64,000 nt of DNA from Candidatus Kapaibacterium sp. (lineage in GTDB: Bacteria; Bacteroidota; Ignavibacteria; OLB7), in NCBI GenBank assembly GCA_035549015.1, contig DASZRW010000111.1, positions 4,609 through 68,608 of the forward strand, written 5' to 3'. The translations under genes were made by a program, and so were the position numbers. Positions within the stretch are counted from its first letter, which is position 1; the number at the start of each line of letters is the position of its first letter. The notes beneath the pieces were generated by a model. That model had not been told where the DNA came from. It ran no database searches and saw nothing but the letters and a program-made list of their open reading frames with translations. This document shows, in pieces, positions 1-64,000 of this stretch.

Positions 1-67
1 TTGGCAGAGCGCCCCGATCGGAAGGATCGGGGAGGTAGCGCGCTCATGATTGACAACACAGAGACAT

Positions 68-140
68 ACGGGCGTAGCTCAATTGGCAGAGCGACGGTCT
101 CCAAAACCGTAGGTTGCGGGTTCGATTCCTGCCGCCCGTG
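68..140 (+). tRNA. tRNA-Trp (anticodon CCA)
   Basis: Hand-folded cloverleaf, 73 nt, CCA not encoded. 7-bp acceptor ACGGGCG/CGCCCGT, D arm GCTC/GAGC, anticodon stem ACGGT/ACCGT with loop CTCCAAA, T arm GCGGG-TTCGATT-CCTGC. Canonical position just upstream of secE-nusG. Confidence 0.9.
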
Positions 141-245
141 CGAAGAACAATGAATGCTCTGAGGGGCAGAGCGCTCCGGTAGCCATCGGAGATCCTGTAT
201 CGCGTATGCGTTCCGATCGAACGCAGTTTATTCTCGGCGAGGCAT

Positions 246-428
246 ATGAATCAGAATATCGGCGGTTTCGTGCGTGATGTCGGGAACGAAATGAAGAAGG
301 TTTCCTGGCCGAAGAAGGAGCAGTTGTGGGAGTCCACGATCGTCACGATCGTCGTCTGTCTCATCATCGCAATCTTCGTCTACGCGATCGATCTCATCTT
401 CACCGGCCTCTTCGGTCTGGTATTCTAG
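246..428 (+). CDS. secE: preprotein translocase subunit SecE
   Basis: 60-aa ORF with one C-terminal TM helix (IVTIVVCLIIAIFVYAIDLIF) and a KVSWP motif. Lies between tRNA-Trp and nusG. Confidence 0.9.
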   Translation: MNQNIGGFVRDVGNEMKKVSWPKKEQLWESTIVTIVVCLIIAIFVYAIDLIFTGLFGLVF

Positions 429-481
429 AAGTTGTCCCTCCTCCAAACGTTGCCGTCGATGGTGCGCAGTAACCCGGGTGA

Positions 482-1042
482 ATGAGCATGTCAACAAGCG
501 AGAATACAATCCAGAAGCGCTGGTACGCCATCCGTACCTACTCGGGACATGAGGCTCGCGTCAAGCAGCTTCTCGAGAGCGAGGTGGCGCGTCTGCAGCT
601 GACGGAATACGTTCCGACCGTTCTGATCCCGCTCGAGAAGGTCTACGAGGTGCGTGATGGTAAGAAGCGTACCCGCCAGAAGAACTTCCTTCCGGGGTAC
701 GTTCTGGTGGAGGCCGTGCTCAACAAGCGCGTGAAGGATCTGATTCAGAATACGCCGTCGGTGATCAACTTCGTCGGCACGAAGACGGAGCCGGCTCCGC
801 TTCAGCCGGACGAGATCAGCAGGATTCTCGATCGCATCGAGGAACGGAAGCACGTCGAGACGATCGTCGAGTCGTTCCGTGAGGGCGATCCGGTGAAGGT
901 GATCGACGGCCCGTTCAACAACTTCTCCGGCTTTGTCCGCGAAGTGAACATGAGCAAGCAGAAGCTGAAGGTGGAGGTCTCCATCTTCGGTCGCAAGACG
1001 CCGGTGGAACTCGACTTCTCACAGGTGGAGATAGAACGATAG
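482..1042 (+). CDS. nusG: transcription termination/antitermination factor NusG
   Basis: 186 aa. NGN domain start [11 protein letters not shown] and KOW motif [21 protein letters not shown]. Conserved secE-nusG-rplK synteny. Confidence 0.95.
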
Positions 1043-1122
1043 GGCGTGAGCCGGCAATCGGCTCCTGATGCCCGCGAAGAACGATACGTCGCAAAGAGAA
1101 CGTAACAGCTCCAGTATATACC

Positions 1123-1548
1123 ATGGCTAAAAAACTCCTCGGCACCTTCAAGCTTCAGATCTCGGCAGGCCAGGCCACGATGGCTCCTCCTGTCGGCCCG
1201 GCCTTCGGCCAGCGCGGCCTCAACGGCATGGAGTTCGTGAAGCAGTTCAACGCGAAGACTCAGAAGGACGGCGGCATCCTTACGCCGGTGCTGGTGAGTT
1301 TCTTCTCGGACAAGACCTTCACGTTCGTTGTGAAGAGCCCGCCCGCTGCGGTGCTCATCATCAAGGCGATCGCCATTCCGAAGGGCTCCGCCGAGCCGAA
1401 CCGCAACAAGGTGGGAACGGTGAGCCGCGCTCAGCTGGAGGAGATCGCCAAGGTGAAGATGGGCGATCTCAATTGCGATACGATGGAGAGCGCCATCTCG
1501 ATGCTCGCCGGCACGGCCCGCTCCATGGGCGTTACGGTTGAGGGATAA
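1123..1548 (+). CDS. rplK: 50S ribosomal protein L11
   Basis: 141 aa. Contains [34 protein letters not shown], typical of L11. Confidence 0.97.
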
Positions 1549-1688
1549 CACTTCCGGCGGCAGCCCGGCCGATCGTCTCGATAACAGGAACGCAGAACAA
1601 GAACTTTGGCAGAAGAAGTGGTGGGGATCGGTGCCGGCATCATCATGCGCCCGGCTCTCTTCCATTTCATATCTCATATCTCAGAACT

Positions 1689-2399
1689 ATGGCACAGCGT
1701 AGCAAGCGGTACACGAGCCTGACCAAGAAGGTCGACAGCACGAAGCAGTATACGCTTCCCGATGCGGTCCAGCTCGTCAAGGAGAATGCGACGGCGAAGT
1801 TCGACGAGTCCGTCGATATTGCCATCCGTCTCGGTGTGGACCCACGTAAGGCCGACCAGCTCGTGCGTGGCACGGTGTCGTTGCCGCACGGCATCGGCAA
1901 GACGGTGCGCGTGCTTGTTGTCACCCGCGACGCCAAGCAGGCCGAAGCCCGCGAGGCCGGCGCCGATCACGTGGGCTTCGAGGATATCCTCGAGAAGATA
2001 AAGGGAGGCTGGACCGACGTGGACGTCGTGATCGCCACTCCCGATGTGATGGGGGAGCTCGGCAAGCTGGGGAAGATTCTCGGACCCCGCGGCCTCATGC
2101 CGAACCCGAAGTCCGGCACGGTGACCATGGATGTCGCCACCGCCGTTCGCGAGGTGAAGGCCGGCAAGATCGAGTACCGTGTGGACCGCTCCGGCATCGT
2201 TCATGCATCGATCGGCAAGGCCTCGTTCCCGGCCGACAAGCTGATCGACAACATCCACATGTTCATGGGAAGCGTGATGCGCAACAAGCCGCAGTCCTCC
2301 AAGGGGAAGTACGTGCGCGGCATCACGATCAGCTCCACCATGGGTCCCGGCGTTCCGATCGTGGAAGCCGTCATGACCCAGGGTGCCGAGAAACACTGA
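1689..2399 (+). CDS. rplA: 50S ribosomal protein L1
   Basis: 236 aa. L1 motifs ([40 protein letters not shown]). Follows rplK. Confidence 0.97.
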
Positions 2400-2661
2400 G
2401 AGAGTTATGGGTGATGGGGTACGCATTTTTGAAATGCGGGCGCGATTATCCGCGCAACCCATGACTCGCAGCACCCATGACTCATAACCGAAAGCTTACG
2501 CACTCGCCTCGGCTGCGCTCCTGCTTCACATGTGCAGCCGACTATCGGCACCGGAAATTCGTTATCGCGTTCGGCGACGTCCCTCGTCTGTTCGGGGGAG
2601 CTTCAACGTCAACCAAGCCGGATCGAGCGGGTGAGCGGTGTAGGATAGGACACGATTATCC

Positions 2662-3231
2662 ATGGATCTGAAGAGATCCTATCTCTCCAAGAACATGACC
2701 AAAGCCAAGAAGGAAGAAGTGGTTGCAGATGTCGCCGAGCTCCTCGACGGAGCCTCCGGCGTCTATTCGATCGACTTCACTGGACTGACCGTTGCCAATG
2801 CGATCCGGCTTCGCCGTGAGTTCAAGCAGGCGGGTGTTGCCTACAAGGTTGCCAAGAATACGCTGATCAAGCGTGCCCTCGAACAGGTGGGCGGCTATGA
2901 TCACGTGCTGGACCGTTTCGTTGGCCAGACCGGCATCGCAATCGGCTACGATGATCCGGCCGCTCCGGCTCGCGTGCTGAACACGTTCATCGATCCGAAG
3001 GTCGACATCCCGAAGCTCAACTTCGTGCTGATCGAGAAGGAATTGATGGAAGGATCGAGACTCAAGGAGATTGCCGCGATGCCGTCGCGCAAGGAGATCC
3101 TTGGCTCGATCGTCGGCGCGTTGAATGCTCCTGCTTCGGGCATCGTTGGCGCAATCAACGCCGTGATGCGCGACCTCGCCTCGGTGATCGAGGAAGTTGC
3201 CAAGCAGAAGAGCGGCGCCGCCGCCGCCTGA
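2662..3231 (+). CDS. rplJ: 50S ribosomal protein L10
   Basis: 189-aa ORF. The L10-like N-terminus begins at the internal ATG 2695 (MTKAKKEEVVADVAELL), which may be the true start. Precedes rplL. Confidence 0.93.
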   Translation: MDLKRSYLSKNMTKAKKEEVVADVAELLDGASGVYSIDFTGLTVANAIRLRREFKQAGVAYKVAKNTLIKRALEQVGGYDHVLDRFVGQTGIAIGYDDPAAPARVLNTFIDPKVDIPKLNFVLIEKELMEGSRLKEIAAMPSRKEILGSIVGALNAPASGIVGAINAVMRDLASVIEEVAKQKSGAAAA

Positions 3232-3234
3232 GCA

Positions 3235-3276
3235 CGGCCGGAGACGGATAGCGCGGCCGGAGACGGATAGCGCGGC
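3235..3276. repeat. 19-bp tandem direct repeat, 2 full copies plus a partial third (CGGCCGGAGACGGATAGCG)
   Basis: Units at 3235-3253 and 3254-3272 are identical, and a third starts CGGC. Begins 4 nt after the rplJ stop, in the rplJ-rplL spacer. Confidence 0.9.
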
Positions 3277-3402
3277 AGGGTAGTCCCGCAGGGATTCACC
3301 GGGGGGATGTGGATGCCGCATCATGCCGCCGCTCCCGTGCCGCGTGCACGCGAACATTGAAAACAGCAACATCGAACACGCTAAATCAGGAAAGAATCAA
3401 CA

Positions 3403-3780
3403 ATGGCTAACATCGAAGAACTGGTCGAAACGATCGGCAATCTTACCCTTATCGAAGCTTCGGAGCTGAAGAAGGCTCTCGAGGACAAGTTCGGTGTCAC
3501 GGCCGCCGCCCCGATGATCATGGGCGGTCCGGTTGCCGCTGCTCCGGCTGCTGCAGCCGTTGAGGAGCAGACCGAGTTCACGGTCGAGCTCACCGACGGT
3601 GGCGCATCGAAGATCAACGTGATCAAGGTGGTTCGCGAGATCACCGGCCTTGGCCTGAAGGAGGCGAAGGATCTGGTTGAAGGCGCACCGAAGCCGGTGA
3701 AGGAGAGCGTCTCGAAGGAAGAGGCCGAGAGCCTGAAGAAGAAGCTCGAAGAGGCCGGTGCCAAGGTTTCGTTGAAGTAG
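3403..3780 (+). CDS. rplL: 50S ribosomal protein L7/L12
   Basis: 125 aa. Ala-rich hinge and C-terminal domain [32 protein letters not shown]. Confidence 0.97.
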
Positions 3781-3792
3781 GAACGCGCCCAT

Positions 3793-3836
3793 GCCCGGGG
3801 GCCGCGCGGCTTCACGTCGCGGCCGCCCGGGGCTTT
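3793..3836 (+). terminator. GC-rich hairpin + TTT (rplL-rpoB attenuator/terminator)
   Basis: GCCCGGGGGCCGCG pairs with CGCGGCCGCCCGGGGC (about 14 bp, two single-nt bulges) and is followed by TTTC. This is the classical place for a partial terminator between rplL and rpoB. Confidence 0.6.
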
Positions 3837-4356
3837 CAGGGTGTTCCGCTCTCACACCGCGCAGTTGTGAATCCGCCGTTTCGGCGAAAAAACGATCTCC
3901 CCGACGGTTCCCATGGCCGATTTTCGGAAAAGTGGTGGACGTCGGGGAGAATATCGCTATTTTCGCCAGCTACGTTGGGGGTAGATTGCCCGGGCAATAA
4001 CCCCCTCGTCGCTTCGTCGTTACGCTGAATCATCTGGAGTATCGTACGGCGTGCGTATGTTCGTTCTCAGACCGACAGCAAACGCAGTCTCAATCTCTGT
4101 GGCGCCGGAGACGATTCGCTCCATTTCTTCCAATCTGCTCATCTACGTCTATCAAACGCGTCCGCTGCGACACTTTGTGGATTCTTGACGGTTGTTCCGC
4201 CCCGAACGATCGTCAAGAATCCATTGTCGTCTCTTGATATAACGCTTCGTTCATCGGAAGCCGGCTGCCGAGGCCGGCATCCGGCTTCGATCGAAGCTGA
4301 CTGAGGTTGCAGTTCAGAGCAGATGCGAACCTTCCTTTCTGACCGGAGGTAACCAC

Positions 4357-8184
<3,828 letters not shown>

Positions 8185-8295
8185 GCCCGGAACTGCATGG
8201 AGCCCGAGCCCTGCCGGGGATGGCCCGGGGCGCGGGCGTGAAGACCGAGTGATTGAAATACGAAGTACTAACGATATATACATCGGGAGAAGACT

Positions 8296-12594
<4,299 letters not shown>

Positions 12595-12656
12595 TCGGAT
12601 TCCGGTTCGCCGATCGGGCTCCGGTCGGTTGACCGGATTCCATGGAACGACAATGC

Positions 12657-12696
12657 GAAGCCCCGGCTGCATGATGCTGCCGGGGCTTCGGCGTTT
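12657..12696. terminator. bidirectional hairpin between rpoC and Cys-rich paralog A
   Basis: Perfect 11-bp stem GAAGCCCCGGC / GCCGGGGCTTC with an 11-nt loop, followed by GGCGTTT. Lies between convergent stops at 12594 and 12718. Confidence 0.7.
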
Positions 12697-12717
12697 ACAG
12701 CGCGCAATGCACCGGGC

Positions 12718-13173
12718 TCAATGGAAACAGTTGCCCGGGTTGATCGTGATCGTACAGGTGCAGGGATTGATGCAGACGTTGCAGCAGCATGCGCCAAGGC
12801 CCAGATGTATGCCCGCCACGGACCAGTCGTCCGGGCCGCAGCCTTCCACACTCACATAGATCGGCGAGTTGATGGGATAGATGGTTCCGACGTTGTCCGC
12901 GAGGCCCGAGATCTCTGCCGGCGACGGGAGCGTCAGATGGCTTGCCGTGCTGGCCGGCGCATGGAGCGGCGGCCAGGCTCCGGGGAAGGCCTGAAGATTC
13001 AGATCGATGTCGCAGCTGGTATTGTTGATGACATCGATCGTCTGGCACAGCGATGTGAATGTCGGTTGCGCCGAAGCGGTGCGTGCGCCGATCGTCGTGA
13101 CGAGCAACGTAACGAGCAGTATGGCCGCGGCGACCATTACTCCGGTACGGTAACGGCAGGTTCCTGCAATCAT
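12718..13173 (-). CDS. small secreted cysteine-rich protein, paralog A (unknown family)
   Basis: Trimmed to ATG 13173, with GGAG 8 nt upstream. Signal peptide MIAGTCRYRTGVMVAAAILLVTLLVTTIGARTASAQ. C-terminal cluster ACCCNVCINPCTCTITINPGNC. Paralogous to the next two ORFs. Confidence 0.7.
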   Translation of the reverse strand: MIAGTCRYRTGVMVAAAILLVTLLVTTIGARTASAQPTFTSLCQTIDVINNTSCDIDLNLQAFPGAWPPLHAPASTASHLTLPSPAEISGLADNVGTIYPINSPIYVSVEGCGPDDWSVAGIHLGLGACCCNVCINPCTCTITINPGNCFH

Positions 13174-13638
13174 GGTGATACTCCGTTGAATAGATTGAGT
13201 GAGGAATGGGATGAACCCGTGTATGGGAATGGGATGGATTCTTGCACACGGCCCGGCCTGCGTTGCACGGCCCGATGCCGTGCGATGGCAGCGCAACCCC
13301 CTGGGGGCGAACAGGCGTGAGCGTGGTTGCGCCGGCGTATACGGTCCTCGAATGTGAGAGAGCGCCGGAGTTCTTCGGATGGGGATATGATGTAAGAGGG
13401 GGTAGCAGTTCCTGATTGGACATTGCGTAGAGTGGCAGCGTGCAGCGATCCCGATGGCGGCACATCAGGCACCGATTCATCGTGACACACAAGGCGCGGG
13501 CCGGAGTGCCGCACCTTGTGTGGTGTATCGGGTTGGCGCTGCGTGGATTCAGCGCGAACGTTATCGTATGGGCCGTGGAGCGTCATCGCCCGCAAGCGGC
13601 ACGCTGGTACGATATTCCCGGAGGATTGCTTCCGGGGG

Positions 13639-14088
13639 CTACGGATTGCATGCCGGAGGCGTTTTCGACGGCCAGCATGTGAGAGTGCAGGTGCTTGGAT
13701 CGAAGCAGAGATCGAAGCATGCATTGTTCGGCGGCATCGTCACGTGGCTGACCATCCCCGAGGTGGGGCCGCACGGCGCGCCGCTCGGCGGAGGGGTGAC
13801 CGGGTAGAAGAAGCCGCCCGCGCTGATGATGCCGTTGATCGTGGTGCCGGGCGGGACTCCCGAGATAACGGAGCCGCCCGGCGCAACGCCGATTGGCGGA
13901 ATGCTTCCCGGCGGCGTGGTGACGAACTGCACCACGATCTGCGCCACAGCATGGTTGTTGGTGACGGTGATTGTTGCGCACGGCCATGCCACCTGGGCCG
14001 AAAGTGTGCGCGTGCCGGCGATAAGCGCCAGAACAAGCATTGATACCATGAGCAGTCCCCTGCCCGTTGTTCCGATTCGCATGGACAT
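13639..14088 (-). CDS. small secreted cysteine-rich protein, paralog B (unknown family)
   Basis: Trimmed to ATG 14088, preceded by AGGAGG. Signal peptide ...LLMVSMLVLALIAGTRTLSAQ. GGFFYPVTPPP block. C-terminal ACFDLCFDPSTCTLTC...PPAC. Confidence 0.7.
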   Translation of the reverse strand: MSMRIGTTGRGLLMVSMLVLALIAGTRTLSAQVAWPCATITVTNNHAVAQIVVQFVTTPPGSIPPIGVAPGGSVISGVPPGTTINGIISAGGFFYPVTPPPSGAPCGPTSGMVSHVTMPPNNACFDLCFDPSTCTLTCWPSKTPPACNP

Positions 14089-14489
14089 GATGACCTCCTG
14101 TGAAAGGCGGTTGGAGTAAATGATGACGCAGCGGTATTGCACGGGCACGCCCGGCAGGTACGCCGCGTGATTGATACGCAGCACATCGGCACACAGCCGT
14201 CGGTGCCGAAGCACCCGTGGCTGCGCCCAGTGGTCTGCAATTGATCGATGGTGAGTGGGGTTGGCCGGGGGCCACCACCGCCAGGTGAGCCGGGCGGCGG
14301 ATCTTCTGCGCTATCGACTGTTGTGTCGATGCCCCTCGGGTTGGGAGAGGAAAGCGGTGACCGAGCCTGAGGGGTGTATCTACACAGGGTTCCGGCAGAG
14401 TTGTCGGCACGATGACTCCGGGTATGCGGAATCGCGGGATCATCGGATCCCCTCCGACTGACGGAATGGGAACCGGTGCACTGTGGCGG

Positions 14490-14517
14490 GGCAGCCACGG
14501 CATCTACCGTGGCTGCC
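14490..14517 (-). terminator. hairpin downstream of Cys-rich paralog C
   Basis: Perfect 11-bp stem GGCAGCCACGG / CCGTGGCTGCC with a 6-nt loop, about 30 nt past the stop at 14549. No clear U-tract, so a weak call. Confidence 0.4.
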
Positions 14518-14548
14518 TGCCTTCACGTACGCATGGTCGGTTGCGCGA

Positions 14549-15007
14549 TTACGGTCTGCACTTCGGCGGCACCGGCGAGTTGGTGAGCGTGATCGTGCAC
14601 GTGTTCACATCGAAGCAGATGTTGAAGCAGCAGCCCGGAGGCGGGCCGAGCGTCACGTGCTGGATCCAGAAGTCCGTCGGCAGGCAGCCGATTCCGAGCG
14701 GCGGAGCGGGCGGATTCACCGGATAGAAGAAGCCGCCGAAGCTGGTGATGCCGGTGATCTGCAGGCCCGGAGGGGGCGTGGGAATGACGACTGCCGTGCC
14801 CGCGGGGACCAGCACCGGCGGAACGGCTCCGGCGGGAATCGTGACCAGGTTGAGCTGCGCAGTACACAACGTTGTGTTGTTGATTGTTGTATTCGGGCAG
14901 GGGGGATTCCACGGCAGCTGAGCCGATGCCGTCTGGATGCATGCGAACGCCGCCAGCGTAAGCGCGGCCGCCATCATCATGGCTGATGTTCTGATACGAG
15001 AGATCAT
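14549..15007 (-). CDS. small secreted cysteine-rich protein, paralog C (unknown family)
   Basis: Trimmed to ATG 15007, preceded by AGGAG. Signal peptide MISRIRTSAMMMAAALTLAAFACIQTASAQ. GGFFYPVNPP block. C-terminal GCCFNICFDVNTCTITL...PPKC. Confidence 0.7.
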   Translation of the reverse strand: MISRIRTSAMMMAAALTLAAFACIQTASAQLPWNPPCPNTTINNTTLCTAQLNLVTIPAGAVPPVLVPAGTAVVIPTPPPGLQITGITSFGGFFYPVNPPAPPLGIGCLPTDFWIQHVTLGPPPGCCFNICFDVNTCTITLTNSPVPPKCRP

Positions 15008-15448
15008 TCCTGTCTCCTGTGTATTGGGATGTATGTGGAATGGGGGATGAATTGCCGGAGTAGGTGCGCCGCAAACCCTTGCGGGCAAAGGCTTGCAGCC
15101 GGATGGGGTCAGCCGCGGATGCGATTCCAGATTGTGTTGTGCTGCAGACTGTCGTGGCAATCACGTTCGGGCCGCCATTGATTGGGGGGACTCACATCCC
15201 GGCCGAGACACTCGGCGGCGCCGGACGGAGTGAAGCCGGCGCTCTTGTGGATGTCACATACTAAGAGGAACTTCTACTCCGAGTTTGGACATGATTACCT
15301 GAGAAAACTGCATTCGAGAAGAAAGAAGATCTCCCTGTTGGCATGACGTATGTGGTAACTCTCGGGAATTTGTTCGATGTTCCGCACGCCGAACACAGAT
15401 CGGCCGCGACGCGGCCGATGATGCGGATCATTCCTGCACGGAGGTTGG

Positions 15449-17050
15449 ATGAGCAGCTCCCCTGATGCCTCGACGCTCGCTGCCGCAACGGGATCCAGGC
15501 CATGGATACTCGCAGCCACGATCATAGGCTCCAGCATGGCCTACATCGACGGCTCCGTTGTCAACGTTGCCATGCCGGTGCTGCAACGCGATTTCGGCGT
15601 GCGCATCGATCAGGTGCAGTGGGTCGTGGAGGCCTACACGCTCTTCGTCGCCTCGCTGATATTGATCGGAGGAACGCTCGGCGATCGTTACGGTCGCCGG
15701 CGCATCTACGCTGCAGGCGTTGCGCTCTATTCGATTGCGTCGGTATGGTGCGGGCTGGCGCCGAATGTGGATCAACTGATTCTTGCCCGCGTGCTGCAGG
15801 GGATCGGCGGCGCGATGCTGGTGCCGGGAAGCCTCGCAATCATCACCTCCTGCTTCTCCGATGAGGAGCGTGGCAAGGCGATCGGCACGTGGTCCGGACT
15901 CTCGGCCGTCTCCACGGCGATCGGCCCGCTGCTTGGCGGGTGGCTGGTGGACAACATCTCCTGGCGCGGCGTCTTCTTCATCAACGTTCCGCTCGGCGCG
16001 CTGGTGCTTCTGCTCCTCTACAGGCATGTTCCCGAGAGCAGCGACCCCGATGCGCCGAAGCGGCTGGACTGGACGGGCGCGGCTCTTGCGGCAACCGGGC
16101 TGGGCTCGCTGGTGTTCGGGTTGATTCAGGCGAACACACTCGGCGCCCGCAGTCCCATTGTTCTCGGCTCGTGCGGCGGCGGCATCCTGCTTCTGGCGGC
16201 CTTCATCTGGGTGCAGGCGCATACGGCCGCGCCGATGATGCCGCTCAAACTGTTTCGCTCGCGCGAGTTTGCCGCAACGAATATTCTCACGCTCCTGTTG
16301 TACGCCGCGCTGGGCGGCATGATGTTCTTTCTCGGATTCAATCTCATTCAGGTTCAGGGCTACTCCGCAACGGCAACGGGCGCGGCGCTGCTGCCGTTCA
16401 TCATCCTCATCTCCACACTCTCACGCTGGGCCGGAGGGCTTGCAACGCGCCATGGGCCGCGCCTTCCGCTGGTGCTCGGTCCCGTGGTTGCGGCGGGCGG
16501 ATTCGCACTCCTCACCCTTCCCTCACTGGGAGGCTCCTACTGGAGCACGTTTTTCCCCGGCATCGCGGGTGTGGGATTGGGCATGGCAATTACCGTGGCC
16601 CCGCTCACCGCCACCGTGATGGGCTCCGTTGCGCCTCATCATGCCGGCACCGCCTCCGGCATCAACAACGCCGTGTCGTGGCTTGCCAGCCTGCTCGCCA
16701 TCGCCCTGCTGGGCCTTGTCGCCGTGGACAGCTTTCGCGGGAAGCTGGAGACGGAGCTGATGCGCCGGCCGCTGAGCCAGGCATATCGTACTGCGATAGC
16801 AGGCCAGAGTGCCAAGCTCGCGCAGATCGAACTTCCGGCCGCGATGAGCAGGGAGGAGGCCGCGGCCGCGCATGCCGCGATCGACGTGGCATACATCGGA
16901 ACGTTTCGCATCGTGATGTTCTGGTGCGCCGGCCTTGCGCTCGCCAGCGGCCTCCTGGCCGGGGCGGTGCTGGGAACGGGCAAACGATTGAAGATCAATC
17001 AGCAGGAATCTGGAATCACGAATCAGGGACTACGAATTCCCCGTCCTTAA
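15449..17050 (+). CDS. MFS transporter, DHA2 (EmrB/QacA-like, 14-TMS) drug:H+ antiporter family
   Basis: 533 aa with many TM segments. N-terminal MAYIDGSVVNVAMPVLQRDFG and GGTLGDRYGRRR (MFS motif A). SD GGAGG upstream. Confidence 0.9.
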   Translation: MSSSPDASTLAAATGSRPWILAATIIGSSMAYIDGSVVNVAMPVLQRDFGVRIDQVQWVVEAYTLFVASLILIGGTLGDRYGRRRIYAAGVALYSIASVWCGLAPNVDQLILARVLQGIGGAMLVPGSLAIITSCFSDEERGKAIGTWSGLSAVSTAIGPLLGGWLVDNISWRGVFFINVPLGALVLLLLYRHVPESSDPDAPKRLDWTGAALAATGLGSLVFGLIQANTLGARSPIVLGSCGGGILLLAAFIWVQAHTAAPMMPLKLFRSREFAATNILTLLLYAALGGMMFFLGFNLIQVQGYSATATGAALLPFIILISTLSRWAGGLATRHGPRLPLVLGPVVAAGGFALLTLPSLGGSYWSTFFPGIAGVGLGMAITVAPLTATVMGSVAPHHAGTASGINNAVSWLASLLAIALLGLVAVDSFRGKLETELMRRPLSQAYRTAIAGQSAKLAQIELPAAMSREEAAAAHAAIDVAYIGTFRIVMFWCAGLALASGLLAGAVLGTGKRLKINQQESGITNQGLRIPRP

Positions 17051-17078
17051 TTCTCAACTCCTCGGGTCGCATCTGCCG

Positions 17079-17846
17079 ATGTCTGATTCGCAATTATCGA
17101 AGATCCGGCGTGCGCTTGGTGGCAAGCGCGCGGATATCCTCGTGGTGCTCGGTTCCGGGATGGGGCATTGCTTCCTTCCGCATGAGTACGACGTACTGTA
17201 CGAGCACGGGGAGACCGGTGTGGTGGGCCATTCCGGACGGCTGGTGCTGCTTCGAAGCAGCGAAGGCACCGTGCTGGTAAGCCTTGGGCGCCGCCATCTC
17301 TACGAAGGCCTGGCACCCGGCGACGTGGCCGCATCGGTCCGTGCTGCAGGCGAACTCGGCGTCCGGGCCGTCCTGCTCACCAATGCATCGGGAGGGCTGA
17401 ACCCTCGTTACCGGGCTGGCGACATCATGCTGATCGAGGAATGCATCGGAATGATGATGGCGCGTCAGCTGCATGCCTGCGGCGTACGGGGGGAGCTCTT
17501 CGCAACGGAGCGTTATGCGGCAATTGCATCGGCTGCGCTTGCGCGCGGCGTCGCTCTCGAGCGCGGAACGTACGCGGCAGTTCCGGGGCCCAGCTACGAG
17601 ACGCGCGCGGAGATCCGGATGCTGCGCCGCATGGGGGCGGATGCGGTCGGCATGTCGACACTTCCCGAGGCGTTGGAGGCGCGGCGCGCGGGAGCGAAGG
17701 TGATCGGCATATCGCTCATCACCAACACCCTCTCGGACACGGCGCGCACCATGCTGGATCATGCGGACGTGGTGGCACAGGGAGCGGCAGGCATTGCCCG
17801 CATGCGTACGGCGCTGGACGTGACGCTGGCAGCCGTGTGGGCATAG
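17079..17846 (+). CDS. purine nucleoside phosphorylase (PNP family 2, inosine/guanosine type)
   Basis: 255 aa. Motifs VVLGSGMG, GHSGRLV, GPSYETRAEIRMLRRMGADAVGMSTLPE, ISLITN. Confidence 0.93.
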   Translation: MSDSQLSKIRRALGGKRADILVVLGSGMGHCFLPHEYDVLYEHGETGVVGHSGRLVLLRSSEGTVLVSLGRRHLYEGLAPGDVAASVRAAGELGVRAVLLTNASGGLNPRYRAGDIMLIEECIGMMMARQLHACGVRGELFATERYAAIASAALARGVALERGTYAAVPGPSYETRAEIRMLRRMGADAVGMSTLPEALEARRAGAKVIGISLITNTLSDTARTMLDHADVVAQGAAGIARMRTALDVTLAAVWA

Positions 17847-17990
17847 GGAGCGGTTGGTGTGCCTGGCCATGGCGGCGCGGCGGAGCGCAGTTCGGGAGGA
17901 TCGCGCCGGGTTGCTATCGAACAACGGCGTGCGCATTGAGATCGAGTGTTGCCTGCATGGAGGCGGGGAGGGGGCGAACCGCGAGCACGG

Positions 17991-18620
17991 GGGAGTACCG
18001 GTTCCGGTCTGCGCAGTGATACCGGAGGTGTTGCCGTAGGCGACGCCGTCGATAATGGCGCCGACGATTTCATCGTAGCCGTTCGGATGGCTGCGCCTGC
18101 GAATGACGCCGATCCCTTCCGCCCATTCGTCCGACGAAGACCAGTCCAGGCCGACTGCGCCACCGCTGTAGTAGACAACCTCCGTGGAGCGAACGGATCT
18201 GCCCAAGATGCCGGGATGATAGATGGCGTTGATCTGCGCATACGTTGGCACATCGAGGGTGATCGTGTCCACCACCCACCAATCGCCGGAGTCGGCGGTG
18301 GCTGTGAACCATCGTTTGAATGTCTGCCATCGCGGGTTTGAACGTTGATCGAACAAGCAATTCGTATCGACCCGGTACCAGAATTGTTCTCCAGCGGATG
18401 AAGTTATACAAAGCCAATATTCACCATCTGCACCGATGGAATCACGCACCACGGTCTCATTGCAGCCGCTCTTGAAGCGTGTGGAGGCATAGAACCAGGT
18501 ATCGCCCGGACGCAGGCCGTAGTCGCAGGGCCAGCCGTGAGGCTGAGCAGTTGAGGTGCCCGAAGCGGCTATCACAATCGCGGTCGCCTGGAGAAGGAAA
18601 TGACCGTTGCAATACTTCAT
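17991..18620 (-). CDS. secreted hypothetical protein, 3' end unresolved (possible truncated gene)
   Basis: Signal peptide MKYCNGHFLLQATAIVIAASGTSTAQ followed by about 185 aa of Trp/Tyr/Asp-rich, globular-looking sequence ending ...IVGAIIDGVAYGNTSG. The frame has no stop until 17094, so it runs antisense through the PNP gene. Only the first ~210 codons look like coding sequence. Confidence 0.45.
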
Positions 18621-18992
18621 GCGAAGGCTCCGAACGAAAAACGATGATACGGCGACGGGCGATTCAATCCGCTGCTCATGTTCTACGCATCACCAACCAG
18701 GTATGCCGCCGTCATCGGGCGGGAACCGTGCCGGGCAGACGTTCCAGCCCGCACACTTATCATCGCCTCCCGCACAACTGTTACCGCGTGGCATCAGATA
18801 ATCATTCATGATTTCAGCCCGGCCAACCGGGCGATATGTTGGGGGTGATCGCGAAGGCTGGAACGCCGATGCATTCTGCCGCGATCGCATCATGCGCCGT
18901 TGTCCGTGCGCCCCTCCGGCATAGTGAAATGGTCCAGCAGGCGGAGCGGCGGCGATCATGATCAACCATTATCATCCAAACGGAATACTTCC

Positions 18993-19793
18993 ATGACAAA
19001 ACGAATCTCTGCCATGCTATTCGGCACGGTTCTCTGCTGTTCGATCGCGGGGTTCATCGCCTGCAACGAACAGGAGAGCACGCCGAGTTCTCCAAAGGCC
19101 GGCCCGGTATCGGGTGGCAGCAAGGGCGGCCATGTGCTTGCCGGTAATTGCGTGGACTTCTCCGGGAGCACCATCTGTGCGCTCGGCAGGGGAGACGTCA
19201 GGCTTGGCGCCGACAATGTCACCGTCTCCAACATGGTTTCCGACGATGGAAGCGATGGTGCATCGAGCAGCTTCAGCGATGCAACGCAATGGACGCAGAA
19301 CGGGCAATTGCATGTGAACGCAGCGGGCAACAACCGGATCACGTTCTCCGCAGTGACGGGCGGCGAGACCGTCAGTACGTTCGCGCTGAGCCAGCAGGGT
19401 GCCACGACGCACTTCGACCTCACCCCGCACTTCACGGGCGCGCTCAACAACGCATCGTCATACGACATCGCGATCTACAACCATGGCGAGCTGGTTGCCA
19501 CCGAAGAGGATGTGCCGGATGGCTCCAACGCAATGATCGTCTTCAACAGCGTGCAGGATCTGCTCATGGCTCCGGCATGGTTGCTGAAGTTCTACAACAT
19601 CTGCAAGTGGCAGCTCATCTTCGATAGCGCCATGCCCGTTCATACGCCGGGCGGGCACGATGTGACCGGCGATCAGATCGACATCACCGAGCACTCGCAT
19701 CTCGGCCATTACGCATACAACTACTTCCAGAGTGTGAACGAGCAGGGGAACGCGAGCTCCTATGTCATCACCAGGGAATCGACCAGCCGATGA
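18993..19793 (+). CDS. putative lipoprotein (unknown function)
   Basis: Trimmed to ATG 18993. MTKRISAMLFGTVLCCSIAGFIAC has a lipobox-like cleavage site. Ser/Gly linker, then a beta-rich body. Confidence 0.7.
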   Translation: MTKRISAMLFGTVLCCSIAGFIACNEQESTPSSPKAGPVSGGSKGGHVLAGNCVDFSGSTICALGRGDVRLGADNVTVSNMVSDDGSDGASSSFSDATQWTQNGQLHVNAAGNNRITFSAVTGGETVSTFALSQQGATTHFDLTPHFTGALNNASSYDIAIYNHGELVATEEDVPDGSNAMIVFNSVQDLLMAPAWLLKFYNICKWQLIFDSAMPVHTPGGHDVTGDQIDITEHSHLGHYAYNYFQSVNEQGNASSYVITRESTSR

Positions 19794-19962
19794 CGGAGCA
19801 TCCGGATGTCATGTTGAAATAACGTGATCGCTCTCCCGACGGCGGAGCCTGCGCGACATTCGTTCGCCGGCCTCGCCGTCGGGATCGCACTCCGCACTCC
19901 ATCGGCAGCGAGAATTCATCCGCGGCGCGGACACCAACCAGAACATCAGTCGGAAAGGGACT

Positions 19963-21423
19963 ATGATGAAGCACGCTTCGACCTTTGTGTATGGTACCAT
20001 TGTGGTTCTGTTGACCGGCACCGTTGCGCTCTACTCGGCACGGCGCTCCGCCGGCAATGCGCGATTGCTGATACTGCCGGCAGGCGTTGCACCGGCATCG
20101 GCGGAGGCGGGGGAGCAGAACGGGGGTGGCGCCGGAACGGTTGCCAACGAGAGCCGCCATGCATTCGGCCGGGCGCCGATGAACCTGGCGGAGTTCGATG
20201 CGCGCTGGCCCATCTTTCGTTCGGGCAAACTGCTGTTCGACAGAAACTGGGGGCTTGCAACGCACGATGCCGCGGGCGGCCCGCCCGGCCCGACACCTCT
20301 CGGGCCGGTCTATGATGCGGTATCATGCGCCGGATGCCACGTTCGCGACGGGCGCGGCCACCCTCCCTCATCAGCCGACGAGATTCCCGAGACGATGGTT
20401 GTTCGCCTCAGTGTGATGACCGCGCACGGATCGGTGCCTCATCCGGTATACGGCCGCCAGCTTGGCTACTATCGCACCGACGGGAAGCCCGGGGAAGGAA
20501 CGGTGAGTGTGTCGTACGTGGAGGTGAGCGGCGAATTCGCAGACGGCACGCCGTACACGTTGACGAAGCCGGTGTACGCCTTCGACCACATGGCGTACGG
20601 ACCGATCGGGGAGCGGACGATGTACTCGCCCCGGGTTGCACAGCCGATTGCCGGGATCGGGTTGCTTGATGCGATTCCTGCAGCGGCGATTCTCGCGCAT
20701 GCCGATCCGGATGACCGGGATCACGACGGCATCTCCGGCCGTCCGAACTATGTGACTGACGAGCGCACCGGCCAGACCATGCTTGGCCGTTTTGGATGGA
20801 AGGCCAACCAGCCGACGGTGGAGCAGCAGGTTGAGAATGCCTTTCAGTTCGACATCGGCATCATGCCATCGCATCCTGCGAGCGACGGCGCGTACGGTGG
20901 CGCGGCGAAGGACGGTGGCACGGCGAAGGACGTGACGCCGGAGATTACCGACGCGGAGTTGCGGAGCGTCTCGTTCTACACGCGGCTGGCGGCCGTCCCG
21001 GCACGGCGCGGCTGCAACGACCGTACGGTGCTGCGCGGAAAGGGGATCTTCCATGCCGTCGGCTGCGCGGGCTGCCATGTGCCGTCGTACACCACCGGTG
21101 CTGTTGACGGGCTGCCGGAGCTGACGCATCAGACGATCTTCCCTTACACCGATCTCCTTCTGCACGACATGGGAGCCGAGCTTTCCGACAACCGGCCGGA
21201 CGGGCTGGCCGGCGGCGCCGAGTGGCGTACGCCGCCGCTCTGGGGGATCGGCCTCACCGCCGTAGTGAGCGGGCATACGCGGTTCCTGCACGACGGCCGG
21301 GCGCGAAATCTGGAGGAGGCAATTCTATGGCATGGCGGCGAAGGAGCCGGCGCGCGCGATCTCTACAAGCGTCTTCCTCGCGACGATCGCGCGGCGCTGA
21401 TCGCATTCCTGACGTCGCTGTAG
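19963..21423 (+). CDS. di-haem cytochrome c oxidoreductase, DUF1111 family
   Basis: 486 aa. N-terminal TM/signal, two CxxCH motifs (CAGCHVRDGRG, CAGCHVPSY) and C-terminal RFLHDGRARNLEEAILWHGGEG, typical of DUF1111. Confidence 0.85.
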   Translation: MMKHASTFVYGTIVVLLTGTVALYSARRSAGNARLLILPAGVAPASAEAGEQNGGGAGTVANESRHAFGRAPMNLAEFDARWPIFRSGKLLFDRNWGLATHDAAGGPPGPTPLGPVYDAVSCAGCHVRDGRGHPPSSADEIPETMVVRLSVMTAHGSVPHPVYGRQLGYYRTDGKPGEGTVSVSYVEVSGEFADGTPYTLTKPVYAFDHMAYGPIGERTMYSPRVAQPIAGIGLLDAIPAAAILAHADPDDRDHDGISGRPNYVTDERTGQTMLGRFGWKANQPTVEQQVENAFQFDIGIMPSHPASDGAYGGAAKDGGTAKDVTPEITDAELRSVSFYTRLAAVPARRGCNDRTVLRGKGIFHAVGCAGCHVPSYTTGAVDGLPELTHQTIFPYTDLLLHDMGAELSDNRPDGLAGGAEWRTPPLWGIGLTAVVSGHTRFLHDGRARNLEEAILWHGGEGAGARDLYKRLPRDDRAALIAFLTSL

Positions 21424-21501
21424 GCGGGCGACGGTCCGTTCCGATCGCGAGCCGCGGCAGGGGCCGGGCGTAATCGAGGTTGCGGTTCGTGAGCGGGGCC
21501 G

Positions 21502-24500
21502 TTACGCCTCCTCCCACTGCATGCTGAGCCGGCTGGCCTCGGCGCGCCGGCCAAGAAGAACCAGGATGCTCTTCAGGCGCTCCGCGATCTCCTCATCGCC
21601 CGGCATCGATTCCAGCGCATGCCGGAGCAGCTCCTCCGCGCCGCTGGTATCACCGGCGTGCTGCAACTGCGTTGCCAGCCGCAGTACCAGCGACCGGATG
21701 CGCGTCTCGAACTCCTCGCGCAATCCCTCGAACAACTCATCGTACAGGCCGGGGAAGGGGATCTCGCCGTTGGCGATGCGGAGCGCCTCGAGCAGCGCCT
21801 CGTTCGCGCGCGGAAGAAGCGCCTCGCGCATTGCCTCGTCTGCGGCATTCATTGCCGCATGTGCATCCAGCAGATCCACCTGCACGCGCACGGTATCCAA
21901 CTGCGGCTTCCCACCACGGGTATCGATGGCATCGTGGTGCAGGAGATCGCGAAGGCGATGCACGCTTACGTTGATCGTGTTCCGTGCACCGTCCGGATCG
22001 CGCTCCTCGCCTGCAGCCCATGCCTGAAACTCGCGCGGCGTCAGCGGCTTCTTCAACATGCGATCGGCCACCAGCACGCCGAGCAACGTTCTGATGCGTG
22101 CGCCTCGCGGCCGCACCACCTCGCCCCCCGATGGCTTCACTTCGATCGTTCCGAACATCGAGAGCTTCACCACCGATTCGGTCTCCCGTTCGTGCGGTTC
22201 GGCCTGCACGCGGGGACGTTCCTGGGACCACTCGCTCCATTGCGCAAGTGTCGATGTATCCACGTGCCCCGCGCCGTAGTTCAGGAGCGGCGCGATGTAC
22301 GCATACAGTCCGCGTTCGATGAACCATGTGCCGATCGATTCCACCATGGCGCCGATCTCCAGCGTTGCGGCAGTCGCGAGGTCCCATCCGCGCTCGCGCA
22401 GCGCGATGTTCGCCGCGTGGAGAACGATCAATGGATCCAGCATGTGCCGCATGCGGAGGCGCATGCGCAGGCAGCGCTCCCGTACCGCGGCCGCGGCCCG
22501 CTCCATGGTTGAGCCGGGATCAAGCACATCGGCCAGGAACGCCATGATACCGTCCTCGGCGAAGCTATCCTTCTCCAGACTTCCGGCCATTGTGAGAACG
22601 CGCTCCGCAGAGTCCTCGCTGGCAAGGAGGAGGAACAGGCCGATGATCTGCGCTCCCGCGGAGAGCGGAGTATCCGCCATGCGCACGGGGTGTTCGCCTA
22701 TCCATCGATACTCGCCGCGCAGCAACGCCGCCAGTGCCAGCTCATCGTCGCAGTTGGAGCGGAACACCTGGCGCAGGTGCGGAGGACTGTGCTGGATAAG
22801 CGCCTCCAATGCCGTGCGGACGTCGTTCAAGTCGGCGCCGGAGGCAACCTCGCCGATCATGTACAACAGCCGGCAGTTGGTCGCCATGCCGGGGAGTCCC
22901 ATCTCCTCCAGCTTGCGGGCGGCAACGAGCGTCTGCTCGCGGATCTCGCTCAGCCGCCCGATCTCCGCCATGAAGTTCACGATGTGCATGCGCGTGCCGG
23001 ACGTGATGCGATCCTCGTCCGCGATGAGCGCGGCAACCGCGCGGCGCCGCTGGTCAACCTCCTCCGGGGTCTCGAACAGCTGCAGCATGCAGCCGGCCAT
23101 GTCGTTCATGATGATCTGCCGCCGCTCGTCGTCCAGCAACACCCCTTCCCTGATCTCGTTCCAACGATTCTCCACCAGGCGCAGCGTACGAACGTCGGAG
23201 AGCCCCTCGGCGATGTAGGCCACATCGCGGAGATAGAGCACGTGGCTCCGGTGGTACCGGACGTCGCTCCATCGCTCCACGATCTGCTGCACCTCGTTCC
23301 ACGTTTCGGGCGACATCGCGCTTTCGCCTCGTGCCGGATCGCGCTGCCGGTAGACGAATGCCAGTGCATGAATTCGGTCCGCTCCCTCCGCGGGGGTGGC
23401 CGGGTTGGCGGTCAGCTCCAGGAGCTCGTTCAACTGGCGGCTGAACTGCTCGGTGAACACGTTGCGGCGTTGAAGCCGGAGCTGGCAGCCGAGCACATCG
23501 ATGCGGAGCGCGCGCGCCCCGGGATCGCCGGCCGGCGAAACCGAATCGCGCAGTATGCGCGCGCCGCACGCCGCGATGCGCTGGGCCTTGCGCCAGTCAG
23601 CCGTTGCATCGAGCATGTTTGCGATGTCCAGCGTCCTCTGAATCGCATCGGCCATCAGCTCGTTGAACGGACCGGGATCGCTGCGGCTCTCCTCCAGAAG
23701 CAGGAACGGCTGGGTGGAATAAAGCGGAAGCCCGGTGCCGATCACCCTGACGAGAAGACTCGCGTCCACATCGGCGCGATCGATGAAGTAGTGATGCAGG
23801 AGCGTGTGCGTGTAGGCGAGCAGCGGGTCCGTGCTGCGAATCCTGCCAAGCACCGCAACGGGCGTGTCCGTATGTGCGATGATGCCCTTGGTGATAAGAC
23901 GAAGAAGATCGGCCTCGTCCACGATTGCCGCCGCCGTCTCGTGAGCGAACACCTCGCCGAGCACGGCCAGCCGCTCCGCGGCGATTCGTTCCTCGGGAAG
24001 CAGGTGGGCGATCATTCCCTCGGAAAGGATCTTCATCGCAGGACCGATCATCTGTTCGATCGGAACATTGCTGCGCGGGTTGTCGCCGGGTTCGGCATCA
24101 TCGAACAGCCCGAAGCGGAGCGCGCTGCGGAGCGCCGAACGGAGTGCGAGAGGGTTGCCCGTGGTAACGGCGTGCAGTTCCAGGGCAAGCGCCGGACTCG
24201 CGATGTGCCCCATGTTTGCGATCATCGCGCGGATCTGTTCGGGGGTCAGGCCGCCCAGCGTCATGCGATGCGTGATCACATCATCCACTACCGGCGCTAT
24301 CTGAAGTTCCACCGGCCGTGCCGTGAGGATGCAGAGGATCTGTTCCTCCACGAGCCGCGAAAGGAGCCGCTGCGTCTCCGCCCTGTTCTCCGCCGCAAGC
24401 AGATGCACGTCCTCGATCACCACCAGTGTGCGACGGACGCGCGCAACGCGGCCGATCGCATGCGCAACGGCGTCGATGGTTCGATCATCCGCGATGCGTG

Positions 24501-24798
24501 CTGCCGGGAGGTTGAGCGAGAGCTGCCAGAGCGCATGAACGAGCGGCTCCACGAGCGATGTGGACGACTCCGGATAGAGCTTTACCTGTATCACGGAGCC
24601 GCGCAGCAGTGAGACACGCCGGGCGAGTTCCTCCATCAGCCTGCTCTTGCCGATTCCCGCCTCTCCGCTCAGCAACAGAGCCAGCATGCCCGGCGCATCA
24701 TCTGTGGCTCGCCACAGGTCCACCAGGTTCTGCAATTCCGAGTCCCTGCCGACAAACGGCAGTGCGGCGTTCTGTGTAACGGCGCGTAGCGTTTCCAT
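21502..24798 (-). CDS. large P-loop NTPase (AAA_16/STAND-like) regulator with C-terminal winged-helix + BTAD (SARP-type) module
   Basis: 1098 aa. Walker A SGEAGIGKSRL, Walker B LVVIEDVHLL, a long helical middle. C-terminus FGTIEVK...RIRTLLGVLV...VSVHRLRDLL...VDLLDAH...ELLRHALESMPGDEEI matches the SARP layout. Confidence 0.85.
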   Translation of the reverse strand: METLRAVTQNAALPFVGRDSELQNLVDLWRATDDAPGMLALLLSGEAGIGKSRLMEELARRVSLLRGSVIQVKLYPESSTSLVEPLVHALWQLSLNLPAARIADDRTIDAVAHAIGRVARVRRTLVVIEDVHLLAAENRAETQRLLSRLVEEQILCILTARPVELQIAPVVDDVITHRMTLGGLTPEQIRAMIANMGHIASPALALELHAVTTGNPLALRSALRSALRFGLFDDAEPGDNPRSNVPIEQMIGPAMKILSEGMIAHLLPEERIAAERLAVLGEVFAHETAAAIVDEADLLRLITKGIIAHTDTPVAVLGRIRSTDPLLAYTHTLLHHYFIDRADVDASLLVRVIGTGLPLYSTQPFLLLEESRSDPGPFNELMADAIQRTLDIANMLDATADWRKAQRIAACGARILRDSVSPAGDPGARALRIDVLGCQLRLQRRNVFTEQFSRQLNELLELTANPATPAEGADRIHALAFVYRQRDPARGESAMSPETWNEVQQIVERWSDVRYHRSHVLYLRDVAYIAEGLSDVRTLRLVENRWNEIREGVLLDDERRQIIMNDMAGCMLQLFETPEEVDQRRRAVAALIADEDRITSGTRMHIVNFMAEIGRLSEIREQTLVAARKLEEMGLPGMATNCRLLYMIGEVASGADLNDVRTALEALIQHSPPHLRQVFRSNCDDELALAALLRGEYRWIGEHPVRMADTPLSAGAQIIGLFLLLASEDSAERVLTMAGSLEKDSFAEDGIMAFLADVLDPGSTMERAAAAVRERCLRMRLRMRHMLDPLIVLHAANIALRERGWDLATAATLEIGAMVESIGTWFIERGLYAYIAPLLNYGAGHVDTSTLAQWSEWSQERPRVQAEPHERETESVVKLSMFGTIEVKPSGGEVVRPRGARIRTLLGVLVADRMLKKPLTPREFQAWAAGEERDPDGARNTINVSVHRLRDLLHHDAIDTRGGKPQLDTVRVQVDLLDAHAAMNAADEAMREALLPRANEALLEALRIANGEIPFPGLYDELFEGLREEFETRIRSLVLRLATQLQHAGDTSGAEELLRHALESMPGDEEIAERLKSILVLLGRRAEASRLSMQWEEA

Positions 24799-25444
24799 GC
24801 GACAATTGATTCGATGCTCGCCCGATTCTCGTCATGCGTTCCGGATTGGCGGCGCAGTGCGGATTCCGGATCGAATATCCGGCTTTACGGGCGAACGTCC
24901 ATGATAAAAGAGATGGAACTCCGGAGAGATGGTCAGTTGCCGGCAACGGTGCGGGTGGCGGACCGGTTATCAGCCATTGTTCCGCAACTGTAAGCACGGT
25001 AGTTCGCGACTGCAAGCGCTGGGGGACCAATCGTAAGCGCGATGCCGTACATTGTACAACGAAGATCAACGCTGCGAAGATGAACATAACCCTCGGCGGC
25101 GTTGCTTGTTACGCGTGGCGTCCCCAGCGCCAGTGCCATGCCCCCACGTCCGTTGAAACGCTAGCCATTCGGATCGATTCGCGAACCCGTTGAATGCAGG
25201 TGCGCCGCGTGCAGGTGTGCATGGTGCATCGGCCGGGAGGGAATCACCGGACGTCTGTGGGGTGATCGTACTGGAACCACAACCGGTTCATAGACACTCG
25301 GATCAACAAACCATAACGACGGCGAGGCATCGCCATGCGCTGTGCCGTGCAACGGGAAAATTCTGTCATTCCCCGTCTGCATGCATCGCGTTGGCCGTGC
25401 ATTGACCGGACACTGTATCATTGCAATTCGGGAGAGGAAAGAAA

Positions 25445-27310
25445 ATGATTGCAGGTATGCATCGCATCGTTCGCAGAACCGTGCTTCTGCTGGCGGTCAC
25501 CATTGGCTTCGCGGCTGCGGCCGGGGAGTTGCACGGGCAGGGTTTCCAGGATGTGTATGGCTCCAGTCCATGCCGTGAGGCTGGGCGTGGAGGCGTGCTG
25601 CAGCTGCCGGGCGGCGGATATATCGCCGTGGGAGAGACGTTCATCGCGCCAACCGGAGCGTGCGGCACATCCGATATCTATATCGTGCGGACGAATGCGA
25701 ACGGCACGAACTTCTGGTCCGGGACGTACAACATCGGCGGCAACGATTCGGCAACCAGCGTGATTCTCAGCGCGCTGAATCCGAACGTCATCTACGTGTG
25801 CGGCGTCACGCAGAACCTCGGCGGATCGTGCGTGGTTTCGCGCGACGGCTTCATCATGCGTGTGGATATCACAACGGGTGCGGCCGTTGCGTTTACGTTC
25901 GGTTCCAACCGCGACGAGATCTTCTATGATATCGTGGAGGCAACCGGTGGGGACAATGTCACCACGCATGCCGGCGATCTCATCGCCGTCGGCTCCACCA
26001 CGAACGCATCCGGCACCGGCCGCGACGGCTACATCGTGCGCGTCACGGCCGGGCTCGGCATCATCTGGGGCCGTCAGTACGGCGGCACGGCGAGTGCGGA
26101 TGAGTATTTCCTCGGCGTCGCGGAGGCGCCGCTCAACTCGCCGCCGAACGTGGCTCCGGATATCGTGGCGGTTGGTGCAACCAACACCACCGGCGCCGGC
26201 AACTACGATGCATTGGTTGCGCGGGTCAGCGGCCAGAACGGTCTGGACGGCGCGGCGCCACAGAACATCGCGGTGTTCGGCGCCGCGCGGAACGAGGAGG
26301 CTCGCTCCGTCCGCCAGCTCCGGGTGGGTGCATCCGCCGGCACGCTCGCGGTGGTTGGATACAGCGACTCGCGGCCGGCCCCCAATGCCGGCCTGGAGAG
26401 CTTCCTGATGCGGCTGCAGGGCGACCCCTGCGGAACACCGATCTGCGAGCGCTACTTCGGCGACAATGCCAACGGTATCGACGGCGCCCGCTGCGTGCGT
26501 GAGGTGCCTGCCGGTGCGCCGGCGGGGATGACGCCGGGCAATCTCATCGTCACCGGCACCACGGCACTCGGCGGCGGCACCGTCACCGGCAACAACGTCT
26601 ACCTCGCCGAGTTCAGCGGATGCAGCCTCGTTACCGGCACCGAGGCCTACGGCGGCAACGGTTTCGACGAGGGATGGTCCGTCAACATCGCCACGCATGC
26701 AACCAGCAGTGAGACGCCGGGCTACATCATCTGCGGATACACGCAGAGCGCATCGCTGATCGGAGCCGATCCGCAGCAGCTCTATCTGATCAAGACCCGC
26801 ACCAACAAGCTGAGCGGTTGCAATGAAGTCGCCATTCTGTTCAGCGACGCGGCCGCGCAGTTCAGCCAGCACTGCATCGACATGGTGAACACGTCGCTCA
26901 CGCCGAACTGCGGCCGTTCAACGGCGCGCGTCCTGCTGAACATCTTCAATCAGCTCTGCTTCGCTCCGATGGCGCGGCAGGGAGACGGCGGAACCAGTGA
27001 CGGCGTTGCCGGCGTGGAGTCACCCTCCACAATCAGTCTCAACGCGCATTCGGCACGCTTCTATCCGAACCCGGTTACCGCCGGGGCGCCGATGAACGTG
27101 CGGTTCGAACTGCCGGTTGCCTCGCAGGTGACGGTGACGGTAAGCGATATCCTTGGCAACACGATCTACGGCAACACGGCGGCCTATGAGGCCGGCTCCG
27201 CGCTGCACGTGATCAACACGGCCGGATGGGCCAGCGGCAGGTACATCGTCAACATCTCCGCGCCGGGCACGACGCCGTACGCCACGGTGGTCTCCGTGGT
27301 AGGACGATAA
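25445..27310 (+). CDS. secreted repeat (beta-propeller-like) protein with T9SS C-terminal sorting domain
   Basis: ATG 25445 after GGAGAGG (the track ORF starts at 25421). Signal peptide MIAGMHRIVRRTVLLLAVTIGFAAAAG. Recurring D-[GI]-[YF]-I-[VM]-R strands. C-terminus FYPNPVTAGAPMNVRFEL...GRYIVNISAPG resembles a type A T9SS CTD. Confidence 0.85.
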   Translation: MIAGMHRIVRRTVLLLAVTIGFAAAAGELHGQGFQDVYGSSPCREAGRGGVLQLPGGGYIAVGETFIAPTGACGTSDIYIVRTNANGTNFWSGTYNIGGNDSATSVILSALNPNVIYVCGVTQNLGGSCVVSRDGFIMRVDITTGAAVAFTFGSNRDEIFYDIVEATGGDNVTTHAGDLIAVGSTTNASGTGRDGYIVRVTAGLGIIWGRQYGGTASADEYFLGVAEAPLNSPPNVAPDIVAVGATNTTGAGNYDALVARVSGQNGLDGAAPQNIAVFGAARNEEARSVRQLRVGASAGTLAVVGYSDSRPAPNAGLESFLMRLQGDPCGTPICERYFGDNANGIDGARCVREVPAGAPAGMTPGNLIVTGTTALGGGTVTGNNVYLAEFSGCSLVTGTEAYGGNGFDEGWSVNIATHATSSETPGYIICGYTQSASLIGADPQQLYLIKTRTNKLSGCNEVAILFSDAAAQFSQHCIDMVNTSLTPNCGRSTARVLLNIFNQLCFAPMARQGDGGTSDGVAGVESPSTISLNAHSARFYPNPVTAGAPMNVRFELPVASQVTVTVSDILGNTIYGNTAAYEAGSALHVINTAGWASGRYIVNISAPGTTPYATVVSVVGR

Positions 27311-27337
27311 CGGGAGGCCTGCTCCCGAGCGGAGCAG

Positions 27338-27402
27338 GTGCGGACCGCCGGTGCGGACCGCCGGTGCGGACCGTCGGCGCGGACCGCCGGCGCGGACCGC
27401 CG
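27338..27402. repeat. 13-bp tandem repeat x5 (G[TC]GCGGACCG[CT]CG)
   Basis: Units at 27338, 27351, 27364, 27377 and 27390, plus a partial sixth. Starts at the 3' arm of an 8-bp hairpin (27318-27338) that follows the T9SS gene stop. Confidence 0.9.
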
Positions 27403-27736
27403 GCGCAGGCAGATGCATGGAATGCCCCGGGGGTGTCACAACCTTCGGGGCGTTTCCTCGCCGCAGCTTCCATGCCGCGGCGTGATCTACCCTGTTGAAT
27501 GCGGCCGGTGCGCCGTTCGATGACGATGAAATGGAGGCCGTCGGCAAACTGAAATTGCGGTCTGCGGAAACTGTAATCATCTGCCGGTAGATTGAACGCA
27601 TTGTTTCTCACGATCATCGTCGATGGGAAATCGGCCGGCGCTTCCGGTCCCTGCGTGGAGGCGAGGCCAACGAAGATTGTGCAAGGAGGAGATTGCACGT
27701 CCCACAATGAGAGAGAAGGGACTGACGCATGATGGG

Positions 27737-27788
27737 GGCGCCCGCGTACCCTGCCAGCGATGGCTGGTGCCGCGGGCGCCTTTATGTT
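27737..27788 (+). terminator. orphan intrinsic terminator inside a gene-free spacer
   Basis: Perfect 10-bp stem GGCGCCCGCG / CGCGGGCGCC enclosing a nested CCAGC/GCTGG hairpin, followed by TTTATGTT. No credible CDS ends upstream of it. Confidence 0.5.
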
Positions 27789-27978
27789 GCCGCCGCCTGC
27801 TCGCCGCATTGCTCTGCGGCGGGCATCACAACCGGAACACCGGGTGTTGCATTGTTCGGCTTCACACCGGGCCTCCCGGGAACATGCATGTATTGTATAT
27901 CGGATCGTTGCCGGGAGATGATCGCGGCGCATGGATCGATCGGTGAGTGATGGAGCGGGGAAACGGAGATGGTGATGC

Positions 27979-28485
27979 GTGTGCATGGTTCAATCAACCA
28001 ATATTCAGACGGAGGAGACAGTGGACCCATTGGAACCGATAGCCGGAATCTCGCTCGAACAGTATGCCGAGTTGAGCGCGAAGATGTCGAACTGCGGCGG
28101 CGATCTCGAAGTGTGCGTGCAGATCGCGGCGGAGAACGGCGTTGATCGCGCTACCTGGGAGGCCGCAATGAACGGATGGAATGCGCGGATGTACGATCCG
28201 GCAACGGCCAGCGCCGTTGTGATGGCCTACTATCCGCTGCACCAGGCGGCGATGAAGCAGTTCGCTCCGCCGCCGCCGGAGATCGCCTACGAACAGTACG
28301 TGACGATGTATGCCACGGTGATGAAGAAGGGGGAGCAGACGATGTTCGATTCGTACAATGTCACACCACAGCAGTGGAGCCAGATCTCCGGCGACTGGGT
28401 AGGGAAGCTGACGTCGGACAAGGCCCTGGCCGACAAGTTCACCAAGGACGCGCTCGCGGAGATGGATCGTATCGCCGCCGGCTGA
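27979..28485 (+). CDS. hypothetical all-alpha protein (unknown family)
   Basis: 168 aa. GTG start 10 nt after GGAGA (alternative ATG 27985). Composition is protein-like and not Arg-rich (ISLEQYAELSAKM..., WEAAMNGWNARMYDP...). A hairpin follows the stop. Confidence 0.65.
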   Translation: MCMVQSTNIQTEETVDPLEPIAGISLEQYAELSAKMSNCGGDLEVCVQIAAENGVDRATWEAAMNGWNARMYDPATASAVVMAYYPLHQAAMKQFAPPPPEIAYEQYVTMYATVMKKGEQTMFDSYNVTPQQWSQISGDWVGKLTSDKALADKFTKDALAEMDRIAAG

Positions 28486-28514
28486 AGCAGCCGATACCAA
28501 CCGGAAGCAGTTGC

Positions 28515-28556
28515 AACGGGGATGCCCGCGCCGGCGCGCAGGCATCCCCGTTCTGC
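28515..28556 (+). terminator. hairpin after the 168-aa ORF
   Basis: 12-bp stem AACGGGGATGCC / GGCATCCCCGTT with a 14-nt loop, then CTGC (poor U-tract). Confidence 0.45.
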
Positions 28557-28750
28557 AGTGTGCCGTTGGCACACCGGCATGTGCGGCGTTGCGCTCGGAC
28601 ATGGTGTCCGGAGAATCGATTCGGCGCCCGGCGGAAACCGGTTCGGCCCCGCTCGATAATCGCTGAGTCTATCTTGGTGCATCGACTGATCCGCCGGCCG
28701 GCGGATCGGCATCACGAGGAACTCAACCAACAGGAAAGGATATCCGGACA

Positions 28751-29176
28751 ATGAAGGACGAACAGGTGAATCTGGTTCGCGAGACGTTCGCAATGGTGTC
28801 GCCGATCGCGGAGGCGGCGGCCGGACTCTTCTACGGAAAGCTCTTCGAGCTCGATCCGAATCTTGCGCCGCTCTTCAAGGGGGCGGACATGAAGGAGCAG
28901 GGACGGAAGTTGATGGCGATGCTTGCCATGGTGGTTGCCGGGCTGGACCGCTTCGACGCGCTTCGGCCGGCCGTTGCGAATCTCGGCGCACGCCATGTGG
29001 AGTATCACGTCCGTCCGGAGGACTACAACACGGTTGGCGCCGCGCTCCTCTGGACGCTGGAGACCGGGCTCGGCGAGGCGTACACGCCGGCGGTTGCGGA
29101 GGCGTGGACGGCCGCATACACGGCGCTCAGCGGCGTGATGCTGGAAGCGCACGAGGCGAGCGTGATTGGGGCGTAA
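28751..29176 (+). CDS. single-domain globin (bacterial haemoglobin / sensor-globin-like)
   Basis: 141 aa. VNLVRETFAMVSPIAEAAAGLFYGKLFELDPNLAPLFKG...QGRKLMAMLAMVV...LGARHVEYHVRPEDYNTVGAALLWTLE is the standard globin helix pattern with a proximal His in GARH. Confidence 0.88.
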   Translation: MKDEQVNLVRETFAMVSPIAEAAAGLFYGKLFELDPNLAPLFKGADMKEQGRKLMAMLAMVVAGLDRFDALRPAVANLGARHVEYHVRPEDYNTVGAALLWTLETGLGEAYTPAVAEAWTAAYTALSGVMLEAHEASVIGA

Positions 29177-29566
29177 TCAATCGTTCTTCGCCAGTAGCCG
29201 TTCGTGCCGTGGCCTCGTATCGTCATCGCCGGACCACCGACCTCGACGATCTTCCCGACGGATCGGAGCGTCGATGCGGCATCATTCGGCAATGGCCCAC
29301 CGGTGATCCCCGCGAGCCCCGACGGAGTCGGGGGGCGTGGCGACACGGGTGGGTTGGCCTCACGCGGCTGGTTCGGTTCGGTACGTTGAGCGCGAGATGT
29401 CGCGTCGCCCTACGCGAAGCGGGGGCGTGGCATCGCGAAGCAGCGCCGCAGGCCGTCGTTCCCGTACAGTACACACGGTGCGTCGAAGGCATGCGGCCCC
29501 GAGTGGACGGCAGTACAACTGCCGACCAACGAGCGGGCATTATCCATGACTACTGACAAATAACCA

Positions 29567-32500
29567 CTAACTCATCCCCTCCATCTCCGCCCGCATGCCG
29601 ATGCGGCGGGCCTCCGTGCGTTTGCCCAGCGAGACAAGGGCATCCTGCAGCAGCTCGGCGATCTCTTCGTCGTCCGGCATTGCCGCGAACGCCAGGCGCA
29701 GCACCTCTTCGGCGGCGGCTCCGTCTCCCTCGCGCTGCAGAGCGCGGGCAAGCCGGATGGTGGTGGCGCGGAGTTCGCTTTCGAAGTCCTCGCGCACGGC
29801 CTCGAAGAACTCGTCGTACAAGGTCGGGAAGGGGACCCTGCCGCCGCATATCGCCAGAGCGGCGAGCAGTTCCGGCAGAGCACGCACAAGCGCCCCCTCA
29901 CGCATCGCCTCCGTTGCGGCCGTGAGATGGCGGTGGGCGCGTATCAGGTCCACATCGACATGGGCAAGATCGAGCACCGGCGTCTCGCCGGCGGTGGAGA
30001 TGGCATCGGTGCTCAGCAGTTCGCGAAGGCGGAACACGGCGAAGTTCACGGACTTGCGCACGCTGTCCGGGTCGCGCTCGGAGCCGAAGACGATGGATGC
30101 GAACTCGTTCGCGGAGAGGGGCTTTGCCAGCATGTGGTCGGCGGCCATCAGGCCAAGCATGGTGCAGAGCTGCGTGCCGCGAACGCGCACCGGCTCCTCC
30201 TGTCCGGCCGCCTGTACGGTGATGGTGCCGAGGAGCGAGACATGCAGTTGCTGTTCCGCCGTGGAGCTTGCACGTTCCTCGTCGCGCTGGCGTGAAAGGG
30301 CTGCGACCGCGGCGCGCCAGGCGCGGATCTCCGCCTTCGTGAGGATCTGTTCGAAACGATCCACGATCACCCGCATCACCGCGGGGAGCGAACGGCCGTT
30401 CAACCATTCCAGCATCGCGATCACGCTGTTGTGAACGAACTGCTCCACGGATGCGCCGAAGCGCAGGTCCGGATGTTCCAGATCGATCGCGTCGACGAGT
30501 TCGATCATCGCGCGGTGATGAATCAGATCGTCAACCATCAGCAGCTCGCGGGCGAGGAGCGCCCGCACCGTCTGCCGCGCCGGTTCGAGGCCGGCGGCCG
30601 GATCCATCAGCAGCGCGAGCGGCGCCTTGAAGTGCGCGATCTCCTGCGCTCCGTTCTCCATTGTCTCGCGGAGCGATTCTATATCCGCGGTGATCACCTC
30701 CAGAAGGAGGCGGCGATCGGCAAGCATCGGGGCCTCGTTGCCGTACAGCATCTGATAACGCCGTGCATGTTCCCAGTCACCAAGCAGAAGCGCGGCGCCG
30801 GCAAAGTGCGGGCCGATGATGCTCTTCGCCTGCTGTCGTGCGATCTCCGGTATCATCTCCATCAAAGCGCCGATCTGATCGTCTGCAAGCGTCGCCGTTC
30901 CGCCGATCACCATCTCCGAGAAGATGCGCATGATGGTGCTGCTGAAGATCTCCATCTGCATCCCCAGCTCACGGTATACCGGCAGCATCTCCTCGTGGAA
31001 CGCGATGCAGCGGTCGAACAGTCCCGATTGGAACAGACGCTCCTGCTTGCAGATGGCGAGCACCGTATCCTCGCGCGCGGCCACGGCCTCCAGCTCCGAG
31101 AGCTCGCGCAGGCGCGCGGCAAGCTCCTCCGACGACTCGGCCACGTTCAGGAAGAAGGGGGTGATCGTGAGCCATGCCTGGAAGCGTATGGCCTCCGTAG
31201 TGGCGGGATCATCCAGGAATGCGCGGAGCAATGCCTCCACCTCGCGCAGCCGCACCTGGTGATTGAGAATCTTGGCTGCCTCCGCGGACTCCCGCAGATG
31301 GCTGATATAGGGGCGTGTGTTGCGGAGTTCCGGAAACTGGCTGGCAATCGATTCCACTTCGCTCCACGCATCGAGGCAGGCCGAGGGATCCACGCGCTTC
31401 AACTGCCGGCGGCGATACACGATCGCGCGCAGGCGGAGCAGGCCCCAGGCGCTGTTCCCCGGATTCTCCGTGAGCGCCATCAACCGCTCAACCCGTTCCC
31501 CGTAGTCGTCCCGGCGCAGGCGGCGCTGGATGGTGAGATGGTTGATGATGATGAGCGCCTGCAGCTCCCTGCGGCGTTCCTCCGGCCAGCGCCCGGCGGC
31601 ATGTCCGGCCAGCGCGTCCGGCACGTTCATCACCGTGGTGGTTCGATGCCAGTTGGAGCTCCGGTCCAGCACCGACGTGATGACGAAGATGCGCTCGATC
31701 GCCTGTGCGATCTCCTCCGGATCGGCCGTCACTTCGTGAGCGCGTGCCTCCAGGAGCGGGAAGGGAATGAGGGAGTAGAGCGGGTACTTCGCCGCGAGGA
31801 TGCGCACCATCATGTCCGCGTCGAACCGGCCGCGATCGGCGAAGTGCCGGTGGAGCAGCGAATGCGTGAATGCAAGCGGTGCGCTCTCGCTCTGCGTGTC
31901 GGTGATCGGCAGCGGAGGGGAGGCGCTCGTGGTGATGATGCCCTTGAACGTCAGCATCTCCAGAATGGTCTCCGCCTCGGCGAGCGCCGCCTGTGCCGTC
32001 TCGCGCGCGAACACCTCCCCGAGCATTGCAAGCCGTTCGGCCGCTTCCTTCTCGCGCTCGGTGAGGTGGGCCACCATCCCTTCGGAGAGGAGGCGCACAT
32101 TCCGCTCCAACGCGCGCACGAAGGCGTTCTGATCGATCATGACTCCGGAGCCGTTGCGCGGCCCGGCTCCCGGGGAACCGGTACGGAGCGCGCCGCGGAG
32201 CGCCGAACGGAGCGCCAGCGAATTTCCCGTGGTTCGTTCGCGCAGCGTCTGCACGATCTCCTCGCGCACCTGCTCGCCGAAGATGGAGCGGCAGAGGAGG
32301 GCGATCTCCGTCTCGGAGAGTCCGTGCAGCGTGATCTCGTCAACCAGGTAGCGCTCCAGCACCGCGCGTGCAGGCGTCTGGACCGGACGCGCAGTGGCGA
32401 GCAGGGAGAGCGGTTCATCGGCAAGGCGATCCAGAATGGCGGCGAAGTCCGGAACGGCGTCGGGGGGAAGCAGATGCAGATCCTCCACGATCACCAGCGT

Positions 32501-33028
32501 GGGGCGGAGGCTGGAGATACGGAGCAGCGCGGCGGCCACGCCCCCCATCGTCTCCTCCGGCTCCGTCTTGAGCAGGTGGCTGGCGGTTGCCGACCGGGTC
32601 AGCGCCCGCGCAAGCAGCGGCGCGATCGATGTGCCGGCATCCGGATAGAGCTTTGTCTGCACCACCGTGCCGCCGGCGTTGGCGATGCGCGGCGTGATCT
32701 CCTCGATCAGCCGGCTCTTGCCGATGCCTGCCTCACCGGAGACGATCATGGCACGGAGGCCGGGGGAATCCGACGTCTCCCCCCAGAATCGAGCAATGCG
32801 CTCCGCCTCCTCGCTGCGGCCAACGAAGGGGAGAAGCCCGTGGTTCAGGAAATCGATCTGCGAACGCTGCATCTGGGGGAGGAATTCCTTCGGTTCACCG
32901 GCCGATAATCGCTTCGGGGTTGGGAGATAATCGCTCGGAATATATTGAAATCGCTTCTGTGATGAACTCTCATACCCCGCAGGGCGTACCGGAGAGATCG
33001 CACTGCGAGAGATATCATGAGCAATCAT
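29567..33028 (-). CDS. large P-loop NTPase regulator with C-terminal winged-helix + BTAD (SARP-type) module, paralog of 21502-24798
   Basis: 1153-aa ORF. Walker A SGEAGIGKSRL, Walker B LVIVEDLHLL, C-terminal LLGTITVQ...VFRLRELL...VDLIRAH...EVLRLAFAAMPDDEEI. Aligning it to the paralog suggests the true start may be ATG 32872 (MQRSQIDFLNHGLLPFVGRS). Confidence 0.85.
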   Translation of the reverse strand: MIAHDISRSAISPVRPAGYESSSQKRFQYIPSDYLPTPKRLSAGEPKEFLPQMQRSQIDFLNHGLLPFVGRSEEAERIARFWGETSDSPGLRAMIVSGEAGIGKSRLIEEITPRIANAGGTVVQTKLYPDAGTSIAPLLARALTRSATASHLLKTEPEETMGGVAAALLRISSLRPTLVIVEDLHLLPPDAVPDFAAILDRLADEPLSLLATARPVQTPARAVLERYLVDEITLHGLSETEIALLCRSIFGEQVREEIVQTLRERTTGNSLALRSALRGALRTGSPGAGPRNGSGVMIDQNAFVRALERNVRLLSEGMVAHLTEREKEAAERLAMLGEVFARETAQAALAEAETILEMLTFKGIITTSASPPLPITDTQSESAPLAFTHSLLHRHFADRGRFDADMMVRILAAKYPLYSLIPFPLLEARAHEVTADPEEIAQAIERIFVITSVLDRSSNWHRTTTVMNVPDALAGHAAGRWPEERRRELQALIIINHLTIQRRLRRDDYGERVERLMALTENPGNSAWGLLRLRAIVYRRRQLKRVDPSACLDAWSEVESIASQFPELRNTRPYISHLRESAEAAKILNHQVRLREVEALLRAFLDDPATTEAIRFQAWLTITPFFLNVAESSEELAARLRELSELEAVAAREDTVLAICKQERLFQSGLFDRCIAFHEEMLPVYRELGMQMEIFSSTIMRIFSEMVIGGTATLADDQIGALMEMIPEIARQQAKSIIGPHFAGAALLLGDWEHARRYQMLYGNEAPMLADRRLLLEVITADIESLRETMENGAQEIAHFKAPLALLMDPAAGLEPARQTVRALLARELLMVDDLIHHRAMIELVDAIDLEHPDLRFGASVEQFVHNSVIAMLEWLNGRSLPAVMRVIVDRFEQILTKAEIRAWRAAVAALSRQRDEERASSTAEQQLHVSLLGTITVQAAGQEEPVRVRGTQLCTMLGLMAADHMLAKPLSANEFASIVFGSERDPDSVRKSVNFAVFRLRELLSTDAISTAGETPVLDLAHVDVDLIRAHRHLTAATEAMREGALVRALPELLAALAICGGRVPFPTLYDEFFEAVREDFESELRATTIRLARALQREGDGAAAEEVLRLAFAAMPDDEEIAELLQDALVSLGKRTEARRIGMRAEMEGMS

Positions 33029-33340
33029 TCAGAGACCGATCCAGATACGAACGCCGGAAGGCCGGCCGATGATACCGATGAAACGCCTCTGCGCTGCGGT
33101 GCCTGCCTGGCATTCGGCTACCGGGACGACAAGTACTGCGCCTGCTGCGGCGCCCCCCTTCGCCGGCTGTGCCGGGAGTGCGGCGCGGCGGTCCTGCAGC
33201 CGGTGGCGTTCTTCTGCACCCAGTGCGGCGCCCGCCTGAGCGGCGACGATGCCGATGCACGCGGCGGCATGCACCGGGAGAAAATTTCGTCTGGGGACGA
33301 ACGCGGCCGCGCTCAGCGCGACCGCCACACCACCACATGA
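33017..33340 (+). CDS. double zinc-ribbon protein
   Basis: 107 aa with four CxxC pairs (CGAC, CACC, CREC, CTQC) spaced as two zinc ribbons. The flanks are low-complexity Asp/Arg-rich. Its first 12 nt overlap the longest-ORF start of the divergent regulator. Confidence 0.55.
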   Translation: MSNHSETDPDTNAGRPADDTDETPLRCGACLAFGYRDDKYCACCGAPLRRLCRECGAAVLQPVAFFCTQCGARLSGDDADARGGMHREKISSGDERGRAQRDRHTTT

Positions 33341-33980
33341 GGGAGCCGGGGAGAAGAGAGGGGAGGAATGAACCGCCGGGCCTGGAACCATCGGCGCAGC
33401 CGGCCTGGCCTTCGGCGGAATGATAGAAGACATGAAACGATGAGCACAACGTGTTATGAAGACGTGAATCGATGAGGATGTGAGTCGTGAATGAGGCCGT
33501 CCCCACGCTCGGACGTGAGACGCGCCGGTTATCCGCAATTGCCTGGGGAAGGCGGATGCCGGCGATGTCTGCGAACGCTGCGTGGGGACGGTTGTGTTTC
33601 CCGGAGTGCGGCGGACCGCACGATATGTCGTGCTGCGATTCAACGTCTCCATGCGGTGGAGGAGTCACCGTTTGACACCCTTGTTGCAGAGTGCGCACCG
33701 GCTTTCTCCGGTTGTCCGGGACCGGCCCGGTTCCAATGGGACTGCTTTACCGGAGATGACCCGGCAAGTGACCGGCCGGCCCTGCGGCCCGTGCGGGACG
33801 GCCCTTCCAGGGTGGGCGGTTGCGAGGTTCGATGCCTGCGCCCGGTTGGGGGTGAATGTGCGGACGCCTGGTATCGATCGGAAGAGCGGAGCTCGCGCTC
33901 GCAGGCATGCCGCTCCGTGCCGGCGCTACGCTGCGCGCAGTTGCAGAAACCTGCGCAAGTCCGTACACTATGCACCATCC

Positions 33981-34328
33981 ATGCCCACGAACAGTTCCGA
34001 TATCTACAGCAGGCTGCAGCAACTCGCCGACGCGATCGAGGCGGAGATGCGGAGTGCCGGCATGTGGCAGGAGGAAGCGCTTCCCGATGAGGCATACCGG
34101 TTCCGCGCAGCATTTGCCATGGACACGATGGCGTTTCGGCAATGGCTGCAGTTCATCTTCCTGCCGCGCGTTCGTGCCATCGTTGCAGAGCGGGGAGAGC
34201 TCCCCGGCCAGAGCTTCGTTGCGGCGCAGGCGGTGCGCGAGTTCGACGGCATGGACAGCGCCGTGCATCTCGAGAGTCTGCTGTCGGACCTCGACGCGCT
34301 GGTCAGTTCCGGCGGGAGCACTCCCTGA
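33981..34328 (+). CDS. yqcC: YqcC family protein (DUF446)
   Basis: Trimmed to ATG 33981. IYSRLQQLADAIEAEMRSAGMW...AFAMDTMAFRQWLQFIFLPRV matches the E. coli YqcC pattern. The upstream part of the track ORF is Arg-rich non-coding sequence. Confidence 0.8.
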   Translation: MPTNSSDIYSRLQQLADAIEAEMRSAGMWQEEALPDEAYRFRAAFAMDTMAFRQWLQFIFLPRVRAIVAERGELPGQSFVAAQAVREFDGMDSAVHLESLLSDLDALVSSGGSTP

Positions 34329-34406
34329 GGCACGCCCGCATGCGGCGCGCGTGCCGCGCTCCACGGCCGATCGACACCGTTCAATGCCTGCTGACACATC
34401 CTCCCC

Positions 34407-36074
34407 ATGTTCAGACCAAAGCTGCTTACCACACTGCGCGACTACAGTCGTGGCCAGTTCCTTCGCGACATCGGCGCCGGCGTCATCGTCGGCATCGTGG
34501 CACTGCCGCTGGCGATAGCGTTCGCCATCGCCAGCGGCGTATCGCCGGAGAAGGGATTGATCACGGCCGTGATCGCCGGCTTCCTGATCTCGGCGCTCGG
34601 TGGGAGCAGGGTGCAGATCGGAGGACCGACCGGCGCGTTCGTGGTGATCATCTACGGCATCGTCCGGCAGTACGGTGAGGGGGGCCTCGCGATCGCCACC
34701 ATCATGGCCGGCATCCTGCTGGTGATCATGGGCGTTGCCCGACTCGGGGCGCTGATCAAGTTCATTCCGCATCCGGTGATCGTGGGGTTCACGAGCGGCA
34801 TTGCCGTCGTGATCTTCTCCTCGCAGATCAAGGACTTCCTGGGGCTGCAGATGGGGCCGGTCCCGTCGGAGTTCTTCGACAAGTGGCGGGAGTATGTTCT
34901 TCATCTCTCAACGATCAATCCGGAGGCTCTCGCGGTGGCCGCGGGGTCGCTCCTGATCATCGTGTTCTGGCCCCGTATCTCGCGCCGCGTACCCGCGCCG
35001 TTGATCGCCCTGCTTGCGGCCACTGCCGTGGTGCAGTTGTTCTCCCTTCACGTGGAAACCATCGGGTCGCGATTCGGAGCGATCCCCTCCTCGATCCCGA
35101 CCCCCTCCATTCCGCAGATCGATCTGGCCACCATCAAGACGTTGTTCGGCCCTGCCCTCACCATCGCGCTCCTCGCCGCCATCGAGTCGCTTCTCTCGGC
35201 AGTCGTGGCCGACGGCATGATCGGCGGCAAACATCGCTCCAACACGGAGTTGATAGCGCAGGGGATTGCGAACATGGCCTCGCCGCTCTTCGGCGGAATA
35301 CCGGCCACCGGAGCGATTGCCCGCACGGCAACCAACATCCGGAACGGCGGCCGTACGCCGGTGGCGGGGATCGTGCACGCCGTTGTTCTTCTGCTGTTCA
35401 TGCTGCTGCTCGGCAGATGGGCAACGCTGATCCCGCTGCCATGTCTCGCCGCGATACTCGTTGTGGTGGCCTACAACATGAGCGAGTGGCGCTCCTTCAG
35501 GGCAATGATCAGGAGCCCGCTCAGCGATGCCGTGGTCTTCGTTCTGACATTCGTCCTGACGGTTGCGATCGATCTCACGGTTGCGATCGAGGTGGGGATG
35601 GTGCTTTCGATTCTTCTGTTCATGCGGCGGATGGCGATGGTGACCAATGTGGGGGTGATCACGCGGGAGTTGAACGATGAGGATGGCGATGACGAAGCGC
35701 AGGCGGTGGCGGCGCTCCAGATGCCCGGCGTGGAGATCTACGAGATCAACGGGCCGCTCTTCTTCGGAGCCGCCTACAAGTTCGCCGAGGCGATGAATGT
35801 TGTGGAGTCCGGGCCGACCGTGCGTGTGATACGGATGCGCAACGTGCCGGCGCTGGATGCAACCGGCCTGCATGCGCTGCGCGATGCGTGGGAGCAGTTG
35901 CGCAAACGCGGCGGGCAGCTTGTGCTTGCGGAGATTCACGCCCAGCCGCTCACGGCGCTGGAGAAGGCCGGCCTCGATGTAGAGATCGGCAGCGAGAACG
36001 TTCACGGCACACTGGAGGGGGCGCTGGCCCGTGCAGCGACGCTGACAGGTGGGGGAGGGAGCGGCCGGAAGTAG
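34407..36074 (+). CDS. SulP family inorganic anion transporter with C-terminal STAS domain
   Basis: 555 aa. N-terminal LRDIGAGVIVGIVALPLAIAFAIASG, many TM helices, C-terminal STAS (VRVIRMRNVPALDATGLHAL). Confidence 0.92.
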   Translation: MFRPKLLTTLRDYSRGQFLRDIGAGVIVGIVALPLAIAFAIASGVSPEKGLITAVIAGFLISALGGSRVQIGGPTGAFVVIIYGIVRQYGEGGLAIATIMAGILLVIMGVARLGALIKFIPHPVIVGFTSGIAVVIFSSQIKDFLGLQMGPVPSEFFDKWREYVLHLSTINPEALAVAAGSLLIIVFWPRISRRVPAPLIALLAATAVVQLFSLHVETIGSRFGAIPSSIPTPSIPQIDLATIKTLFGPALTIALLAAIESLLSAVVADGMIGGKHRSNTELIAQGIANMASPLFGGIPATGAIARTATNIRNGGRTPVAGIVHAVVLLLFMLLLGRWATLIPLPCLAAILVVVAYNMSEWRSFRAMIRSPLSDAVVFVLTFVLTVAIDLTVAIEVGMVLSILLFMRRMAMVTNVGVITRELNDEDGDDEAQAVAALQMPGVEIYEINGPLFFGAAYKFAEAMNVVESGPTVRVIRMRNVPALDATGLHALRDAWEQLRKRGGQLVLAEIHAQPLTALEKAGLDVEIGSENVHGTLEGALARAATLTGGGGSGRK

Positions 36075-36263
36075 CGCGGGGGCGCCGGCAGGCGGCGTCG
36101 TTCAATCCCTCAACGCCGTCAACTGCCGCCGGCATCGGCCGCCGTCAACTGCCGGTGAGCACTGCGGAGCCGGAGGTCTCATGGCGCATGTACCGATGCG
36201 CGGGCGCACGGGTGCGCACGGACCCCGGCCAGCCATGCGTGCGGGCTGCCATCCGACATCCGC

Positions 36264-39179
36264 TCAGCGGTGCCGGCTCTTCTTCTTCTTTGGGCTCTCG
36301 GGAATCTTGTTCAGTTCGAACAGCACCATCGAATTCTTCTCGCTCTTCTTCAGCGCGCGGGCCATGTCCAGCAGGTCGGGATCGCTCCATGCAAGCACAA
36401 GGCGAACGGCCTTGGCGCGAATCGTGGGGGACGGGTTCGCGAGCAGCCCCGAGAGGAGCTGCGATCGACCGGTGGAGTCGTGCATGGTGAGCGCAAGCTG
36501 ATAGAGCAGGGTGAAGGAGAAGCCGCTCTGATTCTCCAGCATGGAATGGACGATTGCCCGGCTGACGTCCACGCTGTCCACCCCGCGATTCTGCAATGCC
36601 AGTTGCACCTGGTGCCGGACCACCTGGCTGCGATCGTTCATGGCGGACATGATCTCGTTCAGTTCCGTGGAGTCCGCAACCAGAACCATGGCGCGCGCGG
36701 CGTAACCGCGAACAAGCTCCACGGTGTCGCGCAGCGCCATCTTCAGGTACGGCTTTGCCGACGGCGCCTTGATCTTCAGCAGAGCCTGGCCCGCAGCGGC
36801 GCGCATCCTCCAGGTTGCCTTCGGGTCCACCAGCTTCCTGCCGATCACCTCGGCAGCGGTGGTGTCCCGTATCTCTCCAAGGGAGTAGAGGGCGCGGCCC
36901 ACCCGCTCCGGTGCACCCATCGCAACGGTGTCCATCAGCGGCTTCAACATCCGCTTGCCGATCCGCGGAAATATGACGTCGATCGCAAGGCGCTCGCGCG
37001 GCAGCTCCGTGTTCATCATGCCGAGCAGATAGGGGATCGATTCGTCGGCGCGCTCCACCAGGCGCCATCGCGCCGTATCCACCAGGTACTGGAACTTCTG
37101 CGGAGCGGCGGAGGCCTGGGTGAAGAGCGTGGGAATATCCTTCCCCAGTTCCGCACCGATCTCCTCCTTCGTCTTCTTCACCTCCGCCGGGCCGGTGCTC
37201 GGCGCATCCTGACTCTTCGGGCGGAGGTTCGCATCCAGTCCGGCGCCGTAGAAGCTGCCGTTCCAGAGGCTGTCGTTCCCTCCGCGGATCGATCCGTAGT
37301 AATCCTTCCCCTCGAGATCCAGGAAGATGCCGATCATCCCGTAGTCGTTGCGAAGGTCGCTGTAGCCCATCGTGTTGTTGACCCGTGCCAGATAGCCATC
37401 GGTGCCGCCGCCGTCAATGAACAGTGAGATGGCGTCCGCATTGCCCCCCCCCTGCGAGAGCGACTCCACGACATAGTTGTCGTCTCCCTTGGCATCGTAG
37501 AAGCCGCCGAAGCCCACATCGTGTCCGCATCCCTGCGACACGCCGTGCGATACGTAGTTGTCGTCGCCGGACGTGTCGATCAATGCGCCGAAGGCAAGGT
37601 GCACGCCGGCACCCTGCGCGTACTGATAGGCGCTGTAGGAGTCGTTGCCGCCGTAATCGACGATCGCCCCCAGACCGTACCAGTAGCCCGTTCCCTGGCC
37701 GAAGATGTCGGCAACGTATGTGTCGTTGCCGGAGCCCTCGGCGATATAGCCGATGCCGGCCGATGCCACCGGACGTGCGCCCAGCGCCGCTCCCTGGCAG
37801 AAGGTCTCGAAGTGATCGGCGTAGCGGAGAAAGTCGACGTAGGGGGAGGAGGCGATGTACTGATCGTTTCCTTCATGCTCGATGATGGCGCCGATGCCGC
37901 GGGTGTATCCGAAGCCCTGCGACTCGAAGTGGGCGAGATAGGTGTCGTTTCCCTGCGCATCGATCAGCAGCCCGATGCCGAACATGCCGGCCCCCTCCAC
38001 TGCGGTGCCGCCGGAATAGCGGTCGCTGCCGGCGCCGTCGTAGAGGATACCCGTTCCGAAGTAGCCGCAGCCCAGCGAGAAGTTCCCGGCGGTGTAGCTG
38101 TCGTCCCCCTTCATGTCGATTACCGTGGAGGCGCCGAACAGCGTGCCGCCGAACGCGAAGTCCTGGCCGATGTAGGTATCGTTGCCGTCGAAGTCCACGA
38201 TCAGCGTCACCTGCCGGTCCGCCGCATCCCGTTTCGTGTGCGGCTTCGGCTTGTAGATGTCGTTGCCGCCGACATCGATCACGCAGAAGAGATCGCCGGT
38301 GTAGATGTCATCTCCCGGCCCTCCCAGCGCCACCACGCCGAGCGGTGTCTGCCAGATCTGCGTCTTGATGGAATCCTTCAGCCGCGCGACCTCCGGCGCC
38401 ATGTTCTGCGCCAGATCGAACGCCACGGAGAAGAGCCCCACGCCCGGTTCCAGCAGTGCCTGATAGTCCAGCCCGTTGGCATCGTCGTTGAAGAACTGCT
38501 TGCTGCGCTTCAGGCCGTAGCGCTCGGACTCCTTCATCTCCAGCAGCGTCGCGTTCGCATCATCCTCCGATTGCAGGATCAGCGAATCGCAGTAGGCGAT
38601 CAGGCGTGTAAGCCGTTCCGCCTTGATCGATCCCTTCACGTTGGTAAGCGATGCATCGGTTGCCAGCGCGAGCATCAGGAACTTTCGAAGGAGGAAGGCG
38701 TCCGGGAGGCCGAGCTTCGAGATATCCACCTTGCTGTAGAGCTTGATCTCGTTGTCGCTCAGGGCGGGATGCTGCACCACGAAGGCGTTGTCGCCGAAGT
38801 CCAGGCGCTTGCCGAGGTGGTTGAAGAGCGCGCCGTAGTTCTTCCGGTTGGAGAGGGAGATCGATGCGAGCGAATCGGCAACGGAGAAGGTGGCGAGCGG
38901 ATCGCCGAAGAGTCGCTTGATCACCGAGAGCCGGTGGGGATCGGTGCCGGCCGCATCCCAGCGCATCGACATGTCCGCCCGGGTCATGGCCATCGAGGAG
39001 AGTGCCGAATCAACACCGCGCATCACGTAGCCGGGAAGATACTGGGCATGGAGCGAGGTGGCCGCGAGCGCAAGCACTGCGGCTGCAAGTGCGCTGACCA
39101 TCGGCCTGCTGGCGGGCAGGGAGGAGGAGATAGTTGTTGTCACTGACCTGTCGGCTACGTTGGTTGTTGGAGCTGGCAA
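36264..39179 (-). CDS. large secreted protein: about 13 GxDxY repeats (beta-helix-like) plus C-terminal HEAT-like repeats
   Basis: 971-aa ORF (alternative start ATG 39101, MVSALAAAVLALAATSLHAQ signal). Recurring GNDTY/GDDSY/GDDNY motifs every ~20-25 aa. The C-terminal ~300 aa are helical with HEAT-like periodicity, with a Lys-rich tail. Confidence 0.85.
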   Translation of the reverse strand: MPAPTTNVADRSVTTTISSSLPASRPMVSALAAAVLALAATSLHAQYLPGYVMRGVDSALSSMAMTRADMSMRWDAAGTDPHRLSVIKRLFGDPLATFSVADSLASISLSNRKNYGALFNHLGKRLDFGDNAFVVQHPALSDNEIKLYSKVDISKLGLPDAFLLRKFLMLALATDASLTNVKGSIKAERLTRLIAYCDSLILQSEDDANATLLEMKESERYGLKRSKQFFNDDANGLDYQALLEPGVGLFSVAFDLAQNMAPEVARLKDSIKTQIWQTPLGVVALGGPGDDIYTGDLFCVIDVGGNDIYKPKPHTKRDAADRQVTLIVDFDGNDTYIGQDFAFGGTLFGASTVIDMKGDDSYTAGNFSLGCGYFGTGILYDGAGSDRYSGGTAVEGAGMFGIGLLIDAQGNDTYLAHFESQGFGYTRGIGAIIEHEGNDQYIASSPYVDFLRYADHFETFCQGAALGARPVASAGIGYIAEGSGNDTYVADIFGQGTGYWYGLGAIVDYGGNDSYSAYQYAQGAGVHLAFGALIDTSGDDNYVSHGVSQGCGHDVGFGGFYDAKGDDNYVVESLSQGGGNADAISLFIDGGGTDGYLARVNNTMGYSDLRNDYGMIGIFLDLEGKDYYGSIRGGNDSLWNGSFYGAGLDANLRPKSQDAPSTGPAEVKKTKEEIGAELGKDIPTLFTQASAAPQKFQYLVDTARWRLVERADESIPYLLGMMNTELPRERLAIDVIFPRIGKRMLKPLMDTVAMGAPERVGRALYSLGEIRDTTAAEVIGRKLVDPKATWRMRAAAGQALLKIKAPSAKPYLKMALRDTVELVRGYAARAMVLVADSTELNEIMSAMNDRSQVVRHQVQLALQNRGVDSVDVSRAIVHSMLENQSGFSFTLLYQLALTMHDSTGRSQLLSGLLANPSPTIRAKAVRLVLAWSDPDLLDMARALKKSEKNSMVLFELNKIPESPKKKKSRHR

Positions 39180-39236
39180 ACATGGCGCCGCCGTTTGACG
39201 TGGGAACGGCGGCCTGTTCCGTCCGATGTTGTGCGA

Positions 39237-40103
39237 CTACAGATGGCGATGGAAGAAGCCTGCCGTGCGGGAGATCGCGTCCTCGAGAATCGGATTGGTT
39301 CCCTCGAACGGATGCACCGCACCGAACGTGTGGTTCGCCGTCGGTATCCTGACGAACTCCGTCAGTTCCGGCTGTGCGTGTGCGGCGATCTCTTCTCCAT
39401 CCTCGATGCGCACGGAGAGATCCTGTTCGCCGTGCAGTATCAGGAGCGGCCGCCCGAGTCGCTCCGCGGCGGCCGTGATGTTCAGTTGATCGGCATTCGT
39501 CTCCAGATCGGCGAGCAGGCCGGCGCCCAGCCGCATCATCTGGCCGGTGCGCATGTTCTTCGATTCGAAGAAACCATCCCGCCGCCATATGTCGATCTGG
39601 CGCTCCGTGAACCGATGGAAGCTTGCCACCGATGCCCACACCGCAACGGCCCGGACGCGCGGATCGTCCGCCGCCTCGAGAAGCGATATCCCGCCGCCGC
39701 GCGAATGTCCGATGATGCCGATCCTCTCCGAGGCGCGTACCGCCAGAGGAACCAGCCCGTTGCTCACGGCGGATACCGCATCGTACAGTTCCTCTACCTC
39801 GCGCGTGAACGTGTTCGCCTCGAACCGGTCCAGCCGCGTGAAGTCCTGGCGATGCCCCTCCACGCCGTTGTGCGTGAAGTTCATGGCGATGGTGTAGAAA
39901 CCGCGCCGCGCCAGCGATTCGCAGATGTAGGGGATGGAGCCCCAGTTCTTGAAGCCCTTGAAGCCGTGGACGAAGATGATAACAGGAAGCGCGTCTCCCT
40001 CGATCCCCGGGAAACGCGCGTCGCAATAGATGGTCTCGCCGCTGCTCGCCGGGATCATGAACCGGGCGTGTATCAGGCTGTCGGCGGTCAGGTTTTGATC
40101 CAT
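39237..40103 (-). CDS. alpha/beta hydrolase
   Basis: 288 aa. [10 protein letters not shown], nucleophile elbow GHSRGG, and late Asp/His candidates (ILHGEQD, TANHTF). Confidence 0.85.
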
Positions 40104-40248
40104 TGGCGAAAAACTACGGCGGCGGCGGCACGCCGCGCAACATATATACCAACGATGCAGGCCGTCTTCGACTTTGCGGATGGCCGATGGGTCGCAGAAG
40201 GTTTCGTAATTTCGGTGCCGTTCGCAGCAGCCGATCGGCGAATACGCC

Positions 40249-40308
40249 GTGCGCGCGTTCCGTCAACCGTGCGTGCGTTCCGTCAACCGTGCATGCGTTC
40301 CGTCAATC
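40249..40308. repeat. 20-bp tandem direct repeat x3 (GTGCRYGCGTTCCGTCAAYC)
   Basis: Units at 40249-40268, 40269-40288 and 40289-40308 differ at 1-3 positions. Located in the divergent hydrolase/kbl promoter region, 86 nt upstream of the kbl ATG. Confidence 0.9.
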
Positions 40309-40393
40309 GGCTCGCCGGCCGCGCCGGGCACAGGCCGGCGCGCAGAGCCGGACTCTCAATTTCCTTCTCCCTCAGACACTCGAGGCCGTAACC

Positions 40394-41614
40394 ATGTTCG
40401 ATACGTTCAGACCTGCACTCCAGAAGGAGCTGGCAGCCATCGAGGAAGCCGGGCTCTACAAGCGCGAGCGCGTGATCACTTCTCCGCAGGGCCCGGAGAT
40501 AACCGTGCAGGGGAGCGATGCCCCGGTGCTCAACTTCTGCGCCAACAATTATCTGGGCCTCTCCTCGCATCCGAAGGTGATCGCCGCCGCGCATGCCGCG
40601 CTGGACTCGCACGGCTACGGTATGAGCTCCGTGCGCTTCATCTGCGGGACGCAGGATCTGCACAAGAGCCTGGAGGCGAAGCTGGCGGCGTTTCACGGCA
40701 CGGAGGATACCATCCTCTATGCGGCCTGCTTCGATGCGAACGGCGGAGTGTTCGAGCCGCTGTTCGGCGAGAACGATGCCATCATCTCGGACTCGTTGAA
40801 TCATGCCTCGATCATCGACGGCGTGCGTCTCTGCAAGGCGAAGCGCTATCGCTATGCGAACGCGGACATGGCCGATCTCGAGGAGCAGCTGAAGCAGGCG
40901 GATGCCGACGGCGCGGTGCAGAAGATCATCGTCACGGACGGGGTGTTCTCGATGGACGGCGTGATCGCGCCGATCGACAGGGTGTGCGATCTCGCCGACA
41001 GGTACGGCGCGCTGGTGATGGTGGACGAATGCCACGCCGCCGGCTTCATGGGAAGAACGGGGCGCGGCTCGGTGGAGTATTGCAACGCCGTCGGCCGCGT
41101 GGACATCATCACCGGCACGCTTGGAAAGGCGCTGGGGGGGGCCATCGGCGGATACACCACGGGACGGAAGGAGATCATCGACATGCTGCGCCAGCGCTCG
41201 CGCCCGTATCTCTTCTCCAACACGCTGCCGCCGAGCGTGGTGGGGGCAAGCATCGCCGTGATCGACATGATCTCCGAGACCACCGCGCTGCGCGACCGGC
41301 TGGAGGAGAGCACCGCCTACTTCCGGGAGCAGATGACGGCGGCCGGCTTCGACATCAAGCCGGGCGAACATCCTATTGTGCCGATCATGCTCTACGATGC
41401 TCCGCTCGCGCAGAAGTTCGCGGAGCGCCTGCTGGAGGAAGGGATCTATGTGATCGGGTTCTTCTATCCGGTGGTGCCGAAGGGGCAGGCGCGCATCCGC
41501 GTGCAGATATCGGCCGCGCACGAGCGGGAGCATCTGGATCGCGCCATCGCGGCCTTCACCGCGGTTGGACGCGAGCTGGGAGTGCTGGATTCGTCAGTGG
41601 TGGTTCGTACGTAG
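40394..41614 (+). CDS. kbl: glycine C-acetyltransferase (2-amino-3-ketobutyrate CoA ligase)
   Basis: Trimmed to ATG 40394. 406 aa. [34 protein letters not shown], and GTLGKALGG containing the PLP lysine. Confidence 0.93.
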
Positions 41615-42280
41615 TGGACTGAATGTGCGATGTCGCCGGGAGTGGGCGGAGCGTTCGGCTCTGCCGGAGACGGCCCCGCACCGCGATGCTCCCCATCCGC
41701 GTCCGGTGCATCCGCCGGCGATCGGTACATGCGTTTCCGCCGGTACGGACCACTGGGTCAGGTGTTCGGGCTTCGGTCCTGGTTCTGCGCAATCCGGTGG
41801 CTCCGGCACATCCATTGCCAGGACCGAAGCCCCATAATCCCTCCACGGTCGGCCGGCGTCGCGTACACCGGCCGCTTCGGTCTGAACATGCTGGCAGGGC
41901 GGGTTCATTCATTCCCGATCAACGTACGTGCCACGAACAGCCAACCACGCGCTACTATTGCCCTGTAAGCTGATCGAAGCGCTCAGGCGGATGTTCCCCA
42001 CATCGATGATCATGGTGGCTGCGCGGGGCGCTCTCCTACTGGCTTCCGGCGGGGCACCCATCGGTAGCTCGTGTCCGGGGACTGATTGATGAGCTCCCGC
42101 GCTATCGCACCGGTCCGCCGATGTGATGCGGCGGTGCCGGAAGGAGCGGGCCGCTCCCACATTGAAGCTTCCGAACGCGGAGAGTGGTGGTGCTACCAAG
42201 GGGGTACTTCCTCCGGAGGCCTTCATCGGATGCTCGCCGGTGGAATCGTACGAATAAGGTTACCTGCCAATAACCGCAAC

Positions 42281-45200
42281 CTACCCCGTGACAAGCACCG
42301 GCAGTACGCTCTGCACCGTTGCCGTTCTCAGGCGCACGTAATACATGCCGGCCGGAAGCCCGGCGAGAGCCACCACCACTTCCTGATCCTGACCGGTGCC
42401 CGCGGGCAATGTTTCTGAGCGGACAGTTATGCCGGTGACGTTGATGATCTCCATCGTGGGATAGGAACCGGGGGCGGCATGATAGCGAATGGTGATTCTG
42501 TCGCGTGCCGGCATCGGGTAGATGAGCTTCGCCGCCACTGGCCTGCTGAACGACACCGGATGAGCGATCTCGCAGCCGCTGAGCGCAACGAGGCCGTCCC
42601 GCAGTTCCCCGATCGCCGTGGTTCCGTTGTTCGGCATGGCGACCTGCAGAAGCCCGACAGTGTTCTTCGGCCTGCCGGTAACGAGCCCCTCCATCTCCAG
42701 TGCGATCAGGGGATTGCCCGCCATCGGCGCCGATGCGTGGCGCACGATGAAGATGGTGTCGTTATCCTTCGAGAAGCCGATGGAATCCGTTGCACCGGCT
42801 GCCGGTATCACGCGATACAGGAACAGCGCGTCCGGATCAACATGGATCTTCACGTTCAGATCGGTGGCCGCCGCGGACTGTGTGAGCGGCGGATAGGCGT
42901 TCACACCCAGCGTGAACTTCTGGTTCACATTCACACTGGCGGAGTCGATCGTGATCACCTCGGCCGCCGGGGGGCGCAGTATGCCGTTGCCGCCGAGCGT
43001 TGCGACCGCGGTAAGGCCGTTGGTGAAGCGGGCGGTCATGCCAACGCTGTATGTCCGTACCGCATCGGGAGCGAAACGGACGGAGCATGCAATCGAGTCG
43101 TGCGGGGCGAGCGCATTCTGCTTCGGCGTTACCTGGAAGGCGGCGGAGTCCGGGCCGGCAAGCTCTATCCGCTCAAGCGTCATCCCACGGACACCGGCGT
43201 TTGCGATCCGGAAGAAATTGTCCAGCTGCGCGACATCTCCCGCGGCGACATCCGGCACCTGCACGGCAGCCGGCACGATCACCGGGCCCGGCGTGCCTGC
43301 GCCCGCGAGAGGAATATCCAGCGTGCGGCGATTCCCATCGGTGAAGGCCACATGCAGACTGTTGCGAACATCTCCGGCGGCGCCCGGTGCGAATCGTACC
43401 GAGAGGCTCAGCGTGTCGGGGGCGCCTGCGTGCAGCGTCGCAGTGCCGGAGGGTCTGTTCAGCAACTGGAAGTCCTGCACCGACGCGTCCATGAAGCCGA
43501 GGGAGTCCGCGTTGATCTGCGCGTCCAGATCGCCCCGGTTCACCAGGCGAATCGTCACCGTGTCCGCAAGCGCAACGATCACCGTGTCGAACCCGACGGG
43601 GGCGCCTGCAATCGAGACGATGCTGGCGCCATGCCTGCCGGTGCTGTCCGCGCGGCCGCGGAGTGCGAGCGTGTCGCGCGATCCGTTAGCAGCGTGCACG
43701 ACGATCGTATCGAACAGGTCGCCGGAGGAACCGGTGGGCGGCGTGAAGATGACGGCGAGCGGGTAGCCGCCGCTGTTGGCAGGGATCGGGATGGAACCGG
43801 TCGGTGGCTGCACGATGCCGAACGCCGGCGTCGCCGGCCCCGAGACGGATGTTACCAGCAGCGTACGGCAGGACCGATTGTTGATGATTGCCGTATCGGG
43901 CACCGCGGAGGTATCCCCCGGTGCAACGTTGGGAAAGGTGAGCAGCGAGACGGCAAACGTCGGCCGCAGCGGCGGGCCTACGTGAGCGGTGAGGGTTGCC
44001 GTTGTCGGCGAGCCCTGGCCTCCCTCCACATCCACTCTGAACTCGCCGCCGACGTCGGGAGGGTTGGGATTCTTCGGAGCGAAGCGGAGTGAGTCCGTGT
44101 AGGTTGTCCCCGCATCGATCACGGTTCCGGCGCGCGGACCGAATCCCTCGAACGCCGGGGGAAGGCGGTATTCCTTCAGCGTCACGGCCCGCGTTCCGTT
44201 GTTCGAAATGTGGAACACGATCGCGGTGGAGGTATCCCCGAGAGGCACGCAGCCGAAGTCGTACTGGGAGCGGTCCAGCACGACTCGCGGATCCGGTTGC
44301 GGGAGTTCGAAGCCTCTGCCGGTCACGCTCACGCTCTTCTGTTCGGCCCTGGGCTGCCTGTTCTGATCGATGTAATGGCCGTTCGCCAGAAGGATCGCGT
44401 TGTAGGTGCGCACTGCTCCCGGAGAGAAGCTCACGTCGTACCGGAACGTCGCCCCCGGTGGAAGCGATCCGGATGGCCCCTCCACCGCGAAGGCGGCGGA
44501 ATCCGTTCCGCCGATCGTCACGCTGTCGATCTCCAGCGGAACGTTCCCGTCGTTGCGCAGCTGCCATGCGGAATCCTGCTCGCCGGTGGTTCCCACTTCA
44601 ACGCTGTCGCCGATCGTGACCGCATTGGGAAGGCCCGTTGCCGCGGCAAGCAGTCCCACGCCTCCGATGCCGGGGGACATCACCGGCGGCCGGTTCCCGT
44701 CCACGTGGCGCAGCCGGAAGGCGGTCATCAGCGGGCCCGGGCGGTTCGGCGTGAACCGTACGTTCACAACGAACGTGTCCGCATGGTCCGCGTGAAGGAT
44801 GCGTCCCGGAATGGCGGCCGGCGTCACCGTGAACTGATCGGCGTCCGGTCCGTCGAGTATGATCTGCTGCGGCGCGAGGGAGTCATCGGCATCGCCGACA
44901 TTGTAGAGGAGGATTGTCTGCGGAGCGCTCACGTGCCCGACGAACGTGGAGTCCATCCGAACCCGCACGCTCGGCTCGATCACCAGCGAGGGCTGCCCGG
45001 CCTGTACCTGGCGGCCGATGAGCGCGATCTGCGTCCGCTGCGGACCCATCCCGATCGTGAGCGTATCGGAATGAACGCCGTCGGCCCGCGGAGCAAATCG
45101 AACGCAGATCTGAACGCTGTCGCGTCCCGGGATTGCGAACGGAAGCGGCGGTGCGCTCGAGATGGAGTAGTCCTGGCCCGGGATCGAAAGCTGCGTGACC

Positions 45201-45763
45201 GGTTCCTCCCGGCAGGAGGGGTTGTGCAGCCAGATGCATTCGGTGGACGACTCGCCGGCATGAACATCGGGGAGGAAGGGGAGGATGCGGCCATCGACGT
45301 CCACGGACGGAGGAACGGAGGCTACGCCGCGAACGAACATCGTCAGCTCGCTGCCGCCATGTCCGAAGTGAATCTTGAACGATGCGGTGTAGACTCCCGG
45401 TACATGCGGAGAGAAGCGGATGGTATCGGTAACCGTCTTGCGGTCCGGAATCGAATCCTGGGGAGGCCGGGGCGAGAAGCTGAAGGGATCGGCCAGGCGT
45501 CCCGGGCGGTATTCCTCGACGAAGACCGTGTGCCCGGTCACATTCGTGATGGTAAACGGGGCGGAGACGGTTTCCCCCACAACCACGCAGTTGAACCGGA
45601 GCGTATCCGGCGTGAGTGTGGGATCGTTCGGGCCGCCTCCGTGCGGATCGAGCTGCGCATGCGCGGCCATGGACCAGAGGCCCAGGAGGAGCGCAGGGAT
45701 CAGCCGTCGAAGTGTACCGAAGGGGAGCATAGGCCGGCAGCCGGATTGAGAAATACGGACCAC
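42281..45763 (-). CDS. very large secreted Ig-like-repeat protein (choice-of-anchor-D-like) with T9SS C-terminal sorting domain
   Basis: 1160 aa. Signal peptide ...LLLGLWSMAAHAQ (alternative start 45730). Repeated F[GN]CV..G[DE]T....F.I.N.G modules. C-terminus YPMPARDRITIRYH...GMYYVRLRTATVQSVLPVLV resembles a T9SS CTD. Confidence 0.88.
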   Translation of the reverse strand: MVRISQSGCRPMLPFGTLRRLIPALLLGLWSMAAHAQLDPHGGGPNDPTLTPDTLRFNCVVVGETVSAPFTITNVTGHTVFVEEYRPGRLADPFSFSPRPPQDSIPDRKTVTDTIRFSPHVPGVYTASFKIHFGHGGSELTMFVRGVASVPPSVDVDGRILPFLPDVHAGESSTECIWLHNPSCREEPVTQLSIPGQDYSISSAPPLPFAIPGRDSVQICVRFAPRADGVHSDTLTIGMGPQRTQIALIGRQVQAGQPSLVIEPSVRVRMDSTFVGHVSAPQTILLYNVGDADDSLAPQQIILDGPDADQFTVTPAAIPGRILHADHADTFVVNVRFTPNRPGPLMTAFRLRHVDGNRPPVMSPGIGGVGLLAAATGLPNAVTIGDSVEVGTTGEQDSAWQLRNDGNVPLEIDSVTIGGTDSAAFAVEGPSGSLPPGATFRYDVSFSPGAVRTYNAILLANGHYIDQNRQPRAEQKSVSVTGRGFELPQPDPRVVLDRSQYDFGCVPLGDTSTAIVFHISNNGTRAVTLKEYRLPPAFEGFGPRAGTVIDAGTTYTDSLRFAPKNPNPPDVGGEFRVDVEGGQGSPTTATLTAHVGPPLRPTFAVSLLTFPNVAPGDTSAVPDTAIINNRSCRTLLVTSVSGPATPAFGIVQPPTGSIPIPANSGGYPLAVIFTPPTGSSGDLFDTIVVHAANGSRDTLALRGRADSTGRHGASIVSIAGAPVGFDTVIVALADTVTIRLVNRGDLDAQINADSLGFMDASVQDFQLLNRPSGTATLHAGAPDTLSLSVRFAPGAAGDVRNSLHVAFTDGNRRTLDIPLAGAGTPGPVIVPAAVQVPDVAAGDVAQLDNFFRIANAGVRGMTLERIELAGPDSAAFQVTPKQNALAPHDSIACSVRFAPDAVRTYSVGMTARFTNGLTAVATLGGNGILRPPAAEVITIDSASVNVNQKFTLGVNAYPPLTQSAAATDLNVKIHVDPDALFLYRVIPAAGATDSIGFSKDNDTIFIVRHASAPMAGNPLIALEMEGLVTGRPKNTVGLLQVAMPNNGTTAIGELRDGLVALSGCEIAHPVSFSRPVAAKLIYPMPARDRITIRYHAAPGSYPTMEIINVTGITVRSETLPAGTGQDQEVVVALAGLPAGMYYVRLRTATVQSVLPVLVTG

Positions 45764-45910
45764 TACGATATGGAGAAGATCCGGTGAGGCCGTGCAAGGT
45801 AACGCCCGTGGCAGAAAAAAAATATTGGACGCCGCGTTACCTTCGAGACATGGCCGGGATCATCTCTCTAAACGGGCAGGGAATCATCCCGACCGGGGCA
45901 CATTGGAAGC

Positions 45911-46531
45911 ATGACACGAGTAGAAACCAAAGGGCGGGTGGTGAACGAATCGGAGACCTTCACACGGTTTCTGGAGGGAGATGATGCCGCCTTCATGGAA
46001 TTGTTCGACCGGTACGATCGGCGCCTCCGGATGTACTGCCTGAAGATCGTGAGCAACCAGGAGGTTGCCGAGGATCTGGTGCAGGAGTTGTGGGAACGGG
46101 TGATCAAGATGCGGAACAATCCCACCGAGGTGCTGGAGCCCGCCCGTTATCTGCTTCGCATGGCGCGCAATCTCTGCCTGAAGTATATCGGCCGCGAGCG
46201 TCGCCATACGTCGCTGGATGACCTGTACGAATCGGATCACCCCACGGAGTCGGCTCACGAGCCTTCTCATCTCGAGGAGCTGGTGAAGCTCGCGCTGGAG
46301 CAGCTCCCGTTCGAGCAGCGTGAAGTGTTGACGCTGCACAACTACTGCGGCTATGGTTATGAGGATATCGCCGCGATTCGGGGTGAGACGCTGGGATCGG
46401 TGAAGATGAGGGCGATGCGGGCGCGGGCGCGAATCGGCCGCATCATTGCCGCCTTCCTCGCGTTGGGAAGTGAAGGTGAAGAACGTCCGAATCCGGATGC
46501 TGAAATGTTTATCGGAGGAAGCAATCAATGA
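45911..46531 (+). CDS. ECF-type RNA polymerase sigma-70 family factor
   Basis: 206 aa. Region 2 (FMELFDRYDRRLRMYCLKIV...AEDLVQELWERV) and region 4 (LEQLPFEQREVLTLHNYCGYGYEDIAAIRGETLGSVKMRAMRARARI). Confidence 0.9.
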   Translation: MTRVETKGRVVNESETFTRFLEGDDAAFMELFDRYDRRLRMYCLKIVSNQEVAEDLVQELWERVIKMRNNPTEVLEPARYLLRMARNLCLKYIGRERRHTSLDDLYESDHPTESAHEPSHLEELVKLALEQLPFEQREVLTLHNYCGYGYEDIAAIRGETLGSVKMRAMRARARIGRIIAAFLALGSEGEERPNPDAEMFIGGSNQ

Positions 46532-47349
46532 ACCAGATCGAACGTGAAGAGCTTGTCGAGCGCTATCTGGCGGGAGAGATGAGTCAGGCACAGGAGGCCG
46601 ACTTCTTTCTCAACGTCGCCGTGGATGGCGATCTGCAGCGCACGCTGAAGGCGTTTCAGGTCATGGATCGCTTCATCCAGGGTGATCGCGAGCACACGGC
46701 TGCCGAAACCGGCCGCTACCGCCAGCGCATCATGGGGATTCTGGCCGCGACGCCGGGTGCAGCCATCGGTACGGTCGCCGGCACGGCGGCAGGCTCCTCC
46801 TCCGGCGCAGGTGCTGCCGGAGCCGCCGGTACGGGAGCAGCCTCCGGCGCTTCCACGGTTGGTGCTGCGGCTGCGGGCGGATTCCTGAAGACGGTGGTTG
46901 CCGTTGTTGTCGGCGGCTCGCTCGTTGGCGGTACGGCGCTCGTGATCAATCACTATCAGGCGCCGGAACCTGTTCGTGTTGTTGCTCCGGCCACGGAGTC
47001 GCCGCGGATCCTTCCCCCCACGATTTCCGCACCTCCGGCAGCCGCCGCACCTGCAGCCGCCGCACCGGCTGCCACTGCGCCCACAACGGGCGCGCCGGCC
47101 GGGACGCCGTCGCAGGTGCCCGCGGCCGATGGGGCGGGGCCCGAGGGCCAGGCCGCGGCTTCCGGCGATGTGAACGGCATCGCCCAGCATCGGCCGCATC
47201 GTGCAAACGTGCGCTCCGGCTCTGCACATCAGGCCACTGCGGCATCGGGCCATACCAGGCCCACACAGCCGGTGAAGCTGGGAACCACGAACACGTCCAC
47301 CCCGATGCGGGTCACGGTTGATGACTCGAAGGCCAATGGGAAGAAGTAG
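46528..47349 (+). CDS. putative anti-sigma factor (single-pass, Ala/Gly/Pro-rich)
   Basis: ATGA overlap with the sigma factor stop. N-terminal ELVERYLAGEMSQAQEADF, typical of zinc-free anti-sigma N-domains. One TM helix (TVVAVVVGGSLVGGTALVI). The extracytoplasmic part is low complexity. Confidence 0.7.
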   Translation: MNQIEREELVERYLAGEMSQAQEADFFLNVAVDGDLQRTLKAFQVMDRFIQGDREHTAAETGRYRQRIMGILAATPGAAIGTVAGTAAGSSSGAGAAGAAGTGAASGASTVGAAAAGGFLKTVVAVVVGGSLVGGTALVINHYQAPEPVRVVAPATESPRILPPTISAPPAAAAPAAAAPAATAPTTGAPAGTPSQVPAADGAGPEGQAAASGDVNGIAQHRPHRANVRSGSAHQATAASGHTRPTQPVKLGTTNTSTPMRVTVDDSKANGKK

Positions 47350-47541
47350 GATGGCTCAACCGGCCTGAAGGCCCTGCGGCATCGGGAGGAGGCAGGCTCG
47401 CGAGTGCCGACGATGGAAAGATCATAATTGCTGCCGTCAGAAAGCGGGGCCCCGGTGCTGGGTCCCGTTTCGATTGCGGCCGCTGCATGTGGTGAATCAC
47501 TGCGCTGCTGCAGTGGAGAACGAACGGCGGAGAAATGAACA

Positions 47542-47575
47542 GGGGCTCCCGGTATCGAACCGGGAGCCCCTTTCT
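47542..47575. terminator. bidirectional intrinsic terminator between the anti-sigma gene and ald
   Basis: Perfect 11-bp stem GGGGCTCCCGG / CCGGGAGCCCC with a 7-nt loop, followed by TTTCT. Lies between convergent gene ends. Confidence 0.75.
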
Positions 47576-47615
47576 CACTATGAACCGGTAGGAGCATGGC
47601 GTGCCGTACGGCCGG

Positions 47616-48731
<1,116 letters not shown>

Positions 48732-49011
48732 TGCTGAGGTCTGTTGCGTTTAGGGTTGAGTCTATCAGACTGTGTCAGTTGTGTCGTGTTCCAGTGGGGA
48801 CTGTCGAACAACGTGCTCCGTGCGCCGCATCGCGGCCGCATGGCATCGGATCGTTATCGAACAGTCCGCGATGTCGACGGAGCCCAACAGGGTGTTGGAG
48901 CGAAGAGCCTGCAAATATAGACGAACGGAGTCTTCCGGCGAAGGGAGGCGCCGGCGGATATGCATGCCGGCTGCAGGCTGGCCAGGGGGCGGGAAGGGGA
49001 TCGTGGGAAAG

Positions 49012-49047
49012 CAAAGGCCCATCCACCGGTTGCGATGGATGGGCCTT
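49012..49047 (-). terminator. intrinsic terminator of the bacilliredoxin gene
   Basis: 13-bp stem AAAGGCCCATCCA / TGGATGGGCCTTT. On the minus strand it is followed by TTTGCTTT, 8 nt past the stop at 49055. Confidence 0.75.
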
Positions 49048-49054
49048 TGAAGCT

Positions 49055-49486
49055 TCATGCCTTCACGGCGCAATGGGCGTCGAAGGCGTCCTTGAGGTTC
49101 TCCGCGATCATCTGCGCGGTGCGCCCCTCGATATGGTGGCGCGGGATCATGTGCACCACCGTGCCGTCGCGCATCAGCGCGATCTGCGGCGAGGAGGGAG
49201 GGAACCCGAGGAAGTAGTCGCGTGCACGCTGCGTTGCCTCGCGGTCCTGCCCGGCGAACACGCTCACCACATGGTCCGGCAGCGTGCCGTGCTGCAACGC
49301 CAGGCGCAGCGCGGGGCGCGCACTGCCGGCCGCACATCCGCAGACGGAGTTCACGAAGACGAGTGTTGTTCCCGGCTGCGCAATCGCGGCGTCCACGGCC
49401 TCCGGTGTCAGCAGTTCGGTTACACCGATGCTTGTCAGTTCGTCACGCATCGGCTGCGTAAGCGTTGGGTCATAAAGCGGAAGCAT
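49055..49486 (-). CDS. bacilliredoxin (BrxA/BrxB, YphP/YqiW family, DUF1094)
   Basis: 143 aa. Collinear with B. subtilis YphP as I recall it: LVFVNSVCGCAAGSARP (CGC active site), VFAGQDREAT, PSSPQIAL, IPRHHIEG, AFDAHC. Confidence 0.9.
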   Translation of the reverse strand: MLPLYDPTLTQPMRDELTSIGVTELLTPEAVDAAIAQPGTTLVFVNSVCGCAAGSARPALRLALQHGTLPDHVVSVFAGQDREATQRARDYFLGFPPSSPQIALMRDGTVVHMIPRHHIEGRTAQMIAENLKDAFDAHCAVKA

Positions 49487-49834
49487 GAATCTCTCCTTCG
49501 GTCAGCGTCTGTTGAGTAGGCTCCAGATTTGATAGCGGACAACCGCTAAACATACGTTGTGTGGTGTAGACGATAAAGCGCATTCGCCGCGTGTAATATA
49601 TCCTTAAGAATTTCTGCCGCGATGTCCGCAGTCGTCCGAACGGTCCACCTGCGTAACGCGGTTCTTCGCGGTGGGCTGCCTCCCCGGCGGTTCGCCTTCG
49701 CGGCGTTGTCCTTCGGCTGCAGTGCTGCCGGCTGCACTGCTGTCTACAGTGCTCTCCGTTGGGTGCCTGTGCCAATCCGTACGGCTTCGTACCTTTGCGC
49801 CTCGATATCATTCCCGTCACTGAATGCCGTTCCA

Positions 49835-50806
49835 ATGCGACACATCGATCCTGCAACGATACATCACTCCGAATCGCATCGCTATCTGCTCGCCGGCGTC
49901 GCGCCCAGGCCGATTGCCTTCGTGGGCACGGTGGATGGCGAGGGGCGCCCCAATCTCTCCCCCTTTTCCTTCTTCAATGCCTTCGGCGCCAACCCGCCAG
50001 TGGTTGCCTTCTCCCCGGCCAATCGCGGCAGCGATGGAACGCAGAAGCACACGTACTTCAACATTCGCGCCACCGGCGAGTTCACCGTCTCCGTGGTTTC
50101 CTATTCCATGGTGGAGCAGGTGAGCCTCGCCTCCGGCGACTTCCCGGATGGGATCGATGAGTTCATCAAGGCCGGCTTCACCAAGCTCCCCTCGCACAAG
50201 ATCAGGCCGTTCGGCGTTGCGGAGTCGCCGATGGTGATGGAGTGCCGGCTGCTTCAGTACGTGCCGCTCGGCAACGGCCCCGCATCGGGGAACCTCATGA
50301 TCGGCGAGGTGGTGATGTTCCATATCCGGGAGTCCGCGTTCGAGGGGACCTATCTCAACGCCGAGCGCCTGGATCTGGTTGCCCGCATGGGGGGCCCGCT
50401 CTACTGCCGCGCCAGCGGGCCGGCGGTATTCTCGCTCGCCAAGCCGACGCATCCCGGCATCGGCTTCGATGCGCTTCCTGAATATCTCCGCACCAGCGCC
50501 ATTCTCACCGGCAACGACCTGGCGAAGTTCGCCGGCGTGAAGAGCTATCCGGAGATCGGTGCCGTGCGCGACTTCTGGAACGCACTCCTCGCTTCGGAGG
50601 AGGCGGCGGTTCCCGATGCGTTCGAGATCGAACTGCGCGTCGGCGCCGCCGATCGCGCACTCGCGATACTCGCCGCCCGGGTTCGCGGCGGGGAGGATTT
50701 CGTATCGCTCCGCGATGAATTGCATCGCGTTGCGCAGGCCTATCTCCGGACCGGTAACGTCGAGCGCGCCTGGCACTGCGTGCTGGCCGAGGATGCGCTC
50801 GGTTGA
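49835..50806 (+). CDS. flavin reductase-like (FMN-binding split barrel) protein with C-terminal extension
   Basis: Trimmed to ATG 49835. YLLAGVAPRPIAFVGTVDGEGRPNLSPFSFFNAFGANPPVVAFS is typical of the flavin reductase domain. Confidence 0.82.
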   Translation: MRHIDPATIHHSESHRYLLAGVAPRPIAFVGTVDGEGRPNLSPFSFFNAFGANPPVVAFSPANRGSDGTQKHTYFNIRATGEFTVSVVSYSMVEQVSLASGDFPDGIDEFIKAGFTKLPSHKIRPFGVAESPMVMECRLLQYVPLGNGPASGNLMIGEVVMFHIRESAFEGTYLNAERLDLVARMGGPLYCRASGPAVFSLAKPTHPGIGFDALPEYLRTSAILTGNDLAKFAGVKSYPEIGAVRDFWNALLASEEAAVPDAFEIELRVGAADRALAILAARVRGGEDFVSLRDELHRVAQAYLRTGNVERAWHCVLAEDALG

Positions 50807-51389
50807 TCGGTGCATGCATTTCCGGGAATCCATGTGCTCATCGTGTGCCGGCCTTGCTGCGAGCGCGGCCGGACCAGTCTGCCAGCATCGGCCGTCAGCG
50901 TATGAACAACGCCGCGCGGCAATCACTTCGCCGCCTCGCCATCTGTTTCGTGCCGTCCGTGCCGGCTGCGATCACGGCCGGCGGACAGGTATGTATCGTC
51001 ACGCGGGACAGCGTGGCCGTGAGTGGTGGGATCGTTCGCTTCAATCGGTGGCGGGCTGGGTTCCCGGAACGATCAATCCGGTTGCAGGAGATACCTGTGC
51101 AGGCTGGGGCCTGCGCGTGGCTCCGGGTGGTGTTCCCGGCGTCCACCACGGATACGAACTGGATATCGTCGAAACGTTGTTGATGGCCCGGACGCTTCGT
51201 TGATGATTATCATCGGCGTCCAGTTGGCGGCATTCGGCTGGTACCAGACCTATTCGGACTTCGAGCCTCTCGGCAACTCGATTCACCCGGGGAGCACCTG
51301 GGCTCATGTGGGCGTTGGGTATACGCATCGGTTCCGGTAGCACGGGACGGCGTATCCGTTGAGAACGCCGGTCCCATCATGCGATGCGA

Positions 51390-52805
51390 TTACCTCCGCA
51401 GCGCAATGCGCAGCCACAGATACCCCAGCACACCGGCCAGCAGCGACGCGCAGAGGATGGCGAGCTTCGCCATTGAGGTGAACGGCTCCTGTCCGTTGAA
51501 GCTCAGCTCGGTGACGAAGATGGACATGGTGAAGCCGATGCCGGCGAGCATGGACGCGCCATAGAACTGCGGCATCGTTGTGCCGCGCGGCATCTCGGCA
51601 ACGCGTGTACGCACCGCCAGCCAGCAGAAGAGGAACACTCCTGCCTGCTTGCCGAGCAGAAGCCCCACGAACACACCGGGCGCGATGCCGTTGGCGAAGA
51701 GGTCGCCGATGCTGCCGCGCGAAATCGTTACGCCCGCGTTGGCCAGGGCGAATGCCGGCATGATGGCGTAGGAGACCCACGGCGCAAGCGCATGCTCCAG
51801 GCGGATCAGCGGCGACTGTCCCTTCTCCGTCGCCTTCTCGATCTCATGCACCGCCTCCTGCCGCGTGCCCAGTTCCTCGTGCCCCGCCGTATGGTGACCG
51901 GTGAGCATCCCGCGGTAGCGAGCGAGTGCCTTCTCCATGGCGATGAGCCACTGCGAGCCGTCGTACAGTGTGCGGACCGGAATGGCGAGGCCCATCATCA
52001 CGCCCGCGATCGTTGCGTGCACGCCGGACTTGTACATGCAGAACCAGACCGGAATGCCGACAACCACATACCACAGCGGCGCGCGCACGTGACGGGCATT
52101 CATGGCGATCGCGACAAGCCAGCCGGCGATTGCAAGAAGGAGCGGAAGGAGGGAGATCGATGTCGAGTAGAAGACGGCGATCACGATCACCGCACCCAGA
52201 TCATCCGCGATGGCGAGTGCGAGCAGGAACACCTTGAGCGCGGGCGGGATGCGGCTGCCAAGGAGCGAGAGGACGCCGACGGCGAATGCGATGTCCGTTG
52301 CCATTGGAATTCCCCAGCCGTACAGGCCGGGGCCGCCTGCATTGAATGCAGCATAGATCGCTGCCGGCACCGCCATGCCGCCGATCGCGCCGAGAATGGG
52401 GAGGGCGGAGCGTCTGAACGATGACAGGTGGCCGATCAGCAGTTCGCGCTTGATCTCGAGGCCGATGGCGAAGAAGAAGATCGCCATCAGCCCGTCGTTC
52501 ACCCAGCCGTGCAGCGACATCGACGCATGCAGCGGTCCGAGTTCCATCGTTCCCGGGAGTTCGAGCAGATGGTGATACCAGTCCGCGATGCCGGTATTCG
52601 CAGCGAGCAATGCGAGCGCGGTGCAGGCAATCAGCACCATGCCCGGCATCTCCGGCCGCGCCAGGAGCGCCTTCACGCGCTCTACCCCTGCAACGCGCCG
52701 TTCACTCGTGCGCTGCGATCCGTTCGGTCGTTGAGCGTTCCGTTTCATTGAACGGCCAAGATACTGCTGCGCCCGATATCCGGCGCTTCCGAGCGACGCC
52801 TTCAA
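51390..52805 (-). CDS. nhaA: Na+/H+ antiporter NhaA
   Basis: WVNDGLMAIFFFAIGLEIKRELLIGHL, IADDLGAVIVIAVFY and about 12 TM helices. The start is either ATG 52805 or ATG 52748. Confidence 0.92.
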   Translation of the reverse strand: MKASLGSAGYRAQQYLGRSMKRNAQRPNGSQRTSERRVAGVERVKALLARPEMPGMVLIACTALALLAANTGIADWYHHLLELPGTMELGPLHASMSLHGWVNDGLMAIFFFAIGLEIKRELLIGHLSSFRRSALPILGAIGGMAVPAAIYAAFNAGGPGLYGWGIPMATDIAFAVGVLSLLGSRIPPALKVFLLALAIADDLGAVIVIAVFYSTSISLLPLLLAIAGWLVAIAMNARHVRAPLWYVVVGIPVWFCMYKSGVHATIAGVMMGLAIPVRTLYDGSQWLIAMEKALARYRGMLTGHHTAGHEELGTRQEAVHEIEKATEKGQSPLIRLEHALAPWVSYAIMPAFALANAGVTISRGSIGDLFANGIAPGVFVGLLLGKQAGVFLFCWLAVRTRVAEMPRGTTMPQFYGASMLAGIGFTMSIFVTELSFNGQEPFTSMAKLAILCASLLAGVLGYLWLRIALRR

Positions 52806-53032
52806 CCCGTGCCTTCAACCCATGCAACCGCACAGTGCGGGGGGCCGCGGCCGTGCATCCCGATGTTCCGTGGAGCGGATGCATGTGCCGTCTGCTTTGC
52901 GGGGGAGGATGAATCGGAGTTGCGGGTTCCGGCATCGATGGATATGTTGGGCCGCCGTACGGCAGCCGTTCCTGCGCCGCGACATGCGGCTGCAGGCTTC
53001 GGGCTCTCTGCAATCCCACATTCATCCTCGGC

Positions 53033-53704
53033 ATGCGATCGCACGCTTCTCACCGGCTTCAGGCGATCACGACGTTCGCAGCGGGTATCTGCCTGCTGGC
53101 CGTTCTTCACGCCGCGCGGGGCATGGCCGGTACGCCATGCGCGCCGCCGGCAATGGAGGGGGATTCCGTGCTCCGCTCTCCGCAGCGATGGCTGCCCGGC
53201 GGTGTTCCGGGCGTCGATACGGCGGCGGCTCCTGCGGCCGCCGCGGAGGAAGGGCGCGGATGGGATGCACGCGGGCGCCTGCAGTTCGGTGTCTCCTGGC
53301 TGCGCATGCATGCCGGTGCCGGCCTCCTTCCGCTCCTCTACATCGCTGCGAACTATCGTGTGAGCACGAATCCCGGCGCCGAGGGTGACCGCCGTCTGCG
53401 GCTCGGGGTTGGAGGGGAGATCGGTCTCTTCTATCTGTACCCGTATCTGCGCCTGGGCCCGGAGCTTCGATGGGGCAATGCCGTTGCGGAGGCGCATGCC
53501 GGCGCTGCCGCGGTGTTTCTGGTGGGGCCGGTAACGCCAGCCGGTGCGGGAGGGCTCTTCGCCGGCGGCTCGCTCGGCTTCATCCTTCCCGGCGGCGATC
53601 TGGATGGGTTCGAGTTCAATGTCGGATTCGATTACATCCAACTGCTCAACACAGCTCGTGCCGCAACTCCGATGCCGTACCTCTCCGCCGCGATGCGGTT
53701 CTGA
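53033..53704 (+). CDS. putative outer-membrane beta-barrel protein
   Basis: 223 aa. Signal-like N-terminus (ITTFAAGICLLAVLHAARG), Gly/aromatic alternating strands, terminal ...AAMRF (C-terminal Phe). No family recognised. Confidence 0.5.
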   Translation: MRSHASHRLQAITTFAAGICLLAVLHAARGMAGTPCAPPAMEGDSVLRSPQRWLPGGVPGVDTAAAPAAAAEEGRGWDARGRLQFGVSWLRMHAGAGLLPLLYIAANYRVSTNPGAEGDRRLRLGVGGEIGLFYLYPYLRLGPELRWGNAVAEAHAGAAAVFLVGPVTPAGAGGLFAGGSLGFILPGGDLDGFEFNVGFDYIQLLNTARAATPMPYLSAAMRF

Positions 53705-53717
53705 GTAAGAGAGGGGT

Positions 53718-53800
53718 GATGAGTGATGGATGATGAGTGATGGATGATGAGTGATGGATGATGGGTGATGGATGATGAGTGATGGATGATGGGTTTGATG
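53718..53800. repeat. 14-bp tandem repeat, about 5.9 copies (GATGRGTGATGGAT)
   Basis: Units start at 53718, 53732, 53746, 53760 and 53774, with a degenerate one at 53788. Begins 14 nt after the upstream stop and ends 80 nt before the M61 peptidase ATG. Confidence 0.9.
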
Positions 53801-53880
53801 TGCATAACCCATAACTCCCATAACCCTGCCGGTGGCTCGCGGCGTTCTTCAACTCGGATTTTTTCTCCAGCGTATTCTCC

Positions 53881-55683
53881 ATGCCATATTCAATCGAACA
53901 GACCGACGCACAACTGCCGGAGACAACGGCGCGCATCCGATATCGCCTGACCTTCCCGCAGGCCGCTCAGCATCTGGTTCACGTGGAGATGAACGTGGTG
54001 AACGGCGAGGGGGAGCCGGTGGTTGCGATGCCCAACTGGATACCCGGCTCCTACAAGGTGCGCGACTTCATCGCCTATCAGGGTGATGTCGCGGCGCATG
54101 GGCCGGATGGCAAGGCGCTTGCCATGGAATGGATCGCGAAGAACCGGTTGCGCATTGCGGCGGGGGGGAAGAACTTCACGCTCCGCTACTCCTACTTCGG
54201 CAACGAGCGCTCCGTGCGGCAGACGCATGTCAATCGCGTTCATGCCTTCATCAACCCCGCCAACTGCCTCATGTATGTGGAGGGGCGGCTGGAGGAGGTG
54301 CACCATGTGGAGATCGAGCATGGATGGGCGCACGTCTCCACGGCGCTTTCGCCGGTGCGCGAAGATGTGTGGGGCGCGCTCAACTACGATATCCTCGCGG
54401 ACTCGCCGATCGAGATCGGCAGCCACTTCGTGGCCGCGTTCGAGCGGCATGGATCGATGCATGAGGTTGCCGTTACGGGCACGGGGGACTTCGATCCCGA
54501 GTGGCTCACCGAGCAGACGAAGCGCATCGTGGATCATGCGGTGTGGATGTGGGGATCGCTTCCGTACGATCGTTACGTGTTCATCATTCAGCTGCTCCCC
54601 GGGCAGTTCGGCGGATTGGAGCATGCGCGCTCCTCGGTCAACATGTTCGATTCCGAGTGCTTCAACGATCGCCGCCGGGTCGTGAAGCTGCTCACGCTCC
54701 TGTGTCACGAATACTTCCATCTCTGGAACGTCAAGCGCATTCGTCCGGTGGAACTGGGACCGTTCGATTACAACAGCGAGAACTACACGCCGATGCTCTG
54801 GCTGGCCGAGGGTGTTACGTCGTACTACGACGATCTCATCTCCTACCGATGCGGCTTCCAGAGCCGGACGGAGTACCTGCAGACGCTTGCGGAGGATCAT
54901 CTGGGCCGGCTGCAGGACATTCCGGGGCGCCGTGTCATGCCCATCAAGGAGAGCAGCTACCTGAGCTGGGTGAAGCTCTACATGCCGACGCCCGACTCCA
55001 TGAATCGTACGGTGAGCTACTATCTGAAGGGGGGCGTGATCTTTCTTCTGCTGGACGCGTGGATCATCGCGGAGACCGGAGGTGCGCACCGGCTGGATGA
55101 CGGCATGCGCGCTTTGTTCGCACGGTACTTGGAGGTCCCCGGTCGCGGAGTGAGCGAGGAGGAGTTCATCCAGATCGTCTCCGCTGCCGTCGGTGTGGAT
55201 GTCGGCGTGCTGCTGCGCGGCTGGCTGAACACCGCCGACGAGCTTCCGATCGGCGCAACGCTTGCGCGCATCGGATTGGAATGGCGGCCTGCAACGGCCG
55301 AGACCGCCCCCACGTTCGGTGAAGGTCTGCCATATCAACCATCGCCTCCGGCCAGGCGCATCGGGGTGCAGACCGAGGAGATACGGAGCGGGCTGAAGGT
55401 GGCCAAGGTGTGGCGCGATTCGCCCGCCGAGCGGGCGGGGCTTGGCGTTGATGACGAGGTGATCGCCGTGAACGGCACGCGTGTCACCAGCAATGCGCAG
55501 TTCAATGCGGTGATGCGCGGCGTCCTGGGGCAGCAGAGCGTTCGCATCACCGCGGCAAGCGAAGGGGTGTTGTACGATGCCACGGTGCAGCCGGAGGCAC
55601 GGGAGACCTTCGAGCTCGTGGAGCAAAGCGACATGACGCCGGAAGTGCGTGCGCTGCTCGATCGCTGGCTGCAGCGGGCGTGA
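53881..55683 (+). CDS. M61 family glycyl aminopeptidase with C-terminal PDZ domain
   Basis: 600 aa. Zn motif HEYFHLWNVKRIRP, then WLAEGVTSYY. PDZ-like GLKVAKVWRDSPAERAGLGVDDEVIAVNG. Confidence 0.9.
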   Translation: MPYSIEQTDAQLPETTARIRYRLTFPQAAQHLVHVEMNVVNGEGEPVVAMPNWIPGSYKVRDFIAYQGDVAAHGPDGKALAMEWIAKNRLRIAAGGKNFTLRYSYFGNERSVRQTHVNRVHAFINPANCLMYVEGRLEEVHHVEIEHGWAHVSTALSPVREDVWGALNYDILADSPIEIGSHFVAAFERHGSMHEVAVTGTGDFDPEWLTEQTKRIVDHAVWMWGSLPYDRYVFIIQLLPGQFGGLEHARSSVNMFDSECFNDRRRVVKLLTLLCHEYFHLWNVKRIRPVELGPFDYNSENYTPMLWLAEGVTSYYDDLISYRCGFQSRTEYLQTLAEDHLGRLQDIPGRRVMPIKESSYLSWVKLYMPTPDSMNRTVSYYLKGGVIFLLLDAWIIAETGGAHRLDDGMRALFARYLEVPGRGVSEEEFIQIVSAAVGVDVGVLLRGWLNTADELPIGATLARIGLEWRPATAETAPTFGEGLPYQPSPPARRIGVQTEEIRSGLKVAKVWRDSPAERAGLGVDDEVIAVNGTRVTSNAQFNAVMRGVLGQQSVRITAASEGVLYDATVQPEARETFELVEQSDMTPEVRALLDRWLQRA

Positions 55684-55831
55684 TCGTGCTCCCGCCGGGA
55701 GCGCGCCGCTCGTCACCGGCTGTGTATCACCATGCGCGAAGCGCGATCCGCACATCGTCCGGATCGCGCTTCTGTTGTCACATGCCGGCCTTACCTGCGT
55801 TCGCGGCGGGTGAAGTGCCGAACCTCGGGAG

Positions 55832-56347
55832 CTACCGCGTTGCTGCGGCTCCCAATCTCCCCGCCATCAGAACTCCCACACCATACGAATGCCCGGATCC
55901 GTTGCCGATCATACCCAGCGGCGGAGTAGGATCCGGATCGAGATCGTTCGTGTTGCAGGCCAGGTTTGGCAGCTTCTCCTGATCGCCGAAGTCCTTCGGG
56001 TCCACATTGTCTCCCTCGGCTGCCTGGTACGTCATCTTGATCGTCTCCGTCCACTTCTGCGCATCCATTCCCTGCCACGCCTCTGCATCCTTCGGATCCT
56101 GCTCCGGTGGCTGCGGCCGCTGAAGTGCGTCATAGACCGTAACCTTGCAGGTCCAGAGTCCGATGCAGAGATATCCGTCAAGGCGTCCCAGATTCCGTCC
56201 CGTGATATCGTACACGTGTGGGTACACTCCGTCGCAGCGGATGAAATAGATTCCCGGCGGAAGCACATAGATCGCGGACGCCTGCTTCACCCCGGCGATG
56301 AAGGTGAAGAGTGTGGCGATGACAAGGAAGAGTTTTCGCACTCGCAT
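55832..56347 (-). CDS. small secreted hypothetical protein
   Basis: Trimmed to ATG 56347, preceded by GGAGG. Signal peptide MRVRKLFLVIATLFTFIAGVKQASA. 4 Cys and an acidic Pro/Asp-rich C-terminal half. Confidence 0.6.
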   Translation of the reverse strand: MRVRKLFLVIATLFTFIAGVKQASAIYVLPPGIYFIRCDGVYPHVYDITGRNLGRLDGYLCIGLWTCKVTVYDALQRPQPPEQDPKDAEAWQGMDAQKWTETIKMTYQAAEGDNVDPKDFGDQEKLPNLACNTNDLDPDPTPPLGMIGNGSGHSYGVGVLMAGRLGAAATR

Positions 56348-56704
56348 AAAGCCTCCATGGTGTTGAGTTGGTATGCGGCCGGGAGGCGATGTCGCGCAGA
56401 GGTGTTGCGCGACGGTTGAGTGGACCGGCTTCCGGCCGCTTGTCCAGAGCGGTGGGAAATTAGAGTGCGCAGCCGGGCGCGGGGGGGACGAATGGATATG
56501 CGTGTTGTGCCGGAAACAGGCGTGCAGTTCGGTTGAGCAAGTGTGGGCGCGGCGCATGGCGCGAATTGCAGACGCACCGCGTCTCCAGCATACGGGGAAA
56601 TCCGATCCGTTCGTTCGTGGGCTCACGGCCGGCCGCACGAACAAGCCATGTGCGCGTTGGTGGCGTATGCCCTCCCCGCGTGGGCAACCATGATGTCGGG
56701 AACC

Positions 56705-57241
56705 CTATGCGGCCGCAGCATCGGCAAGTGGGAGGCGCCAGGAAAAGCCGATTTCAGCGTACTCACGGCCGCCGATCGTGGTGCTCTGCTCGCGGGTTTC
56801 CGTGCCGTTCATGCGATGATAGAAGCCGCGGCCCGGATTGTCGCGCAGCACCCAGACCAGCATGGTCCTCATGCCAACCGCGTGCAGGGCGGCGGCGGAT
56901 GCACCGAACAGCCGTGCACCGATACCGTACCGCTGCCGCTCCGCGAGGAGATAGATCGCATACAGCTCGCCCGCGCACTCGTCATCGCAGGAACGTTCCG
57001 GTCCGGCGGCGGCAAACCCGATCACGCCGCGCTCCGCCTCCACCGCAACCAGCAACGAACGGCGTTCGATGTCCGCCGCGCCAAACCACCGTTCCCACCG
57101 CGCCGCCCGCTCCTCTGCATCCATCGAAGCCAGGTACCCTGCGTCGATGATGTCGCGATACGTCGTGCGCCATGCCGCCACCTGTACCTCGGCAATGGAG
57201 CGCGCGTCATCCGCGGTTGCCGGGCGCAGCCGGACATTCAT
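56705..57241 (-). CDS. GNAT family N-acetyltransferase
   Basis: Trimmed to ATG 57241, which has a 4-nt ATGA overlap with the upstream gene. VIGFAAAGP...ELYAIYLLAERQRYGIGARLF is the acetyl-CoA binding motif A. Confidence 0.85.
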   Translation of the reverse strand: MNVRLRPATADDARSIAEVQVAAWRTTYRDIIDAGYLASMDAEERAARWERWFGAADIERRSLLVAVEAERGVIGFAAAGPERSCDDECAGELYAIYLLAERQRYGIGARLFGASAAALHAVGMRTMLVWVLRDNPGRGFYHRMNGTETREQSTTIGGREYAEIGFSWRLPLADAAAA

Positions 57242-58017
57242 CGCAGCAGTTCCTGCACCGCGCCGCGCAGCGCGGCGTTGGTGGAGATGGCGCTGCCGCC
57301 GCGCGCGGTGGGCAGGCCGCTCCAGTCCGTGAAGATGCCGCCGGCCTCCTCCACGATCGGCTTCAGGGCGGCGGCGTCCCAGACACTCATCTTCGGGTCC
57401 AGCATGATCTCCGCACGTCCCGATGCCACCAGCATGTGGCCGTAGCAATCCCCCCACGTGCGGTACATCTTCGTTGCGGCGATCAATCGCTGATGTGCAT
57501 CGTGCTTCTCGGGATCGCGATCCACCCGCTGCATGTCCGTCGTGAGCATCACTGCATCGGCCAGGCTGCCGGTCTGCGACACGCGGATCCGCCGGCCGTT
57601 CCAGTATGCGCCAAGGCCGCGCGCCGCATAGTAGATCTCCCCGAGCGCCGGAAAGTTTGCAACCCCCACATCGATACTCCCGGCGATCTCCACCCCTATC
57701 AACACGCCATAGAACGGGACGCCGCAGATGAACGTCTTCGTGCCGTCGATCGGATCCACGATCCACGTAACCGGCTCGGAACCACTGGTCTCGCCGGACT
57801 CCTCGCCAAGGATGGCATGGGCCGGATAATGGCGGTGCACAACTTCAATCAGTCGCTGCTCGGCGCGCCGGTCCGCAATGGTGACCGGGGAGTTGTCCGC
57901 CTTGATCTCGGTCTCGAACGATGATGTCTGGAAATACTGAAGTGTGATGCGGCCTGCTTCGAGGGCGGCCTCCACCGCCACGTCAAGAAGTTCGCGGTGC
58001 GTCGGGAAGAACGGCAT
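57238..58017 (-). CDS. inositol monophosphatase family protein (HisN-like histidinol-phosphatase / IMPase)
   Basis: 259 aa. ILGEESG, WIVDPIDGTKTF and WDAAALKPIVEEAGG metal-binding motifs. Confidence 0.9.
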   Translation of the reverse strand: MPFFPTHRELLDVAVEAALEAGRITLQYFQTSSFETEIKADNSPVTIADRRAEQRLIEVVHRHYPAHAILGEESGETSGSEPVTWIVDPIDGTKTFICGVPFYGVLIGVEIAGSIDVGVANFPALGEIYYAARGLGAYWNGRRIRVSQTGSLADAVMLTTDMQRVDRDPEKHDAHQRLIAATKMYRTWGDCYGHMLVASGRAEIMLDPKMSVWDAAALKPIVEEAGGIFTDWSGLPTARGGSAISTNAALRGAVQELLR

Positions 58018-58174
58018 GGTTGCTCGATTGGTCTGGATGCATCCGGCGGCCGAACCGATTGCTGCGCCGCCGGATGCTCAATGTACGCTTCGCTGCGTGG
58101 ATAGCCGCTCGGTGGTTGCGCGCAATCGACGTTATGAAGTGCCAATGCGGTTCCCGCGCAGCGGCGGCAAACGG

Positions 58175-60055
58175 TCATGGTGTCACAAGCAGAAGCGTCG
58201 CGCCATGCGGACCGTGCAGAGCGTAGACGCCGGGGCGAAGGCAGTCCCCGGCCGCTCCGCCGGGCAGCTCCCGGAACTCTCCGACCGTGCGGCCGTCGAT
58301 ATCGACGATCGTGCACGGCGTCTCCCCCTGCATTGCCGCGGGGAAGGGATCGTACGCATGCATCGCCAGCTTCACCGGCCGGTTGTCGGGCGCCGCCCGA
58401 TGCTCCTCCACATCGGCCGCATGCCGTTGGACGCCGATATCATCGATCGCTGCCGTGCCGCTCCGCGCGGCGCCGGGCGACTGCCGGATGACGAGGGAGT
58501 GGAAGCGCCAGGGGCCGCGCGCCGAATCGCCGAGAAGCGAAAGCGGGAGCGAGACGCGGTGCCAGTCCGTACGCTCCAGCGTTCCCACGCTCATCACCAC
58601 GTTGTTCCTGTTCGCATCGTAGTACCAGAGTTCCAGCATATTGCCGCTGCCGTCGCCGCGCAGGAGGAGGGAGATGTCGTTCGCAGTCCCCACGTTGAGC
58701 AGCCCGTCGCTGGTGTTGCCGTGCCCGCTTCGGAAGCAGCGCACGATGCCCCCCGTTGCGCCCGTGAAACGGTAGGAGATCTCCGCTCCCGCAAGCCCGG
58801 TTGCCCGTGCATTCGCGGTGATCGAGAAGGTGGAGGCCGCGGTGTCGGCGCCTGTGGTTGAGCCGCTCATCGCCGGGTTCCACCATCCCACCACATTATC
58901 CTCCAGCATGTCCACCACCACCGGCGCGGCGGGATCGCGCAGGATTGCCCGGTAGTAGCCCGGCCAGTCCCACCATCCGCCCGGGTCCGTATGGGTGTTG
59001 TTGGGGAAGTCCAGGTGCCCCTTCACCAGCGTGCGGTTCAGCGCGATCGAATACTTCGCCGTGAGATAGCGAACGAGATCGGCCGAGGCGTTGTACATCG
59101 CCGGCGTGAAGAACTCCGGCCGGTCAACATATCCCTCATGCTCGATTCCGATCGTGTATGGATTCTCGCTCCGCACATGCCATGCCTTGTCGGACTCCCG
59201 TACCATCTGCACAACGAAGCCGTCGATGGAGCGGATCATGTAGTGCGCCGATGCCTGCGACTCCGTGGAAGTAAGCCAGGAGAGCGAGCCTGCGAAATTG
59301 CCCTCGGTGTCGTGGATGGTGATCGCCGTGACAGGCGTTCCCTCGCGCGAGGAATAGTTCGGGCTCGGCTGCCATTGGGCGCCGGGGTAATCGGTGGACG
59401 GAAGAATGCCATCGGCCTGCATGCCGCCGAGCATTGCGCTCCGGTTCATGTACGGTGCGTCCACCGGCGCCACGATCTGGTCGCCCGCAGTCCATCCGCG
59501 CCGGAGCGCCTCCATCACGCCGTCCGCATAGAGCAGGCGGAGCGCCGGCTGGCCGGCCGGAATGCCGGAGTAGGCGGCGATGGCGGGTATCCACTCGGCG
59601 ATCGACTTCCGGTCCGTTCCGCTGAAGAGCGTCGAGAGCAGATATGCACCGGCCCGGATGTTCATCACCATGTCGTTGCGCGCATCCTCCGCGCTGATTC
59701 CGATCGGCGCGGCGGCGGCAAGCGAATGGCCGAAGTAGTCGTCGTCGTGCAATCCCATGATGCCGATCGCCGGCGGCATCCCCATGCAGGAGTGTGCGCC
59801 CGGTGCAACGACATCGTGCCAGCGGGACTCCGTGTATGCCACGCCGTAGAGGACGGCGCTCGGTATATCGAAGCGGGCCGCCGCGTCGTCCAGCAGCGCG
59901 CGAACCCGCGCCGCGCCTGCGTGCGGTTGCACGTGCGATTCATCCGCCACCGGTGTCTGCGAGGAGGCTGCATGGAGCACCGCGAGGAACAGCAGCGGCA
60001 GCAGGCGCCATACGGGGAGACGCGATGGAGGAAGAGATATCGGGATGCCGATCAT
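58175..60055 (-). CDS. cell-wall hydrolase: SLT-like lytic transglycosylase + N-acetylmuramoyl-L-alanine amidase (Amidase_2) + probable T9SS CTD
   Basis: Trimmed to ATG 60055 (signal ...LLPLLFLAVLHAASSQ). SLT motif VLYGVAYTESRW. Amidase_2 TIHDTEG...AHYMI...AWH...IGIEHEG. C-terminus IVDIDGRTVGEF...PGVYAL is CTD-like. Confidence 0.85.
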   Translation of the reverse strand: MIGIPISLPPSRLPVWRLLPLLFLAVLHAASSQTPVADESHVQPHAGAARVRALLDDAAARFDIPSAVLYGVAYTESRWHDVVAPGAHSCMGMPPAIGIMGLHDDDYFGHSLAAAAPIGISAEDARNDMVMNIRAGAYLLSTLFSGTDRKSIAEWIPAIAAYSGIPAGQPALRLLYADGVMEALRRGWTAGDQIVAPVDAPYMNRSAMLGGMQADGILPSTDYPGAQWQPSPNYSSREGTPVTAITIHDTEGNFAGSLSWLTSTESQASAHYMIRSIDGFVVQMVRESDKAWHVRSENPYTIGIEHEGYVDRPEFFTPAMYNASADLVRYLTAKYSIALNRTLVKGHLDFPNNTHTDPGGWWDWPGYYRAILRDPAAPVVVDMLEDNVVGWWNPAMSGSTTGADTAASTFSITANARATGLAGAEISYRFTGATGGIVRCFRSGHGNTSDGLLNVGTANDISLLLRGDGSGNMLELWYYDANRNNVVMSVGTLERTDWHRVSLPLSLLGDSARGPWRFHSLVIRQSPGAARSGTAAIDDIGVQRHAADVEEHRAAPDNRPVKLAMHAYDPFPAAMQGETPCTIVDIDGRTVGEFRELPGGAAGDCLRPGVYALHGPHGATLLLVTP

Positions 60056-60288
60056 GGTATTTCCTGTCCGGGCAGATTCACGCCGGCCTGCAATTTCATG
60101 GAACGGGCGCTGTAATCCTATCACCGTGCCGATCGCGATCGGTCGCGTCCCTTTGTGCCCTCCATGTCCTTCGCGGTAGATCGTCCCGGGAACGGCAACG
60201 TTGCAACCTGGGCGCCGGGATGATACATTGCGGCCCATCAGTTCTTCGTTCACGCGAAATACTACGAACAGCAGCAAGAGGCGCCGGA

Positions 60289-61446
60289 ATGTCGTGGGAT
60301 TCAGTTCTTGGTCAGCGCAGAGCCAAGCGGTTGATACGTACCGCTCTCGGCTCCGGCCGCATTCCGCACGCATGGCTCTTCACGGGGCCGGAGGGGATCG
60401 GCAAGGACGCCATGGCGATCGAGACGGCGAAGGTGCTCCGGTGTGATGCTCCGCTGGAGAACGGCACCGTTGCCTGCGGCCACTGCCATGGATGTACCAC
60501 CACCTCCGCGCTCCAGAACGCGAACGTTCGTTTCGTCTTCGCGCTCCCATCCGGCAAGTCGGAGGATAGCCGCGGCGATTCGCCGATGATGAAGCTGAGC
60601 GATGCGGAGATCACGCTGATTCAGGAGCAGGTGGCGTTGAAGGCCGCCGATCCCTATCACAACATCAGCATCCCGCGCGCGAACCAGATCAAGATCTCCT
60701 CCATCCGTGAAGTGAAGCGCGACATCGGATTCGTTGCAACCGAGAGCGGGTGGCGCATCGTGATCGTGAGCGAGGCCCACCAGATGGGAGAGGAGGCGGC
60801 GAACGCATTTCTGAAGACGCTGGAGGAGCCGTCGCCGCGCACCCTGCTGATGCTCACGACCTCCAACCGCGAACGGATGCTGCCCACCATCCTCTCGCGG
60901 TGCCAGGAGATCCGGTTCGATCTTCTTACCGATGATGAGATTGCCGATGCGCTGGTCGCCCGCCAGGGCGCCGAGCGTACACCTGCCGGGCTGGTTGCGA
61001 AGCTTGCCGAAGGGAGCTACAGCCGGGCGGTGGAGCTGCTCTCCGGCGATCTCAACGGCCTTCGGTTCGATGTGGTCTCCTTCTTCCGCACGGCGCTGCG
61101 CCGCTCCCCGGTTGCGCTTCACGCCGAGATCGAACGGCTTACTGCGAGCGTCGATCGCGTCCACATCGAACGCATGCTCACGCTGCTCGCCCTCTGGCTG
61201 CGCGACGTCCTGGTGCACCGGCTTACCGGAAGCGAGGCGATGATCGTGAACCACGATCAGATCAAGGACATTCAAAGCTTCAACACCCGATTTGCACACA
61301 CCCCGGTTGATCGGATGATTGCCGCAGTCGAGCATGCCGTGCAGTCCGTACGAAGCAACGCTCAGATTCCCCTCGTGTTCACGGTGCTGGCGATGCGTCT
61401 CGAAGAGCTTTGCTATCAGACGCCGGGCCTTGCACGGGTTGCATAG
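60289..61446 (+). CDS. holB: DNA polymerase III subunit delta prime
   Basis: Trimmed to ATG 60289. IPHAWLFTGPEGIGKDAMA, a Zn module CGHCHGC, a Walker B-like IVIVSEAH, and the sensor motif ILSRCQ. Confidence 0.9.
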   Translation: MSWDSVLGQRRAKRLIRTALGSGRIPHAWLFTGPEGIGKDAMAIETAKVLRCDAPLENGTVACGHCHGCTTTSALQNANVRFVFALPSGKSEDSRGDSPMMKLSDAEITLIQEQVALKAADPYHNISIPRANQIKISSIREVKRDIGFVATESGWRIVIVSEAHQMGEEAANAFLKTLEEPSPRTLLMLTTSNRERMLPTILSRCQEIRFDLLTDDEIADALVARQGAERTPAGLVAKLAEGSYSRAVELLSGDLNGLRFDVVSFFRTALRRSPVALHAEIERLTASVDRVHIERMLTLLALWLRDVLVHRLTGSEAMIVNHDQIKDIQSFNTRFAHTPVDRMIAAVEHAVQSVRSNAQIPLVFTVLAMRLEELCYQTPGLARVA

Positions 61447-61571
61447 CCGCGCCCGCCGGAGCGCCGCTCGCGGCAATCCGCGCGGTTGGTGCCCGAGGTA
61501 CGGACGGCGTCTGCACAGGTCGCAAGGAGACGTGTTGCTGCCGGATGCCGTTGAAACCCGGCTCCGGGCAG

Positions 61572-61611
61572 TCGTGCGCATGTATCGCAACATCGTGCGC
61601 ATGTATCGCAA
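61572..61611. repeat. perfect 19-bp direct repeat x2 with 21-bp period (TCGTGCGCATGTATCGCAA)
   Basis: Copies at 61572-61590 and 61593-61611, about 90 nt upstream of the PSP1/ricT ATG. Confidence 0.9.
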
Positions 61612-61698
61612 AGAGATATCTCGTAACTGCAATTCGGATGTGCCGTCGGCCGCGCGGTACGGCGCCGCAAGGCGACCTCTCACTCGACCCAGAGCCCA

Positions 61699-63066
61699 AT
61701 GAACGAAAGCGAACGCGTACAGGAATCAGGCCCGGATGGGATCGGCCGGAACGCTCCGGGCGATCCCGGCGGCTCTCGTGACGTAGATCGCGGCACGGAG
61801 CAGGACGCCGGCTCTCACGGGCGCGGAGGCGCTCATCGCGCGCATGCCGACGGCGGGAATCGTGGCGGCGAGCATCATTCGAACGTCCGGAACGGCGGCC
61901 CGGCACATCATCATGATCACGACCATCACGATGATGATCACGCGCACGACCATGATCACCACGCTCATCACCAGGCCGGCAGCGCCCGCGCGGGGGCGCA
62001 TCAACGCAAGGTGGAGAAGGCATGGAGCGAGAGCGGGCCGGCGACCAATCTCGCCGAACAGCTTGTTTCGCCAACGCTGCGGGGCCGCGAGTCCAAGTGC
62101 TCGCACGGCTGCGGCTCCGAGGGAGGGTGCGGGTCCGGCGGCGCATGCTCCACAGGCGGCTGCGGTGTGGGCTCGCTGGTAAACCTGATCGTGACGGAGT
62201 TCGTGTATGCGGACGAGCGCCGCATCATCGAGGTGCAGTACAAGGGATCGCGGCGTGAATTCGTGGAGGTCGCGGACGCGGACCTGCCGCTGCGTGTGAA
62301 CGACCTCGTGCTGGTGGAGAGCGAGCGCGGCACCGATGCCGGCTTCGTCTCGATGACCGGCACGCTCGTGCATGCCAAGCGCAAGGCGAAGAACCTGAGC
62401 GGCGAACCGATCTCGAGGCTCATACGAAAGGCCGCACCGGCGGACGCCGAGCGGCACAATCGCAATCGCGCCTCGGAGCTGGAGGCCATGCGCGTCTGCC
62501 GCGGCCGCGTGGAATCGTTCGCGCTGCCGATGAAGCTGGTGGATGCGGAGTGGCAGTTCGATCATCATCGGATCACATTCTTCTTCACGGCGGAGGGCCG
62601 CGTGGACTTCCGCGAACTGGTGCGCGATCTGGCATCGATCTTTCGCACGCGCATCGAACTGCGGCAGATCGCCGTACGCGACGAGGCCAAACGCATCGGC
62701 GGCGCCGGCATCTGCGGCCGCGAGCTCTGTTGTACGACGCATCTGGGACGCTACGAGCATATCACGCTGGACCACGCGAAGGCGCAGAGTCTGCAGTTGA
62801 ATCCCACCAAGCTCTCCGGGCAGTGCGGTCGGTTGAAATGCTGCCTGCTCTACGAGCTGGATTCCTACGTCAACGGCCTGAAGCGCTTCCCGCCGCTGGA
62901 GTCCACGTTGAGGACCGCCAAGGGCGTTGGCCGCGTGCAGAAGATCGACGTCTTCCGCGACATCCTCTACATCCTCCACGAGGCGAGCAACGAGTGGGAG
63001 ACGCTGACACTGGAGGAGGTGATGCTTCTGGCGGAGCGCCGGGAGCCGGTGGAGGCCGCGCCGTAG
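61699..63066 (+). CDS. ricT: PSP1 domain protein (RicT/YaaT family) with His/Asp-rich and Cys/Gly-rich N-terminal extension
   Basis: The C-terminal ~300 aa match the PSP1 pattern (RITFFFTAEGRVDFRELVRDLASIFRTRIELRQI, GICGRELCC, GQCGRLKCCL). holB-yaaT synteny is conserved. The exact start is uncertain. Confidence 0.85.
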   Translation: MNESERVQESGPDGIGRNAPGDPGGSRDVDRGTEQDAGSHGRGGAHRAHADGGNRGGEHHSNVRNGGPAHHHDHDHHDDDHAHDHDHHAHHQAGSARAGAHQRKVEKAWSESGPATNLAEQLVSPTLRGRESKCSHGCGSEGGCGSGGACSTGGCGVGSLVNLIVTEFVYADERRIIEVQYKGSRREFVEVADADLPLRVNDLVLVESERGTDAGFVSMTGTLVHAKRKAKNLSGEPISRLIRKAAPADAERHNRNRASELEAMRVCRGRVESFALPMKLVDAEWQFDHHRITFFFTAEGRVDFRELVRDLASIFRTRIELRQIAVRDEAKRIGGAGICGRELCCTTHLGRYEHITLDHAKAQSLQLNPTKLSGQCGRLKCCLLYELDSYVNGLKRFPPLESTLRTAKGVGRVQKIDVFRDILYILHEASNEWETLTLEEVMLLAERREPVEAAP

Positions 63067-63861
63067 ATGGTGACGTCCCGGCTGCTCGTGTTCGCCCGCT
63101 ATCCGCGCGCCGGCCAGGTGAAGACGCGCCTCGTGCCATCACTCGATCCCGAATCCGCGATGCGGCTGTATCGCGCGTTCCTGCTGGACTCGCTCGACGC
63201 CTATGCGCTGCTGCGTCCTGCGATCGAGCCGTTGGTATACGTGGCCGATCCGGCGGACCTCCGGGGGATGAAGGAACTGGTGAAGGGGGAATCAGGAAGC
63301 AGGAATTATCACTTGGGAATGGAGGGGAAGGGGAGTGAAGGAAGTGCGGGGGAGACGGGGAGCGCCCGTGCGCCCATCGATGTTCGCCCGCAGACGGGAG
63401 CAGGGCTTGGAGAGCGCCTGGCCTCTGCATTCGGGGAGGCGTTTGCGGATGGCGCTCCGGCCGCCTGCGCGGTCGGCACGGACCATCCCACGTTGCCATC
63501 GCAATACATTCGCGATGCGTTCGCCGCCCTCGCTTCGCACGATCTGGTGCTTGGCCCGGCCGACGACGGCGGCTACTATCTGATCGGCATGCGCGCCCCG
63601 CATCCGGAGATCTTCGAAGGCATGCCGTACAGTACCGATGGTCTCCATGCGGCAACACGCACCGCTGCGCGTCTGAACGGGCTGAACCTCTTCGAGCTTC
63701 CGCGCTGGTACGATGTGGACGATGCCGCCTCCCTTCTCCGTCTGGATGCCGATCGCGCGCTGTTGCCGGCGGAGAGCAGGACACGGGCAATGCTTGCCGT
63801 ACTCGAGCCGCGCCTTGCCGTTCTGCGCGAAGCGGCCGGCCTGGAAGGAGCAGACGAATGA
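63067..63861 (+). CDS. DUF2064 (TIGR04282) family protein, putative glycosyl/nucleotidyl transferase
   Basis: 264 aa. LLVFARYPRAGQVKTRL, GTDHPTLP, DGGYYLIGM. The ATG directly abuts the upstream stop. Confidence 0.8.
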   Translation: MVTSRLLVFARYPRAGQVKTRLVPSLDPESAMRLYRAFLLDSLDAYALLRPAIEPLVYVADPADLRGMKELVKGESGSRNYHLGMEGKGSEGSAGETGSARAPIDVRPQTGAGLGERLASAFGEAFADGAPAACAVGTDHPTLPSQYIRDAFAALASHDLVLGPADDGGYYLIGMRAPHPEIFEGMPYSTDGLHAATRTAARLNGLNLFELPRWYDVDDAASLLRLDADRALLPAESRTRAMLAVLEPRLAVLREAAGLEGADE

Positions 63862-63874
63862 GCGGAGGAGGAGC

Positions 63875-64000
63875 ATGAGTATGAGCAACTCGACGCATCA
63901 GCGGCTGCTTGCGGCGCGGAGCATCGGGCTCTTCGGCGGCACCTTCGATCCCGTTCATCTCGGGCACCTGCTTCTCGCAGAGTGTGCGGCGGAGGTACTG
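63875..64000 (+). CDS. nadD: nicotinate-nucleotide adenylyltransferase, 5' fragment (runs off the window)
   Basis: Not in the ORF track because there is no stop in the window. ATG 63875 follows GGAGGAGGAG. My own translation gives ...SIGLFGGTFDPVHLGHLLLAE, the (H/T)xGH nucleotidyltransferase motif. Confidence 0.8.
   Translation, partial: MSMSNSTHQRLLAARSIGLFGGTFDPVHLGHLLLAECAAEVL

Follow-up and report, generated by a model that had tools for sequence, protein, structure and literature searches.

A family of exported, cysteine-rich and predicted all-beta proteins in Kapabacteria, with three paralogous genes behind rpoC

The stretch of Candidatus Kapaibacterium sp. DNA analysed here (64,000 nucleotides, hereafter the window) contains an array of three consecutive minus-strand genes directly behind rpoC, which are referred to as copies A, B and C. 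Copy A (12718..13173) codes for a protein of 151 amino acids including its signal peptide, with a mature chain of 116 residues and 10 cysteines, and copy B (13639..14088) for a protein of 149 amino acids with a mature chain of 118 residues and 7 cysteines, as read from the open reading frames (ORFs) and their translation. The product of copy C (14549..15007), which was used for structure modelling, has 152 amino acids and a mature chain of 123 residues with 8 cysteines. All three ORFs and their trimmed starts were found where a first-pass annotation had placed them, and the cysteine counts agree with its description of cysteine-rich proteins with 7-10 cysteines per mature chain. The rpoC gene is located on the plus strand and ends at position 12594, 123 nt from copy A, so that the array lies tail-to-tail with rpoC, as had been reported. 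At the other end, an MFS transporter gene (15449-17050, plus strand) is oriented divergently from copy C.

The ATG of each gene is preceded by the Shine-Dalgarno sequence that had been assigned to it, namely GGAG for copy A, AGGAGG for copy B and AGGAG for copy C, next to a G-poor leader, which in copy A is rich in C, A and T (minus strand; 13174..13223 with a G fraction of 0.08 at -50..-13 for copy A, 14089..14138 with 0.11 for copy B and 15008..15057 with 0.05 for copy C). Compared with a control set, which is small and mixed and includes genes inside operons, the leaders are depleted in G (0.116 versus 0.223, p = 2.7e-4). The leader sequences singled out for copies A and C, TTCATCCCATTCC and TTCATCCCCCATTCC, respectively, are both present. 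Where rpoC and copy A converge, a GC-rich hairpin (12656..12690; inverted repeat I2, 17-nt arms, 94% complementary; fold z of -4.0 and -7.7 on the minus and plus strands, respectively) resembles a bidirectional terminator, though it has no clear U-tract. A small hairpin directly follows the stop codon of copy B (13617..13636, minus strand; -11.7 kcal/mol, with a weak z of -1.95), and a 12-bp GC-rich hairpin is found 32 nt past the stop codon of copy C (14490..14517, minus strand; fold z -4.9). As a hairpin follows each gene, it is plausible that each forms its own transcription unit; since the hairpins do not contain U-tracts, their role as terminators is one that we infer. Promoter scans returned a single sigma-70-like site, which lies upstream of copy C and is no more than chance would yield, and no Bacteroidia-type TAnnTTTG element was present near the genes.

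Spacers of about 460 nt had been described between the copies, and these measure 465 and 460 nt. The non-coding spacers upstream of copy A (13224..13616, minus strand) and copy B (14139..14489, minus strand) have no match in Rfam and do not align with each other. The idea that they are decayed family copies was rejected, as neither tblastn nor blastn detected a remnant. They fold somewhat better than shuffled sequences (z -2.5 to -3.7), largely because of discrete GC hairpins. In the intergenic region that separates the divergently oriented copy C and MFS transporter genes (15058..15448, minus strand), there is a 14-bp hairpin at about 15069-15100.

The first-pass annotation had regarded the three copies as paralogues on the basis of shared sequence blocks and had suggested a formal alignment. 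In this alignment, the three copies align significantly and every one of the blocks can be seen, and BLASTP E values between the copies are far beyond chance (B-C 4e-28 with 47% identity, A-C 6e-18, A-B 6e-11). All three are matched by the family HMM (E values of 7e-35, 6e-41 and 5e-51 for copies A, B and C, respectively), copy A being a member of a subfamily with a C-terminal NPCTCTIT motif. An exhaustive HMM search of 1.84 billion protein representatives identified 83 family proteins, which are single-domain proteins of 110-173 amino acids and stem without exception from metagenome-assembled genomes (MAGs) or metagenomes. Where they carry a finer taxon label, it is Kapabacteria/Kapaibacteriota. 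A scan with the DNA pattern Q-x3-WNPPC-x4-[VI]-x-N detected the family in two MAGs, one labelled Kapaibacteriota and one 'Bacteroidetes bacterium', alongside four matches that are due to chance, and an earlier scan of GTDB genomes with the motif GCCFDVYF gave chance matches only. As far as can be seen from the few labelled MAGs and from motif scans covering part of the family, its members are limited to Kapabacteria-type Bacteroidota/Ignavibacteria. These data strongly support that the three genes are paralogues within a previously undescribed multigene family.

The array had been described as an accessory-looking, expanded family behind rpoC; a recent local expansion is not borne out. The best relatives of copy A, P0053 and P0028, come from other organisms, and the same MAG carries two further family copies on another contig, giving at least five copies for this genome; the copies therefore fall into old subfamilies and there is no recent local expansion. 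The two additional paralogues are located directly downstream of a phage-tail-like cluster with a 1,843-amino-acid tape-measure protein containing a PhageMin_Tail domain. Tandem copies recur at other loci, and family members elsewhere have unrelated neighbours and scattered chromosomal positions; seven independent loci have no gene in common besides the family itself. In relatives, rpoC runs directly into rpsL-rpsG-fusA-tuf, which places the array at a rearrangement breakpoint; the comparison draws on rpoC genes of about 65-69% identity, the nearest useful ones, none of them from a close relative. The array thus adjoins rpoC at a synteny break, and as members elsewhere have unrelated neighbours, its placement there is probably incidental. 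GC content and GC3 of the array are similar to those of host genes.

The first-pass annotation did not recognise the family. Consistent with this, the three copies gave no match in Pfam at E <= 10 or in NCBIfam, and none of 82 members matched Pfam at E <= 0.1. The family likewise had no match in PHROGs or PADLOC, and a profile search of PDB sequences returned nothing at E <= 10. No enzyme was matched in any of the family searches. IMG/VR motif scans, with motifs that cover part of the family, detected no member, and together with the PHROGs and PADLOC results they give no sign of membership in a phage or defence system.

Signal peptides were assigned by a rule-based reading, which looked for a tripartite N-terminus, small residues at -3 and -1 and a glutamine at +1. 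They comprise 35 residues in copy A (13069..13173, minus strand, ending TASA↓Q, where the arrow marks the cleavage site), 31 in copy B (13996..14088, minus strand, TLSA↓Q) and 29 in copy C (14921..15007, minus strand, TASA↓Q), in line with the ASAQ, LSAQ and ASAQ endings noted before. The signal peptide of copy A has a basic n-region and a hydrophobic core followed by AxA and Q(+1), and across the family the cleavage column is preserved, 78 of 82 members having a glutamine at +1. An xA↓Q ending is also present in other exported ORFs within the window, and the Bacteroidetes Q-rule, by which substrates of signal peptidase I carry a glutamine at +1, is also valid in Ignavibacterium (77%; PMC5837995). 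The '...AQ' ending is for these reasons a feature of the lineage-wide Q-rule and no family signature. A tripartite architecture of the signal peptide, with AxA at -3/-1 followed by Gln at +1, is common to the family and other Q-rule substrates, and as the Q-rule describes the biogenesis route of most exported proteins in this lineage, it is uninformative on the function of the mature domain.

Both sorting signals that the first-pass annotation had found to be absent were indeed not detected. In the three copies it is a Gln and not a Cys that follows the cleavage site, the first cysteine coming 6-8 residues further on, and hence none of them has a lipobox. No match to a T9SS C-terminal domain was obtained with TIGR04183/TIGR04131 (NCBIfam) or PF18962 (Pfam), and the whole mature protein consists of one domain of about 120 amino acids ending PPCxP, which is not the architecture of T9SS cargo. 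In diderm bacteria, the periplasm is the default location of signal peptidase I substrates that carry no additional sorting signal. Of the earlier term 'secreted', Sec export and cleavage by signal peptidase I, and with them a location at least in the periplasm, can be retained, whereas passage across the outer membrane is unsupported.

The mature chains have an extreme composition with 17% Pro, 6.1% Cys and 5.0% DEKR, compared with 21% DEKR for the window background. The cysteines follow the order C-C-C-CC-C-C-C with a single CC pair, and an even number of cysteines is present in 71 of the 82 mature chains. C8 and C108 are invariant across the family. C19 and C97 occur together in 56 members and singly in none, C98 and C121 together in 69 and singly in none, and C79 and C102 together in 19 and singly in 5. 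As family members gain or lose cysteines two at a time, we propose a disulfide map of C8-C108, C19-C97, C79-C102 and C98-C121. Copy A carries two extra cysteines; copy B lacks the C19-C97 pair, and as it has 7 cysteines, one of them is unpaired. Further conserved columns are N15, D100, D104 and a C-x-P end. D100 and D104, located on the strand predicted to form the hub of the domain, are the only conserved charged residues, and N15, D100 and D104 are the best candidates for a putative functional patch. Glycosylation of the family was considered and rejected: D[ST][AILVMT], the O-glycosylation motif of Bacteroidetes, occurs in just 1 of 74 members, and although N15 is part of an N-x-S/T sequence in 58 of 69 members, it is not accompanied by the acidic -2 residue that PglB-type N-glycosylation requires, so that N15 is read as a structural residue.

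Structure prediction and a Foldseek comparison, both suggested by the first-pass annotation, gave a confident all-beta model without a significant neighbour in the PDB or BFVD. AlphaFold2 reached a pLDDT of 86.9 with an input of 7 sequences; with 74 sequences, copy C was modelled very confidently as an all-beta protein (pLDDT 96.1, pTM 0.90). Foldseek searches with two models against the PDB and with one against BFVD returned nothing at E <= 0.001. The top matches, which are weak and not significant, were recurrently thaumatin-like proteins, osmotin, zeamatin and TLXI in the PDB and a thaumatin-domain protein in BFVD; with E values of 0.1-0.8 and TM scores of 0.15-0.29 for the thaumatin-like matches, the best being E 0.1-0.3 for 1z3q, 3zs3, 1pcv and 3g7m, they do not indicate a shared fold.

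Overall, the best explanation, which we hold with moderate confidence, is that these genes encode an exported, disulfide-stapled all-beta family; that it has a structural, coating or binding role in the cell envelope or matrix is a best guess of low confidence. Each gene appears to be a solo unit with its own Shine-Dalgarno sequence, G-depleted leader and downstream hairpin and no dedicated partner gene. A Sec signal peptide would direct the product to export, signal peptidase I would cut after AxA and leave Gln as the first residue, and, given the Q-rule of the lineage, the exposed Gln would probably be cyclised to pyroglutamate, a modification attributed to glutaminyl cyclase (PMC5837995, PMC10653852). 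Folding would take place outside the cytoplasm and yield a single, compact all-beta domain about 120 residues long. Strand 9 (CCFxxCFD) would form the hub of this domain and be stapled by four predicted disulfides to four places: through C108 to the N-terminus (C8), through C97 to the loop between strands 2 and 3 (C19), through C102 to the long proline-rich loop (C79) and through C98 to the extreme C-terminus (C121, ending PPCxP-COOH). As no typical catalytic-site residues are conserved, the domain is most likely a non-enzymatic, very stable and protease-resistant module, of which the old paralogues would supply surface variants.

Several other readings were weighed against this one. Long chance ORFs are common in high-GC windows, such as a 2,819-amino-acid ORF antisense to rpoBC, and the three ORFs could be spurious in the same way; this is, however, effectively refuted by the 83 homologues, whose length, signal peptide and motifs are conserved, the pairwise covariation of cysteines and an AlphaFold2 model with a pLDDT of 96, and a Shine-Dalgarno site precedes each of the three genes and family genes are also called in independent assemblies. 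Spread by phages would account for the scattered chromosomal positions, the array at a synteny break and the two paralogues downstream of the phage-tail-like cluster, and the proteins would then be prophage 'morons' acting in superinfection exclusion or receptor masking. This seems highly improbable, as neither the array nor the other loci have phage genes at their flanks, PHROGs, PADLOC and the IMG/VR scans with motifs covering part of the family recovered nothing, GC content and GC3 resemble those of host genes, and the signal peptides obey the host Q-rule.

A role as secreted antagonistic or defensive effectors, which would bind or damage the walls or membranes of competing cells or of eukaryotic grazers or inhibit foreign hydrolases, with paralogues diversifying the targets, appears unlikely to us. 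Thaumatin-like proteins and osmotin bind or damage walls or membranes and TLXI is a thaumatin-like xylanase inhibitor, and it is these proteins that recur among the weak Foldseek matches; moreover, the family consists of small, exported, disulfide-rich and divergent paralogues, and its acidic pair D100 and D104 is loosely reminiscent of the thaumatin-like acidic cleft. But the fold matches are not significant, the Pfam Thaumatin model matches 0 of 82 members, no immunity or partner gene is found nearby, and the paralogues are old and stably retained without rapid turnover. Their near-zero charge also differs from that of most membrane-active antimicrobial proteins, which are cationic. The proteins might instead remain periplasmic or associated with the outer membrane, where N15, D100 and D104 would hold a metal such as Ca2+ or a small basic ligand and the domain would serve as a stable buffer or envelope stabiliser. 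The default fate of signal peptidase I substrates without T9SS C-terminal domain or lipobox fits this model, as do the sole conserved charges, a pair of Asp that share one face of the hub strand; we nevertheless consider it quite improbable, because a recognisable metal site would take more than this pair, conserved His, Met or free-Cys motifs are absent, and several divergent paralogues would be unusual for a simple binder.

Returning to the structural, coating or binding role, composition and analogy tentatively suggest that the family may be an abundant protein of the cell envelope or extracellular matrix. Hydrophobins (PF01185, PF06766) are small Sec-exported fungal proteins with eight cysteines in four disulfides, adjacent Cys-Cys pairs and a beta core, and are encoded as several separately transcribed paralogues. 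The family resembles them in mature size (about 100-130 residues), Sec export, eight cysteines in four predicted disulfides, an adjacent CC, few charges, a predicted compact beta core and the presence of several paralogues. In contrast, the hydrophobin pattern C-CC-C-C-CC-C does not correspond to that of the family with its one CC pair, hydrophobins lack the 17% proline trait, their Pfam models do not match the family, and neither hydrophobins nor BslA were among the Foldseek matches. We could imagine, unlikely as we think it, that the new fold is a counterpart of hydrophobins in Kapabacteria, forming an abundant, self-assembling, protease-proof coat whose surface properties would be tuned by the paralogues; the bacterial coat protein BslA would be a functional analogue, the family being unrelated to BslA or hydrophobins. 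For interface self-assembly as seen in hydrophobins, it is the low charge (5% DEKR) alone that points in this direction. Thaumatin-like proteins (PF00314) are, like the family, exported, disulfide-rich and all-beta, but they are eukaryotic proteins of about 200 residues and 16 cysteines (151 residues and 10 cysteines in TLXI) whose profile fails on the family. Small secreted cysteine-rich proteins of fungi and oomycetes are likewise lineage-restricted, short, disulfide-stabilised and multigenic and have no recognisable domain; this class is defined by description and not by homology, and the family differs in being bacterial, from a diderm, unusually low in charge and high in proline.

Very few representatives of the Kapabacteria have been cultured, and we know of no work on their envelope or secreted proteins. 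Many comparable orphan families exist in metagenomes, and the novelty of this one lies at the level of the family and probably of the fold, rather than of the mechanism. Its extreme composition, with 5% charged residues, 17% Pro and four predicted disulfides, suggests unusual stability and a possible use as a scaffold. The domain, whose small size suits NMR or crystallography, may represent a new beta topology, and as a compact, confidently modelled orphan family it offers a tractable way into the 'dark matter' of proteins.

Behind rpoC (8296-12594, plus strand), the minus strand carries three genes, copy A (12718-13173, 151 aa), copy B (13639-14088, 149 aa) and copy C (14549-15007, 152 aa); the listed ORFs and the sequence of that strand both confirm them, and their lengths are counted from the ATGs chosen in the first-pass annotation. 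These ATGs lie 6-9 nt past GGAG, AGGAGG and AGGAG, respectively, and the resulting N-termini agree with the customary family start M-x-x-R/K-I-R. As rpoC ends 123 nt from the copy A stop codon on the opposite strand, the two genes are convergent, and an MFS transporter gene starting at 15449 on the plus strand is divergent from copy C. The observations of the first-pass annotation, including the shared motif blocks, 10, 7 and 8 cysteines in the mature chains of copies A, B and C, spacers of 465 and 460 nt and pyrimidine-rich leaders, were all borne out, and its interpretation is supported with four refinements: secretion is supported as far as Sec export and SPI cleavage, the Gln ending is lineage-wide, the subfamilies are old and no tie to rpoBC is seen. 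A 2,819-aa ORF antisense to rpoB and rpoC (4213-12672, minus strand) is no gene but a shadow ORF of the kind usual in GC-rich coding sequence.

The three proteins align end to end and are paralogous, as proposed, with BLASTP E-values of 4e-28 for copies B and C (47% identity), 6e-18 for A and C and 6e-11 for A and B. Among 5.8 billion clusters, a word-indexed search returned only four outside relatives. The family HMM, run exhaustively against 1.84 billion representatives, retrieved 83 proteins of 110-173 aa with E <= 1e-3, of which 50 reached E <= 1e-10; the profile covers virtually the entire mature chain. When the indexed search was repeated with an 82-sequence profile, it gave 26 clusters, which contain one to four sequences each, sit on one or two contigs and all derive from MAGs of JGI, ENA, Logan or NCBI. 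The only informative taxon names among family members are 'Candidatus Kapabacteria bacterium' and 'Candidatus Kapaibacteriota bacterium', one additional family-bearing MAG being labelled merely 'Bacteroidetes bacterium'. The C-terminus of the window rpoC shares at most about 69% identity with anything on a long contig, and its named relatives are Kapabacteria, Bacteroidota and Ignavibacteriae. Taken together, the few matches, these names and the rpoC relatives mark the family as rare and, judged by taxon labels, as limited to a Kapabacteria-type lineage; its absence elsewhere is suggestive, as the share of family sequence diversity reached by motif-based scans of GTDB, IMG/VR and JGI is roughly one quarter to one third.

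Every family gene examined possesses a GGAG-type Shine-Dalgarno sequence and, upstream of it, a leader poor in G and rich in C, A and T; from -50 to -13, G makes up a mean fraction of 0.116 in the family versus 0.223 in 41 other called genes (Mann-Whitney p = 2.7e-4). Such leaders are presumably unstructured, which would be compatible with efficient translation. A stable GC hairpin is also found about 45-95 nt 5' of each ATG, before the G-poor leader (at about 15069-15100 on the minus strand for copy C, and at comparable positions for copies A and B), and may serve as a 5' mRNA stabilising stem or as a read-through insulator. Folding placed GC-rich hairpins 3' of copy A at 12656-12690, where the hairpin is common to rpoC (z -4 and -7.7), of copy C at 14490-14517 (z -4.9) and, weaker, of copy B at 13617-13636 (z -1.95), none of the three with a clear U-tract. 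A second strong hairpin, 12597-12641 on the plus strand, lies directly past the rpoC stop and upstream of the hairpin at 12656-12690; together the two reach -65.6 kcal/mol (z -7.7). Promoter scans upstream of the copies gave no nameable promoter, and the spacers contain neither family remnants nor an Rfam family.

At the predicted cleavage site, A, S or G occupies position -1, mostly A position -3, and Gln position +1 in 78 of the 82 members. The ASAQ and LSAQ signal-peptide ends described in the first-pass annotation are thus present, but they are a lineage trait rather than a family signature, since other exported ORFs of the window end alike in a crude scan (STA|Q, 17097-18620; LHA|Q, 36267-39143; AHA|Q, 42284-45730; all minus strand). 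This is the Bacteroidetes Q-rule, by which SPI substrates expose a Gln that is then cyclised to pyroglutamate and for which Ignavibacterium album has a Q-value of 77% (PMC5837995). Because these and a further predicted exported protein of the window (25445-27307, plus strand) all have Gln directly after the predicted cleavage site, the whole organism seems to follow the rule. In accordance with the earlier reading, Pfam, NCBIfam and the cleavage-site alignment revealed no T9SS C-terminal domain and no lipobox. The prediction that the proteins cross the inner membrane has good support, and the periplasm, the surface or the medium could each be the final place.

Mature chains contain an even number of cysteines in 71 of 82 cases, and in the 74-sequence mature alignment (numbered on mature copy C, with the Gln after cleavage as Q1) the cysteine columns co-occur almost perfectly: C8 and C108 are invariant (74/74), C19 and C97 occur together in 56 sequences and C98 and C121 in 69, neither pair ever singly, and C79 and C102 together in 19 and singly in five. 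Columns gained and lost together imply the disulfides C8-C108, C19-C97, C79-C102 and C98-C121 in copy C. Strand 9 of the predicted model (C97, C98 and C102) would be the origin of three of the four bonds and C108, at the start of strand 10, that of the fourth, so that in this map C8 and C121 staple both chain termini to the core. Further pairs are specific to subfamilies (24/35, 41/insertion and 88/117); in copy B the C19-C97 pair is missing and one additional cysteine is present, and copy A has two extra, C99 and C106, which may be bonded to each other. The chain ends exactly two residues past the last cysteine in 59 of 74 sequences (CRP, CNP, CTP, CVP and others). Mature chains consist of 17.0% Pro, 9.4% Thr, 6.1% Cys and 6.0% Asn, with only 0.4% Glu, 0.6% Lys and 0.4% His; D+E+K+R amount to 5.0% versus 21% in other long ORFs of the window, and mature copy C has four charged residues among 123. 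Besides cysteines, the conserved columns are Q1 (96%), N15 (93%, in an N-x-S/T context in 58 of 69), G57, P72, D100 (82%), D104 (66%) and P123 (82%); a residue set of catalytic type is not among them.

AlphaFold2 predicted an all-beta fold for mature copy C, with a pLDDT of 86.9 and pTM of 0.82 from seven sequences and of 96.1 and 0.90 from 74 mature sequences (>90 at 115 of 123 residues). The strands comprise residues of about 2-5, 10-15, 21-28, 36-38, 43-47, 53-59, 65-67, 84-92, 97-104 and 109-114, and residues 68-83 form a long proline-rich loop. The family had been described as unrecognised, and this held: Pfam and NCBIfam had no match to copies A, B or C, Pfam none to any of the 82 members, PHROGs and PADLOC none to the family, and a profile search of all PDB sequences none at E <= 10. 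Foldseek likewise placed no neighbour of the model at E <= 0.001 in PDB (best E 0.1 and 0.3 for models 1 and 2, TM <= 0.44) or BFVD (best E 0.05). The family is new as a sequence family and probably also as a fold; for the predicted fold we go no further than likely, as the libraries were PDB and BFVD and the Foldseek prefilter can miss beta-sandwich similarities.

The same MAG (GCA_964643935.1, array on CAZXUY010000056.1) encodes two more adjacent members found by the family HMM on contig 109 (CAZXUY010000109.1, locus L002; L002 9145-9570, 141 aa; L002 10001-10501, 166 aa). In L002, a 166-aa exported protein (13920-14420, minus strand; VAHA|Q, several cysteines, but acidic) gives only a weak match to the family HMM (E 2e-6, among few ORFs), which may reflect very remote kinship or chance. 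Tandem pairs also occur at loci L004/L010 and L030, and a triple lies on a 1.6-kb metagenome contig (L035, JGI10216J12902_115212748, 1-1627); its spacers measure about 50-150 nt, so that the long spacing of 460 nt is peculiar to the window array. Single family genes elsewhere adjoin unrelated housekeeping or transport genes, and an all-against-all comparison of seven loci gave no recurrent neighbour besides the family itself. The closest relatives of copy A (P0053 and P0028, 39-42% identity) come from other sources and not from the array, those of copy C are P0037, P0021 and P0006, and copy B alone is closest to copy C, which argues for old subfamilies rather than recent expansion. The rpoC gene of two relatives (L017 and L018) has rpsL-rpsG-fusA-tuf and the S10 operon immediately behind it; in the window this ancient linkage is broken, and the family array, the MFS transporter and other accessory genes stand there instead. 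The position behind rpoC is as first described; it lies at a synteny break, and no functional tie to rpoBC is seen. The rpoB and rpoC genes of relatives L015 and L017 were called in several pieces, probably through assembly frameshift errors.

What we show is a family of Sec/SPI-exported single-domain beta proteins that are stapled by disulfides and have neither a catalytic signature nor partner genes. That the genes are spurious ORFs is effectively refuted. Near-zero charge, high proline content, four predicted staples, strong translation signals and several kept paralogues best fit, as a tentative reading, abundant, very stable, non-enzymatic proteins that would serve as a coat or as binders, either in the envelope or extracellularly; the proposed likeness to hydrophobins and BslA is functional and not one of descent. 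A role as antagonistic effector or as inhibitor of hydrolases, of the kind known from thaumatin-like proteins, appears unlikely: such proteins are among the top Foldseek matches, together with the pVHL beta domain and MoHrip2, but these matches are weak and not significant. D100 and D104, the sole conserved charges, lie on the same face of strand 9 in the predicted model, and one might imagine a periplasmic cation or ligand binder acting through them, which we consider improbable. Phage cargo seems very improbable; the two paralogues on contig 109 directly follow a phage-tail-like cluster (L002 1-8560; a tape-measure protein of 1,843 aa with PhageMin_Tail, followed by proteins of 171, 635 and 272 aa), but PHROGs has no match to the family.

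Although metagenomes hold many exported orphan families, this one is clean and tractable and comes from a poorly known lineage.

Follow-up and report, generated by a model that had tools for sequence, protein, structure and literature searches.

A family of STAND ATPases with a predicted C-terminal SARP unit and candidate 22-nt repeat operators in Bacteroidota/Kapabacteria-like bacteria

Work on SARP units has been confined almost entirely to antibiotic regulators of actinomycetes, where they form the N-terminal module, and the STAND transcription factors that have been studied with an output at the C-terminus are of the LuxR type (MalT/LAL). The 64,000-nucleotide stretch of DNA analysed here (the window) raises the question of whether a STAND switch can also precede a SARP unit, as an initial annotation had proposed for two paralogous minus-strand open reading frames. 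Both reading frames are present. The first, p1 (21502..24798, minus strand, stop codon 21502-21504), translates into 1098 aa and has an ortholog, P0001, that is 91% identical and of equal length. The second, p2 (29567..32872, minus strand), lies in a frame that stays open up to 33028, the limit that had been given for the gene. We consider Met53, the ATG at 32872, its most likely true start, giving 1101 aa, since the family N-terminus M-x-x-x-IDFLNHG-LPF-GR is thereby restored and a 1101-aa gene is called in L081, a relative locus (91% identity) that supplied the p2 ortholog. The paralogy of the two proteins is borne out by an alignment across the whole length (34.7% identity, E 1.5e-157), and the 64-kb window contains no third copy.

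The N-terminal region of p1 (residues 1-370; 23689..24798, minus strand) is a predicted nucleotide-binding/oligomerisation module, and the NTPase of p1 and p2 is STAND-like, as first proposed. AAA_16 is significant in both proteins (48.5 bits over residues 14-149 in p1 and 45.8 bits in p2; cut-off 32.6), with weaker Pfam matches to NACHT, nSTAND6, and NB-ARC, the last at 16.8 bits and under its cut-off. The N-terminal strings on which the proposal drew (LPFVGR, SGEAGIGKSRL, and LVVIEDVHLL / LVIVEDLHLL) are all found in the translations. Going by the established definitions of the STAND literature, we take FVGRDSE (residues 15-21, with G-R at 17-18) to be the hhGRExE-like motif, GEAGIGKS (residues 45-52, nt 24643-24666) to be Walker A, VVIED (residues 125-130, with the conserved E129-D130) to be Walker B, R161-P162 to be sensor-1, and G214-N215-P216 to be the GxP motif. 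The columns of these motifs are invariant or near-invariant in a 50-sequence alignment of homologs (A2). The NTPase is followed by helical and winged-helix subdomains (residues 202-345, from AF2 secondary structure), and the winged-helix histidines H331/H335 are near-invariant among the 50 homologs. When the full-length AF2 model of p1 (pLDDT 85.8) was searched with Foldseek, the best folds were the STAND proteins 6mfv, Avs3, Apaf-1, CED-4, and MalT, and plant NLRs were also matched.

Residues ~380-865 of p1 (22204..23661, minus strand) form an all-alpha repeat region of TPR/solenoid-like type, the presumed sensor. DSSP on the AF2 model assigns only helices up to residue 865, and a low-confidence linker at 864-874 divides this region from the C-terminal module; no Pfam repeat family reaches threshold in it. 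The middle had been described as about 600 aa of helical, TPR-like sequence, of which the helical character holds but not the length, which is about 490 aa because we count the STAND helical and winged-helix subdomains with the NTPase.

The C-terminal module comprises about 225 aa (residues ~875-1098 of 1098 in p1) and is modelled as an OmpR-type winged helix-turn-helix (residues 877-974; 21877..22170, minus strand), whose recognition helix spans residues 935-953 (ARNTINVSVHRLRDLL), followed by a BTAD, a helical, TPR-like activator domain (residues 975-1098; 21505..21876, minus strand). Its p2 counterpart lies at about nt 29570-30262 on the same strand. The C-terminal motifs quoted for the pair in the initial annotation (FGTIEVK / LLGTITVQ, VSVHRLRDLL / AVFRLRELL, VDLLDAH / VDLIRAH, and MPGDEEIAERL / MPDDEEIAELL) are present, but the significant Pfam match that was expected in the last ~220 aa is absent from p1 as a single sequence: both Trans_reg_C and BTAD remain under threshold there, Trans_reg_C with 14.9 bits (E 0.028, cut-off 26.2) over 25 residues only. 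On the p2 C-terminus, BTAD (PF03704) scores 21.2 bits versus a cut-off of 22.1. Since the single-sequence result on p1 is subthreshold, the SARP identity rests on the family level. BTAD was matched in 23 of 34 family C-termini at E <= 0.01 (best 1e-7), while Trans_reg_C at E 0.01 passed in 0 of the 34; TPR_19 is also matched by the family modules, and several homologs carry a precomputed PF03704 annotation. A profile of the 34 C-termini aligned with the SARP domain of AfsR at E 3.9e-7 over profile positions 5-221, covering both subdomains. In a Foldseek search with the AF2 model of the module (pLDDT 94.6), the top six matches were all AfsR or EmbR (TM 0.61-0.67, 224-232 columns) and the next were generic TPR proteins at a TM of about 0.3; AfsR and EmbR are the only significant full-length structural matches, at a sequence identity of about 20%. 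By family profile and structural model, though not by single-sequence Pfam on p1, the C-terminal module of p1 and p2 is thus predicted to be a genuine SARP unit (OmpR-type winged helix plus BTAD). LuxR/GerE (PF00196) gave no match at E <= 1, in line with the view that the protein does not end in a LuxR helix-turn-helix.

The conservation of the module was examined in the 50-sequence alignment. In the winged helix, G899 and R950 are invariant and R901 and R939 near-invariant, and few stretches are as well conserved as the recognition helix (R939, L949, and R950; consensus ARKxxNxxVxRLRE). The BTAD has the invariant residues F1015, P1016, L1018, E1024, and R1027, with an F-P-x-L-Y motif at 1015-1019. 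In AfsR, R92 and R94 contact DNA (PMC11301090); in the profile alignment these residues fall on R948 and the invariant R950 of p1, and the columns matching AfsR T88/Y89/S91 are variable among paralogs.

The family to which p1 and p2 belong consists of about 341 representative clusters (50% identity; E <= 1e-30). Among the 150 best representatives of these, the module sits at the extreme C-terminus in every case, and the modal length is ~1100 aa. Members come from MAGs labelled Kapabacteria, Chlorobi, Bacteroidota, Ignavibacteria, and "Armatimonadota", with several divergent paralogs per genome, and conserved adjacent pairs (P0004-type with P0027-type; p1 with p2) may cooperate. The host is an FCB-type soil bacterium, Bacteroidota/Kapabacteria-like, because the neighbouring genes encode T9SS sorting domains and the relatives are labelled Kapabacteria, Chlorobi, or Bacteroidota; an FCB-like genome had been suggested from the start. 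As for the suggestion that the architecture is uncharacterised, our literature search found no paper describing an ATPase-first, C-terminal-SARP arrangement, but the arrangement is shared by the whole family and is not unique to this genome.

How, then, does this architecture relate to known regulators? We infer that p1 and p2 are MalT/LAL-style STAND regulators in which the LuxR output has been swapped for a SARP output, a reading that we prefer to a circularly permuted AfsR because the NTPase scores as AAA_16 and not as NB-ARC. MalT/LAL proteins have the same order of parts (first the AAA_16-type STAND switch, including its helical and winged-helix subdomains, next a long helical-repeat sensor, and last the DNA-binding output) and a similar size (~900-1100 aa); MalT (8bob) is among the structural matches of the full-length p1 model, although a PDB profile search did not return MalT as a significant sequence match. 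Both presumably oligomerise in a ligand-gated, ATP-dependent manner, which would bring their DNA-binding domains to repeated sites. They differ in the output, which is LuxR/GerE in MalT/LAL and an OmpR-type winged helix plus BTAD in p1 and p2, and in the hosts, here Kapabacteria/Bacteroidota-type MAGs.

AfsR and the large Streptomyces SARPs (SARP - NB-ARC - TPR) have the same three kinds of module, and among solved structures as well as in sequence it is the AfsR SARP unit that comes closest, its DNA-contact arginines being conserved here. Direct repeats are bound by AfsR too, and its NOD switch is histidine-based (PMC11301090; bioRxiv 10.64898/2026.09.02.748808). In contrast to p1 and p2, however, it carries the SARP unit at the N-terminus, has an NB-ARC NTPase, places its protomers in adjacent major grooves (11 nt, against an apparent spacing of 22 nt in our family), and belongs to a different phylum. 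A SARP unit and an AAA_16-type ATPase also share one polypeptide in the SARP-LAL hybrids and the SARP-AAA_16 proteins (e.g. class 4, PMC12224297), but these have the order opposite to that of p1 and p2, with the SARP first, as in P0089 (BTAD 109-227, AAA_16 264-433). The reversed order that was originally noted therefore stands, whereas the picture of an inverted AfsR gives way to a probable output swap on a MalT/LAL-type protein. EmbR of Mycobacterium tuberculosis (SARP plus FHA) matches the winged helix and BTAD folds (TM 0.65-0.67, 230-232 columns) and likewise has a regulatory domain fused to the SARP unit; its SARP is N-terminal and its partner an FHA phosphopeptide reader rather than a STAND NTPase. 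Streptomyces SARP-LAL hybrids are mostly associated with biosynthetic gene clusters (PMC12224297), and classical SARPs have actinomycete hosts and are usually linked to such clusters, neither of which applies to p1 and p2: Pfam annotation of the neighbours made no biosynthetic gene cluster evident around either gene.

Candidate DNA sites were found upstream of both genes. For p1, three direct repeats (GCGCTTACGATTG / GCGCTTGCAGTCG / GTGCTTACAGTTG) lie on its coding strand at 24985..25040 (minus strand) with 21/22-nt spacing, 187-242 nt upstream of the ATG, and are the only three exact matches in the 64 kb. In L081 the repeats are retained and the intervening spacers have diverged. Their CTTACG core recurs at 22-nt spacing upstream of P0004 (L082) and P0071 (L098), so that, with p1, it is seen in three different clades. 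The p1 triplet is weaker than the 22-nt repeats of other family genes. The distance of the p1 repeats from the ATG (~190-240 nt) is large for a class II-like activator site, barring a long leader. The candidate operator of p2 (32883..32955, minus strand) consists of AGCGATT three times (starting at 32955, 32935, and 32913) and a degenerate AGGAATT (32889), spaced by 20/22/24 nt, its last base 10 nt ahead of the ATG at 32872. These repeats are identical in L081, and related GATTAY repeats, 22 nt apart, precede the family genes of L095 and L096. Further p2-type sites at 28611..28664 (minus strand) can be named only tentatively, on weak evidence: AGCGATTATC (28655-28664) and ATCGATTCTC (28611-28620), 44 nt apart and about 90-140 nt upstream of a globin gene, on the opposite strand to it; L081 retains AACGATTATC at the equivalent position.

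Direct repeats of 10 nt (<=1 mismatch) were counted in 18 regions lying upstream of family genes. The spacing histogram has one sharp peak at 22 nt (9 pairs in 7/18 regions), all other spacings giving 0-2 pairs except 11 nt with 4 pairs; with 8-mers, peaks are seen at 11, 22, and 33 nt. Repeats of 10 nt at this spacing occurred in 3/89 same-locus controls, two of them family genes that had passed the filter, and in 14/770 control tiles (Fisher p about 1e-4 for the 7/18 regions against controls), a test that was made after the spacing had been noticed. With a permissive 8-mer criterion, the presence of 21-23-nt repeats was no different from controls (p = 0.37). About 40% of the family upstream regions carry 22-nt repeats, whose sequences differ among paralogs, and a loosely defined shared core, GYGMTTAY, failed on held-out loci. 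In a prospective check, one of three new loci (L098) had TCTTACG twice at 22 nt; this sequence contains the core seen at p1 and L082. The enrichment suggests that the repeats are SARP-like autoregulatory operators, autoregulation being predicted because it is the regulators' own genes that the clearest candidate sites precede.

The locus is chromosomal, 9 kb from rpoBC, with synteny conserved in a relative, and the neighbours of p1 and p2 include transporters, T9SS cargo, a globin, and DHOR. Divergent from p1 lies a gene for a 629-aa protein with a T9SS sorting domain (Por_Secre_tail, Pfam; 25421..27310, plus strand), a possible target of p1; this gene is syntenic in L081, and genes with T9SS tails also adjoin family members in L091, L092, L094, L097, and L099. 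Divergent from p2 is a small double-zinc-ribbon protein gene (33017..33340, plus strand; Pfam DZR, 27.8 bits), and a divergent DZR/Zn-ribbon gene recurs beside family genes of different clades (L081, L096, and L098).

We hypothesize, with slightly better than even confidence, that p1 and p2 are cytoplasmic one-component STAND regulators whose SARP output acts on direct repeats in autoregulatory activation. The resting protein would be ADP-bound and closed. Binding of a ligand or partner, whichever serves as the signal, to the helical repeat region would permit ADP/ATP exchange in the N-terminal module, and the exchange would drive oligomerisation. The oligomer would gather the C-terminal SARP units onto the same DNA face, where they would bind direct repeats two helical turns (22 nt) apart, or 11 nt in some paralogs, each paralog recognising its own repeat sequence. 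The BTAD would then touch RNA polymerase and activate, rather than repress, transcription; beyond the regulators' own genes, T9SS-sorted proteins, the globin, and the zinc-ribbon protein are further candidate targets. In AfsR, the BTAD contacts RNA polymerase, and SARPs and OmpR-type domains bind same-face direct repeats (PMC11301090). Such polymerase contacts cannot simply be assumed for the present host, since Bacteroidota-type promoters and sigma factors are distinct from those of actinomycetes. The broader proposition, of an ancient, multi-paralog family of STAND-gated activators with C-terminal SARP units in Kapabacteria/Bacteroidota-type soil bacteria, each paralog autoregulating through its own 22-nt repeats, is one to which we give somewhat less than an even chance; surface proteins secreted through the T9SS and small zinc-ribbon partners may be under the control of such a family.

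The proteins could be regulators as proposed and the 22-nt repeats nonetheless chance occurrences or sites of another factor, the targets being the neighbours (T9SS-sorted, globin, and DZR genes) and the effect possibly repression. We regard this as the less likely course, though one to be taken seriously: the majority of family genes lack the repeats, the permissive 8-mer test was not significant, T9SS-tail and DZR genes recur beside family genes, the p2-type motif is also found upstream of the globin gene, and the p2 repeats reach to ~10 nt from the start codon, where a bound protein could equally block RNA polymerase. It does not readily account for a 10-mer peak at exactly 22 nt that is absent in controls, for the constant location of the repeats on the regulator gene's coding strand, for a CTTACG core at the same spacing in three clades, or for conserved repeats between varying spacers.

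Two other readings would remove the transcription factor altogether, and both seem improbable. The SARP-like unit might have lost DNA binding and be a TPR-like protein-interaction or dimerisation module of an ATPase scaffold, as the failure of Trans_reg_C in all 34 C-termini, the TPR-like nature of the BTAD itself with its TPR_19 matches, and the low identity to AfsR/EmbR would allow. Yet the AF2 model of the winged helix is of high confidence, the winged helix can be aligned with the AfsR DNA-binding domain, its recognition helix is well conserved with the arginines that contact DNA in AfsR kept, and the COG-based JGI pipeline already names some members 'DNA-binding SARP family transcriptional activator', so we give this reading little credence. 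Marginally less credible still is a STAND/NLR-like immune or conflict sensor (Avs-like), whose helical repeats would detect a protein of phage or other foreign origin, with the C-terminus serving as an effector or DNA-targeting device. Avs3 ranks second in the full-length Foldseek search, each genome has several divergent paralogs, and a gasdermin-protease gene is found two genes downstream of one relative; but the likeness to Avs3 is that of the common STAND core (TM 0.22), and known Avs proteins have their effectors at the N-terminus. PADLOC gave nothing meaningful (best mad8, E 2.8e-4, over 40 residues of the P-loop), Pfam found no enzymatic or pore-forming effector domain, the full-length matches of the C-terminal fold are transcription factors only, and the gene stands in the conserved chromosomal setting near rpoBC.

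If p1 and p2 are the STAND-gated SARP regulators that we propose, the family indicates that SARP and STAND modules can be combined in the reverse sense in FCB-group bacteria, a natural experiment in which STAND control is exerted on a SARP unit tethered at the opposite end. The SARP mode of activation would then also operate outside the secondary metabolism of actinomycetes, in a phylum whose promoter and sigma architecture is not the same. Practical impact will be modest until the signal or regulon is known, although the predicted operators, as 22-nt direct repeats, make the regulators directly testable. An annotation is also gained for a few hundred protein clusters, which are at present labelled merely 'AAA family ATPase'.

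The window carries two minus-strand open reading frames, p1 (21502-24798, 1098 residues) and p2 (29567-33028, 1153 residues as the longest frame), which the initial annotation had described as paralogous regulators with an N-terminal ATPase, a helical middle, and a C-terminal SARP unit (an OmpR-type winged helix plus BTAD). Both frames are present, and every motif that it had quoted was found in their translations. The two proteins are collinear paralogs sharing 34.7% identity over ~1100 residues (E 1.5e-157), and tblastn revealed no third family copy in the 64-kb window. The p2 gene is likely shorter than the longest frame, starting at the ATG at 32872 and encoding 1101 residues; the 52-codon extension (32872-33028, minus strand) overlaps the start of a divergent double-zinc-ribbon (DZR) gene by 12 nt and includes direct repeats. 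The window is chromosomal, with rpoB and rpoC at 4357-12594; when RNA evidence for transcription start sites was sought, its sequence was matched solely in soil DNA metagenome runs. Two window proteins carry T9SS C-terminal sorting domains, as expected for a host of the FCB group, which agrees with the host proposed from the sequence.

To establish the identity of the C-terminus, for which Trans_reg_C and BTAD had been expected in the last ~220 residues, the C-terminal ~238 residues were searched as single sequences. In Pfam, the p1 match to Trans_reg_C was limited to 25 recognition-helix residues (14.9 bits, E 0.028), and p2 reached 21.2 bits for BTAD, below the cut-off of 22.1, while the search of PDB sequences gave only sub-threshold or irrelevant entries and no SARP match. 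These queries were replaced by profile and structure searches. The profile of 34 family C-termini matched the SARP domain of AfsR (8hvr) with an E value of 3.9e-7, and its positions 5-221 aligned with AfsR 24-236, a range that covers both the winged helix and BTAD; a Pfam BTAD match was obtained for 23 of the 34 sequences (best 1e-7). In the AF2 model of the module (pLDDT 94.6, pTM 0.89), strands and helices follow the order of a winged helix, after which come seven helices. When this model was compared with the PDB by Foldseek, the six best matches were AfsR (8k60, 8hvr) and EmbR (2fez, 2ff4), with TM 0.61-0.67 over 224-232 columns and E values of 1e-7 to 1e-5; only generic TPR proteins with TM about 0.3 ranked below them. 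The expected domains were borderline and sub-threshold in single-sequence Pfam searches, but the family-level evidence from homologs, profile, and structure model settles the SARP identity.

The AfsR residues contacting DNA include R87, T88, Y89, S91, R92, and R94 (PMC11301090), and these contacts were transferred to p1 through the alignment of the C-terminal profile with AfsR. R92 and R94 correspond to R948 and the family-invariant R950 of p1, and R87 aligns with a conserved asparagine, N943. The columns matching T88, Y89, and S91 differ among the paralogs, the pattern expected of specificity-determining residues.

At the N-terminus, the expected AAA_16 domain (PF13191) was significant in both proteins (48.5 bits for p1 and 45.8 bits for p2; curated cut-off 32.6), while AAA_22, NACHT, nSTAND6, and NB-ARC gave weaker, sub-threshold matches and Pfam found no LuxR/GerE domain in either protein. 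The sole NCBIfam hit, to a kinase/cyclase fusion model, was partial and confined to its AAA_16 part, and the full-length profile yielded nothing useful for the NTPase part among PDB sequences. The full-length AF2 model of p1, built on an alignment of 50 sequences (pLDDT 85.8), has an alpha/beta NTPase core, then helical and winged-helix subdomains that extend to about residue 370, a region of helices only at residues ~380-865, as foreseen for the middle of the protein, and a low-confidence linker (864-874) leading into the SARP unit. Its best structural matches were 6mfv (an archaeal STAND-TPR protein), Avs3, Apaf-1, CED-4, MalT, and plant NLRs, all of them members of the STAND class of ATPase switches. 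Invariant or nearly invariant in the alignment are the STAND signatures, namely the G-R of the hhGRExE-type motif, Walker A (GEAGIGKS), and Walker B (E129-D130), as well as R161-P162, G214-N215-P216, and the winged-helix histidines H331 and H335. Judged by the conservation of these motifs, the nucleotide switch looks intact in the family. MalT/LAL-type STAND factors have the same parts in the same order, except that the SARP unit stands here where theirs is a LuxR output. Since the NTPase scores as AAA_16 and not as NB-ARC, we infer that an output-domain swap in a MalT-like protein would be a more apt description than a circularly permuted AfsR.

The homolog search gave 88 proteins of ~1100 residues alignable end to end. 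Run as a full HMM search against 1.84 billion representative proteins, the C-terminal profile matched 341 of them at E <= 1e-30, 468 at E <= 1e-10, and 8001 at E <= 1e-3, the last presumably including ordinary SARPs. The module was the C-terminal end in all 150 of the 150 best matches, with a modal length of ~1100 residues; the shorter entries look like fragments. The metagenome-assembled genomes of named members are labelled Kapabacteria, Chlorobi, Bacteroidota, Ignavibacteria, or Armatimonadota. In the Armatimonadota-labelled assembly JADZEY (L005, L096), SusC/SusD-like genes lie beside the family regulator, which suggests that this bin is Bacteroidota/Kapabacteria-like or wrongly labelled. 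To our knowledge, the SARP unit is N-terminal in all four classes of Streptomyces SARPs. These classes are small, medium, large, and SARP-LAL (PMC12224297), and AfsR is consistent with an N-terminal unit (PMC11301090). A distant match, P0089, has the classical order (BTAD at 109-227, then AAA_16 at 264-433), confirming that the C-terminal order of p1 and p2 is the unusual one, as had been proposed; the literature searches brought up no paper on C-terminal SARP units or on BTAD proteins from these phyla.

In a neighbour-joining tree the family splits into many deep paralog clades, and p1 and p2 fall in separate ones. The window and L081, a 91%-identity relative, have two copies apiece, 4.8 kb apart; L095 has two, and one Kapaibacterium genome has at least three. 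The tandem pair of locus L082 (P0004 and P0027) has the same clade make-up as that of a 22.2-kb contig (P0044 and P0023), and its occurrence in two genomes hints at an old, maintained pair. The L082 pair (2655-9863) is followed by an AddB-like helicase-nuclease gene; at L093, the second paralog type alone (P0022) precedes an AddB-like gene.

Upstream of p1, three 13-nt direct repeats, GCGCTTACGATTG, GCGCTTGCAGTCG, and GTGCTTACAGTTG, lie at 25040-24985 on the p1 coding strand, with spacings of 21 and 22 nt and no other exact match to their consensus in the 64 kb. In L081 the repeats are kept while the intervening spacers have diverged. A scan of the p1 upstream region for the sigma-70 consensus found a single weak match, located upstream of the repeats; for a promoter of the Bacteroidota type this carries no information. 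Two features of this intergenic region are seen in L081 and not in the window: an expanded 7-nt microsatellite, (GGTCAGT)n, directly downstream of the p1-type repeats (L081 ~9770-9830; window ~24960), and, further upstream, a distinct insertion of ~129 nt. Upstream of the probable ATG of p2 (32872), AGCGATT occurs three times with a degenerate fourth copy, at spacings of 20, 22, and 24 nt, and the gene of P0004, a 35%-identical protein from another genome, has two copies of GTCTTACGAT at 22-nt spacing, between 55 and 85 nt upstream of its start. At L092, an 11-nt unit, TTGCTTGATCT, is repeated five times in tandem at 5834-5890, 110-166 nt upstream of P0066; this array could be an operator with an 11-nt period or a mere microsatellite.

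The 22-nt spacing, which was noticed first and tested afterwards, was examined by a sequence-blind count of 10-nt direct repeats (<=1 mismatch, spacings 9-60 nt) in 18 family upstream regions from independent loci. A genome-contig scan returned mostly matches to the generic Walker A pattern, with 5-6 true family loci out of 80, and a metagenome scan with a reduced alignment gave seven loci, two of them with usable upstream DNA. A single sharp peak was observed at 22 nt (nine pairs in 7 of the 18 regions), with 0-2 pairs at each remaining spacing except 11 nt (four pairs); for 8-mers, peaks were at 11, 22, and 33 nt. The 22-nt pair was found in 3 of 89 control regions upstream of other ORFs at the same loci, two of the three being family genes missed by the filter, and in 14 of 770 tiles covering all loci (Fisher p about 1e-4). 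Only about 40% of family genes show the pattern. Permissive 8-mer presence or absence at 21-23 nt did not separate the family from controls (p = 0.37); the signal emerged only for the stricter 10-mers or when pairs at multiples of 11 nt were taken as a fraction of all pairs. A common operator consensus (GYGMTTAY or RCGATT) was rejected, fitting six upstream regions and none of seven held-out ones. In a prospective check of three newly added loci, L098 had two copies of TCTTACG at 22 nt, with the same core as at p1 and L082, L097 a weak pair, and L099 none; CTT[AG]C[AG] pairs at 21-23 nt occurred in 3 of 21 family upstream regions versus 4 of 1818 tiles.

The position of the repeats upstream of the regulators' own genes predicts autoregulation. 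We hypothesize that, most likely, the helical region senses a ligand or partner, after which the N-terminal module would exchange ADP for ATP and oligomerise, and the C-terminal SARP units would be brought together on direct repeats lying on the same face, two turns apart. BTAD may then touch RNA polymerase, a contact demonstrated for AfsR (PMC11301090), and the switch residue would be the winged-helix histidine, which has this role in AfsR and other NLRs (bioRxiv 10.64898/2026.09.02.748808). The overall interpretation in the initial annotation was essentially right and the finding is real: the family is coherent, uncharacterised, and modest in size, and in part recognised by automatic annotation. 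Members are labelled "AAA family ATPase" by NCBI and, in some cases, "DNA-binding SARP family transcriptional activator" by JGI. The biology of the family follows known principles, but it places SARP-type outputs at a position and in a phylum that are new for them, and it now has testable operator predictions.

No conserved operon surrounds the family genes among the loci compared, and no biosynthetic gene cluster is evident among the p1 and p2 neighbours. Divergent from p1 is a gene for a 629-residue T9SS-sorted (Por_Secre_tail) protein (25421-27310, plus strand), followed by a 168-residue ORF and, between p1 and p2, a globin gene (28751-29176, plus strand; 141 residues, Pfam Globin 60.8 bits). 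The p2 gene is convergent with the globin gene and divergent from the small DZR gene (33017-33340, plus strand), and this layout, globin included, is kept in L081. An exact p2-type repeat, AGCGATTATC, at 28655-28664 (minus strand), ~90 nt upstream of the globin gene and nearly conserved in L081, and a related copy 44 nt from it are weak candidate sites. Divergent DZR or Zn-ribbon genes occur at L081 (1354-1677) and also at L096 (5296-5553) and L098 (3600-3842), whose regulators belong to clades other than that of p2; the pairing with regulators of at least three clades suggests a functional partner or conserved target. T9SS-tail proteins recur near family genes at L091, L092, L094, L097, and L099 (raw tally), and the large ones are often rich in Ig-like domains; the second such protein in the window is at 42281-45763 (minus strand). 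The neighbourhood also includes a di-haem oxidoreductase (DHOR; 19963-21423, plus strand) convergent with p1, an MFS transporter (15449-17050, plus strand), a SulP/STAS sulfate permease (34407-36074, plus strand), and a 971-residue HEAT-repeat protein (36264-39179, minus strand). Membership of a defence system was rejected, no relation being found by PADLOC. One family member is followed, two genes downstream, by a gasdermin-protease-family gene (L094, 10388-11821), and another has a gene for a thiol-activated cytolysin nearby (L092, 15097-15333); these neighbours may be coincidental.
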